From Octopus vulgaris (taxonomy: Eukaryota), in NCBI GenBank assembly GCA_951406725.2, contig OX597824.1, forward strand, positions 95,418,001 through 95,482,000: a stretch of 64,000 nucleotides of DNA. Direction: 5' to 3'. Below are positions 1-64,000 of the stretch, in pieces. Under the pieces are notes generated by a model, which did no database searches, was not told where the DNA came from, and saw only the letters and a list, made by a program, of their open reading frames with translations. The position numbers were made by a program, and so were the translations under genes. The stretch's first letter is position 1, and each line of letters starts with the position of its first letter.

Positions 1-56
1 TTAAAGTAATTAAAAGAAACACAGATCATCTCAAAATAAATACAGTAATGAAAGGG

Positions 57-288
57 TTAACCCCTTAGTGTTCAGATTATTCTGTCAAATGTGATGTTTG
101 TTTATTTAAAGTGGTTTGAATTAATCCTGCGTTATCTTGTAGTTTAGAGATTTCAGTGGTGTGATTTTTTTTAGTTTTAGAATGACATTGTAGGGCTGAG
201 GTGAGAGGTGAGATCTGGTCAGTTTCAATATGAAACAAGTTAAATATTTTGGCCGGATATGGCCGGTTTGAATGCTAAAGGGTTTAAC
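57..288 (+). mobile_element. piggyBac-like TTAA MITE, family A (about 230 bp)
   Basis: TTAA-CCC...GGG-T(T)TAA ends; copies at about 5121-5300, 11060-11263, 18343-18565, 20424-20653 and 31810-32049. Confidence 0.75.
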
Positions 289-1011
289 AACATCCACAGA
301 GGGTTGATGACCACATCTCCTCTCTTCATGCAGTCTCCTGCGTTTGGTTTCAAAGCACTCTACTTCAACATCACACACGGACCCCCTATGCATTCTGATT
401 AACGTCTAGGGGCTCTAAATGTTTGAGAGGGACACCACCTAAAATGAGAGACTGCTTGAGATGATCGCGATAAAGTTTTCCATGTGGCCTATTTTCAGTC
501 TTGATCTTACTGAAGAGGGCCATCTTTGTGCGCCAGTTACCCGGCATCCAAATCACATGGCCAGCCCTGCTATGATTCTGTTAATCCATCACCATTATGG
601 AATAACATTTCAGAGCAGGTGTGAGAGCTTAGCTCTGGTTAGTTGCAACATAAAACTGGTAGAATATTTGGACTGGGTACGGCTAGTTTAATTGATAAAG
701 GTTTAAGCCACTCTAACTCTGCCCATCCCAGTTTATTTTCAGCTAATGCATCTGTAACTATATTAGCTAATGTGTCCTTCCTTCCTTTTGGTTTTTAAAA
801 TAAAATGTAGTTTGAGGAAACCATAGCTACTATTTCTAGCAGGTCATGTGACCACATCAATGCTTTCTCTTATTGACTCTGTTTCGTATTTTTAGTTGTG
901 TGTTCAAGTTTTTTTTTTTTCTTTTGCTTTTGTAAGTTAAAATCTCTGCAGTCACCTGTTGCAAACACAAATTGAATTATCTTCTTTTGCATTGATTTAT
1001 GGTTCTTGTAG

Positions 1012-1148
1012 GATGCTTTACGCTTATCAAAGAAAGATTTTACGAGTGAAAGGGCAAAGATGTATGGCCCACAAGACACCTGGTACCATGTTGACTGTTT
1101 TGTTAAAAACCGTGATGAACTGGAATTTGCAGACAAGAGTGTTGATGA
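1012..1148 (+). CDS. PARP1: PARP1 exon, zinc finger 2 C-half (DALRLSKK...[16 protein letters not shown])
   Basis: ttgtag acceptor, gtgagt donor; WYHxxCF zinc-finger motif. Confidence 0.93.
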
Positions 1149-4100
1149 GTGAGTATTAATCATAAAGTCATTAATAGTTTCAAATTTTGATATTAGGCGA
1201 GCAAATTTGAGAGGAGGGGGTAAGACGACTACATCGGTCATAGAGTTCAGCTGGAGTTTATTTTATTGCCTGCAAAAGAATGAAAGGCAAAGTCGCCCTC
1301 AGAGGAATTTGAACTCAGAATGTAAAGAACTGGAAGACCTGCTGCTTGGCATTTTGTTTGCCATGCTAATGATTCTGCCAGCTTGCCATTTTAATAATAA
1401 TAATAATCTTTTCTGCTATAGGCACAAGGCTTAGAATTTTTGAGGAGGGAGATAATTTATCAACCCCAAGAGGATAAAAAGCAAAATTGACTTTGGTGGA
1501 ATTTGAACTCGAGATGTAAAGAGCTGGAAGATATGCTTCCATGCGTTTTGTCTGATGTGCTAACAATCTGCCAACTTCCCACCTTATATCAAAGTCAACA
1601 AGAGCACTCAGTGCAAACCTCTGCCAAGGCAACACCAACATCCTCTCAATGATTAGCTGGAGATGATTTTTAAAATGAGAATATCTTAAATAAACTTGAC
1701 TGCTCTCACAAACGAGAATACTAAAAATGAACTCAACTGCTCTCAAAAATTAAATAAAAAAAACGGGAAAATAATCCAGAATCCTTGTGCAGGACTGGAT
1801 TGATCCCAAAATTTAATCAGTTTGTACCAGTCACAAGGCCAAACATCCCTGAAAGTTTCATCTGAATATATCCAGCAGTTCTTGAGATATCTTGTCCATG
1901 GACGAACAAACAAACATGACTGAAAACAATACCTCTGCCTTTGTTAAGGCGAAGGTGATATTAAAGCTCAGTAAAGTTAAGTGGAATGGCTTGTCTGTGA
2001 GTTACAAGATGGAGTATGTAGAAGAGGAGCCATGGTGTCTGATTCCATACTTTTGTGGATTTGTTTCTCTGAATAACTAACGAATATTTAGAACTATTCA
2101 TCTTTCCATCTGTTTTAACATCAACATCAAGGCAGGCGTGGTTGCGTGGTAAGAAGTTTGCTTCCCAACTGCATGGTTTCAGGTTCTGTCCCACTGTGTG
2201 GTGACTTGGGGCAAGTGTGTCTTTTACTATAGCTCCAGACCTATCCAAGCTTGTTGAGTGGATTTTGGTAGACGGAAACTGAAAGAACCTTGTCATATGT
2301 CTGGCCCATGCAAGCCTGGAAAAGTGGACACCACCATTTGACAACTGGTGTTGGTTTGTTTACATCCCTATAGCTTACAGTTTGGCAAAAGATACCAAGA
2401 CAAGTACCAGACTTAGAAATAAATTCTAAAGTCAGTTTGTTTGACTAAATCTTTCAAGGTGGTGCTGTAGCATGGCCACAGTCCAATGACAGATAATAAA
2501 AGGTGTTTTCTTGCAGCTTCTGTTGACTAAACTCTAATGTGTCCCCTTCTTATTTTCAGCATTGTTGGTTACAAAACTCTGAAGAAGGAAGATCAAAAGG
2601 AATTGGTGGAGAAATTGGGCAAAGGGAGCAGCACCAGTAGGTAAGATTCTTCACAGACATTGCTGGTTTCCGTTCGGTTTTTGTTTTCCCTATCCTAAGC
2701 TGCTCCTGAGAATAGTCTACGTCAGTGCTACTCAAAGTGGTGGTCCACGGACCGGCATCGGTCCGTGAGCCATCAGCTGCCGGTACGTGGTGAGTTTCCA
2801 GAAAAGAAAGAAATATAAAATGCTTACGAAATATTGCATTATTTGTTTACAAAATAAATACAAGATAAAAAAAAGTGTCAACTTTTATTATATTCATCAT
2901 CATCATCATCATCATTTAACGTCCGCTTTCCATGCTAGCATGGGTTGGACGATTTGACTGAGGACTGGCGAACCAGATGGCTGCACCTGGTTCCAATCTT
3001 GATCTGGCAGACTTTCAACAGCTGGATGCCCTTCCTAACGCCAACCACTCCAAGAGTGTAGTGGGTGCTTTTTACGTGCCACTGGCATGAGGGCCAGTCA
3101 GGCAGTACTGGCAACTGCCATGCTCAGATGGTGTTTTTTACGTGCCACCTGCACAGGAGTCAGTCCAGTGGCACTGGCAACGACCTCGCTCGAATGTTTT
3201 GTTCAAGTGCCAGTAAGGTGACGCTGGTAACGATCACACTCAAATGGTGCTTTTTGTGTGCCCATTATATATATTGTTTCCAGTATAAAATAATATTACT
3301 AAGACATATTACTGGTCCCTGGCACTTTGGGAAAAAAAAAACTGCCGGTACGCCACATCAGATAGTTTAAGAAGCACTGGTCTGCATATTGTTTTTGATG
3401 CTTGCATGGAGATGTTACCATCCATGTTTGCAGAAATGTGAAAATAAATACATTAGATGCTTTGACATTCAGTTAAAATTTTAATTACAGGAAAAAAAAA
3501 TCTCCAAAAATCATGAAATTTTTGAAATTTTGCCAGACAAGTATAAGTATTTGAAATAATTAAATTAGTCATCCATAATTTTAATTTGTAGCCGGAAGAG
3601 AAAGGAAGATGACAAATCTAAAGCAGAAGCCAAAAAACCCAAAAAAGAAACAGAAGAAGAGAAACAAATGAAAGTTGGTTGTATTTGTTTGTTCTGCTGA
3701 ATGTCTTGTCTTTTGTTAATTGTAGTTCAAGTCCATCGTAATTGTTCTATTGCTTAGAATTATTATATATTTATGTTCTTTTCTACTCTAGGCACAAGGC
3801 TCGAAATTTTTTGGGAGGGGACCAGTTGATTAGATCGACCCCAGTATGCAACTGGTACTTAATTTATCGACTCTGAAAGGATGGAAGGCAAAGTTGACCT
3901 TGGCGGAATTTGAACTCAGAACGTAAAAACAGACGAAATACCTATTTCTTTACTACCCACAAGGGGCTAAACATAGAGGTGACAAACAAGGACAGACAAA
4001 CAAATTAAGTCGATTACATCGACCCTGAAAGGATGAAAGGCAAAGTTGACCTTGGTGGAATTTGAACCCAGAACGTAAAGACAGATGAAATACTGCTAAG

Positions 4101-7100
4101 CATTACACCTGGCGTGCTAACGTTTCTGCCAGCTCGCCGCCTTACATGTTTATATTACTTTAGTTTTCTGTCATGTTTACTACATATCTCCTTTTCTGAA
4201 TAAACCCTTTGGTTGCGTTCTATTTATTAATTACTGTACTTGATGGCATAAAGATGCACAGGCATATTAGATGCACTCTACTTCTAGCAAGGCAAGGGCA
4301 TCCAGTCATAGAAAATACGCCAAAACAGACATGGAGCCTTGAATCAGCCCTTCAGCTGGTTATCTTCTGTCAAGCCATCTAACCCATGCCAGCATGGAAA
4401 ACAGCCTTTAAATGATAATGTTTTTAATGCATTAATGCATATAAGACCCAGGGTTATTTAAAAAAATTTTTGCCATTAAATTCAGTAGTTTTGTTAATAG
4501 TGCAATGTATTAAGTGCTAGCCAGTAACACGTTTAACCCTTTCAACACCAACCGCCTTAGGCTGTGTCTATTTGGATATTCAAATATAAATTGAAACTGC
4601 AACAGAAAATTCATTGTTACATGATAGATATTATGCAGCAGGCTGGCAGAATAATTAGTTTTGAGTTCAAATCCCAAAGTTGGCTTTGCCTTTCATCTTT
4701 CTGGAGTTGATAAAATAAATACCAGTTGAGCACTGGGGCTCCCTGGTAATTGACTCCCTCAAAATTTCAAGTCTTGTGTCTACAGCAGAAGGGATTATTA
4801 TTATTACATGATAGATAGTATTAAATGTCAGTGGGTTAAACTTTGTTAATTATTGAAGTTAATTATTTTCACTAATCTCCATACGTTTACAGCTTGTTAA
4901 GATTGTATATTTGAAATAAACAATATTTAATTGAAGCAGTCACTAATGATTTGTATATTCTCATCAAGGTACAAAACAATCTATTGTGGGGCTTCCGGGA
5001 TAAATTAGAGAAAGAGATCTCTGTTGAAGCTCTGAAAGTTTTGTTGGAGTTAAACGAACAGGCAATACCCTCAGGTGAGAGTAAGGTGAGTGTTCCTTTT
5101 CATATTTACAGTTCCTTCCTTTAACTCTTCAGCTTTCAGATTACTTTGTCAAATGTAATGTTTATTCATTCACATTGTCTTGAATTAATCACGGGATTAT
5201 CTCCTAGCTTTGAGATTTTGATGATGTGATTGTTTTATTTTTAGAATGACATTGTGAAGTCGGTTTGAGAAGATTTAGGCCAGATATGCTGGTTTAAATC
5301 CTTTTCTCAAGACAGTGAAGCATTACATAATCTTGTAATAATTTAGGGCCCTAAAATTTAATATAGCTTCGTCATAATTTTCTTAATGTTTTTATATTCT
5401 CTTGGAATAACTGTGTTTAAAGTATGCTTTCATCTGGTGTTTAACCCTTTGCCGTAATATACGGAATATAGCTCCCTGGTGTCCATGCATCATATATATT
5501 ACACATTCCAAATCTTTGTTCATCCACCAGAGTAACTTGGAACTTATGAAAGAAAAGCTTTACAGTTGTGGCCAAAAGTTTGGAACATGGGTCTGAAAAT
5601 GAGAAATTTTATATTAAGTGCCCAAATATATATGTTGTATATATTTCAATTGAATTGTACTTAGGCATAATGATTTTAAATTTAAAAAAAACTGTTCCAA
5701 ACTTTTGGGCTTGACTGTATATTACTAAGAATGTATCAACCAAAAACTAAAAGTCTCAAGACAAACATTGACATTTAGGACAAACTTATGAAAATGCTTT
5801 GGAGTGGCAATGGGTTTATTTATTGGTAAAACTTAAATAGCTGTATGATGGATGCATTTATGCTTTGTACTGTAATCATTTTAAAGTTTTACTTTGAAAA
5901 AAAGTATCTTAATTTGACCCTTCTTCTTCAGTTATTAGATTCTGTTTCTGACTGTATGGCGTTTGGTGCCCTCGCAAAATGCCCGGAGTGTCCTGAAGGA
6001 AAACTTACATTCAAGTATGATTAACTGGTTCCAGTTTTAATACTTTAAATTTTTTTTTTTCAATGCATATTTTTTTATCTGTACATGTAAAATTTTCACA
6101 TGGATGATTTTAAAAAGCTTGACAGTTTCCACATTAATTCACAAGAGGTTAATGTTAAAATAAGCGGAAAAATTTTCATTGTTAACTTCAATAAGCTTGA
6201 GGAAATTTGTAGACAATCATTCAGTTATCTCTTTTTAATTTATATTTCAAACACCATTTCCCCATTTAATTTCATAGTTTTAAAAAAAACTACCATTCGT
6301 TAAATTATACAAATTTCACATTTGATATTACTGAAGAGCAGAAGAATTATTTATAAATGCTTATCAATATAGGATTCCATTATTCTATATTATCTAAGTC
6401 TATGAACTATATTTGGAATACAGGACAATATAATGGACTTTACACATAACTATTATGGATTATTACAGAAGACTTACCAAGGAAGCATATATCGATTTAA
6501 AGACTCATACTAAAATCAAAAGCAGTAATTTTTAATTTTAACTTTATATTTCAAACGAACACCATTTTCCCATATTACTTCATACTTTAAAAAAAACTAC
6601 CATTCTATAAATTATACAAATTTCACATTTTATATCTTTGAAGAGTAGAAGAGTTTGTCTATAAATGCTTATAAATATAGGATTCCATTATAGGGACAGC
6701 ACTTCTGCGAAACACTCGTAAGATGCTTTAAAAACTTAATTCGAAACTTTTAATCTATCAAATTGAAACCCCGATCTTATGGTTGTGAGTCCAGCACCCT
6801 AACTGCTAAGCCATGTACCTCCATGTAGACACGGGGAAGTTGACATTATAGTAATAAGATTATATAGAAAGGATCTCCATTTACCTGTTAATCTGCATTA
6901 ATTCAAACCTTAGGGAGGGGGCCTTATTATCTGCTCAGATTTACTGAGTATAAAAGAGAAATAAAAAAATAAACTTTAAAAAAAAAACCCCAAGCCTTAT
7001 TCTTTTGTTTTTCCCTTTTAGGAGTGATGGTTACCGGTGTACAGGAAATATAACAAGTTGGACGAAATGTTTCTATGTCACACGCACACCTAAACGTAAA

Positions 7101-8588
7101 GCATTCAAGATTCCATCGGAGTATCATGATGCAGATGTCTTGTAAGTTGGTTTCCGTTATGTTCTGTTTTGTTTATAATTAATTCCTTTTCGCTTTTTTT
7201 TTTTTGGTCATATCTGGAGTTTTTTAGACCAGAATTGTATGCTCAATCAGTTATTTAACCATATGCGAGTATATGACTAGTATTGTACTAAGAAGCATAG
7301 CTAAGTATTTCTTTGTGTACTAGTTGGAATTAGTAACTACTTTTGCAGTGTTGTTGTGCACCTGAGCACTGTATACAATAAGCTTGTTATTATTATTATT
7401 AAGGTGGTGAGCTGTCTGAATCGTTAGCATGTCAGGCAAAATGTTGTGTGGCATTTCATTAGTCTTTACAATCATCATCATCATCATAAAGTTTTAAATT
7501 TGGGTTTTTGTCCCCATTAATGGGGTTGGCCAGATCTGCCTCAATGCCATAGCAACCGTCCTCAAACTATCTCACCCGACTTTAGGCGTCCTCCTTTTTC
7601 AAACCAACCTTCCCAATCTCTGCCTCTACCTTTTCTCCGTTCTACTTTGCTTTTGCGCTCAATTTACCTCAAATACAATCACCCTCTTCAGAACATGCTC
7701 TTCATCTCTCCTCAACACATGCTCATATGACCTCACTCCATTCGCCCTTGCCAACCATTCCATCAATTCCTCCAATCCCAGCATCTCCTTCAAGTCCTCA
7801 GTCCGCCTCTTATCAAAACAGTTTCACCCTACACATTTCTCTCACCATTGCTCTCTCAGCCCTTCTCAAAATTGCTATCTCCTTTTGCGTTCAAATACCT
7901 CCATGGTTGACTTTGCTTCTCATCCTTTTGGGGTTGATAAAATAAATACCAGTTGAGCGTTGGGGGGTCAATGCAATCAACTTAGCTCCTTCCTCGAAAT
8001 TCCTGGCCTTGTGCCAAAATTTGAAATCTTCATCTTCATCATCATCATTTTCATTATTATTATTATTAGTATAAAAAGTAGTGAGCGAGCAGAATTGTTA
8101 TAGTGCCAGACAAAATGCTTAGCCTCATTTCTTTTGGCTTTGAATTCTGTGTATGGATCCTGCTGAAGTGGACTTTGCTTTCCATCTTTATGGGGTCGAT
8201 TAAAAAAGGAGGTTGGGTTGCACAATTCTGAGGCCTTTAGCTAAGGGAGGCAACTCGGCCAATTTTTTATGTCTCAGAGCTCAGTGAGAAAATGTTTAAA
8301 ATACTTGGAGTTTTACCAGGGAATGAAACTTTGAAGAGATACTGTCAACTTTATTGTGTATTATTTAGAGGTAATCTTTTAATGTGAAGTATGTGTTTGT
8401 CTGTGTTTTGTTTAGCCCAAAGTTGCCTCTGATGTAGCAGACCCATTGCATAGTTTTTTCTATTCCTTTTGAAATACTGTAAATCTTCATCTTTCTTTTG
8501 ATGAAAAGGTGTGTTTTATGAGAGATTTGGCTGCTATTTATAGTAGTACAAGTTACCACAGAGACATCTGTGTGTGTGTGTGTTGTGG

Positions 8589-8643
<55 letters not shown>

Positions 8644-8830
8644 ACCTCGTGAGTACCACCAGCGATTATTTTTCCTCTGTCTTCCCTTTTCGGGATCTTT
8701 CCTTCTCCTATGTTTCTGATGAAGAGCTCCACTAAACGTTAAACCCTCCTTCTTCCTTTCTTTCCTGATCCAATATTTATTTGTTCCACGTCCTTGCGTT
8801 GTTGTGTTTTTTGTTTTCTTGTTTGGATTA

Positions 8831-8910
<80 letters not shown>

Positions 8911-11900
8911 TACACACATAAGGTAAGCAAGAGTGTACATACGCTGTTATATATATAAATCCAAAAAAAAGGGAACAAGAACACAACAGATGACGATAAA
9001 GCATTCGGACAGAGAGATGATACAAAGATGGACAGGGAATACACACACACACATACATATGCAGTTTCCCTCTACCAAATTAAATTCACTTGCAAAGCAT
9101 TTGGTTGGTCTGGGGCTTTCGTAGAAAATACTTACCTAAGGTGCCATGCAGTGGGACTGAACCTTAAAACTGTTTGGTTGCAAAACGAGCATCTTAACCA
9201 TACAGCTGTGATTGTGCCTAGAAATGTAAATTCACATTTGGATTTTTTGTAAAAGAAAACTATTTCTTTCAGGAAGAAATATAAATACAAGAAGCGAGAT
9301 CGTGTGTTTGCTGCTGAAACTGCGTCTTCAAAGGAAGGTCCTGTAAGTTCCGTGGATGTCCTGGATGGACTGTAAGTATCTCTGGATATTGTTTTATTTT
9401 TTTTATTTTTTGATCTTCTTTCTTTAGTATATGCAGTGTGTGTGTGGGGGGGTATTTTTGTTTGCAGTTTTACAAAATTACAATTCAATTCTTTGTATCT
9501 ATAAAACCAACATCTCTAAATGTAACAGAAAACAAATTCTAGCAATAATAAAATAATGTGAAATATGTCTTTTTGTAAAGTAAATTATAGACTGGCTTTT
9601 GTTTACCTATTTCAAAGTTATAACTTAAAGCTTAAATCCGTCATACACAAGCACACAGCATCATCATCATCATCACTGCTTAACGTTTGTTTTCCATGCT
9701 GGCATGGGTTGGATGGTTTGACAGGAGCTGTCCAAACTCCAATTGCCTATTGTGGCATGGTTTCTACAGCTGGATGCTCTCCCTAATGCCAACCACTTAA
9801 GAGTGCACTGGGTGCTTTTTACCTGCCACTTTTATGAACGTGTTTTTGCAGCAGCAGCAGCACAAGTGAATTTTATGTGGCATCGGCACCTGAAAACGAC
9901 GAGCCTCTATGTATGGATGACAGCAATTCTACTTAGCTTGAGGCGTCTTCATATATGCCAAAGATCTTGGTCGTTGCCTCCATGAGGCCCAACACTCGAA
10001 AGAAACTGAACCACTTCCTGTCACCAACCTTCACCAGTTTCCAAGCAAGGTAATATATCTGGCTGTAGAAAGTCTGACTGACCTATATAAAGCCTGAAGA
10101 AGTGGATGTTGCAATGATGATGTTACAGTGACTCGGTTCGAAGTTGTGTGACTGGTGTCAAAAAAGGGAATCTAGTTATAAAATTTCATTTATATATAAA
10201 GCTCTGTCTGCAACAATTTCATCTCAATCGAAGGAGAGGAGCTTTCTCCGTCCGGGTTGCGGATTCGTGGAATAAGCTGCCGGACGAGATAGTGAAGATG
10301 CCGACGACCGCTCGGTTCAAAGTCTCACTTGACCACAAGTGGCCTGAACTCTTTGCATGAACACCCTTCCTGTACATAACTCCATGTCCCCCTACATGGC
10401 CTTGCTTTTTGCTTTTTGAGCCAAATAATTAACTAACATTTATACTTCCTGCAAATGTCAAAATTAAAGAGACATCTGTAATAGAATTGAAAATGAATGT
10501 TAAATATATACAAAAATGAGATTATTTTTTTTTAATGTCTACAAAAATCAAAATTTTCTGTTTATCTTCTGTTGCCAGGCCATCGAAACCATTGAAAGGA
10601 TTGAAGTTTGCTATTGTTGGAAACCTAGATTTTTCAGAAGAACAGATTACTCAGAACATAAGTAATATGGGAGGTCAAATTGTGACCACAATCGATAAGA
10701 ACTTAGCTGCTTGCATTAGCAATAAAGGTAGGCTGTTTCGTTATGTCATTAATTTTCATATTTCTCACATGAAAGATCTTGTAATTGAAATTGTTTAGAA
10801 GAGGCAAATAATTACTTTGTAATTTGTAATTTTGAAGTGGCTGTGTTGATAGTCTTTTCTTGGAATAGTCCTACTTTGCACATTTCATCCATTTACTGTT
10901 GTCTCTGGAAGGATACATGTGGCAACTTCCACCCAACCATTGTGACAATGTTGAGTAAATTCAATGAGGTTATATTTTAGTGATTCATAGCAAGGTTCCT
11001 TGAATGAGTGATGAAAGAGAATCAGATCAGAAGGTGAATGTATGAAGTTCGCATTATTCTGCCAAAATTAATCCTTTTTCATCCACATTGCCTTGAACTA
11101 ATCAGGCATTATCTTGCAGCTTTGAGATTTTGATGAGGTAGCTGTTAATTTTTAAAACGATATTGTAGGGTTGGTGTGAGAGACCAGATCTGGCCAATTT
11201 GAACATAAAACAAGCAGAATACTTTTGGCCAGATATGGCCGGTTTAAATGCTAAAGGGTTAAGGAGAGGACACGCTTGTATGAGTGGCAGTATGTATGTG
11301 AATGTTTGAACAAAAAATGTGTAAAATGAATATGTACTTTCAGGTGTAGGGAGATGGCCAGGTGAGTTAGACAAACTTAACTAAGGCATAATATCCTCTG
11401 TGGTTAGCATGCTGCCAAGGTTAAATGAGTTTTGAATCCTTGAGTTGCAAGATGTGTGGTGTATAAAATAAATGTCAACATGTTGTTACATGTGCTAATA
11501 ATCACTGGACGGCTTGTGACAGTCATGTTAATACGTCAACAGCAACTCTCTCGAAATGCTTGAAAAGACTAGGTTTTACTTTTTGCTGGAAGTTGCCACA
11601 TGTGTCCTTCTGCAGACAGCAGTTAATGGATGAAATGAGCAAAGCATGGCTGTGCTATGCTGCCGCAACAAAATAGTGCTAACATGTCACACTACAGATG
11701 CTTTATCCTTTTTGTTTTAATTTTCATATTCCATAAATAGGTTGTGTGCTGTCATGTCTCCTACGATATGCTATGTGACATAATCTGGTCTTCATATTTG
11801 AGTCGTGTCTTTTTCTTTGCTCCTTTCACAGAGTCAATAACTAAACCAAATAAGCAAATAAAAGCTGCCAAAAAAGCTGGAGTCCATGTTGTGAGTACAG

Positions 11901-14900
11901 CATTCCTTGAGGATGTGAAGAAAGGAGGAGTTCTTTTAATGATCCAGAAACACAATTTGGCTCCATGGGGAGACGATGTAAGATTTCATAAATGTTTTTC
12001 TCTAACTTGAAGATTTTGTGTAAATCATTCAATTTGATTGTCTGTTGTTTCAATTATAATTTTATATCTTCTTTAGATATTTGGATGAGTATTATCTGAC
12101 AGAACTACATAATCCTTTAAAAGTTTTGCTATATCAACTTATCTTTTCTATATCAACTTTTTTTTTTGCTATTGTGTCTGGGGAGAGTCATTTTCTTTTT
12201 GTGCCTTAATATTTAACACCCTCACCGGTAAAATTTCCACGTTTTTCTTATTTTTGTTGTCCTAAAATTTTCGTTGCATCTTGCAACCTTTTCAATAGTA
12301 TTGACTCTGTCCATTCTTTTTTTTGCTATATCAACTTATCTTTTCTTTCTTTATTGTCTTAAATTTTTTTCAGCCACAAAAAAGAATAATTGTGCCATAC
12401 GTTTCTAAAAGTGGAGCTAGCAATCCTAGAAATGGTAATTTTGATTTGATATCAGTATCGTATTTGTTTGCACCTCTTTGGGACTTAGATGCTAAGTTGA
12501 TGCCATTATAAACCTGCCGATGTAGGCATAGTTCTGTGGTAGAGAAGCTTGCTTTCTGACCATGTGTAAGGAGCTCAATGGTTAAAGTTGTAGAATTTAG
12601 CCTAAAATGGGTCAGATTGGGTTGAATGCATTGTTTTTATGTAAGGAGGCATTATTCCGCTTGGTTTCAAATATTTTATTAGATTTAATAGCTTTCTTTG
12701 ATAGGTGAAATGGCATTTATGATAAATATTTAATTAAAAGTAATTATTACAGTGACTGAAACAAATTTATCTTTCTTGTGGTTGTGTGGTAAGAAGCTTG
12801 CTTCTCATCCACAAGGTTCTAGGTTCAGTCTCATTGCGGGGCACCTTGGGCAAGTGTCTTCTACTATATCCTCAAGCTGACCAAAGCCATGTGAGTGGAT
12901 TTCATAGATGGAAACCGAAAGAAACCTGATATATGCATGTATGTCATCATTGTTGTTTAATGTCCGCTTTCCATGCTGTTTGACTGAGGACTGGTGAGCC
13001 AGAAGGGTGCACCAGGCTCCAATCTGATCTGGCAAAGTTTCTACAGCTGAATGCCCTTTCTAAAGCCAACCATTCCAAGAGTGTAGTGGGTGCTTTTACA
13101 TGCCACCGGCACAAGGGCCAGTCAGGCGGTTCTGGCATCGGCCATGCTCAAAAGGTGTTTTTTACGTGCTACCTGCACAGGAGCCAGTCCAGCAGCACTG
13201 ATAACGACTGCTCAAATGTTGTTTTTCATGTGCTATATATATATATACACACACACACATATGTGTATATGTCTGTGTTTGTCCCTCCACCATTGTTACC
13301 AATAAGAATCAGTACTAGGATTCCAAAGAATAAGTCCTAGGTTTGATTTCTTCGACTAAAACCCTTAAAGGTGGTGCTCCAGCATGGCTGCAGTCAAATG
13401 ACTGAAACAAGTCAAAGAAGAAAAAAAAAGAATAGATAAAATAAAGTCGTTTATATTTCTTTCAGCTGCCAATTAACATCAACTTCACATTCCTATTTTC
13501 AAACTTAAACTTTTTAATTAAAACTGCTATTTTATTTCTCTGTAGATACACATTTTACGAAAAGCATCCCAGATAAGTTGAAGATGATGGTGAAAGGAGG
13601 AGCTGCTGTTGATCCAGACTCAAGTATGGAAGTTCTTTTCTTAAATTTTTAGTTTTTGCTGTTATCTCTTGGAAACTATTCTCTCTAAAATGAATTAATT
13701 ACAGAAGACAGGTGTAAATTCCAGTAGACAGAAATGTCTGATAGTATGACTAAGTGGCTAGATTTTCAATTCTGTTAATTTTGTTGGATTTTCATTTTAT
13801 ATTGAATATATTATTAGAAAGATATTCTCAAAGCCACTGTAGGCAACGACTATTGTTGCATTTGATTGGTTATTGAACTGTCACATTTGATTGTTTAGTA
13901 TTGAACAATATATCTAAGCATCAACCCTTTAGCATTCCGATTACTCCGTCAACTGTAATGTTCATTTATTCATTTTGTTTTGAATTTATCATGCATTATC
14001 TTGTAGCTTTGAGATGTTGAATGCAGTAAATTAAGTACCAGTTATGCACTGGGGTCGATGTAATCGACTTAATCCGTTTGTCCCCTCTATGTTTAGCCCC
14101 TTGTGGGTAATAAAGAAACAGGTATACACTTCCAGTTTATTCCAGCATGGAATAATAATCACAAAGAAAGTTCCCAGTTTCTATTTGCTTCAGCATAAGG
14201 AAATGATTATAAAATTAAGTCTTAGCGCTCTTAGGATCAGTTACCCAGTTTTTATTTCATATAAGTGACTGGAATCTCAACATTAATTTAGTAATTATTC
14301 ATTACTCAGCTGATTGGACTGGAGCAGCATGAAATGAAGTGTTTTGCCCAAAAGCAAAACACACTTCCTGGCCTGGGAATTGAATCCATGGCCTAGTGAT
14401 CGTGAGTGCAACACCCTGACCACTTAGCCATGTTCCTTCACTCACATTTGATCAGTTAGTAGTAAACTGTCACATTTGATCAATTTAAACTCACATTATT
14501 TGATTGGTTATTAGACGGTCACATTTGATTGGTTATTAGACGGTCTCATTTGATTGGTTATTAGACGGTCTCATTTGATTGGTTATTAAGCTGTCACATT
14601 TGATTGTTTAGATTTTAAACTGTTGCATTTGATTGGTTAGTTATTAAACCGTCGCATTTGATTGGTTAGTTATTAAACCGTCGCATTTGATTGGTTAGTT
14701 ATTAAACCGTCGCATTTGATTGGTTAGTTATTAAACCGTCACATTTGATTGGTTAGTTATTAAACCGTCACATTTGATTGGTTAGTTTATTAAACTGTTG
14801 CATTTGATTGGTTATTGAACTGTCACATTTGATTGTTTAGTATTGAACAACATATCTAAGCATCAACCCTTTAGCATTCCGATTACTCCATCAAGTGTAA

Positions 14901-17900
14901 TGTTCATTTATTCATTTTGTTTTGAATTTATCATGCATTATCTTGTAGCTTTGAGATGTTGATGCATTAACTATTTATTTGTAGAATCTCATTGGAGGGT
15001 TGGTGTAAGAGGCCTGATCTGGCTGGTTCCAACATAAAACAACGTGGAATATTTTGCTAAAAGATAAAAAAAAACAAAAAGAAAACTGCCAGTTTATTCC
15101 AGCATGGAATAATAATCACAAAGAAAGTTCCCAGTTTCTATTTGCTTCAGCATAAGGAAATGATTATAAAATTAATTAGTTAAAAGGAGATGGTTTTAAA
15201 AAAAATAATTAGTTAATTTAGTAATTATTCATTTAAATATTTTGGTGTAATTTGTTTTGTTACATTTAATTTGTTTTTCTTACCAGAACTGGCAAAAACT
15301 GCTCATGTTATAGAAGATGGTGGAGATATTTATAACGCTGTACTAGGCTTAGTAGATGTTACTTCTGGAACTAATTCTTACTACAAACTCCAAGCCTTGG
15401 AATCTGATAAAAAAAGCGGGTAAGTCAGATCATTTTTAATTTAAATGAAATTATTAATTAATGAATTTCAGGTGTTATTTAATTCAAAGGTGAAAAGAAT
15501 TCAAATTTTTGGTCAAACATCATCAAATTTTGTGATCACTTTGTATAAAGTTTGTACAAGTTAAATCATCATCATAATCATCATCATCATCATCATTTAA
15601 CGTCCACTTTCCATGCTGGCATGGGTTGGACGGTTCAAACTGGGGTCTCGGAAGCCAGAAGGCTGCACCAGGCCCAGTCTGATCTGGCAGTGTTTCTACA
15701 GCTGGATGCCCTTCCTAACGCCAACCACTCCGTGAGTGTAGTGGGTGCTTACCGGCACGGAGGCCAGTCGGGCGGCGCTGGCTACATTTTACCACCCCCA
15801 AAAATTAAATTCTGTTCTTTCTGGTTTTACGCAATCTTTAACCCTTTAGCAAGATTACTCTGTCAAATGAAACATTTATTACTTCCACCTTAGCAAAGGC
15901 AGAGGTATTGTTTTCAGCTGTGTTTGTTTTTTTGTCCGTGGACAAGATATCTCAAGAACTGCTGGATGGATTCAGATGAAACTTTCAGGAATGTTTGACC
16001 TCGTGACTGGCAAGAACTGATTAGATTTGGGGATTGATCTGGTACTGGACAAGGATTCTGGATTATTTGCTATATTTACTTTACATGAAGTGTTATGATC
16101 TTATGTTGACTTTCAAGTCTTTCTCTGATTATCTCCCCTGAAAGCATGCTCATGGTTTCCATATAAGTTATGGTGGTGTTGCTGTTTCCAAAGTTTTATT
16201 TTTGTTTCTTTATTATTAATTTTACTTGCGTCTCTATCTAATACACGATTAATTCAAATCAATGTGAATGAATAAGGGTCAGTGATTGTTGAGTAATGTA
16301 AAAGGAAGTGTTTTGCCCAAGAATTCAACCTACTGCCTGGTCTAGGAATTGAAACCATGATCTTAAGATCCACAGCTATGTAGGAGCTGACTCTAAAACT
16401 TCCTTTCTGTTATTATTTTTACTTAACAAAATGTATTCTTTGGCTATTTTTCAGTTGGTGGGTTTTTCGGTCGTGGGGCCGTGTTGGCACAACAATTGGG
16501 AATAACAAAAAAGAATCATTTAGTTACCGCGCTGCAGCCATCCAGGAATTTAAAGACTTGTATTTCAAGAAAACCAACAATCATTGGTGGGAAAGGCATA
16601 ATTTCCAGAAGTTTCCCAATAAATTTTATCCTCTAGATATAGACTATGGACAGGTAAAATATTTTTTCTCTTGTTTTTAAAGTTTGATTTGCATTTTTTT
16701 TTGTCTATTTAATTAACTTGGCTGATATTTCAATTAGAATTTCGTCATTGTTATCATTGTTGTCATCACATCACATTGTCAAATCCAGCCCCTTGCGGAC
16801 CTCATAAGGCTGGTTTCCCAGTTCCCGTGATGTATAAATGGACCAAGATCGCAACAATCCTCTTGAATTAGACACCACTCATTTGCAAGTGTGTGGACTG
16901 AGGCTACATGAACTGAATTATCACCTGGTCCTGGAATTGAAACCATAATTTTGTGATTGTGTGCACAATGCCCTAACCACCACTGACGGTTGATGCCAGT
17001 CAGGTGGTACTAGCATCGACAATGCTTGAATGCTTTTTACGTGACACCGGTATAGGAGCCAGTCAGGTGGTACTGGCATTAACCACGTTCGAATGGTGCG
17101 GTTTATGTGCCACCAGTATGGGAACCAGTCAGGCGGTACTGGCATCAACCACGCTCGAATGGTGCTTTTTATGTGCCACCAGTTGGGTGGTACAAGCATC
17201 GACCACGCTTGAATGCTTTTTACATGCCACCGGTATGGGAGCCAGTCAGGTGGTACTGGCATTGACCACGCTGGAATAGTGCTTTTTACGTGCCACCGGT
17301 ATGGGAGCCAGTCAGGTGGTACTGGCATCGACCACGCTGGAATAGTGCTTTTTACGTGCCACCGGTATGGGAGCCAGTCAGGTGGTACTGGCATCGACCA
17401 CGCCGGAATAGTGCTTTTTACGTGCCACCGGCATGGGAGCCAGTCTGGCAGTTACTGGCATCAACCACACTCGAATGGTGCTTTTTACGTGCCACCGGCA
17501 TGGGAGCCAGTCTGGCAGTTACTGGCATCAACCACGCTCGAATGGTGCTGTTTATATGCCACCAGTATGGGAGCCAGTCAGGTGGTACTGGCATCAACCA
17601 CCTTGAAAATTGTGTCTTTGTGATAAGTTGGTTTAATACCAGGAATTGTTTTACTTATTGTTTATTTGTTGTTTACTTTTCAGGATGATGATAATATAAA
17701 GAAATTGGATTTGAGCAAAAGCACTTCCACATTACACAAATCCATTCAAGATCTTATTTGTATGATTTTTGATATTGAAAGCATGAAAAGGGCGATGATG
17801 GAGTTTGAGGTAAGTAAAGAATCTGTTGAAGATTTTCATCTAAGTATGGAGTGTTAGATAATGATAGAATTGTTCTTGCAATTGGATAGGATTACCTGTG

Positions 17901-20900
17901 TTGAGTCCACTGCGGGACGAAGGCCTCAGTCTGATTTCTCCACCAACCATGTTCTGATGTGGAGGCTTTGAATTTGAGTTTGGGATCAAACTGGTTTGAT
18001 GAGCCTATTCTGCCACACATGCATGACATGGCTTAGCAGAAGGTTGCAGTTTTTACACTCTTACTGAGCAGCAGAGATTGTTCTTAACATTTATTGTAGT
18101 CAAACTGTAAACAGATCAGCACTTTGGAATTTAGATGTCTTCAATATTTATTTAGTCTTTTCCTAGTTGAGGTTAATTTTGTCCATCTAAAAACTGAATT
18201 TGTTTTTCCTTCCACTTATTTCCTTCAGACACAATTCTCTATTTGGAAATCTACAAACTGTTGTTTTTTTATTTTCCCCCTCCTGAAAGCTTAGCTTTAA
18301 TCGCTCCATATTTCCATCTCCCTGGGCACACGAAAGATATTATAACCCTTCAGCATTTCACCTGGTCATATCTGTCCAAAAATATTTGACCTGTTTTTAT
18401 GTTCTTACCAGCTTAATCTAGCCTCACATCTTACATTGTCATTCTAAAAATATACAACCACCTCTTAAAAATCTTGAAACTACAAGATCATGATTGATTA
18501 ATTCAAAACATTGTGAATAAATAAGCCATTTTATTCTGATAGACTGATGTGAATGCTAAAAGGTTGTCTTAAAATCAGTGAAATTCCAATTCTTGCAAAT
18601 CTAATAGAATATTATTATCAACAGCAACTTTAGGAAATTAGAAAGAAAAGAGAAATATTGGAATATTTTTTATAGAAAGTGTTATTCATTTTCTGAAGTA
18701 ACTGATTCTTGGATTTTAAAATTTATTTTAGATTGATTTGAAAAAAATGCCTCTTGGGAAATTGTCTAAAAAGCAAATAGAATCTGCTTACAAAGTACTG
18801 AATGAACTTACAGAGGTTTGTATGTTTTTGATATATTCTTCATCATCATCTTCGTAGAATGTCTACTTTTCCATTATTGCAGGAGTCAGACTGAATTATT
18901 TTCTCTCTAATAGATATTAATAAATTACGGAGATGTACTTGCATAGCAAGTGACCTGATTTGAGATCATGTGCTGTGGAACGAAAGCAATTGCAGCGTGG
19001 AAGGTGTTTATAAGCCATTTAAAAACACACAAAAACCGTTAGATTCACTTCAACATATAAATTTAATTTGTCAAAATATTTTCATCGCTTTGAGACCGCG
19101 ACCTCTTCACTGAGAAAATTCCGTGCTGCATCTTTTTAATGGGATTGCTTAAATCAAATGCTAAATAAAAGTTTTAAAATATTTTCTGTGTTATTAAGGC
19201 GGCAAGCTGGCAGACTTGTTAGCACACTGGGAAAAGTGCTTAACGGCATTTTGTCCATCTTTATGTTCTGAGTTCAAATTCTGCTGAGGTCAACTTTGCC
19301 TTTTATCCTTTCAGGGTTGATAAAATAAGTACCAGTTGAATACTGGGGTTGATGTAATCCACTTACCCCATCCACTGAAATTGCTGGCCTTGTACCAAAA
19401 TTTGAAACCAATAGTTTCTGTCATTTTTACAGTGTTATATAACCCACTGCCCCGAGTAAACTTTTACTCCCAGGGGACATAGTGTATACATCTGAATGAA
19501 AAGGTTAACAATTTAACCTCTCGGATTTTGAGCTAATATTAAAACTAGATTATATTAAGAGAAATACAGAATATCATCACCTGTTCTATTGATAAAGTCA
19601 TTCTGAATTAATGTAGCTTACCTGATGGGTTTGGAGACTATTTTTGAGGACAGTTTTCAAATAGAAGATGTGATGGAAAAACATTTGATGCCATTGTCCT
19701 GGTTCAGAGTCACCCCCTTCAATAGTCCTACTTGCTTCAGTGGAGGGGTCTTGTCTTGCAAGTTATTTAGCAACCTTGTTGGTGCCAGTGCCACTTAAAA
19801 AGCTCCGAGTATGCTCTGTAAAGTGGTTGGCATAGAAACCATATGAAAGCGGACATTGGGACCCTGTGAAGTTTTCTGAATTGTCTGCTCCTGTCAAACT
19901 TTCCGATCATCATCATCATCATTTAGCGTCTGCTTTCCATGCTGGCATGGGTTGGACGGTGCAACTGGGGTCGGGGAAGCCAGAAGGCTGCACCAGGCCC
20001 AGTCTGATCTGGCAATGTTTCTGTGGCTGGATGCCCTTCCTAACGCCAACCACTCCATGAGTGTAGTGGGTGCTTTTTACGTGCCAGGCGAGGCTGGCAA
20101 ACGGCCACGATCGGATGGTGCTTTTTACATGCCACCGGCCACCAAGATAAAGATGTTTTCTTCACATTCTATTCTTCATCTGTTCTGTGATGAAACGAAA
20201 TTAATTCTATTCTTTTTATTTTTCAGTTGGTTGATAAGAAAAGTTCCGTATCCTTGTTTTCGGATGCTTCCAACCGTTTTTACACTTTAATACCTCATGA
20301 CTTTGGTTTGAACAAACCCCCTCTATTGGACACAATTGAAATAATTAAGGTAATAACAATTTGAAGCATTTTATGCCTCACTTTTATATATTGTTTTACA
20401 GAACATTTTTTTTCTATGTTTATTTAACCCTTTAGTGATTAAACCGGCCAAATCCGGCCCAATATATTCTACATGTTTTATATTCAAACTGGCCATATCT
20501 AGCCTCTCACACCTAACCTACATTGACATTCTAAAAATAAACATTCACATCATTGAAACTTCAAAGCTATAAGATAATGCATGATTAATTCAAAATAATT
20601 TGAGTGAAAAAGTATTACGTTTAACAGAGTAATCTGAACACTAAAGGGTTAATACATGGAGTGGAATCTCTATATAGGAATAGGATCCATTCTGGAATCT
20701 TATTTCTTTAACCAAATTGTTCGTTCCATGAGTAACTGAAGTTCATAGAAATGGGGAATCTGGTCCTGGTCACACTCAGACTCCACACAGACACGAAAAG
20801 AGGCTTTATTTGTCCATTCATCATCATCATCATCATTGTTGTTTAACGTCCATTTTCCATGCTAGCATGGGTTGGACGGTTTGACTGGGGTCTGGGAAGC

Positions 20901-21215
20901 CAGGAGGCTGCACCAGGCTCCAGTCTGATCTGGCAATGTTTCTACAGCTGGATGCCCTTCCTAATGCCAACCACTCTGAGAGTGTAGTGGGTGCTTTTTA
21001 CGTGCCACTGTCACGGACACCAGTCAAGGCGGCGCTGGCATTGGCCATGTTTGGATGGTGCATTTTACATGCCACCGGCACAGGTGCCAGGGGAGGCTGG
21101 CAACAGCTACAATCGGTTGGTGCTTTTTACATGCCACCGGCACAGAAGCTGGCATCGGCCATGTTCGGATGGTGCTTTTTACGTGCCACCATCACAGGGA
21201 TCACAATACATAAAA

Positions 21216-21250
<35 letters not shown>

Positions 21251-21890
21251 CATACACATGCTTTCCTTTTGTTTTCTTCTGTAGATCTAAGCTTATAATT
21301 TTAGCAAAACATAAGAGGAATATTATTCACTCTATAGAATAAGAGCAACTGCAAGTTAAATAAAATATGTACACAGACATTAGCAAACCATCTATACATG
21401 GTCTCCCAGCCACTCATGTGTGTGTGTGTTTAATCTATTTGTAGTCTGTTACTCAACTTTCAGCTTGTTAGCTGAATATAGATTCCTTCAGACAAACTGT
21501 CTGCTATAAAATTTATGTATGGCTGCCCCATTTGTATCTGCTTTCCTCTCAGCTACTTAACGTGTGTGTAGTCTACTGATGGTTTGTTGTTCAAGTGAAT
21601 GGGTTCCCGTTTACTAATGTGTGTGTGTGCATAGTCTGCCTGTTTGTTCATTGATAAAATCTCAGGTGTTGTGTGAGTTTGATTTTCCTCAGGTGTGGTT
21701 GTGTGGCAGGAAGTTTGCTTCTCAAAACCACATGGTTCTGGGTTCAGTCCTGCTGCATGACATGTCTCCAGCAAATGTCTTCTACTATAACCTTGAGCCA
21801 ACCAAAGTCTTATGAATGGATTTAGCAGATGAAACTGTGGAAATCCATCATACACACACACACACACATATATATGTGTATGTGTGTATG

Positions 21891-21921
<31 letters not shown>

Positions 21922-24900
21922 ATGTGTGTGTGTGTGTGTGTATGTATGTGTGTGTGTGTGTATATATATATGTGTGTGTGTATGATATATATATATATAG
22001 AGAGAGAGTGTTTGTCCCCAATCACTGCTTGACAACTGGTGTTGGTGTGTTTACATCCCTGCAACTTAGCAGTTCAGCAAAAGTGACTGATAAAATAAGT
22101 ACCAGGTTTAAAAAAAAAATGGGCCAAGTATTGGAGCTGATTCATTTGACTAGAAATTTTTCTAGGTGATACCCCAGCATGGCCACAGAAAACGATAAAA
22201 CTGTTTGCTATCCAATTTGGTTGTCCAGAGAACTGTTTGTATATGGGTGACCCACTATGTAAGCTAGAGTTCCCAAAGTGTGAGGGTCTTCAATGAAATC
22301 AATGCATTTATCTCTTGTCTTTTTTTCTACACAGCAAAAAATCGAAATGTTGGATAATTTGTTGGAAATTGAAGTTGCCTACAATTTACTGAAAGGTGGG
22401 GATGATGGAAACGATCGCATGGATGCAATTGATGCTCATTACCAGAAACTCAAGACGGATATTGAGGTAAATGGGGACAATGTAAACCAGTCCTTCTCAA
22501 AACCATTTTCTAACCTATGGACCCCTTTGATCCCACTTTTTTCTCAGATGAACCCTCCTAGTCAATTGATGTTTAGAAAATTCTATATTTTTATAATTAA
22601 GTGTTATTAGGAATTAAAAAATTGTTTAAATGTTTTGTGTATTGTAGAAGTAAAAACAATTTATTGCTCATAAATTTTTAACAACAAAATCTTATATGGA
22701 CCCCCGAAGGTTATGTGGACCCTGTTGAGAAACCACTTCACTAAAATCTTTTTTCCTTGCTATGCCAGTGCTGAAAAACAAGGTTTATCTAATACACCTG
22801 TATGTCTTTTACGCTATCAAATACCAAGCGAGATCGTTGCCAGTGCCGCTTGACTGGCTCCTGTGCAGATGGCACGTAAAAAACACCATTTGAGCGTGAC
22901 CATTGTCAGTACTGCCTGAGTAGCCCCCGTGCCAGTGGAACTTAAAAGCACCCACTACACTCTCGGAGTGGTTGACGTTAGGAAGGGCATCCAGCTGTAG
23001 AAACTCTAGCCTGGTGCAGCCATCTGGTTCGCCAGCCCTCAGTCAAATTGTCCAACCCATGCTAGCATGGAAAGCGGATGTTAAACGATGAGGATGATGA
23101 TGAAATACACTAGATAAGAAAACAGTCAATTTTTGTGGAATGCGAATAAATTGAATGATGTTTTCTAAAAGCCTTGCTTAACCTGTTAATGCACAATGTC
23201 CAGAAAAATGTATGCAGGAAAAATTACTATTGCTTGTTAAGTAAACTACCTATTGAGCTTATTTTTGGTATAGTCCACCTCTAAACTAGTGCTCTATGAG
23301 TGAGCAGGCACTGCGTACAAACAAACCAACTATACACATGTATGAAATAAGTAATAGTAATTTTTCCTTCGTTCATTTTTCTGGACACTATGCACTAATG
23401 GGTTAATGATATAGATGCCTAATTGCATATGCAAGGCTAGGACTACATTGGCTGTATCTCTGTAGCACAACTGAAGGAGATGGGTGTGAAACAATCTAAA
23501 GATATTTAGATATCAAGCTAGAATAGTTATTAGAAAAAAGAAAATGAACAACCTTTAACTGATTTGAAATGGCTTTTATTTATACACAGAATAAAGTTAT
23601 AAAAATGGTTTAGATCACCAATATTTTTATGAATTTGTATGTTTAAATGAAATTTCATTGAAGGTTTTGGGAGCGTTTTCTTATCAGCGTTCTTGTTGTG
23701 AAATCTTAGCAATTTAAAAAATCTCTATGGGACCTTAGAGACCTAGGTATCCATCAGTTGTATTTGTCTGTAATGCCATTGGGATTGTATACTAAAATTC
23801 TGATTATGGCCTATGTGATGATAACCTTTTTTTAACAAGTGTTGGTCTTCTGTTGAATTTTACCTGCTCTAGCAATTTGCTGCTTGGTGCATACGTTACT
23901 TTAAAGATGGACTCCATTCTGTTAACAATGAATTTGCATCTGCTGCACCCTGGGCAAGTGCCTTCTGCTATAACCTCGGGCCAACCAATGCCTTGTCAGT
24001 GAATTTGGTTGATGGAAACTGTAGAAGGCGGCGAGCTGGCAGGAACGTTAGCATGCTGGGCGGAATGCTTAGCGATATTTCGTCTACCATTACGTTCTGA
24101 GTTCAAATTCCGCCTAGGTTGACTTTGCCTTTCATCCTTTCGGGGTCGATAAATTAAGTACCAGTTGCGCACTGGGGTCGATATAATTGACTTAATCTAT
24201 TTGTCTGTCCTTGTTTAGCCCCTTGTGGGCAGTAAAGAAATAGGAAACTGTAGGAGCCTGCCATATACCTATATATATATATGTTGGTGTTTGATCTTTT
24301 CCCCCAACTTCTTGACAACTGGTGTTGGTTTGTTTATGTCCCTATAACTTAGCAATTTAGCAAAGCACCTCAGCATGGCCATATTCCAATAATTGAAACA
24401 AGTACAAGATAAAAGGTAACAAAGAAAATAGTTAAGGATCATGTTTTAAAAAAAATTTTCTTTCTCTGAATACAAGTAAACATTTGTCTATTTATTGACT
24501 CTTCTTGTTAATTGATTGTTGATTGATTTTGTGTATTGTAGTACATAGAAAGATCCTCCGAAGAATTTGATCTAATTACTAAATATGTGCAGAACACACA
24601 TGCAGTTACACACAACCAGTACGGACTGGAAGTTGTTGACGTAAGTTAATTTCTGTTTTTACTTATTTTTCGCTATCAAATTATGGAAGTTACTTAATTT
24701 GGACATGTTGGTAGTTCCTTCTTGAGCCATGCCCGACTCATAAGGACCAGCTTCCTGGTTTCATTGGCTTATAGTTTTCCCACCTGGACCAGGTGAGCTG
24801 CTAGATGCAGGAGGAAAGAGTCAGCAGAAGTTCGCCATTACCTTCTGCTGGAGCTGCATGGAGCTTAGGTTTTTCACTCATAAACACACACATCACCCGG

Positions 24901-27900
24901 TCTGAGATTTGAACCCACGATCGATCCCTCAACCGTGAATCCACTGCTCTAACCACTATGCCATGTGCCTCCACAGTTTGGACATAGGTGTGTGTATTTG
25001 TCATTTGAGCAAGCCACTTCATTTCACTTTGCTCCGATCTACTCAGCTGTAGAAATGAGTTTAGCCTGGAGAGGGACGGGCTCCACCAAGTTTTCTTTGC
25101 CCTAGATACACTGCATGGCTGCAGCACCCGAACGACCCCAGCGAGCTGGCAGAATTGTTACTGTGCCAGAGAAAATGCTTAGTGACATATCTGCTGCTGG
25201 GGGTCAGCTTTGTCTTTCATTCTTTTGGGGTCGATAAAACAAGTACCAGTTGAGCACCCAGTGGGGGTCGATACGATCGACTTGCTCCCTTCCCATGAAA
25301 TTGCTGGCCTTGTGCCACAATTTCAAACTAATATTTAACTGACATTCAAGCAATTGGGAAATATTCATCTTGTTTTGTAGGCATACAGACTTGAACGACT
25401 TGGAGAAAAGGAACGTTTCCGTCCATTTGAAGAATTAGCAAATCATAAACTGCTTTGGCATGGCTCTCGAGTTACCAACTTTGCTGGTATTTTGTCACAA
25501 GGTCTGCGAGTAGCACCCCCAGAAGCACCAGTGGTAAGTTACCTAAATACATTTCGTCTGTAATATAGGGTGAATATAAATACTTGTTCATTAACGTAAG
25601 TGGACCACTGCCATGATGTCAGGTGATTGTTGGAAGACAATACCAATCTGCAAATTCACAAAATATAAAGCTGCAAATAGCAAAATATATAAGCAACAGT
25701 ATATATCATGACTGGAATGAGTCTGTGTGTGTGTGTATCCAGGGTGTGGTGAATAAACTGTTGTCTAAATTACGCAAAAATGAAAATAACACTGACATCT
25801 CATTTCGACAGATATATTTACCAAAATTACATAAAACTATCTTGAAATACTAAAGAGTAAATTTATTCAATAAAATTGCCATTGACTTCAACCATGGCCT
25901 CCAGACAACTTCAGAATCTCCTGCAACTCTTCTGGATGGTCTCCTTGTTTAAGATGGTGAATGATGTCATAATCCTTACTTTTGGGTCATCTTTAGTGTT
26001 ATGAGGAGTTTTGTTGGTCTCTCGCTCAACTGCACCCCACACATAATAATCAAAGGGGTTGCAGTCTGAGGAGTTAGGTGGCCAGATGTTAGAAATTGTC
26101 TGACAGCCATGACTGGGTTCACCTGCTTGTGTGGCAGGGTGCAGAGTCCTGTTGCCAGACAGACATAGGCCTGTGGTTGATTTCTTTGACCATCGACAGT
26201 GCTCCAGCATGGCTGCAGTCACATGACTGAAACAAGTAAAACAAAAATCTATGCCATTTTAATTCCGAGCAAGGCTGGATATCTCTGCTAGTTATTATTA
26301 TTCAGGTCACTGCCTGGAATTGAACTCAGGATCTTGGGGTAGTAGTAGTTAGGAGCGCGGGCTACTAACCCCAAGATTCCGAGTTCAATTCCAGGTAGTG
26401 AGCTGAATACCATCACCTTCCCAGCTACCCCCACCCACTCTTGTATAATGTGGGGTAGCCATGTATCTCCTCTACCTGTGCTTGTTCCTCTGTCATACTT
26501 CAGATTCTCAACACCTGGCATAAAGCTATGCCCACTTCTTTCAAATATTCCCCCACCATCACTTGGTTGAACGGAGCTTTTTTTGTGACCTCACTAACGT
26601 CATTGGCATGAAAAAAAAGAAGCACCTAGCACACACTGTAAAGTGGTTGGCATTAGGGAGGTATCCAACCCCAGAAACCATGTCAAGGCTGACACTGGAA
26701 ACTGACTCAGCCTCGGGGCTTGCTAGATCCTGTTAACCCTTTTGTTACCATATTTCTACTGAGATGCTGTGTGTTTCTTTCAATTATTTTAAATATAACA
26801 AAGAATTTAGTAAAATAACTTAGTTGTCATTAAGCTAGTGTTAGGAACATAAATTGTGACTAAGGTTTGGTGGAAGATTTTTAATTCAAAACTTATGGAA
26901 ACAAGACATTTTTATTACAAGGCCAGGAGCGGTTTCAGCTAGGTTGGTATCGAAAGTGTTAAACTCTCCAATCCATGCCAACATGGAAAACAGACATTAA
27001 ATAATAATAATGGTGATGTTTCTCTCTTTCAGACTGGTTATATGTTTGGTAAAGGCATTTACTTTGCTGATATGGTATCCAAAAGTGCAAACTATTGTCA
27101 CACAAGCAAAAATGATCCAGTGGGTTTGATACTTCTGTGTGATGTTGCCCTAGGAAGCATGTAAGAGATATTTTACATTTCATTGTATTATTATTTTAAA
27201 ATTATATCATGCTAATAAGATTGTTGTATTAATGGCAAAGCTGTTTATTTCTTAAAAGATGTTTAGGATCAACTTGATAAAATTATCATTTTTTGGTTAC
27301 TTTTGAGCATTCTTTAAATTGTGAATTTGATACCCAGTGACCATTTTGTTCTTGAGCAAGACACTTTTTTTTTTTCAAAGGGCCAGCCTTGTCACATTCT
27401 GTGTCACTATAAGTCTCCCTGAGAACTGCATTAAGGGTGTGCATGTTTGTAGAGTGCTCTGCCACTTACACATAAATTTCACGAGCAAGCTGTTCCTGGG
27501 ACCCTTGTCAGAACCCAGGGAGAGCCAGTTTTTTTTTCTTTTTAATATTGTCAGATGTTGGTTAATGTTTAGATAATGTAATATATTTGATGGCATGAAA
27601 GACACCTTTTGAGACACCAGAAAAGTGTCTCAAAAATTCACCCCAGATCCTACATGGAAAGCTGGGCCTATATTACATTCCTTAATGCACTAAAAGCTTT
27701 TTTTTTTCTTGAATATGTGCTGCTGAAATTATTGTGCCTCTGATATGCACTGGTACTAGTACCACATAAGAAGCCCTTGTACTGGTGCCATGTAAAAAGC
27801 TTCCAGTATACTCTGTAAAGTGGTTGGCATTAGGAAGGGCATCCAACTGTAGAAACTATGCCAAAATAGACAGCGGAATCTGATGTGGATCTTGGTCATT

Positions 27901-28775
27901 CCAGCTCCTGTCAAAACATCCAACCCATGCCAGCATGGAAAACAACATTGAATGATGATGCTGGTGATCTTTTATGCCATCAAATTCGGTAATGCAGACA
28001 CGTAATACAGTGTTATACCTTGAAATGTCTTTTTTTTTAAATTTAGTGCTTGCATATTGAATTAATTGAAAAGTTACTTTTTGTATCTTTGTAGAAGAAA
28101 AGAAAACTGGGGTGGCATTTTATTTATTTACTTAGAATACTTTTAGAGATGCTTCTGTACATATGGCATTACAAATTTCTAGACAAGAGGTATTGCAAAA
28201 CATGGCCTGGCTCTTGAGTCAAAACGTTTTTTTTTTTTTTTTTTTGCTGAGTTGATATAAAAATAATTGCTTTAACAATTTGTACAAATTTTAGAACAAT
28301 TTTCTGTTGTTGAATAATATATAACAAAATTTGTTTCCAATTCTGCTGCAGGTATGAGCTAACATCTGCTAATTATGTAACATCTTTGCCAAAGGGCAAA
28401 CACAGCACTAAAGGTAAGACTTTCTGCACAAGTATTTTTGCTGGACAATTATTGTAGTACACCTGTCACATTTTCCTTCTGTTGTTGAGTACAGTATCTT
28501 TGTAAACCCAAAATAAACATAAATTATTGTTATATATCACACTTTAGCAAATCAACTTCTATGGATACATGTTGCTCTTTTACTATTTACTTGTTTCAGT
28601 CATTTGACTGTGGCCATGCTGGAGCACCGCCTTTAGTCAAGCAAATCGACCCCAGAACTTATTCTTTGTAAGCCTAGTACTTATTCTATCAGTCTATTTT
28701 GCCGTACCGCTAAGTTACGGGGACGTAAACACACCAGCATCGGTTGTCATGCGATGTTGGGTGGGACAAACACAG

Positions 28776-28833
<58 letters not shown>

Positions 28834-31222
28834 GATGGGCTTCTTTCAGTTTTCGCCTACCAAATCCACTCACAAGGCTTTGGTCGGCTTGAGGCTATAG
28901 TAGAAGACACTTGCCTAAGGAACCACGCTGTGGGACTGAACCAGGAACCACGCTGTGGTTCATAAGCAAGCTACTTACCACACAGCCACTCCTACGCCTG
29001 TGTTGCTAAGTTTCATTAAAATATTTCTTAAATGACTGACTTGTTTAGTAGAATCATTAAATGTATTACTATTACATTGCAATGTGCTCCCTAGAAAAAG
29101 GGGGTCTGAGATGTTTTGGCATTGCTGTTTCAATGCTGGCTTATTTATCATTAGGCATTTTAATGTTTCTCTCCTTCTTTCCCCACCTCCCCCCTTTTTC
29201 ATCCTTCCTCTTTGTGTTTGTCTGTGAGAAGAGAGGAAGTGTTTATGTTGATTGGGCTCAATTAATAAATGCAATGCCCCGCCCCCACCCCACTCTCCCC
29301 TGCATGTGTAAGCATTTATGTGTTTGCTTCTGGCACCAAAACAGACTGAAATGTCCACTCAGCTCTGCCAAATTATCTCATTCTGGGGAAAGGTGTGTCT
29401 ACATTTGCCTACAGTTTGCATAAAAAGGATAAGAAAATACAAAATCTCACTGAAAAATAAAATCATTTTAAAGATTCAAAAAAATGTCAACTAAATTGTA
29501 GTTGGGAGATTACACAGCTTCCTCAAGTAGTTGACCTCAGCTTCCACCACGACCTCAAGATGACTCCAGAACCTGGTGCATGTGTTCCTCACTGTGTCCC
29601 TTGGAAGTTCTTTGATGGTCTTGGCCACCAGCTCGGCTTTGATGTTACAGACAGAGCTGTTGGTGTCTTTCTCAATTGTGACTCACATGTAGTAATCCAT
29701 GGGATTATGGCCAGAGGAATTTGGAGGCCTGAAATTGGAGCTGTTGAAGTCATAAAAATTCTCCGACAACCACTTCTGACTCTTTCTGGAGGTATGACAA
29801 GGAGCCAAATCCTGCTGCCACATATGGTCTTCCAGCAGCAACCTTCCCCAGCCAGGGATTGACTACAGTCTCGAGCAGCTTCACACATCCTTCTGAGTTG
29901 AGCCTAAGACCCTGTTCAAAGATGTTGGGTGGTATGACATCACCTTCACTGGAGACATACCCAAAGACCTGTTGCTCATGGCCTTGTAGTCTCTGTTGCA
30001 GCTGTCCATGTTACATTTTACAGTCTTTACTGTGTTCACAGTGCAATGGGCAACTGTTGTGATGTCAACATTTTGATACCCGAAGCAAATTGTCCTGATA
30101 GAGGTAACTATTTTCAAATATTCAGATGGCTTCCAGTCCTCCATATCAGTTAACCTTTTCTCAACAACAATAATTTCTATGCTCTCCAACGCCTTTGAAT
30201 GTTAACCAATTTACGAAACAGCTGCTCCTGAAAAAAGAGACATAGCTAAGACACAAATTGCAGACGTGTGGTTAAATGGAGCTCAAATGCTCACTCATTC
30301 ATGTACTTATACTTTCACCCCACTCACATGTCTGCACACTCACTCAATTGTTTCTGCACTTTCTTTTGCAGGCTGTGGTAGGACAGTTCCGGATCCTAGT
30401 GGTCGACAGACATTTGATGGTGTTGAAATCCCAATGGGCAAAGGCGTTCCCTCGGATATCGACAACTCAAGTCTTTTGTACAATGAGTATCCTTCATCTA
30501 ATTGCTCAAAGTTTTTCTTAAATAATATTGTCTTTTGGTTAACCTATCATCATCATCATCGTCCTCATCATTCAACATCTGTTTTCCATGCTGGTATGGG
30601 TTGGACGGTTTGGCAGGAGCTGGCAAGCCAGAGCGCTATGCTAGGGCTCTGTTGTCTGCTCCAGCATGTTTTCTGTGGCTGGGTGTCCTTTCTAACATCA
30701 GCCACTTTACAATCTTTATCACTTTTATAATTTTCTCTCTCTTCTTTCTCTGTCACACATACACAATGCACATGGGGTCTTAAGTATTTAATTGGTTGTA
30801 TATAATACATGTTTTTAACTCATGGGGTAACATGTATTGTATATTCTGTAAGAGTACACATATACATGTAAGCATAGATATTTTTTTGAAATGACTATTT
30901 GATGGTATCTAAGACACACTTTCTTTTCAAAAACTACCCTGGATCTCATATGCAAAGTTGGGCCTCCCATAAGCTTTAATGCTCTAAAACCGTTTTCCCT
31001 TGAATATGTGCCGTTGGAATTAAGATGTGTCTAAAATACCCGTGTGTCTTTTATGCCATCAGATACAGTATGTATTTTTATCTCTGCTTTCTGTTATAAC
31101 TTTGTATTTCAACAATTTTTACGCCATTTCACCTTAACCACATCACTAGATATATCGTGTACGATGTTGCTCAAGTGAAAATCAAATATTTGCTTAGATT
31201 GAAGTTTAACTACAAATGGTGA
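1012..31222 (+). CDS. PARP1: Poly(ADP-ribose) polymerase 1, spliced gene, 5'-partial (23 exons in window, 2580 nt = 859 aa + stop)
   Basis: Exons joined at GT-AG sites with consistent phases give one ORF: ZnF2 C-half, NLS, ZnF3 (CPEC...C...WTKC), BRCT, WGR, helical domain, and ART domain with H-Y-E triad (LWHGSR, GIYFA, LYNEYIVY). ZnF1 and the start of ZnF2 lie upstream of the window. Confidence 0.97.
1690..1960 (+). mobile_element. Helentron/HINE-like non-autonomous element
   Basis: Subterminal hairpin ACCTCTGCC...GGCGAAGGT; homologous inverted copy at about 15880-16070. Confidence 0.5.
2560..2640 (+). CDS. PARP1: PARP1 exon ([20 protein letters not shown]...)
   Basis: tttcag/gtaaga, phase 2-2; resembles the end of ZnF2 (GFxxLxxEDK). 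Confidence 0.9.
   Translation, partial: HCWLQNSEEGRSKGIGGEIGQREQHQ
2723..3379 (+). mobile_element. hAT/Charlie-like MITE with a SINE nested inside (2894-3262)
   Basis: TIRs CAGTGCTACTCAAA / TTTAAGAAGCACTG; degenerate 8-bp TSD gtctacgt/gtctgcat. Confidence 0.75.
2894..3262 (-). mobile_element. RTE-tailed SINE ((ATG)n tail), one of more than a dozen copies
   Basis: (CAT)n-TTTAACGTCCGCTTTCCATGCTAGCATGGGTTGG; copies at e.g. 12944, 15568, 19906, 20818, 22826, 34536, 42486, 43436, 44307, 50565. Confidence 0.85.
3592..3673 (+). CDS. PARP1: PARP1 exon, bipartite NLS region ([18 protein letters not shown])
   Basis: ttgtag/gttggt, phase-consistent; KRK...KKPK. Confidence 0.88.
4969..5085 (+). CDS. 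PARP1: PARP1 exon, ZnF3/PADR1 N-part ([13 protein letters not shown]...IPSGESK)
   Basis: aag/gtgagt; similar to human AQNDLIW...VPSGES. Confidence 0.93.
5563..5717. mobile_element. Tc1-like MITE
   Basis: TA|CAGTTGTGGCCAAAAGTTTGGAACA ... TGTTCCAAACTTTTGGGCTTGACTG|TA. Confidence 0.75.
5932..6014 (+). CDS. PARP1: PARP1 exon, ZnF3 ([20 protein letters not shown])
   Basis: ttcag/gtatga; FGAL..CxxC motif. Confidence 0.94.
7022..7141 (+). CDS. PARP1: PARP1 exon, ZnF3 ([16 protein letters not shown])
   Basis: tttag/gtaagt; YxCTG...WTKC motif. Confidence 0.95.
8834..8918 (+). repeat. (TA)n(CA)n microsatellite
   Basis: Seen directly; similar tracts at 8568-8640, 21850-22010 and 28777-28832. Confidence 0.95.
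9273..9371 (+). CDS. PARP1: PARP1 exon, ZnF3-BRCT linker ([12 protein letters not shown]...SSVDVLDG)
   Basis: tttcag/gtaagt, phase 2-2 matches flanking exons. Confidence 0.88.
10200..10437 (+). mobile_element. CR1/L2-type LINE 3' end
   Basis: [17 protein letters not shown]...FKVSLD C-terminal motif followed by a 3' UTR ending in (TAAC)n. Confidence 0.75.
10579..10727 (+). CDS. PARP1: PARP1 exon, BRCT N-part ([12 protein letters not shown]...MGGQIV...AACISNK)
   Basis: ccag/gtaggc; BRCT GG motif. Confidence 0.93.
11832..11977 (+). CDS. PARP1: PARP1 exon, BRCT C-part ([17 protein letters not shown]...HNLAPWG)
   Basis: cacag/gtaaga; matches PARP1 VVSxxFL...PWG. Confidence 0.94.
12170..12310 (-). 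mobile_element. Penelope-like pLTR fragment carrying a minimal hammerhead motif
   Basis: Homologous to the inverted pair at 59280-59520; flanked by a 26-bp duplication TTTTGCTATATCAACTTATCTTTTCT. Confidence 0.55.
12259..12305 (-). ncRNA. Minimal type-I hammerhead-ribozyme-like motif, U3-A8 core variant
   Basis: Minus strand CUA-UUGAAAA-G-GUUGCA(AGA)UGCAAC-GAAA-AUUU-UAG: helix I, helix II and a palindromic helix III. Confidence 0.55.
12374..12434 (+). CDS. PARP1: PARP1 exon, automodification linker ([20 protein letters not shown])
   Basis: tttcag/gtaatt; needed for the phase 0 to 1 transition; carries a KS motif. Confidence 0.82.
13546..13623 (+). CDS. PARP1: PARP1 exon ([21 protein letters not shown])
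   Basis: tgtag/gtatgg; [10 protein letters not shown] signature. Confidence 0.95.
14442..14840 (+). repeat. Minisatellite of 25/29-bp units (CACATTTGATTGGTTAGTTATTAAACCGT)
   Basis: About 13-14 tandem units visible directly. Confidence 0.9.
15287..15419 (+). CDS. PARP1: PARP1 exon, WGR N-part ([31 protein letters not shown])
   Basis: ccag/gtaagt; GTNSYYKLQ motif. Confidence 0.96.
16455..16653 (+). CDS. PARP1: PARP1 exon, WGR core ([12 protein letters not shown]...[11 protein letters not shown])
   Basis: ttcag/gtaaaa; WGR motif. Confidence 0.97.
16995..17605 (+). repeat. Tandem array of about 60-bp SINE-internal units (about 10 copies)
   Basis: Repeating GCCACCGGTATGGGAGCCAGTCAGGTGGTACTGGCATCGACCACGC...GCTTTTTACGT; the same unit occurs 1-3 times in RTE-tailed SINEs. 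Confidence 0.9.
17684..17809 (+). CDS. PARP1: PARP1 exon, helical domain start ([23 protein letters not shown])
   Basis: ttcag/gtaagt. Confidence 0.95.
18732..18815 (+). CDS. PARP1: PARP1 exon ([23 protein letters not shown])
   Basis: tttag/gtttgt; MPLGKLS motif. Confidence 0.96.
20227..20349 (+). CDS. PARP1: PARP1 exon ([13 protein letters not shown]...PPLL)
   Basis: ttcag/gtaata; [10 protein letters not shown] motif. Confidence 0.96.
20424..20653 (-). mobile_element. piggyBac-like TTAA MITE, family A
   Basis: TTAACCCTTTAGTG...CACTAAAGGGTTAA terminal inverted repeats. Confidence 0.8.
22335..22466 (+). CDS. PARP1: PARP1 exon ([18 protein letters not shown]...[13 protein letters not shown])
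   Basis: cacag/gtaaat. Confidence 0.96.
23178..23406. mobile_element. TTAA-flanked MITE, family C (about 30-bp TIRs)
   Basis: TTAA-CCTGTTAATGCACAATGTCCAGAAAAATG ... CATTTTTCTGGACACTATGCACTAATGGG-TTAA. Confidence 0.7.
24542..24640 (+). CDS. PARP1: PARP1 exon, catalytic domain ([18 protein letters not shown])
   Basis: tgtag/gtaagt; NTHAxTH motif. Confidence 0.96.
25381..25533 (+). CDS. PARP1: PARP1 exon, catalytic His ([28 protein letters not shown])
   Basis: tgtag/gtaagt; PARP signature. Confidence 0.98.
25740..26160 (-). mobile_element. Tc1/mariner transposase remnant
   Basis: [16 protein letters not shown] resembles the WPxxSPDLNPxD motif at the third catalytic residue. Confidence 0.75.
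26733..26962 (+). mobile_element. piggyBac-like TTAA MITE, family B
   Basis: TTAACCCTTTTGTTACC start; near-identical copies at 32278-32504, 38841-39070, 49950-50157 (-), 60646-60877 and a partial at 1-60. Confidence 0.8.
27033..27160 (+). CDS. PARP1: PARP1 exon, catalytic Tyr ([22 protein letters not shown])
   Basis: ttcag/gtaaga; PARP signature. Confidence 0.98.
28352..28413 (+). CDS. PARP1: PARP1 exon ([20 protein letters not shown])
   Basis: tgcag/gtaaga; LPKGKHS motif. Confidence 0.95.
29420..30260 (-). mobile_element. Degraded Tc1/mariner element
   Basis: Minus strand encodes a frameshifted [14 protein letters not shown] motif and an N-terminal HTH-like stretch; similar to the 25740 copy. 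Confidence 0.65.
30372..30486 (+). CDS. PARP1: PARP1 penultimate exon ([10 protein letters not shown]...SSLLYN, first 2 nt of catalytic Glu)
   Basis: tgcag acceptor; ends GA followed by U12-type donor GTATCCTT. Confidence 0.95.
30487..31149 (+). other. U12-type (minor spliceosome) GT-AG intron
   Basis: 5' splice site GTATCCTT; branch point CCTTAAC at 31132-31138 about 12 nt before TAG; no polypyrimidine tract. Confidence 0.93.
30893..31069. mobile_element. Tc1/pogo-type MITE inside the U12 intron
   Basis: TATTTGATGGTATCTAAGACAC ... GTGTCTTTTATGCCATCAGATACAGTA inverted ends; related copy at 27580-27992 interrupted by a SINE. Confidence 0.6.
31150..31222 (+). CDS. PARP1: PARP1 last coding exon ([24 protein letters not shown])
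   Basis: YIVYD..QV..KYLL C-terminus; TGA at 31220-31222. Confidence 0.96.
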
Positions 31223-31275
31223 ACGTGCCTTTACAGAGATGAAACCGAAAGAGAGAGAGAGAGAGAGAGAGACTG

Positions 31276-31338
31276 AATAAAAGCTACAGAACTGACACCT
31301 TTTTATCTACTTTGTTTTAATCTGTGATTTCTAATAAA
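31276..31338 (+). terminator. Candidate PARP1 polyadenylation signals (AATAAA at 31276 and 31333)
   Basis: Canonical hexamers just after the stop and a (GA)n tract; further AATAAA occur downstream, so the site used is unknown. Confidence 0.4.
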
Positions 31339-34300
31339 AAAGCAAAACCCCCTTTTCTCTGCCTTTGATGAAACGGCTGTCTAGCACTGTTGCCATAGAC
31401 TGCTTTCTCATCTGTTCTTACTCCATGATGGCAACTATTATGTTAAATCTCATTTGTGTTTCACATACCACATAAAACACTATTTTATACAGGATTTTAC
31501 TAAATTTTTTTATCTGATTTTTAGTTAGTATTTTCCTATTTGTTGAATTTTTTCCCCACCTCTCCAAACATGTGACTTATTTACTCTTATTGTTAAAAAC
31601 TACAGTGATAGTGAAAGTTTATTCAATAAATAGTCAACTATTTTCTAATTTCAAAGTAACTATTTAGTTTATGTTCGCCTTTCTGATTCATTCTTCTATT
31701 TCATATTGTTGGTCATAATAAATATTAACTCATGGATGTGGCAGAAATAAATCCATTTTTCCCACCACTTTAAACACCTTTGTGATTTTAGATTAATTGC
31801 TGCTAATCTTTAACCCTTTAGTATTAAGATTACTCTGTCAGATTTAATGCCTATTTATCCAGGTTTTTTTTTTTTAATTAATCCTACATTATCGCATGGT
31901 TTTGAGATTTCAGTGATGTGATTGCTTACTTTTAGAATGAAATTGTAAGAGACACATGAAAGGCCGAATCTGTCTAGTTCAAACATAAAGCAGGTAGAAT
32001 ATGTGGGCCCTGGTAGAATATATGGCTAGTTAAGATGCTGAAGGGTTAAGATTCTTCATTTTATTCTAATAAACTTCTGAATGACCCTTCTTTGGAAGCA
32101 TTACATCTATTTATAGACACAAAAATATGAGTTCCTTTCAGTTGATTTTGTTTTAAATGTTATCCTCTCAACTCTTTATTTTTGTTTTTAGCACATTCCA
32201 AATTAATCTGATACTCATTGCTAAGTTGAAAGTTAATCAAAAAAGTACTCTATTATAATCAGAGTAATAAAATTATGTTAATCCTTTTGTTACGGTATTT
32301 CTGTTGAGAAGCTCTGTGTTTCTTTCAATTGCTTTAAATATAACAAAGAATCTAGTAAAATAACTTAGTTATCATTCAGCTGGTGTTAGGAACATAAATT
32401 GTGACTAAGGTTTGGTGGGAGATTTTAATTGAAAACTTGTGAAAAACGACATTTGTACTCAGAGCCAGAACTGGTTTCAGCCGGGTTGGTAATGAAAGGG
32501 TTAAAGACAGTTGGTAAAATCAATGGAATCTGTGGACTGATATCATCCCAGGTGACATTCATTCTCGTATGAAAGATTTGATCTTGATACTCTAATAAAT
32601 GATTTAGAAAAGGATAAGGTTTATTTAACTTTCTCCAATGAATAGTTTTTCCCCTGTTTTAATTTTAGTACCATTTTTCATGGGGAGGGAGGTTTCTGTT
32701 GAGTTCTTTGTCCAGGCATTGGACAGTGTTATTAAAAAAAGGAAATTACTATTAGGTCAAATGTCTTATTCAGAAGATCGTTATATTTCTTCATAACTTT
32801 CATAGAAAACGTTTTGATTTCTTTTTTCTTGTCTCCAAAATATTCCTTAAAATGTTTCCTTTTGTGGATAATCCCTTGACATAACTTGGATGCATTTCTA
32901 CCATTACATAAATTTACTTCAAGATATCACCATCCTAAAAAAATCATTTACTTTCAAAATATGCTTATTTTAACCAATAGTCAAGTGATTTTTTTTTCTC
33001 CATTCCAACTGTGCCTCATTGTTGTAAATTTATCCAACTTTCTAATATTGTTTAAAACCATTTATATTCAGGTTTTTCCTTGATTATTTTTTCCTCCCTC
33101 ATTTCGTTTTCATTTGACCATTTTCTCCTATGCAAGTTGTTTTTATTTTTTTACATTTTTACTTGAAAGTATTAGAGATAAATTTTCTTGTTACTACTGC
33201 TAAAAGCTTTCTTGTTGGCCATTCTGTGATTATGTTTATTTTTGACATCATATCACTTAATCCCTTATGTTCACCTTTTTATATTTTATAATCATATGAA
33301 ACATCAGGAATTTGTTGTATAATGTGTATTCTCATAGTTAAACAAATAACCATTTATTCATGACTTTACTCGGCTTCTGCCATTGCATGTGGTTGACAAG
33401 AATTTATGCTACCAGCGCTGAATTTTTCAGGCTGTTGCTAGCTGTCAAAATGCCGCTCCATACCTCTGCAGTGGTCACCACAACTTGTGAAAGGGAAGTC
33501 GTTTTTGAAGAATAATTTTATATCATGCATGGGTTGTATGAAACTGATAATAAAGAATTTCTGTTGTAATAAAAAAAAAAATTGTTTATTTTATTTTAAT
33601 TAAAAAAAATTTTTTTTAGCATAAATATAAAATTTTTGCTGGAAAGATATATTACTTAGAAAAGTAACCACAAAGTTTTAACCTTTATTGTGCAACCAAG
33701 CATGCAACTATGGAAATACACTTCTTCAAATACCATTGGATACCACTGATGTTATTTGGGTCCATAACCATTTACCAGTCGAAGCTGGCGGAATATCATG
33801 TAACATTGGTTTTATTTTTATTTTTTATCTTGTTTCACTCCTTAGACTGCAGCCATGCTGGAGCACCACCTTGAAGATTTTTCAATCAAATGAATCAACC
33901 CTTATGTTTTTTTAAGTCTGGTACTTATTCTATCAGTCTCTTTTGTTGAGTTGCTAAGTTATGAGGATGTAAACGTGCACACACACACACACACACACAT
34001 ATGCGATGGGATTTTTTCAGTTTCCGTCTACCACATCCATTCACAAGGCTTTGGTTGTCCTAAAGCCATAGTAGAAGACATTTGCCTAAGGTACCATGCA
34101 ATGGAATTGAACTTGAAACCATGTGGTTGAAACCCAAACCTCTTGACCACAAAATTACATATTTACCCTGTACAATTCATATATTGGGCTTAGAGAGGCA
34201 ACCGGAGGCTGTTTGTTAATTTGGGGTTAAAATTGGCTGACAATTGTTTAAAAGAAGCTTTTTAAGAATTCTCCTTTGGCGAGTTGAGTATTCCAGCCAT

Positions 34301-35130
34301 TCATTATATCCTTTCTATTCCTGGAAGGGTTTTTGGGGTAGACTCCCTAGGCCCCACTTCCATAGGGTCCTGTCAGAAGTAACCATCATTTCACTTTCTG
34401 ATTAGATTCCCAAGTATCAACCATCTCGTTCCTGATCTAATTCTAGATTTTCCACTGGATGGTTTAGCTTGAAGAATCAGTTTTGTGTTTCTTTCCTGCG
34501 ACATTTCTAATCACACGAAAAGGAGCCGAGTATTCATCATCATCATCATCATTTAACATCCATTGTCCATGCTGGCATGGGTTGGACGGTTTGACCAGGG
34601 CTGGTAAACTGGACGGCTGTACCAGACTCCAGTCTGATTTGGCATAGTTTTCTACGGTAGGATGCCCTTCCTAACACCAACCACTCTGAGAGTGTAATGG
34701 GTGTTTTTTATGTGCCACCAGCAGTAATTAGTTAAGGTGTGTGGGTGTAAATAGATTTTTATCATTTATTAATTTCAGAGTAATAGATGGTAAAATTGGT
34801 AGAGTGCTCAGCCAAAAACCTTTGTCGTAATATCACATTCTATGTTCTTGACCCATTTGGTTTGATTTGACTTTGCCTTTTATTTTCACATCATCATCAT
34901 CATCATCATCATCATTTAACGTCCGTTTTCCATGCTAGCATGGGTTGGACGGTTCAACTGGGGTCTGAGAAGCTAGAAGGCTGCACCAGGCCCAGTCTGA
35001 TCCTGGTGCAGCCTTCTGGCTTCCCAGACTCCAGTTGAACCGTCCAACCCTGATAAAATTAGTATTGTTAAAACACTAGAGTCTATTTAGTTTTAACCAT
35101 ACCCTACAAATTCATATCTTTGTTCTAATG

Positions 35131-35372
35131 CAATGCTTTTCGGCTGGGGTCTATATCACCCTTAAAGGGTCCACATAAGATTTTGTTGTTCAAATGTACG
35201 TGCAATAAGTTACATGATTCTATAGTACACAAAATAATAAAAAAATTTTTGCACAATTCCTAATTATAAAAATATAAAAGGATTTTTCAAACATCGAATG
35301 GTTATGAGGGTCCACCTAAGTAAGATAGGGATCAAAAGGGTCCATTGGGGAAAAAATGGTTGAGAGCCACTG
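35131..35372 (-). mobile_element. hAT/Charlie-like MITE
   Basis: Perfect 8-bp TSD TTCTAATG on both sides; related copies at 22488-22737 and 57585-57816. Confidence 0.8.
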
Positions 35373-35850
35373 TTCTAATGCAAGAAATATTTCCAAAAAT
35401 ATTGTTTATAAACTTTTAATTTAACCATGTGAATCATGAAGCTAATTAAAACTTTGTCAATGTGGATGACATCACAGCAGTTTTGTGAATTTTTAAAACA
35501 ATCTCTTCTGTGGTTGCACAATTTTATGAGATCTTTATACCAAGTAATTATTTCAGTATGTTGTAAAACAACATGATTATTCCTTTAACCCTTTTGTCAC
35601 CATACTTCTGTTGAAATACAATGGTCTTTGTCTTCACTTAATTTCGAAAATACTGAATAATTTAGTGAAATAACTGTCATTAATCTGGTGTTTGAAACAA
35701 ATTTTGATGGAAGGTATTTTAATTTGAATCTCTTTAAAAACAAAAAGGTTATACCAAAAGACCAAGGGCAGGCTCAAGCAGGTTGGTACCAAAGGCTTAA
35801 AAACTGGATGATTAATATTGTGTAATGGCTGATTAATAATGTTGAACTCA

Positions 35851-36255
35851 AGGCGGCGAGCTAGCAGAAGTGTTAGCACACTGGGCGAAATGCGTAGCCG
35901 TATATCGTCAGCCGTTACGTTCTGAGTTCAAATTCCGCCGAGGTCGACTTTGCCTTTCATCCTTTCGGGGTTGATAAATTAAGTACCAGTTATGAACTGG
36001 GGTCGATATAATTGACTTAATACCTATGTCTGTCCTCTCTGTGTTTAGCCCCTTGTGGGTAGTAAAGAAATAGGTATTTCGTCTGCTGCTATGTTCTGAG
36101 TTCAAATTCTGCCGAGGTCGACTTTGCCTTTCATCCTTTCGGGGTCGATAAATTAAGTACCAGTTTCGCACTGGGGTCGATGTAATCGACTTAATACCTA
36201 TGTCTGTCCTTGTTTGTCCCCTCTATATTTAGCCCCTTGTGGGCAATAAAAAAAT
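35851..36255 (+). mobile_element. Dimeric Meta-like SINE
   Basis: Two tandem units within one 14-bp TSD (AATAATGTTGAACT). Confidence 0.8.
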
Positions 36256-38373
36256 AAATAATGTTGAACTGAGTAATAATGTCTAATAACTGATATACAA
36301 GATTTTATCAACAGATTTCTTATTGAAAACTTCTCAATGATAAGTTAATTCTGACGTCCTCATCTATTTCTTTTTTATATCTTGAGCTATTAATGTGATT
36401 TTATATACACAAGGAAAACAGTTTAACATTAAACTAAACAAAATCACTAAGTATTTTTTAACGAGTACATGTTTATTAAACTTTTACAAGCAGAGGTGTG
36501 ACAATGACTTCAAAGTTTCAATCTACTAGCCTTCATCATATATGTATGTGTATATATATATATGTATATATATGATCCAGTTTTATGAACCTGATGAATT
36601 ATGTTTGTTTTGCAAGCCTTGGACCTGAACCAGACTTGTTAAATAATATATGTAACTCCTACCTAACATGTTGAACGCCACTTTTTCTTTTGTTTGTCCA
36701 CTTATATACTATCATTGTCATTGTTTAATTTCTAACTTCCATGCTGTCATGGGTTGGATGGTTTGACAGGAGCTGGCAGAAGCATTAGCACGCCAGGTGA
36801 AATGCGTAGCCGTATTTCATCTGCTGTTGCGTTCTGAGTTCAAATTCCGCCGAGGTCAACTTTGCCTTTCATCCTTTCGGGGTCGATAAATTAAGTACTA
36901 GTTATGCACTGGGGTTGATGTAATCGACTTAATACCTATGTCCTTGTTTGTCCCCCCTCTGTGTTTAGCCCCTTGTGGGTAGTAAAGAAATAGGTATTTC
37001 GTCTGCCGCTATGTTCTGAGTTCAAATTCCGCCAAGGTCGACTCTGCCTTTCATCCTTTCTGGGTCGATTAAATAAGTACCAGTTACGCACTGGGGTCGA
37101 TATAATCGACTTAATCTGTTTGTCTGTCCTTGTTTGTCCCCTCTATGTTTAGCCCCTTGTGGGTAGTAAAGAAATAGGTTTGAGAAGATTGCGCCAGACT
37201 TCTGTGTCTGTTTTGACATGGTTTTTATAGCTGGATGCCCTTTTTATATACACACATATATATATAATTGTTTATTATCAGCATTAACTGAAAGTTAGTG
37301 ATGTCACCTAAATTATTGGTTAAAACACTTGTTTTTGAATCGTAAATATAATACTGAGGATCAAATGCTGGCATTGAAGATATGAACTTTCTTTTCATCT
37401 TAGATGAAATGCTGTGTACATTCATTGGTTCCTTTGACATTTTAGATCTAAAATATCTGTCTGAAATTAAGATGGTGAACTGGCAGACTCATTAGCACAC
37501 CTGACAAAATGCCTAATAGCATTTCTTCTATCTTTACCTTCTGATTTCAAATTCTGCCAAGATTGACTTTGCCGATGAAATAAATACCAGTTACGCGCTG
37601 GGGTCGATGTAATTGACTAACATCCTCTCCTGAAATTGCTGGCCTTGTGCCAAAATTCGAAACCAACATCTGGTCTAAAATTAATATTTAGAAGAATTCA
37701 AAGCAAATTGTGTGTGTTTGCCTCATGTTAATCTTAGTGGAAATTAAAACAAAATTAAAAAAAAAAAACAAAACACATTCTAATTGTACAGTAATAATTT
37801 GTTTTGATTTTATGATAATGAAAGTTCAAAATATTACATTTAGATCTACTTTGTGTATTAGCATACCTTTTATGTTGACATAAAATATTTTGATATTTTG
37901 GAGTCTGTTCTTCCATTTGTCTGTTGACCAAGTTTTGTGAAATGATATCTGTGAAATAATGTTACTGATCTGACATAATGCTTTCATTTCTTATTAAAAC
38001 ATTTTGAATAAATATTATCGTTTCTTACATTTGGGATATATTAATGCTTAAAGTTAATATCATTTCTTCATTACCATGTGTACATTTTTTGAAATTCAGA
38101 AGAACTCTCTGTATTCTGTGTAGGGAATGTGTCTTGTATTCTGTGTCTCTATTTCATATTTTCAATGTTGTTTTTATCTTTTACTTGTTTTGGTCTTTGA
38201 ACTGTGGCCATGCTGGGGCACCACCTTGAAGGGTTTAGTTGAACAAATCGACCATTGTACTTATTAAGTTTGGTACTTTATTGGACTCTTTTTTTTTTTT
38301 TTGCTGAACTACTAAGTTACAGGGGTGTAAATAAACCAACACCAGTTATCAAGTGATGGTGGTGGGGACACAG

Positions 38374-38410
<37 letters not shown>

Positions 38411-40399
38411 CATATGTTTATGTGCACACAAACACACTGGGCTTCCACACAGTTTCTGCCTACCTAATTTCACTCACAAGGCATTGGTTGATTTGAGGGT
38501 CTTTTAGAAATAATTTGCCTAAGGTGCCATGCAGTAGGACTGAACCCAGAACCATGTGATTATTAAGCAAGTCTTTTAACCACACAGCCATACTTGCACC
38601 TATTGTCATAGGTTATTATAAACCTACTAAGAGTCTTTGCATAGTTGTGCTACCTGATAGAATGTATAACCAAATCTCCCTCTGATAACACTGTACATTC
38701 TTAGATAAAGCTACATTAGAATATACAGTCCCAGAATGGCCACGACTGGGATGTCTTTGATTAGTTTAAGAAGGATACAGTTCTAAACAGTAACATAGTG
38801 GACTCTCAGTTGAATGTTATTTTATAAAAGGCTGTTTACTTTAACCCTTTCGGTACTGTATTTATTTTGAGACGCTGTGTGTGTTTCTTTCAGTTAGTTT
38901 TAAATATAACAAAACATTTAGTAAAATAACTTGGTTATCATTCAGCTAGTGTTAGGAACATAAATTGTGACTAAGGTTTGGTGGAAGATTTTAATTCAAA
39001 ACTTATGAAAACAAGATATTTGTACTCAGAGCCAGAGTCGGTTTCAGCTGGGTTGGTAACAAAAGGGTTCAAAAGAAATATAGACTAGTGGTTTAGGGTA
39101 TTGCATTCATTATTTCAAGATCCTGGTTTTGATTCCTGGACGGTCGAGCATTATGTTCTTGAGCAAAACATTTCATTTCACATTGCCCCAGTCCACTCAG
39201 CTGTCAACGAGTAACCCTGTGACAGACTATCCTTCTGACCAGTTCAAGGGCAATGTTGCAATCATGGTCATTTATGTTATGGAAACCGGGCAGCTGGTTC
39301 CACAAGTCTTAATACTTGAGACAGTAATGTCCAGAAGTTGATATTTAATTTTACCCTTTTAGCACAACTTACTTTATCATCTTAGGTATACTATTCCACT
39401 TCAGCTGTACACACAAGAACTGAAATATTGGCTACCAAATTGGATGGTTTTGAAATGTTAAAAACAATATTTATCTCGGTACAGGCGTGGCTGTGTGGTA
39501 AGAAGTTTGCTTCTCAACCGCATGGTTCTAGGTTCAGTCCCATTGTGTGACACCTTGGGCAAGTGTCTTCTATAGCATTGGGCTGACCAAAGCCTTGTGA
39601 ATAGATTTGGTAGAAGGAAACTGAAAGAAGCCTGTCATATATGTCTTTTTGTCCTCCATCGCTTGACAAACTGTGTTGGTGTGTTTATGTCCCTGTAACT
39701 TAGTGGTTCAGCAAAAGAGACCAACAGAGTAAGCACCAGGCTTAAAAAAAAAAGTAAGCCCTGGGATTGATTGATTTGACTAAAAATTCTTCAAGGCAAT
39801 GCTCCAGCATGGCTGCAGTCTAATGACTGAGACAAGTAAAAGAGGAAAGAGAAGATCTTAGTTTTTATTTATGAAAAATTAAAATAAAAAGTTTTAAAAA
39901 ATTTTGATTCAATATTTTAAAAAATGGTGGTTGATCAAGCAGACCTATGATTAGGCATTCTTGCCATGACCATCCAGTCTTTTCTGCAGATTGGGAGTCC
40001 TCTAGTTTTAGACAGTGGGATATGATGGATATGATTTGAGGGAGTTCTGCTGCTATTTCTTGCAAGTTGGGCGACTATGAAAGATACTCCCTCATTGGCT
40101 CGATCTGTTGAGGGTTGGGCTAACCAAAGCCTTGTGAATAGATTTGGTAGAAGGAAACTGAAAGAAGCCTGTCAACACCAATCAAGATATATAGTAAAAC
40201 ATTCCCCAACTATAGACATCTTGTCCTATTTTCAAGCATAGTGTACCAAGGAATACATTATATAAAGTATGACTTGAGGGAAATTTGGCTGCTGTTTCTA
40301 GCAGATCGAACAACATGGTTGAGGTTAAATTCATCTTCTGTAGAACCTCTTGGGCAAGTATTTCATCTCTCTCCATCCTGTCTCTCCTTCTCTTATAGT

Positions 40400-40640
40400 A
40401 AATGTTTGAGTCAGTTGCATTGGTTGTAGGTGGAGTTATCTGCCGCTAGGTGTCACCTCCTGCCAACATGGCGTCACCAAGTGCGGGCAATTCGGATCTC
40501 GATGCTGGTAACATTTTACCTTATTTCTGATTCCAACTCAATAACTCATCATTTTCTCCTTTTTACCATAATCCAATCCAGACAAAAATACTAGAAAACC
40601 ACTTAATTCGCGCCTTCCACCTTCCAATCGGCGGCCAAAC
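40400..40640 (+). promoter_or_regulatory. LIN52 promoter / first-exon region, locally CpG-rich
   Basis: TGAGTCA at 40407, inverted CCAAT at 40419, CTCF-like CCGCTAGGTGTCAC at 40443-40456, AACATGGCG start context, E2F-like TTCGCGCC at 40607, CCAAT at 40573 and 40624. Confidence 0.5.
40468..40507 (+). CDS. LIN52: LIN52 exon 1 (MASPSAGNSDLDA)
   Basis: ATG in AACATGG context, donor gtaaca in phase 1; MASP start as in human. Confidence 0.85.
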
Positions 40641-43600
40641 CCGACTTTTCTCCACAGCGTGGAAGTTGTCAGCTGTCTGTTAGAAAAATACAAGAAATTA
40701 ACGAAACACTTCGGGACTTTCTCCTTCTTCCCTCATTAATATCTTTTAATTAATTTAATTAACTTTACCCTACTTGTCTTCTTTAATAGTTTCCACACAT
40801 ATTTCATCCAAATATTTAGCCATGAATGTCTTATTTGTTTATCCAAACGGAAGATTTCACAAACTCCTTCGCTCAGCTTTCTTCGATCCGAGACATTTTC
40901 TGGCAAAATATATTTCATTCGATTTTTTTCACCTTTTGTGTGTTTTTCCCTCGTTGCATTATTTAAAGTTGACCTCAAACCCGACCGTCTTTATTCAGCA
41001 GTTTATCCATTTAGTCAGAGGTTATCGTCGAACGTAGAGGCTCTTATAATAACATACACCTGTATTAAAAGCCAAGCCACCGCTCGCTACGTTCCGAGTT
41101 CGAATTCCGCTGAGGTCGACTTTTGCCTTTTATCCTTTCGGGGTCGATTAAACAAGTACCAGTTACGCACTGGGGTCGATATAATCGACTTAATCCCTTT
41201 GTCTGTCCTTGTTTGTCCCCTCTATGTCTAAGCCCCTTGTGGGTAGTAAAGAAATAAGTATTTCGTCTGCCGTTACGTTCTGGGTTCGAATTCCGCCGAG
41301 GTCGACTTTGCCTTTCGTCCTTTCAGGGTCGATTAAATAAGTACCAGTTATGCACTGGGGTCGATATAATCGACTTAATCCCTTCGTTTGTCCTTCTTTG
41401 TCCTCACTGTGTTTAGCCCCTTGTGGGTAGTAAAGAAATAGGTATTTCGACTAAGAAGGAAGACCAGAGCTTGGAACCTGTGGCTAAAGAGACACTCTGT
41501 AATAGTTTACAGTGTTTCCATTCCTCATAACCGGATGCTGTATCTTTCCACCGAACATATCTTCAACTGTTTTGGATTGCGCCAGTTTTGCAAAACGGTT
41601 CTGCTTGGATTCCCAATGTTTTTGTTTCACAGGACACAGACTCGACCTCTTTCGGTCAGGAAACGGTCGCCTCCTCCAATCTCTTCCATTTCGGATTCAC
41701 CTTTAATAAACATGTCTTTAAAATATCCGTTTCGTCTAATTTTCTCCTGGATTTTATTACACAAGTTTGCTTATAACTACTCTTATAAACTTTACTCGGT
41801 ATTTTGTATGGTTTTTTTTCATGCTTTTTATTCCTAGTTTTAAAGAAATCCAAAAAAACTTTTTTCCTGGTACTACTTGAGAACAGTGGTCCCGGTGCGT
41901 GCACTCGCGCTAGCTAGTCGTGACTAGTCGATCCTTACTTTGTGTTTTATTTACTTTGCTAGGTAGTCGTTGTAAGATCGATTAGTCACGACTAGCTATA
42001 GCGCGACTACGCGAGTGCGCGCACCGGGACCACTGTTCTCAAGTAGTACCTTTTCCCTTAGACGTCAGCTATAGTTTCTAATACCAATGACGCAGTTATC
42101 AACTTGTCCTTTCTGCTGACACGTCCGCTGCAACACAGGATCGAACTAATTTTCTCTTCTATTAAAAGCAGTTGCTTCTCTTTTAATGGTTCTTCCTTAA
42201 CCCAAGTGACACATCTTTTTATTTTTCTCGAAACCATGTTACTGAAATAACAGCCACCAACATTTGTCCTTCTCTCTCAAGCACGTAAAAATATTTTCAT
42301 CACTTTTAACAAGAATCCTGTCTTTAACCTTTTGCCTGTTCAAAACATTTTCATAAGTTTGTCCTTAAACGTCTGTACTTGTTTTTAGACTTTGAGTTAG
42401 CCATCGTTTCATACGTTCTAAGCAATATAAAACTTTCCTTTCATAAGTCCCAAGTTGCTCTTGTACGTGAAGCAGATTGGGAATGTCATCATCATCATCG
42501 TTTAACGTCCGCTTTCCATGCTAGCATGGGTTGGACGATTTTGACTGAGGACTGGCGAACCAGATGGCTGCACCAGGCTCCAATCTTGATCTGGCAGAGT
42601 TTCTACAGCTGGATGCTCTTCCTAACGCCAGGAATGTGTATCATAAAACGAATGGACACCAGGGAAATATGTCCTGTAAAATCAAAGGTGATGCACAGCG
42701 ACAGACAAAGGGTTAATTACAGTAAACGTAATATTGATTTCTTAAATTGACATAAAAAACCAGTATTTGTATAAAGGTAAATATATTAACAAACCTAACT
42801 TTGTCCAGTTTCTCCTATTCTCATCCTTTCTAAGAAGTCTCATCTGTAATTTTTTAAATCAGTTTATGTAAATGATTCTAGAATGTAAATTCATGTTTCA
42901 CACAGGTAATAATTGATTGAGCAGAGCTATGGTGAGACATTCCACCTGTGACTGCCCCATCTTTTACAAGCCTATTATATCTGAGATGACATTATCCAAA
43001 GAGCTCAACTTTTCAAAGACTGTGGGGAATTTTGACTATTATTTTTAGCACATCAAGGGGCCTCATAATTGCTTCATTGGCTTTTTAGTACCAGTGAGCA
43101 GGTACTGCATTGTATTCTAATTTGGACAAAAACTCTAGAAGGCTTAACTTACACATTTTTTTTTTTTGTGGTTCAAAAAATGGAATTAATTTAAAGGATT
43201 TGATGATGTGGCTTCTGGATGTTGAACCTTACTGTGAGATTTTAAGTTGTTGCTGAACATTTCAAATGTTATTGTTTAGCTTTTAACAGCAAGTGCTGTC
43301 AACAAAGAGCAAGTCACAATTATTACTCAATTATATTGATTACAGTGGTATTAACTCAGTTTATTTAAGCTGCTAAAGCCTTGAAAAAAAAAAGAGAAAA
43401 AAGAACAACATGATTTCACAATGCTCCAATTTGTTATCATCAGCATCATCATCATCATTTAGCATCTGTTGTCCATGCTGGCATGGGTTGGACAGTTTGA
43501 CCAGGACTGGTAAGCTAAGTGGGATACACCAGGCTCCAGTCTGATTTGGCATGGTTTCTATGGTTGGATGCCCTTCCTAATGCCAACCACTCCAAGAGTG

Positions 43601-46600
43601 TTAGGGGTGCTTTTACGTGCCAGACTTCGTATTATTGTTGAAATTCCAAGTTGTGATATATGTGTGTTTGTTCGTTATACATCTGTTTTTCCATGCTAGC
43701 ATGGGTTAGATGAGCACCTATCTTTGAGGTATTGTTTTATAGCTGACTGCCCTTCTTTTTGCTAACAATTGCTAGTTTTTCAAGCAAAGGATTTTTTTAT
43801 TTTCCACTCACCTTCAAACATGCAGGACTAACAGATAATTTGTTGACAAGTACAGACATCAAACTTCACTGTTTGTAGCTCAGTACCTTTTCATTCAAAT
43901 CATAGAATGTAAGCACTCATGCACACACACAGTTGGTGTTTAGGAAGCTGTAATATATAGTAGAAATTATGTGTACAACTGCTATTGTTATGTTATAACT
44001 CCGTATAGATTATCATAATCTGCTTTCTGTGTAGTTGTTAAATAACTTCTATACTGAGTAATATTACTCAGTTATGAACTACAGAACAAATTACAAGAGT
44101 AATAAGGATAAACTCCTAGTTTATCTGCAACTGAATACAATCAAGTGTTCCTTGATGATCCGTTGTGTTTGAGCATCTAAATGCACTTGGAACACCTGTT
44201 GCAGGGCTCCAAACAGCAGTCATAATGGTGCAATCTGCATAGGAACTATAGCATAAACTTGTATTCATCCTTAATTCTCACACACACACACTCATATATA
44301 AAAAAAACATTTGAGTGAGGTCGTTGCCAGTGCTGCTGGACTAGCTCCTGTGCAGGTGGCACATAAAAAACCCCATTTGAGCGTGGCCGTTGCCAGTACT
44401 ACCTGACTGGCCCTCATTCCAGTGGCACATAAAAGCACCCACTACACTCTCGGAGTGGTTGGCAATAGGAAGGGCATCCAGCTGTAGAAACTCTGCCAGA
44501 TCAGATTGGAACCTTGTGCTGCCATCTGGTTCGCCAGTCCTCAGTCAAACCGTCCCACTACTAGTTTGCCATCACCCCTTCCTTCCTTATTCATCTATCA
44601 CCCCTTCTTTTTTTCATTCCTATGTTGTGACAGAGAAAAGCGCAAGAGTATTATTATAGTAGATATTAGAAAGTGAACAATTTTTGCTTAACAGACTGTG
44701 AGCAGACATTGATGAGTTATGAAAAATTGGACAGATCATCTCCTGACTTATGGCCTGAACAAAGTAAGTATGTGTATGTTTGTGTGTGTGTCTATAAACA
44801 AAGTATTTTATTTTATGTTTTAATTATTTGGGGATTAAGATATCATATTGATTTTATTATTAAGAGTATGTAGACACATTGTTCTCTTAGTTCTGTAAAA
44901 TATTTCGTTGTTGTCCCATATATGTTATTAATCATGTGACTAGTCTGAATTATTTGCTGTCATCACAACCAGTTTGTGATGCAATATTTGTAGTGTTTAG
45001 AGAAAGCTTTGCCTCGTTGATAAAGCTGTGTTACAATTCCTGCCTGTTGTTGTGTTCAGAAGCTTCACTCAACTCTTCTTCTTGAACACACTTACAGCAC
45101 TGCAATAATAGCTAGCTAAAGATGTTTCACCATCAGTCTTGCTACATCCAGTGTGAAGGCACATGGCTCAGTGGTTAGAGCATTGGGCTCACAATCATGA
45201 GGTAGTGAGTTCAATTCCCGGACTGGGCTGCGTGTTGTATTGTTGAGCAAGACACTTTATTTCGTGTTGCTCTGTTTCACTCAGCTGTAGAGATGAGTTG
45301 CAATGTCACTAGTGCCATTTGCCTTTCCATACAACAACATTGGTGGGGTGGAGAGGGGTGGATGATATGCATGGGCGACTGCTGGTCTTCCATAAACAAC
45401 CTTTCCTGGACTTGTGCCTCGGAGAGGAACTTTCTAGGTGCAATCCCATGGTCATTCATGACTGAAGGGGGTCTCTTTTACTCTTTTACTTGTTTCAGTC
45501 ATTTGACTGTGGCCATGCTGGAGCACCGCCTTTAGTCGAGCAAACTGACCCCAGGACTTATTCTCTGTAAGCCTAGTACTTATTCTATCAGTCACTTTTG
45601 CTGAACTGCTAAGTGACGGAGACATGAACACACTAGCATTGGTTGTCAAGCGATGTTGGGAGGACAAACACACACACACATATATATACATATACATACA
45701 TATACATGACGGACTTCTTTCAGTTTTCGTCTACCAAATCCACTCACAAGGCTTTGGTTGGCCTGAGGCTATAGTAGAAGACACTTGCTCAAGGTGCCAC
45801 GTAGTGGGACTGAACCCGGAAACATGTGGTTGGTAAGCAAGCTACTTACCACACAGCCACTTCTGCGCCTTTACATTTACCTGCTACATCCATTATTAAG
45901 AGAATAAAATCATTTCTATCATTTAAAATTTTATCTTAAAATATGCATTTTAAAGAGGGTTGGGAGAGGAGGAGTGCAGCGGGGAAATTTGTCTGCTACA
46001 TTGAGTAAACTGGGGGGGTTATATAAAACATCCTCAACTGGTCTGTAAAGAGCTAGTTGTCGTTTAACCTCTAAGGCAGTGAATTGTCAGAGCAAAGGAT
46101 GAAATACCTTGTGGTGTTTGGTTATGGTGCTTCACATCATGAGTTCAAATCCTGCTGAGATTGGCTTTGCATTTCATCCTTCCAAGATTGAAATGCTGTA
46201 CAATATAAACTGCTTATGAGTATTATGTTCTTACATACACACACCCAAGGCAAAAAAAGGTTTTCGGCAGGCATAGTATATCTGGGCTACATTATCTAAT
46301 GTGTACTTTTTATTAAAACAGTAAAGTATGATTTGAGGAAGCTTTGACTGCTATTTATAGCATGTCAAATGATCACATGTATGAAGAGGGTTCCCTTGCA
46401 TAATAGTAATACCACTGGCATTATATTTAGTGGTAGAAGTTTAAAGACAGCACAATTGGTGGTGACTTATTAATTTTTAATATTAGGAAGGTGGTGAGCT
46501 GGCAGAGTTGTTACCACACCAGGAATTTTGCTCATCGCTACGTTCTGAGTTCAAATTCTGCCGAGATCAACTTAGCCTTTTATCCTTTTGGGGTCAATAA

Positions 46601-49600
46601 ATTAAGTACCAGTGAAATCGGCTAGTCCCCTTCCCACCAAATCCAAGGCTTTGTGCTTCCAGTAGGAAGGATTAATTCTTAATGTTAGGAATTTGGAATG
46701 ATTTTCATGGAGTTGTACCTAAAATTTTTCTTTTTCCTCTTTTTTTACATTATAATCCTTAGTACCAGGTGTATCAGAGTTTGCTGCCAACCAAAGTGTA
46801 AGTACCTCTTGTGTTTAACCTTTGAAACTTTGTTCTCCTGTTGCCTCTTTGAGTCAGTAAATAACATAGGTTCCATATTTTAGTGTTCTGTGATTGTACT
46901 GCATGGCTGTGTGGTTAAGGAGTTTGTTTCTCAGCCATCTGGTTTCAGGTTCAGTCCTGCTGCATGGCACTTTCAGCATATGCCTTATACTATAACCCTG
47001 GGCCAACCTAAGCCCTATGAGTGGATTTGATAGAAGGAAACTAAAAGAAAGCTGAGTGGGTGCTGAAAAGTTCCTGGCTTTGAGTAAAAAAAAAAATAAA
47101 GCAGGATCAGTTAATTATGATTTTATTCATCATATTCCCCTCTTGGATACACACACTTATTGCAGTGGTCCTTCCATTTTTCTAAGCCCTGTAAAAGAAC
47201 TTGGAAAGTTGGGCCTCTAACCAGGTCTTTCTCGACACACTTAAAGCTAGGAACTTTTCAGCACCTTCTTGTGTGTGTGTGTTGAGAAAGGCCTGGTTAG
47301 AGGCCCAACTTTCCAAGTTCTTTTACAGGGCTTAGAAAAATGGAAGGACCACTGCAATAAGTGTGTGTATCTGAGAGGGGAATATGCTGAATAAAATCAT
47401 AATTAACTGATCCTCGTGTATTTTCTTTCACTCAAAGCCAAGAACATTTCAGCACCCCTTCAGGTTTCTTCCAGTTTCCTTCTATGAAATCCACTAGGCT
47501 TCAGCCGGCCCCAAGGTGCTGCACAGTGAGATTGAATCCAAGACTACATGATATATATGACGGGTACTGAAAAGCTCCTGGCTTTAAGGGTATCTCAAAA
47601 GGCCTGTTGGAGGTCCAACCGTCCAAGTTCTTTATGTGTGTTTGTGCCTCCTTGTTTTGACAAACTTCCGTGTCACACAAGTGGTGTCATTTGTTTCCAA
47701 TTTTCTGTGTAACCATGTCTGATCAGGCGTTGGGGGGAAATATTGTCTTTCTTGGAAACAGGTGAAACTTGGCAAACAGTATCAAACTGTAGATTCACTT
47801 TGTAATGGCATAATTTTGGCTTCAGTCCTACTGCAAAGATCTGGGTTGGCCAATGTTTTGTGAGTGGATTTGGTTGGTGGAAACTGTGTGGAAGCCTGAC
47901 CTATATATATATATATATATATATGCAGTCACTAATTGTAACTGATGGTGCAGGTAACACCTACATTGCTAGAAATAAGAGCTGAAAGCCTTTAGAACTG
48001 CAAAGAAGCACATGTCTATGCACTGACAGGAAAGATACCTGCCCCACAGCAAGTGAGATTACCATACTAGTCTAATCTTGCTTAAAATTAAAGCTCATCA
48101 GTGGCGACTACTCCATTGCTGGATGGTTTGGTCAAATACCAACTGTCAGTATATAAGTATTTACGATATGAATCAGTGGATGATTCAGCCAAACGCTAAT
48201 GTGAAAATTATATAATAACAAAGGCAGCTATAAGCAATATAAAACCCAAAGGAAAAATTCAGTCGTCTCTAATAGTGATTGAGGGTGCAAGGTAGGACCT
48301 TATTTCTAGCAATGTAGGTTTGGTTCCTGGACTGAGCAGTGTGTTGTGTTCTTGAGCAAAACACTTTATTTCACATTGCCCCAGTCCACTCAGCTGTCAA
48401 TGGGTACACCCTGCAATGGACCAGCATTCCAGTCAGGGAGAATGTCGGCCTGCTTTCTCTCCAGTCTATGCATGTCTTCTGCATTCAGAGCCCATTTCTC
48501 ACTACCATGGAGTATAGCCGTTTGCACACAAGCTTCATACAGTCTCCCTTTCACCCTGAGAGTGAATCTTTTTGTTGCCAACAGGGGTAATATCTATATA
48601 CACATACAGAAGATAGGCTTCTTTCAGTTTTTGTCTCCCAAATCCCCTCACAAGATTTTGGTTGTAGCAGAAGATATTTGCCCAAGACCATGTGGTTAGG
48701 GAAAGCAATCATTACCACAATGACCTGAAAACTTATTCCTTTTCTATTCTATTTACTGATGGATACATTTTATATTCCAGCCTTTCTCCGCTTCAAATTT
48801 CTCTAAAGAAATAGATGATCAAGATGACATAGAACTTCTTCAAGGTATGCATCATCTTTCTTCCTTCCTTTTTTCTTTCTTCATCGTCATTTACTTCCTA
48901 CTTTCCATACGGGCATGGGTTAGACGGTTTGATTGAAACTGGTAAACTGAAGAGCTACACCAGACTCCAGTCTGATTTCGCATGGTTTCTATGGCTCTGT
49001 GCCTTTCTTAACATCAACCACTCCAAGAGTGGAATGGATGCCTTTTACATGCCACCACCAGCATGGGTGCCAGTTACGTGCCACCAACTACAATTTCGCT
49101 TGGTTTGACAGGTCTTCACAAGCACGGTGTATCGCCAAAGGTCTCGGTCATTTAACATTGCCTTTGTGAAGGTGCATGGCTCAGCGGTTAGAGTGTTGAA
49201 CTTACGACCATGAGGTTGTGAGTTCAATTCCTGGACTGGGCTACGTGTTGTGTTCTTGAGCAAGACACTTTATTTCATGTTGCTCCAGTTCACTCAGCTG
49301 TAGAAATGAGTTGCAACGTCACTGGTGCAAAGCTGTATCGGCCCCTTTGCCTTTCCCTTGGATAACATCTTTTATTTCTTTCTTTTATTTGTTGTGAATT
49401 TAGTGATATTATCTACTGATGCATTTCATAGAGTTGACATTTGTGAAGGAGCATCCTCCCCATTTAATGCACATGTTCCATGCTGGCTTAGGTTGCACTG
49501 GATAATGATCTTATTTGGTAAATTTTATTGAAGTGCTTCTGTCTTATTTCTAAGGAAAATAACCAATTTAAAATCTTTTATTAGTAAAATTCATTTTGTT

Positions 49601-50933
49601 TTTCCCATGTTAGAGTTTGGTAGCTTGACTACACCTCAGCTGATGGAAAAAGTGAGAGGACTTCAAAATTTAGCCTTCAAACTGGGACTTGATGAAGGTA
49701 AGAGATATATTGTTTTAACCAGTTTGCAGTAAAACTATTTTGCAATATCCATTTATCTCCTTCATCCATCCATTCATCTTTTTCACCTATTCTTGGGAGG
49801 ATCATGGAGGTAGAATCCTCATGTACCTCCCCCGTAGCTTCTTATCTGTCGTTATACTTTCCAGCTGTATTCCCAAGCATGACTGAGACTGTAGGTATTA
49901 CCCAACCATCTCATTCTTGGTCTAAACGCTGGGTCTCCTGCTGGTTGACTCAGCTGAAACCGGCTCTGGCTCTGAGTAAAAATGTCTTGTTTTCATAAGT
50001 TCTGAATAAAAATCTCCCACCAAACCTTAGTCACAATTTATGTTCCTAACACTAGCTTAATGGTAACTAAGTTATTTTACTAAATTCTTTGTTATCTCTA
50101 AAGTAATTGAGAGAAACACAGAGCATCTCAAAACAAATACAGTAACAAAAGGGTTAAAGAATCTGTCTTGCAATCCTTTCTGCTGACATTCTAACCACCA
50201 CATGTCCATAGTACCAGAACTGTGACCTCTCAATGCAGAGAAGTAGAAGCTTAACTTGGAGAAACTCCCTGATCTCTGGAGCCTCACATCTTCTCAAATA
50301 ATGTTACTTCAGAGATTCTTTGGACGAACCCCATTTTGACTGTTTGTATTTTTGATTCCACTCTTTTAGTCATTATCCATCTTTCATGACCACAGCTAAG
50401 GATAGGTGTAGAAGCCAAATTGAAGATGACGAGTTTGGCTTTTTGACCAATCTCTCCTCTTCTGAAAATCGAAAGCTGCTGCTTGTGCATTACTGTTCCA
50501 GTATCTACAATTCTAGCATCTAATACAGTCTCCTGATTCCCCATCACTCATAAATATGGTCCATCCTCATCATCACTTAACTTCCATTGTCCATGCTGGC
50601 ATGGGTTTGATGGTTCGACTGGGCTGGCACACTGGAAAGCTGCACCAGGCTCTTGTCTGATTTGGCAAGGTTTTCTATGGCTGGATGCCCTTCCTAACAC
50701 CAACCACTCTGAGAAAGTAATGGGTGCTTTTATGTGCCACTGGCATGGGTGCCATTTGCGTGACACCAATATCCAAATAATGAGTTATAATTTTTCATAT
50801 TTAACTGACAAAACTGAAATTTTGTAAAGTTTATTTACTTTGGGAACTACAATTTTTCCTCTTTTTCTTTTCAGCACGAGAAATGACGCGAGGAAAATTT
50901 TTAAACATTCTTCAAAAACAGAAAAGGTTTTGA
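40468..50933 (+). CDS. LIN52: LIN52, DREAM/MuvB complex subunit; complete 6-exon gene, 351 nt = 116 aa + stop
   Basis: Spliced product MASPSAGNSDLDADCEQTLMSYEKLDRSSPDLWPEQIPGVSEFAA...FGSLTTPQLMEKVRGLQNLAFKLGLDEAREMTRGKFLNILQKQKRF closely resembles vertebrate LIN52. Confidence 0.96.
41869..42050. mobile_element. Merlin-like palindromic MITE (182 bp)
   Basis: About 41-bp near-perfect TIRs starting GGTAC; 8-bp TSD tttttcct/ttttccct. Confidence 0.75.
44695..44763 (+). CDS. LIN52: LIN52 exon 2 (LMSYEKLDRSSPDLWPEQ)
   Basis: aacag/gtaagt; LxSxExL motif and RxSP site. Confidence 0.96.
45157..45480 (+). mobile_element. tRNA-derived SINE, third family
   Basis: GGCACATGGCTCAGTGGTTAGAGC...GAGTTCAATTCC head; related copies at 49171, 39085 and 48320. 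Confidence 0.7.
46763..46797 (+). CDS. LIN52: LIN52 exon 3, 35 nt (IPGVSEFAANQS)
   Basis: cttag/gtaagt; PGVxEFAA. Confidence 0.92.
47057..47460. mobile_element. Two inverted copies of a mariner-type MITE
   Basis: GGGTGCTGAAAAGTTCCTGGCTTT TIR; another full copy at 58076-58292. Confidence 0.75.
48781..48844 (+). CDS. LIN52: LIN52 exon 4 (PFSASNFSKEIDDQDDIELLQ)
   Basis: tccag/gtatgc; DDIxxL. Confidence 0.88.
49614..49697 (+). CDS. LIN52: LIN52 exon 5 (FGSLTTPQLMEKVRGLQNLAFKLGLDE)
   Basis: gttag/gtaaga; highly conserved coiled-coil segment. Confidence 0.97.
50160..50547 (-). mobile_element. Degenerate non-LTR retrotransposon RT C-terminal fragment
   Basis: PILSCGHERW...KIQTVKMGFVQRI resembles PxLxYGxExW...EMxFLRRI. 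Confidence 0.6.
50875..50933 (+). CDS. LIN52: LIN52 exon 6 (AREMTRGKFLNILQKQKRF*)
   Basis: ttcag acceptor; EMTRGKFLNIL; TGA at 50931-50933. Confidence 0.96.
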
Positions 50934-51483
50934 TTGTCCTCAAAAAAAGAAAAAAAGAATTTAAATGTTTGCCGACAGTTTTCTTCATCATCAATTTAGG
51001 AACCATTCTTCACTCTTCTGCCAAACTGGATTGGCATGTATGGCTTGTACTGGCTGTGTTCATATTGTTATTCAATTTTGCTATCTTTGTGGAAAAATGT
51101 TTCTATTGGAATATTCCAGAACGAAATAGCAGTATTTATTTAGTCTTCCTTAGGACAACAACAATATACCCCTTCTGCAAAAACCCAGTTTCTTTTTAAC
51201 GTCATGGCTGCACTAAAACTGGATCTGAAAACCCTAAAGTTTCCCAATGGTGCAATGTTTCTCTGCTCATTTCTTTTGTCAGTTTAGGATGCTGCGAACA
51301 ATCATGGTTTCTGGTTTCTGTGAGGCTAACATCGTCACTCCAGACATTCTCCATCTTTTTATCATTGTCAAAGATTTTATTTCTTGGTTTGGATATATTT
51401 ATGTAAACTAATTTTTGATATAAAATAGACATTTAATGTCTCCATTCCAGTTATTTTTTTTCTTTGAAGCGAGGGGAAGAAAT

Positions 51484-51613
51484 TTAAATTGTATTTGGTG
51501 GGTTCATTTTAATTTTATTTATATATTTATTTTTTCTCATGCTTCTCGTTGGTATCAAGGAATCTTTTAAGTTTTCAGAATCTTTATCCGGAGACAAAGA
51601 GAACGATGTAATT
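51484..51613 (-). CDS. Probable LRRC74-like last exon (ITSFSLSPDKDSENLK...NTI*)
   Basis: tttatag acceptor in the required phase 2, open to TAA; no recognisable conservation. Confidence 0.5.
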
Positions 51614-54600
51614 CTATAAAAGTGTATTTGTATGGCCTGTTCTGCAAGAAAATTCTACACTCACTACAGAGGTCACATACTGTTGTAGAGGTCATGTAAG
51701 GAATGAACAGAAGAGGAGGGGGAGGCAGTAACAGAACCAAATGCAGCACATTTCAACAGAAATGGGATAATGAAGCGTTAAAGTATGTTGATAGAGGGCA
51801 GCAAATTTGAAGGTAAGGGAACCAATTTTATTGAATATGATTGATGTTTATAGCATTAGACACAGGATATTACTATATGACATTACAGAAAAATTTAAGG
51901 GTTGGCAACAGGAAAGACATCCGGCTGTAGAAAATCTGTCTCAGTAAACTCCGTGTGACTCTTGCAAATGTGGAAAAGTAGGTGTCACAATGTTACGTCA
52001 TTCTAAGACACTAAGCATTATCATGGATGTACAGTGTCTCATATTAAAGTAATGAGAAGTGTTAGCAAGCCAGAGGATTTCACCAATCTCTACTGTCTCC
52101 TTTGATGCCCTAAATCATTAATATTTTGACATCTTTCCCCACCCCCCCACCCCAATGCTGTCAGACTTACAATCATAAAACTGAGTTTGATTCCCACATA
52201 AAGTGGCACATTGTCTTCTTGGACAAGGTACTTCATTTCATTTGGCTGCAATCCACTTGGCTAAATTTTGAAAATGCAAGATATCAATGGCCCTTGATGG
52301 TTTCCACACTGGGTGGTGGAATTGGCTGGATCTGTTTCTCAGTTTGTGGTTACAACATTCATTTCATTATTGTTTGGGTTTTTCAATCCACTGTATAAGC
52401 TCCCTGGGCCAATATCTTCTATGACAGTTTTTAGTTGGTAGTAAATCTAATCAGTCACCTGGTCCTCCTTGCATGCTTTTAGCAGAGTCTACTCTGTTGC
52501 AAACATTCCAAGCAGGTCTCCTATCTGAAGCTATATGAATAGTGGTTTCTAACTCCTCCATTTTTGTCCTCTGCCATTCTTAGAGATCTTCTTAAAAGAC
52601 CAAGGGAGCATTGCACTTTCTCTTTTGTGTAAAGCTTAATTATAAATCTATCTAGGAAGCTTCACATTCAGAAATCTGATCTCACCACTTCTTTTCCCTC
52701 CCTCCCTTGTTTATCACAGCCTTGAGGCTGATCCTGGAAGAAAATTTATGGCAATTAACATCACAGTACAACTGGTAATTAATTATACATGGAAATATAT
52801 TTTTAAAAATCATTTCATTTGTTCAATTTTGATAACTTACCAAATTGATTTTATTTACAAAATTAGAATTGTTACCCAATTGAGGACATAGAAATGTTTT
52901 TAAATTTACAACTGCGTAGTTTAGTGTTCAGTTTCACTGTTTGACATCTTGGGCAAGTATTTCCTACTCCATCCCAGGGCCAACCAATATCTTATGCATG
53001 AATTTGGTGGACCCAAACTTCAAGAAACCACAAACATGTATTGATTTCTGTACAGCATGTAGTCAAAGGGGTCACTCATGCTTTAAACAGGCCTTGTTTC
53101 TTTCTTAGTCAACTTTTACTTTTTTCCAGGTACAATTAATTCACTGTGCACAACTTTTTTTTTTGTGTGTGTGTTTGCATTTTGTCCATCTCTTTCTGAC
53201 TGTCTGTATCATATTCCCCCTAGTTCTCTTTGTGATACTTCACCTATATGTGTATGCATGTATCTGTAAATATGTGTGATTGTTGATATTTGTTTGTTAC
53301 CATTTGAGTGAAACAGTAAGGCTTGCATTCCTTGTTAACTTCACAGACAGTTGGGAAGGACATCCAGCTGTAAAAATCCTGTCCCAAGTTTATTTCTCAC
53401 CCAAACCATGCTTGCATGGAAAAGTGAATGTTAACCAAACAATAGATTTTTAAAATATTTTTCTGTTGTTCAGTTAATTTATGGGAAAGATTAATTCACA
53501 ACTTGATGAATGAATTAAAACACAATTTAACTCGTTTTTATGATTGGAACTCCAATTTTCTGATGAAATTTCTGTGCTATCTCCATTACTCTAGTCTCCA
53601 TTTCAGCCTTTCTTTAGTCCTTGTGGGCCTCTGTTTCCAGATCCCTGTAAAACAAGAAAGTAGGTTCATATTCAAATTTCACACTTTTTTTTATTTAGAC
53701 ATTAATTCCAAGTTTCAAATAAACCAATAGAACCATTCTAATTTTTAAACTAAAAAAAAACCCAACTATAGGCATAGGAGTGGCTGTGTGGTAAGTAGCT
53801 TGCTTACGAACCACATGGCACCTTGGGCAAGTGTTTTCTACTATAGCCTCGGGCCTACCAAAGCCTTGTGAGAGTGGATTTGGTAGATGGAAACTGAAAG
53901 AAGCCCATCATATGTATGTATGTGTGTATATATGTTTGTGTGTCTGTGTTTGTCCCCCCCAACATCACTTGACAACCGATGCTGGTGTGTTTACTTCCCC
54001 ATAGCTTAGCAGTTCGGCAAAAGGAACTGATAGAATAAGTACTAGGCTTACAAAGAATAAGTCCTGGGGTCGATTTGATCGACTAAAGGTGGTGTTCCAG
54101 CATGGCCACAGTCAAATGACTGAAACAAGTAAAGAGAGTAAACTTTTATTTATTAGATTGGGTGCAGGTATGGCTGTGTACGAAGTTAAGAAAGCAGTTC
54201 TATCCCACTGCATGAATGCTGTTGGCTAATGCTTGATTCTCTAAGCACTGGTTAATACATTGTGGGTGAAATTGTTAGTCAGAGAGAGAAGAAACCTATT
54301 GTGTGTGTATATATATAGCTAAATAAACTCATCGGTTACCACTTTTCAATACTTCCCAACCGTTTTAGTAACAGATTGCCCCACCCCACCCCATTTGTAA
54401 GCAAAACAACCTTGGTATCAATACGGACAGTTTTGCCAACCCTCACCCTGTACATGACTTGCACAGCTCTCACTAACAATTCATCTATCCCTAGTTTCCT
54501 CATTGACCACCTGATAAGGGATCGGGGGACCCTGTCAAAGGCTTTCTCCATGTCAATGAAAGCCAGGTACAAGGGCTTATCTTTGGCTAGGTATATCTCC

Positions 54601-57600
54601 TGCAGCTGTCTTACCAGAAATATAGCATCAGTGGTGCTTTTCCCTGGCACGAACCCAAACTCCATCTCATCTAAACTGACTTTCTCCCTAATTAGTTGGG
54701 CTATGGACCCTCTCCATGACTTTCATTACCTGATCCACTAATTTGATACCTCTGTAATTATTCATATTTAATGCATCACCTTTACCTTTGTAGCAGTTGA
54801 CTATAGTACTATTACACTAGTCATTGGATATGACTCCTTCATGTATCACCTGGTTAACTATATAGGTGACTAGGCTATAGCCGACACCGCCAGATATTTT
54901 GAGCATCTCTGTGGTGATTCCTGATGGACCAGGGGCTTTCCCTGTCTTCATACCCTTAATTGCTTTATCTATGATGGTACTGTCAATTTGGATAGCTGCT
55001 CCCTCTGTTGGGTCGACATTCAGCAGACTCTCTTTCTCCCATTCATTCTCTTTATTGAGCAACCTTTCATAGTGGCGTCTCCAAACCTCTCCCTTTGCAG
55101 CCTCATTTAATGCAAGTGAACCATCATCCATGCAGACCCATTTCTCTCCTCTGACATCACGAACAAATAAAAGAGGTTTACTTACCCAAAATATATTTTA
55201 CCTGATCCTTTCTTTGCTATTGCTTTTAAAGTTTGCATTAAATCCTTCGTGTCTATTTCAAGAGCACATTCCTGCCACAAACATTAAAAAAGAAGGCTTT
55301 CTGTCAGGATAGGGTTTGTAAACATAGACCTAAATTTCAAACATTTAATTCGTAAAGGGAATTATTGAACTAATGATAATTCAGTTATTTTGAAATACTC
55401 CCCACAAGTGTGTGTGTGGTGGTAAGATTATGATAGGTATGATTGCCTGAGTGTTTCAAGTGTCTCACTTGCAGTATCATCTCTATATTCCAGCAGAAAA
55501 AGGAAACATGCTGTCTTTTACCCTTTAAGTTCCAACAACTGTTAAAAGAAGGCCTAGAAGGACTTAACAGACATTAGTGTCTTGGGTGTGGTACTAGCAA
55601 AATTAAAAGCTGCAGTTTTTGGGGAAATGATAATACTATAATAATACTAATAATAATCCTTTCTACTATGGGCACAAGGCCTGAATTTGGGGGAGGGGAT
55701 AGTTGATTATGTCAACCCCAATGCATAACTGGTACTTATTTTGTTGACCCCAAAAGATGAAAGGCAAAGTCGACTTCGGTAGAATTTGAACTCAGAATGT
55801 AGCAACAGGTGAAATACTGCTAAGCATTTCATCCAGCATGCTAACGATTCTGCCAGTTTGCAGTCTTAATCATCATCATCGTTTAGCATCCGCTTTCCAT
55901 GCTAGCATGGGTTAATAATAATCATCCTTTTTACTATAGGCATGAGGCTTGAAATTTGTGGGGAAGGGACAAGTCAATTATATCAACCACTTCCCTTCCC
56001 TCTGCATAACTGGTATTTATTTCATTGACCCTGAAAGGATGAAAGGCAAAGTCGACCTGGGCAGAATTTGAACTCTGAATGTGAAGATGGACGAAATGCC
56101 ACTAAGTATTATGCTAACGATTCTGCCAGCTCGTCAATAATAATAATATTTTTTTCATAAGCTAAGGGGCTTTAATTTTTCAGTTCCAAATTTTACCAGA
56201 TCAATATTGGAGCCTGGTGCAGCCATCTGGTTCGCCAGTCCTCAGTCAAAATTGTCCAACCCATGCTAGCATGGAAAGTGGACGTTAAACGATGATAATG
56301 ATATAGTGTGCCAGTCATGTATTTGAGCTGTTATAATTTGTGTGCACCTTTGTAGGAAGAGAGACGCCTTGCCCTCCACGGGTGGTCTGACTACCTTGGT
56401 CCCCACATCAGCCTCAGCTCATACATATGGCTCTTAGTAGCTGCTGAGCACAGCAGCGGTCACACCCCGGGCAACGGCAGCGTCTCGCCGGCCAAACTAT
56501 GTACAGGTACTCATCTGGTGGACTCCAGTTGGGGATGGGGAAAACCATTCCCCCTTGTGTCAAGTGGTCACCGGCCTTCTGTTAAAGAGCATATGAACTG
56601 TGACATCGCAGTCAACAGTCTTTCAGGGCGGAAGAACTGTATAAAAGTTCAGGGATCTCAACCCTGGTACAGAAAGATACTGACAACTACTGCCCTATAT
56701 AGTCGAGATTGCTTAGATTGCCAGATATCACATTGAAAGGTGCCTGAAGATGTGTCAAATAAATGCCACCGTGGAAGAGGTTTATGCTTCTTCAAGATAC
56801 CTATGATGGAAATCATTGAAGAAAATGGTAGAACTGAATTTCCCCAAAAATATACTTAAAAAAAAGCTATTCCTACCTTAACAGCTTCTATGAAGTCTTC
56901 AGGGGTGATTGTGAAATTCCCTTCTGTATCATATTTCTTGAGAGTTTCCATCAAAGCAGGATCCCTTACCACAACACTTTGTTTCAGGATCAGAAGGGAT
57001 TTCTTGTATTGGTTTCTACTGTCGACCTCAATCGCTTTCTTACCAATATCTTCTGTTGTGTTCCCAGATCTTAGGATGTGGCCGAATATTGCCTTGAAGT
57101 TTTTCTTCTGTTTGATGTCGAAAACAATGCGCAGGAACTCGTATTCGACCGAGACATCCTGCGAATGGAAACCAGCAGAAGGAAATGAGCTGGGAAAAAG
57201 GTTTCCATTTAAAACATTAACCTTTAATATATAAACAAAAATGGGCGATCTTTCGGTACAAGTACCAGAACTGCCTAGTCTGTTTGTTTACATTTGAAGA
57301 AGACCGTCACTTTCCGTAAAGTTTTTTTTTTTTTTATATGTGGGGGGTTTGGTTTAGGGGTGGGGGAAAAGGGTTTCTTTCTTTTTTTCAGAAATGTAAA
57401 TAAACCCACATGGGTTTATAATTGGCAGTTATGGTACTTGTACCGAAAGATCGCCTAAAAATAGCCTGAGAGAAATAACTCAGAGGGGCCAGTGGCATGC
57501 ATTTAGGCAACAGACAAATACAGGTATATTAAATACAATACAACATAAATTTGTGATTTATTAAAATCATTTCTGCATTTAGTGTAGTGTTTCTCAACCA

Positions 57601-60600
57601 TGTTTTGCCTATGACCCCCTTTGATTGTTGTTTTTACTCTACTGGTCCCCCATAGCCATTTGATGTTTACAGAAGTCTTATATTTTTATAATTGAATATT
57701 ATTAGGAATTGTATAAAGAAAAACTGTTGAAATATTTTGTTTTTTGTAGAAGTGTAACCAATTTATTGCAGATAAATTTTTTAACAAGAAAATATTGTAT
57801 GGGTTGAGAACCACTGTTTTAGAGGCTGTCATGGTTACCCAGTGGTCAGCTCCATCTGAAAAGGAGACCCTGTAGTTAATGTTTTGTGTATTGGTTGAAA
57901 GGAAATACTAAAACTGTGGCATAATAATAATGATGATCCTCATCATTGTCCTTGTAATCACCATCACCACCATCACCACCATCATCACCATCACCACCAT
58001 CATCATTAACAGAAGCATTGTCATTTTCATTATTTGCCTTGTAATCCTCATTATCATTATCAATATCATTACAAGGGGGTGCTGAAAAGTTCCTGGCTTT
58101 AAGGATATTGTGAAAGGGCTGGTTGTAGGCCCAACCTTCCCAATTTTTTTTTTTTTTACAGGACCTAGAAAAACTGAAGGACCACTGCAATAAGTGTGTG
58201 AACTTGAGAAGGGAACATGTTGAATAAAACCATAATTAACTGATCCTCCTGTATTTTCTTTTACCCAAAGCCAGGAAATTTTTCAGCACCCCCTTGTCAC
58301 TGAAAGGTTTCTTTTTTTTTGCTGGCCTACCACCATCAGCATCAAAATCATCATAGCATCTATTTTCTGGCATGGATTGGACAGGTCTGCACTGCAGCAG
58401 GTCATCACTCCTCTTCATACTGTGTCATCTTATCTGTGAGCTCCATCTTGACAGCTCATCTCATTACTACTTCTCCCGTTTTCCTTTGTTTTCTTATCTA
58501 GTCCTTAATTGCGGTTAACGAATAGCTAAGTTCAATCATTATATCAAGGAATACTTCTTACCGTCAAATCCAGTAGATTTAGTCCTGTGTTGTCATTGTT
58601 GTTGATGGCATTGACAAGGGAAATGGCTCCTGTTGTGCTAATTGGATTCTTACCTAACTGAAACAGGGGGGAAATAAGGGAGATAAAGTTTCAGTGAGAT
58701 TTATTTATCAGTGGAAAAGACAAAGGAAATCAATATGAATTGTAGCAGGGAAACATCAGCAGTGTCCCAAACACCAGCTCACTGCCTAGAAATTGAACCT
58801 GAAGTCACTGTGCTCAGCTGTGAAAATAACTGTAATCACCCAACAAGATTTTGTCAGCAACAAACCATTCAGGTCCCTACTAAACACATGAAGAATGTGT
58901 TTTATCAGTAGCTGGGCTGACTGGCAAAGCAACAATACAGCCAGCAGAATACTTGACTGGTTAGAATCTCAGTTGTAGTAAACAACCTAACCATTTGGGG
59001 ATAAATATAGAGGGATGTTATTAACGATTTTGTCTTTGGTGCCTTTTCTTTGACAGACCCTTGGGTGTATTCAGAGATGGTTTGTCTGGTAACTTTCAGT
59101 GATTATAACAGCTCAAATCAGCTGCTGTGAGAACTTACACCACTCACTTGACTATGGAATTCAACAACTTTTACAATCCTGCTGACAAACATCTCTGGTG
59201 GACACACATGAATGGTTTCACTTGGTGTAAATATCTGTCATCATCACAATGACATTTTTTTTTTAATGGTAAATAGATATTTTTGTTGTGTCTGGGGAGA
59301 GTCATTTTCTTTTTGTGCCTTATGTAACACACCGGTAAAATTTCCACTTTTTTCTTATTTTTATTTTCCTATTTTTGGACAGTCAAAACTATTGAAAAGG
59401 TTGCAAGACGCAACACAAATTTTAGGAAAATAAAAATAAGAAAAATGTGGAAATTTTACTGGTGTGTGTGTTAAATTATAAGGCACAAAAAGAAAATGAC
59501 TCTCCCCAGACACAACAGAATATGCTTCAACACACGAACTCACAAAGAATCTTGCAAACCAAATCCAAAAACGAAATATATTTTTGTGTTTGGATTTCAA
59601 AGTCTTTTTTTTCTCTTTTGTTAATTGACCAAATATTTTGTTCATTACAGGAAATATAAAAGCACTTATGGAAAGATTGAATGAAAAAAGTTGCAACTTT
59701 TAAATACTGTTGGGAAGTGTATGAAATGATTCAAGAAGTCTGGGCTGGCTCTAAGCAAAATAAGCAAACAAAGAACCTCAAAACACATACAAAAACATGT
59801 ATATACAGATATACACACTCATGATTGTGAGGTTTACAGTCTACAGATATATCTATCCCTCATGCAGTGCATCTAGAGTATGGTTTCTACAGCTCGATGC
59901 CTTTCCTAATACCAACCACTACGTATGTAATTGCAAGAAATAGTAGCCAAAGTTCTCTCAAATTACACCCTGTCATTAATAAGAGAAAAAATAGGGACAC
60001 ACTGGATAAAGTAATTCTAGATACACTATGACAAAACGAAACTAAATGGTTACAATTAGAATTACGTAAGGCAGCGGTGAGCTGGCAGAGACGTTAGCAC
60101 ACCGGGCGAAATGCTTAGTGGTATTTCGTCTGCGTTACGTTGTGAGTTTGAATTCCGCCGAGGTCGACTTTGCCTTTCATCCTTTCGGGGTCGATAAATT
60201 AAGTATCAGTTACGCACTGGGGTCGATGTAATCGACTTAATACCTATGTCTGTCCTTGTTTAGCCCCTTGTGGGTAATAAAGAAATAGGTTACAATTAGA
60301 ATTACCTGTAAATATTTGTATTCTACCTTAAGTTCTAGATGAACACCAATTGAGTATGTACCTCACCAGTGTAGGAGGCTGTGGAAAGACCATGGTACCA
60401 TCTCTCTAACTAAACTAAAAGAAATAAAATGGCCTTTGTAGCTGGCGAGCTTTCCTATGGGAGAAGCAGAGTTATGTACCTTGACACAAAGTCAAAACAC
60501 AACAGCCTAGTGAAGTTTTAAATGTGTCGAAGTGTATACAAATATACACACTGTACACGTGTATGAGTATGTTTATTTGTGTTTTTATATATATAAACAC

Positions 60601-63600
60601 AAATAAACATGTAATTTGTAAGGTTTTCTCTGCAAAATTGGGTATTTAACCCTTTTGTTACTGTATTTATTTTGAGATGCTCTGTGTTTCTTTCAATTAC
60701 TTTAAATATAACAAAGAATTTAGTAAAATAACTTAGTTATCATTTAGCTAGTGTTAGGAACATAAATTGTGACTAAGGTTTGGTGGAAGATTTTAATTGT
60801 GGAAGATTCAAAACTTATGAAAACAAGACATTTGTACTCAGAGCCAGTTTCAACTGGGTTGGTAACGAAAGGGTTAACAGTGGAGCCAGTGAAAGATTAG
60901 ATGTTTTCATCCCTACTTTCCTTTATATATCTATATATATATATACACACACACTAGCCTCAAATGTAAGATACATAAATGTGTACCACCCTGAGATACA
61001 CGAGTTTCTGGTGTGTATTACTACTCTGAACTTCATAAACACACTGAAAAGTTTAAAATATTACTTTAAATATTATTAGACCATGCAATAGAAATGAACT
61101 TACCTGTAATATCTGAAGGGTTTCATTGACTAAGAGGGATTTAGCAATTTTCTCTATACAACTGTCTGTCAATCTGTTGGCAGTGAGGTTTAATTCTTGT
61201 AAAGTTGTGTTGTGAATGAGGGCCTCTGCTATCTCAAAACCTCCTTCAATACCGAAGCCATTGAAAGCCAAGTTGCATCTTTTTAATCGAACATTGTCCT
61301 TTAATAAAGCAAAGTTAATGAATCAACATTAAGGATCAACAAGACATAGGGAACAGACTGAATTGCGCATAGGTATGGCTGTGTGATGAAGAAGTTCACT
61401 ACCTAACCATATGGTTCCAGGTTCAGGTCCACTGCATGGCACCTACAGCATCTACTATAGCCCCAAATCGACCAAAGCCGTGAGTGGATTTGGTAGATGG
61501 AAACTGACAGCAGTCTCTCTCTATATGTATGTGTGTGTGTGCGGAGGCACATAGTCTAGTGGTTAGAGCAGCGGACTCATGGTTGAGGGATTGCGAGTTT
61601 GAATCTCAGAACGGGCGATGTGTGTGGTTATGAGCGAAACACCTAAGCTCCACGCAGCTCCGGCAGAAGGTAATGGCAAACTTCTGATGACTCTTTCTCC
61701 ACAACTTCCTCTCTCTTTCCTCTTGCAGCTTAAAAAGGAAGTCACATAGGATAACGTGATCCTTGGTCTACTTGATCAAAACAGCTCTGGGTTCTGGACT
61801 CTGATAACCATTTACGCATCATGGAAAAGAGATGTGTAAAGCAGTTTGCTTTACACATCTAATATATGTTTTGACTGCCAAGTAATTAAGTCACGTAGAT
61901 CAGTGTGTCACAACCGGTACGCTGTGGCACTCTAGTGTGCCATGAGACAATGCTAAATGTGCCACAATGTAACCTGAATATAATTTTTTTCCCTCTAATT
62001 TTTTGTTATATTTTTAGTTCAGGTATGCTGTTCAATTTTGAATTTTATGGGATCCATTTCTATTTCCATGTATTTTGGTACGGCATTAAAGAGATCTGGA
62101 CCAGGTGAGGTAAAGTAGTTGTGGCATAATGTTGTTATGTGTCCAGAGTTCGATCCTAGATACATACAGCTTGTCTGACAAAACAAAGTGGTAAGATGGT
62201 CATGATTGGAATCCTTTTGATCATTGACCTGCTTGATCATGACTGACCTGGGGCTAAACCATAATACTACACTTCTACCTTTTACAATCTTATACTCTTT
62301 TACTTGTTTCAGTCATTTGACTGTGGCCATGCTGGGGCACCACCTTTAGTCAAGCAAATTGACCTCAGGACTTATTCTTTGTAAGCCTAGTACTTATTCT
62401 ATCAGTCTCTTTTGCCGAACCGCTAAGTTACAGGGACATAAACACACCAGCATCGGTTGTCAAGCGATGTTGGGTGGACAAACATAATACGACAGGCTTC
62501 TTTCAGTTTCCTTCTACCAAATCCACTCATAAGGCTTTGGTCAGCCAGAGGCTATAGCAGAAGACACTTGCCCAAGGTGCCATGCAGTGGGACTGAACCT
62601 AGAACCATGTGGTTGGTAAGCAAGCTACTTACCACACAGCCACTCCTATGCCTATACACTATAAATTCAAATATAGAGATTTGTATTTACAAACCCGAAG
62701 CCCTTTGCCAATCGCAATGGCACCTCTCAGTCGGATGTAGTTCCACGACAGGTCAAATTGCTGCAGATATTCATTGGAGCCTGTGAAAAGAAGGAGAAGA
62801 ACATGGAAAATTCTGGCTTTTGTTTTATTTTCAATATTTTGACAAGTTTCTATATTTTGGTGTTAAGGACTCACGAGATAATGTCTTAGATGTAGAATGT
62901 ATGAAAATATGAAGGGATGGTCGTAACTGGAATGGTTTTGATGAATCACAAACTTGTCTTATTTGGGGTTGATCTGAGATTAAAAAACAACAACAAAGCT
63001 TGAACTAATGAGGACAGCTACTCTAGGGAGTAACTCGACCTGCTAGAAGTAGCAGCCAGATTTCTCTCTCTCTCAATCATGACTTGCCCCGTTAGAAAAG
63101 AAGTGATGGTACATTTGATAATGTAGTCCTTGATGTATTTTACCTGTATCTCAATTTCTCTTGAGAAAGACAGCATAATACACTATTATATAGAGATCGA
63201 AGAAGGGAGCCTCTACATAGCTATTTGACTTTTAGATACAGTAGCCCAAGCTTTCCTCAAATCATATCTTACTGTCTTTTTTTTATATATATCTTACTGT
63301 TTTTTAATGTTTCACTCAGGGAAGCTGGTTTGTTAAACAGTCAAAATAAGGAGGTTTTGTAACAGTTAAATGGTTAAAATAAGGTTTTGTAAAAGTAAAC
63401 ATTGAAAAAATATTTTTTGAATAACAGGATGTACAGAACCAGCAGATAAATGAACCCTGATAAAGTATTTATTCCTAAGATATTGTTTTAAAACATTAAT
63501 TACTTGTAACAAATAAGTACTATGTAATATCATGGATTTTGTAAATGTTGGGGGGTGCATTTTTGTGGCTTGTCCCAGGCACGGTTTACCCTAGCTACAC

Positions 63601-63790
63601 CACTGCTTATCATTCACCCATGCACCTTCACTGGAGTCTAGACCAACTGACTATATTGGCCCCTTAGCAACAGCTGAAGAAAGGACCCATGTTAGAGGAT
63701 CTACTTACCTATTGCTACACCGAATATCTCTCCGCCATTTTCACCAAGTCTGTTTTTGCTCAAGTCGATGCTTTCTAAATATTTATTTTT
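51484..63790 (-). CDS. LRRC74A/B-like leucine-rich-repeat protein with C-terminal degenerate EF-hands; 5'-partial, 7 exons, 957 nt in window
   Basis: RI-type LRRs (IDLSKNRLG, FDLSWNYIR, CNLAFNGFG, LNLTANRLT, LQLGKNPIS) followed by EF-hand-like DTEGNFTITPEDF and KKGSGKIYF; all junctions GT-AG and in phase. Confidence 0.8.
53770..54140 (+). mobile_element. tRNA-derived SINE with internal (TA/TG)n, multi-copy
   Basis: A-box TGGCTGTGTGG and tail TGACTGAAACAAGTAAA; copies at 2132, 21690, 28578-28999, 33826, 38178, 39483, 45477-45870, 62294-62653. Confidence 0.85.
54430..55137 (-). mobile_element. RTE-clade LINE reverse transcriptase fragment (stops and frameshifts)
   Basis: MKTGKAPGPSGI, FGFVPGKSTTDAIF, FIDMEKAFDRV motifs. 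Confidence 0.9.
55186..55271 (-). CDS. LRRC74-like exon (ECALEIDTKDLMQTLKAIAKKGSGKIYF)
   Basis: tggcag/gtaagt on minus; second degenerate EF-hand. Confidence 0.75.
56360..56740 (+). mobile_element. Possible RTE-like LINE 5' end (GC-rich 5' UTR plus start of AP endonuclease)
   Basis: GC-rich leader followed by degenerate TAL...ARY.ID-like coding sequence. Confidence 0.4.
56877..57158 (-). CDS. LRRC74-like exon (DVSVEYEFLRIV...YDTEGNFTITPEDFIEAVK)
   Basis: tcgcag/gtagga on minus; 94 open codons; EF-hand-like loop. Confidence 0.85.
57244..57455. mobile_element. Merlin-like MITE (212 bp)
   Basis: 32-bp TIRs GGCGATCTTTCGGTACAAGTACCA(G/T)AACTGCC; degenerate 8-bp TSD caaaaatg/taaaaata. Confidence 0.75.
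58562..58657 (-). CDS. LRRC74-like exon (LGKNPISTTGAISLVNAI...LLDLT)
   Basis: tttcag/gtaaga on minus; phase 0-0. Confidence 0.88.
59280..59520. mobile_element. Penelope-like element remnant with inverted partial terminal repeat
   Basis: 59280-59371 is an inverted copy of 59422-59517; degenerate hammerhead motif at 59389-59425. Confidence 0.55.
60069..60289 (+). mobile_element. tRNA-derived SINE with Meta/MESC-like core; young insertion
   Basis: A/B boxes; core GACTTTGCCTTTCATCCTTTCGGGGTCGATAAATTAAGTA; 18-bp TSD GGTTACAATTAGAATTAC. Confidence 0.85.
60646..60877 (+). mobile_element. piggyBac-like TTAA MITE, family B
   Basis: TTAACCCTTTTGTTAC...GTAACGAAAGGGTTAA. Confidence 0.8.
61104..61298 (-). 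CDS. LRRC74-like exon (DNVRLKRCNLAFNGFG...NETLQILQ)
   Basis: ttaaag/gtaagt on minus; two LRRs. Confidence 0.92.
62695..62780 (-). CDS. LRRC74-like exon (SNEYLQQFDLSWNYIRLRGAIAIGKGLR)
   Basis: tcacag/gtttgt on minus; DLSWNxxR.GA repeat typical of LRRC74. Confidence 0.9.
63709..63790 (-). CDS. LRRC74-like exon (KNKYLESIDLSKNRLGENGGEIFGVAI)
   Basis: ctacag/gtaagt on minus; LRR consensus. Confidence 0.88.
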
Positions 63791-64000
63791 CTGTAGAAAA
63801 AAGAACGCAAGAACTCAATCAGTCAACGAATATTTTCCAATGCCAAACTTTCTTTATTTTATCTCATTTGCAGAGAAGGAACAAGAAGCAACTGCAGACA
63901 TTGTGAGAGTGGTGGTGATGAGGGGGGATGGAAGTTGTTGTTTCCCCCATCAAGTTAGAATTTATTGAGCAGACCTATGACTAAAGGCATTCCATTTATG

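What the first reader, a model, noticed from the sequence alone, without database searches (positions are those of the whole stretch)
30487..31149. Minor-spliceosome (U12) intron splits the catalytic glutamate codon of PARP1
Seen: the last intron begins GTATCCTT and has CCTTAAC about 12 nt before the AG with no polypyrimidine tract, which is the U12 consensus. It interrupts GA|A, the Glu of LYNEYIVY equivalent to human E988. Established: human PARP1 is a minor-intron-containing gene. Inference: the intron predates the protostome/deuterostome split. If it is retained, translation reads ...LYNEYPSS... into the intron and loses the C-terminal strands, so minor-spliceosome activity could gate production of active PARP1.
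Basis: partly seen in the sequence, partly recalled or inferred. Interest (0 to 1): 0.72.

Follow-up and report, generated by a model that had tools for sequence, protein, structure and literature searches.

The report
Ancient minor intron in octopus PARP1
The last intron of this octopus DNA-repair gene (PARP1) is cut out exactly where predicted and carries the signals of the rare "minor" splicing machinery; it is the same intron already catalogued in human and mouse and likely dates to early animals, while its proposed role as an on/off gate for the enzyme is untested.

Summary
Observation confirmed. Intron 30487-31149 (663 nt, phase 2) begins GTATCCTTC, has CCTTAAC with the branch A 12 nt from the end, and a T-poor 3' end. 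It is the only one of 22 in-window introns with this signature. Contigs from 6 of 8 runs laid (5 studies) join 30486 to 31150 with no ambiguity. U11, U12, U4atac and U6atac genes are in the genome. The codon is E968, equal to human E988. Human (CGA|GTATCCTTT) and mouse (TGA|GTATCCTTT) PARP1 have a catalogued minor intron with the same exon end (PMC6717393 supplement). Coral-, teleost-, insect- and bryozoan-like genomic DNA has it too, so it likely predates the cnidarian-bilaterian split. Decapod-like and plant-like PARP1 fragments and the octopus PARP2-like paralog lack it. One correction: retention still reads Glu-Tyr, so the residues after the glutamate are lost, not the glutamate. No retained form was seen here; mouse retention was about 4% in one of 11 tissues. 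Verdict: real, ancient, already known in mammals; gating unproven.

The parts
1012..31222 (+). In-window part of PARP1: 23 exons and 22 introns, residues 133-991 of the 991-aa protein P0034; four more exons lie upstream of the window
30372..30486 (+). Penultimate exon, ending in the first two bases (GA) of the Glu968 codon (human E988 equivalent)
30487..31149 (+). GT-AG U12-type last intron, 663 nt, phase 2
30487..30495 (+). U12 5' splice site GTATCCTTC; +4..+8 can pair with the genome's U11 5' end (one G-U pair) and with U6atac AAGGA
31130..31138 (+). Branch-point element CACCTTAAC, predicted branch A at 31137; complementary to GUAAGG of the genome's U12 snRNA with the A bulged
31147..31149 (+). 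3' splice site TAG, without a T-rich tract
31150..31222 (+). Coding part of the last exon: third base of Glu968, then YIVYD...KW and stop; 3' UTR is covered by contigs to at least 31800
30544..30711 (.). Dispersed repeat inside the intron (dozens of ~80% copies elsewhere in the genome); supplies most of the read-through tail
30728..30730 (+). First in-frame stop if the intron is retained

Best explanation
This is the octopus copy of the PARP1 last intron known from human and mouse; it is removed precisely from the transcript, likely by the minor (U12) spliceosome, and was likely inherited from an animal ancestor older than the cnidarian-bilaterian split. Shown: the junction, the signals, the four minor snRNA genes, and the same position in other animals. 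Inferred: U11 and then U6atac pair with the donor, U12 pairs with the branch point, and ligation of GA to A builds the Glu968 codon and attaches the conserved last 22 residues. The intron most likely behaves as an ordinary, efficiently spliced minor intron. PARP1 output depends on the minor spliceosome as for any minor-intron gene, and unspliced RNA would probably be degraded in the nucleus rather than used.
For: Junction in 6 of 8 runs. Only U12-like donor among 22 in-window introns, and no RTATCCT in 21.3 kb covering the upstream exons. U12 125 bits, U11 94.5, U4atac 83.8, U6atac 96.9, all over the Rfam cut-off. Human and mouse 5' splice sites CGA|GTATCCTTT and TGA|GTATCCTTT, introns of 427 and 239 nt (PMC6717393 supplement rows); it is the last intron in human (PMC9459249 passage); the mouse E988 codon is placed in exon 22 (PMC10453916 passage). 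43 of 119 metagenome pattern hits are PARP1 exons; 14 of the 43 hold the acceptor, and 13 of those 14 have CTTRAC 10-15 nt from the end. Nearest named relatives include Porites, termites, bryozoans and teleosts. Nuclear exosome decay of unspliced U12 introns: PMC4066798 abstract.
Against: No intronIC or PWM score could be run; scoring was by simple consensus counts. Spliceosome identity was not tested by knockdown. Taxa of metagenome loci come from short peptide similarity, and no locus was assigned to a sponge, placozoan or unicellular relative. Contigs drop rare isoforms, so low-level or tissue-specific retention is not excluded. The donor's +9 base is C, where 41 of the 43 other loci have T.
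Confidence: 0.82

Rival explanations
1. Rate-limiting gate on mRNA level: slow excision of this last intron lets U6atac or U11/U12 levels tune how much PARP1 mRNA matures, for example in proliferation or stress.
For: [quoted passage not shown] Parp1 retention rises when Rnpc3 or U11 is lost in mouse (passages). The position is kept across several phyla.
Against: Those are knockouts of the machinery, not physiological regulation. Mouse retention is 0.041 in one of 11 tissues. A pan-eukaryotic survey argues in its title that neutral processes may explain much of minor-intron evolution (PMC10639083). The intron appears lost in decapod-like genes.
Confidence: 0.13
2. Protein switch: the retained last intron escapes junction-dependent decay and yields a DNA-binding but catalytically dead PARP1 that traps on chromatin.
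For: The stop falls in the last intron, so no downstream junction exists (the decay rule is recalled). A mouse 33-residue C-terminal truncation is embryonic lethal while the knockout is viable (PMC10453916 abstract and passages). Residues 970-987 are strongly conserved. One unnamed mammal-like ORF cluster (P0244, P0359) reads across the upstream exon junction and then into the intron.
Against: No retained contig was listed here. Tails are unconserved, 2-197 aa with a median of 28, in 41 of 44 loci that reach a stop, and the octopus tail is repeat-derived. The mouse truncated protein is barely detectable and also lacks Y986 and E988, so it is not the same product.
Confidence: 0.04
3. The intron is now spliced by the major spliceosome and the U12 look is a relic or chance.
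For: GT-AG ends are shared by both classes; no direct test was possible.
Against: Poor U2 donor (3 of 6), no T tract, exact donor and branch cores each rare in the window, and both signals conserved in distant animals.
Confidence: 0.01

Closest known systems
Minor (U12) last intron of human PARP1 (chr1:226361542-226361968, 427 nt) and mouse Parp1 (239 nt), PMC6717393 supplements; PMC9459249
   Same: Same gene, last intron, same exon end (GA|) and donor GTATCCTT, CCTTRAC branch point, GT-AG subtype.
   Different: 663 nt, +9 C instead of T, branch element preceded by CA rather than CT, spliced codon GAA rather than GAG, a repeat insertion; the octopus gene has 27 exons by my count (human 23, recalled).
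GT-AG U12-type introns in general (consensus as described in PMC8199999)
   Same: RTATCCTT donor, CCTTAAC within the 11-13 nt optimum, no pyrimidine tract, non-zero phase.
   Different: It lies at the extreme 3' end of the coding sequence and inside a catalytic codon, whereas conserved U12 positions are enriched in 5' halves (PMC2426677 passage).
Mouse PARP1-deltaC allele (PMC10453916)
   Same: Full DNA-binding part with the extreme C-terminus missing, as a retained-intron product would have.
   Different: deltaC is an engineered frameshift that also removes Y986 and E988; a retention product keeps both and gains an intron-encoded tail.

Membership tests
U12-type intron | 5' splice site RTATCCTTT | tested here: met
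   GTATCCTTC, 8 of 9; other 21 introns 3-6
U12-type intron | Branch point TCCTTRAC 10-20 nt from the 3' splice site | tested here: met
   ACCTTAAC, branch A 12 nt from the end
U12-type intron | No polypyrimidine tract | tested here: met
   T fraction 0.17, lowest of 22; pyrimidine fraction 0.58, tied lowest with two U2 introns
U12-type intron | Excised at these ends in transcripts | tested here: met
   6 of 8 runs, 5 studies; contigs, RNA status guessed or unrecorded
U12-type intron | Host has the minor snRNAs with complementary recognition sequences | tested here: met
U12-type intron | Classifier (intronIC or PWM) score | not testable with these tools
   no classifier or matrices available
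U12-type intron | Splicing depends on U11/U12/U6atac in vivo | not testable with these tools
   published for the mouse ortholog, not for octopus
Ortholog of the mammalian PARP1 minor intron | Host gene is PARP1, not PARP2 or PARP3 | tested here: met
   P0034 has the zinc finger, PADR1, BRCT, WGR, regulatory and catalytic Pfam domains; 1120 bits to full-length PARP1 against 395 to PARP2
Ortholog of the mammalian PARP1 minor intron | Same codon and phase | tested here: met
   E968 aligns to chain position 1008 of 9mi8_A, whose residue 21 is Met1, hence 988; mammalian exon ends CGA| and TGA|; mouse retention primer ends at the same bases; mouse E988 in exon 22
Regulated splicing switch | Condition-dependent retention or a conserved alternative product | tested here: inconclusive
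   no retained contig listed, but contigs cannot show rare forms; tails unconserved

The most novel reading that the evidence does not exclude
Since early animals, PARP1 has carried a minor-spliceosome switch inside its catalytic codon: when minor splicing falls, the last intron is retained, escapes decay, and makes a DNA-binding but inactive PARP1 that traps on chromatin like a drug-inhibited enzyme, linking U6atac levels to DNA repair and to PARP-inhibitor-like synthetic lethality.
Probability: 0.05. Interest if true: 0.7.

Novelty: new member of a known kind. Interest (0 to 1): 0.2.

Why it matters
As it stands, it extends a catalogued mammalian minor intron to a cephalopod and, by similarity, to corals, insects, bryozoans and fish, with probable loss in decapods. 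A practical point: the donor reads Glu-Tyr-Pro in frame, so gene callers run through it. Three named public models (Blattella, Mactra, Cordylochernes) end in YNEYPF... and would be misread as truncated enzymes. If retention were shown to give a stable inactive protein, it would offer a direct mechanism for the suggested link between minor-splicing inhibition and BRCA-type synthetic lethality (raised as a possibility in PMC12332006).

Tried and rejected
Structure: the single-sequence fold of P0034 was unusable (mean pLDDT 32.5), and the alignment-based job had not finished at the last collection. That the lost residues form core beta-strands is therefore recalled, backed only by conservation and the mouse truncation paper. 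No RNA holder was on record as RNA; runs X2 and X10 did not cover the exons; neither is used as evidence. Lack of contig cover in the intron middle is not proof of no retention. A retrocopy as source of the joined contigs was considered: the DNA search showed no second match to either exon among 40 scored of 2469 candidates, which is weak, but the Pfam search listed only one such locus. Human cDNA numbering via c.2963/c.2964 found only unrelated genes. PARP had 0 hits in the main text of PMC2426677, PMC10639083 and PMC6865273 and in the one held supplement of PMC7367187. No paper held all of 'U12-type intron', 'ADP-ribose polymerase' and 'plant'. Searches listed nothing on the split codon or on the intron's age. 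Databases and supplements not held (MIDB, IAOD, the Larue and Roy data, bioRxiv files) may already list the octopus intron. The 76 non-PARP hits were dropped as chance matches. The Leptotrombidium record (1833 aa, several matching stretches) inflated summed scores and was ignored for taxon calls. Earlier-scan look-ups by place and by words found nothing on this intron.
Full report
Observation. The window encodes the 3' part of a PARP1 gene on the + strand. Its exons match P0034, a 991-aa public protein labelled PARP1-like of Octopus vulgaris. The last intron, 30487-31149, starts GTATCCTTC and ends ...CACCTTAACCACATCACTAG. Splicing gives [14 protein letters not shown]...KW* with the Glu codon built from GA and A. 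All 22 in-window introns were resolved with a single GT-AG solution each. This one alone has a U12-like donor (8 of 9 against 3-6), and it has the weakest U2 donor (3 of 6) and the lowest T content before the AG. Donor core and branch core are each rare in the window: 2 of 3859 GT and 2 of 1710 YAG. A loose branch-point score does not discriminate by itself (7 of 9, tied with six others). No RTATCCT occurs in the 21.3 kb that holds the four upstream exons.

Transcript evidence. Of 24 runs listed, 8 were laid. Six, from five studies and two coded organisms, hold a contig joining 30486 to 31150 with no ambiguous letter; two did not cover the exons. The four runs also join the five upstream catalytic-domain introns. 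The runs are RNA only by the tool's guess or are unrecorded. No alternative joint at this intron was shown (117 weaker joints were not displayed), and one search had zero depth over 30740-30901. Contigs drop rare forms, so this does not measure retention.

Machinery. The genome has U12, U11, U4atac and U6atac genes over the Rfam cut-offs. Their recognition segments are complementary to this intron's donor (+4..+8) and branch element. That they act here is inferred.

Identity of the codon. E968 aligns with position 1008 of the tagged full-length chain 9mi8_A, whose residue 21 is Met1, so it is E988. It is invariant in 50 of 50 aligned PARP1 sequences, and I970-D973, Q976, Y981 and F987 are kept in 48-50 of 50. 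E988 and Y986 are described as essential (PMC10453916 passage). The unspliced RNA reads GAG TAT CCT, Glu-Tyr-Pro, so retention preserves the glutamate and swaps the last 22 residues for a 79-residue tail after Tyr969, mostly from a dispersed repeat.

Orthology and age. The supplement of PMC6717393 lists PARP1 as a minor-intron gene in both species, with 5' sites CGA|GTATCCTTT (human) and TGA|GTATCCTTT (mouse). A review places the human intron last (PMC9459249 passage), and the mouse E988 codon is assigned to exon 22. 43 are PARP1 exons, with 37 distinct exon ends. 14 include the acceptor (introns of 180-1564 nt, all restoring NEYIVY), and 13 of the 14 have CTTRAC 10-15 nt from the end. By nearest named protein, complete introns come from coral-like (L039, L048, L056, L073, L075; Porites), termite-like (L050) and bryozoan-like (L049, L080) DNA; L117 is 40 of 40 identical to a teleost, donor only. 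Independently, gene-caller ORFs that run into the intron read YNEYP: 84 of 120 hits. Of 123 short unnamed or unlisted ORFs, 30 teleost-like, 19 coral-like and 8 insect-like read YP, 6 decapod-like and 1 insect-like read on as YI, and 59 were below the 80% identity used for assignment. Four of the decapod-like ORFs have intron-like N-termini yet read NEYIVYD unbroken, which suggests loss. A cluster containing Linum PARP1 reads NEYIVY unbroken in 8 of 8 members and diverges only after TAQ. The octopus PARP2-like paralog also lacks the intron. The simplest reading is presence in the cnidarian-bilaterian ancestor with lineage losses. Deeper origin is untested, and the pattern scan cannot count absences.

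Mechanism. Most likely an ordinary minor intron: precise excision completes the active-site codon and adds the terminal segment, and unspliced RNA is probably removed by the nuclear exosome (PMC4066798 abstract). In mouse, Parp1 retention rises when Rnpc3 or U11 is deleted (passages of PMC12332006, PMC6239176 and bioRxiv 10.1101/182816), but in normal tissues it is listed once among 11, at 0.041. That shows dependence, not regulation. The protein-switch idea has one real hook: a mouse PARP1 lacking its last 33 residues is embryonic lethal where the null is viable. Against it, that protein is barely detectable and differs from a retention product, and read-through tails across animals range from 2 to 197 residues without conservation.

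Comparison and novelty. It meets every U12 feature testable here and is the ortholog of a published mammalian minor intron. My searches listed no paper on the split catalytic codon or on the intron's depth in animals. A survey that includes an Octopus species (PMC10639083 passage) probably holds it in data I could not see. What I saw of each paper: passages only for PMC9459249, PMC12332006, PMC6239176, PMC8199999, 10.1101/182816, PMC2426677, PMC10639083, PMC6865273, PMC3754869 and PMC5386333; abstract and passages for PMC10453916; abstract for PMC4066798; passages and supplement rows for PMC6717393; a supplement search without hits for PMC7367187. Unchecked notes of this scan describe several other ancient U12 introns in the same genome, so one more is unremarkable. 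Verdict: real, ancient, a new member of a known kind; interest 0.2.

Noticed in passing
G000, L015 and L139-L150: U6atac has many dispersed copies: 43 matches over the Rfam cut-off from 46 scored candidates, a lower bound, against 3-5 matches for the other minor snRNAs. Thirteen inspected copies are near full length, 89-99% identical to L015, with unrelated 5' flanks and 3' ends often joined to shared repeat sequence. They are likely retro-chimeras; U6 pseudogenes in mammals appear in the search listing.
   Followed up: partly
P0130, P0143, P0176: Public models of Blattella germanica, Mactra antiquata and Cordylochernes scorpioides PARP1 end in YNEYPF..., likely annotation read-through into this U12 intron.
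   Followed up: partly
P0005, P0006, P0010, P0088: Decapod-like genomic ORFs read through the motif without the intron, suggesting loss in that lineage; P0009 and P0099 suggest a further, unassigned lineage without it.
   Followed up: partly
P0244, P0359: Mammal-like ORFs appear to cross the upstream exon junction (its place in mammals is recalled) and then read into the U12 intron.
   Followed up: no
L137, about 3.7 kb upstream of the window start: A 21-nt microexon encodes residues 41-47 of zinc finger 1.
   Followed up: no
window 54339-55197 and 56859-57287, minus strand: Fragments that look like LINE reverse transcriptase and a further mobile-element ORF, by recall of motifs only.
   Followed up: no
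window 17000-17700: Tandem array of a ~60-nt repeat unit inside intron 16654-17683.
   Followed up: no
L009, L010, L012 (C24); L007, L011 (C11); L013; L014: Other PARP-family genes in the genome; the PARP2-like one has an uninterrupted NEY motif.
   Followed up: partly
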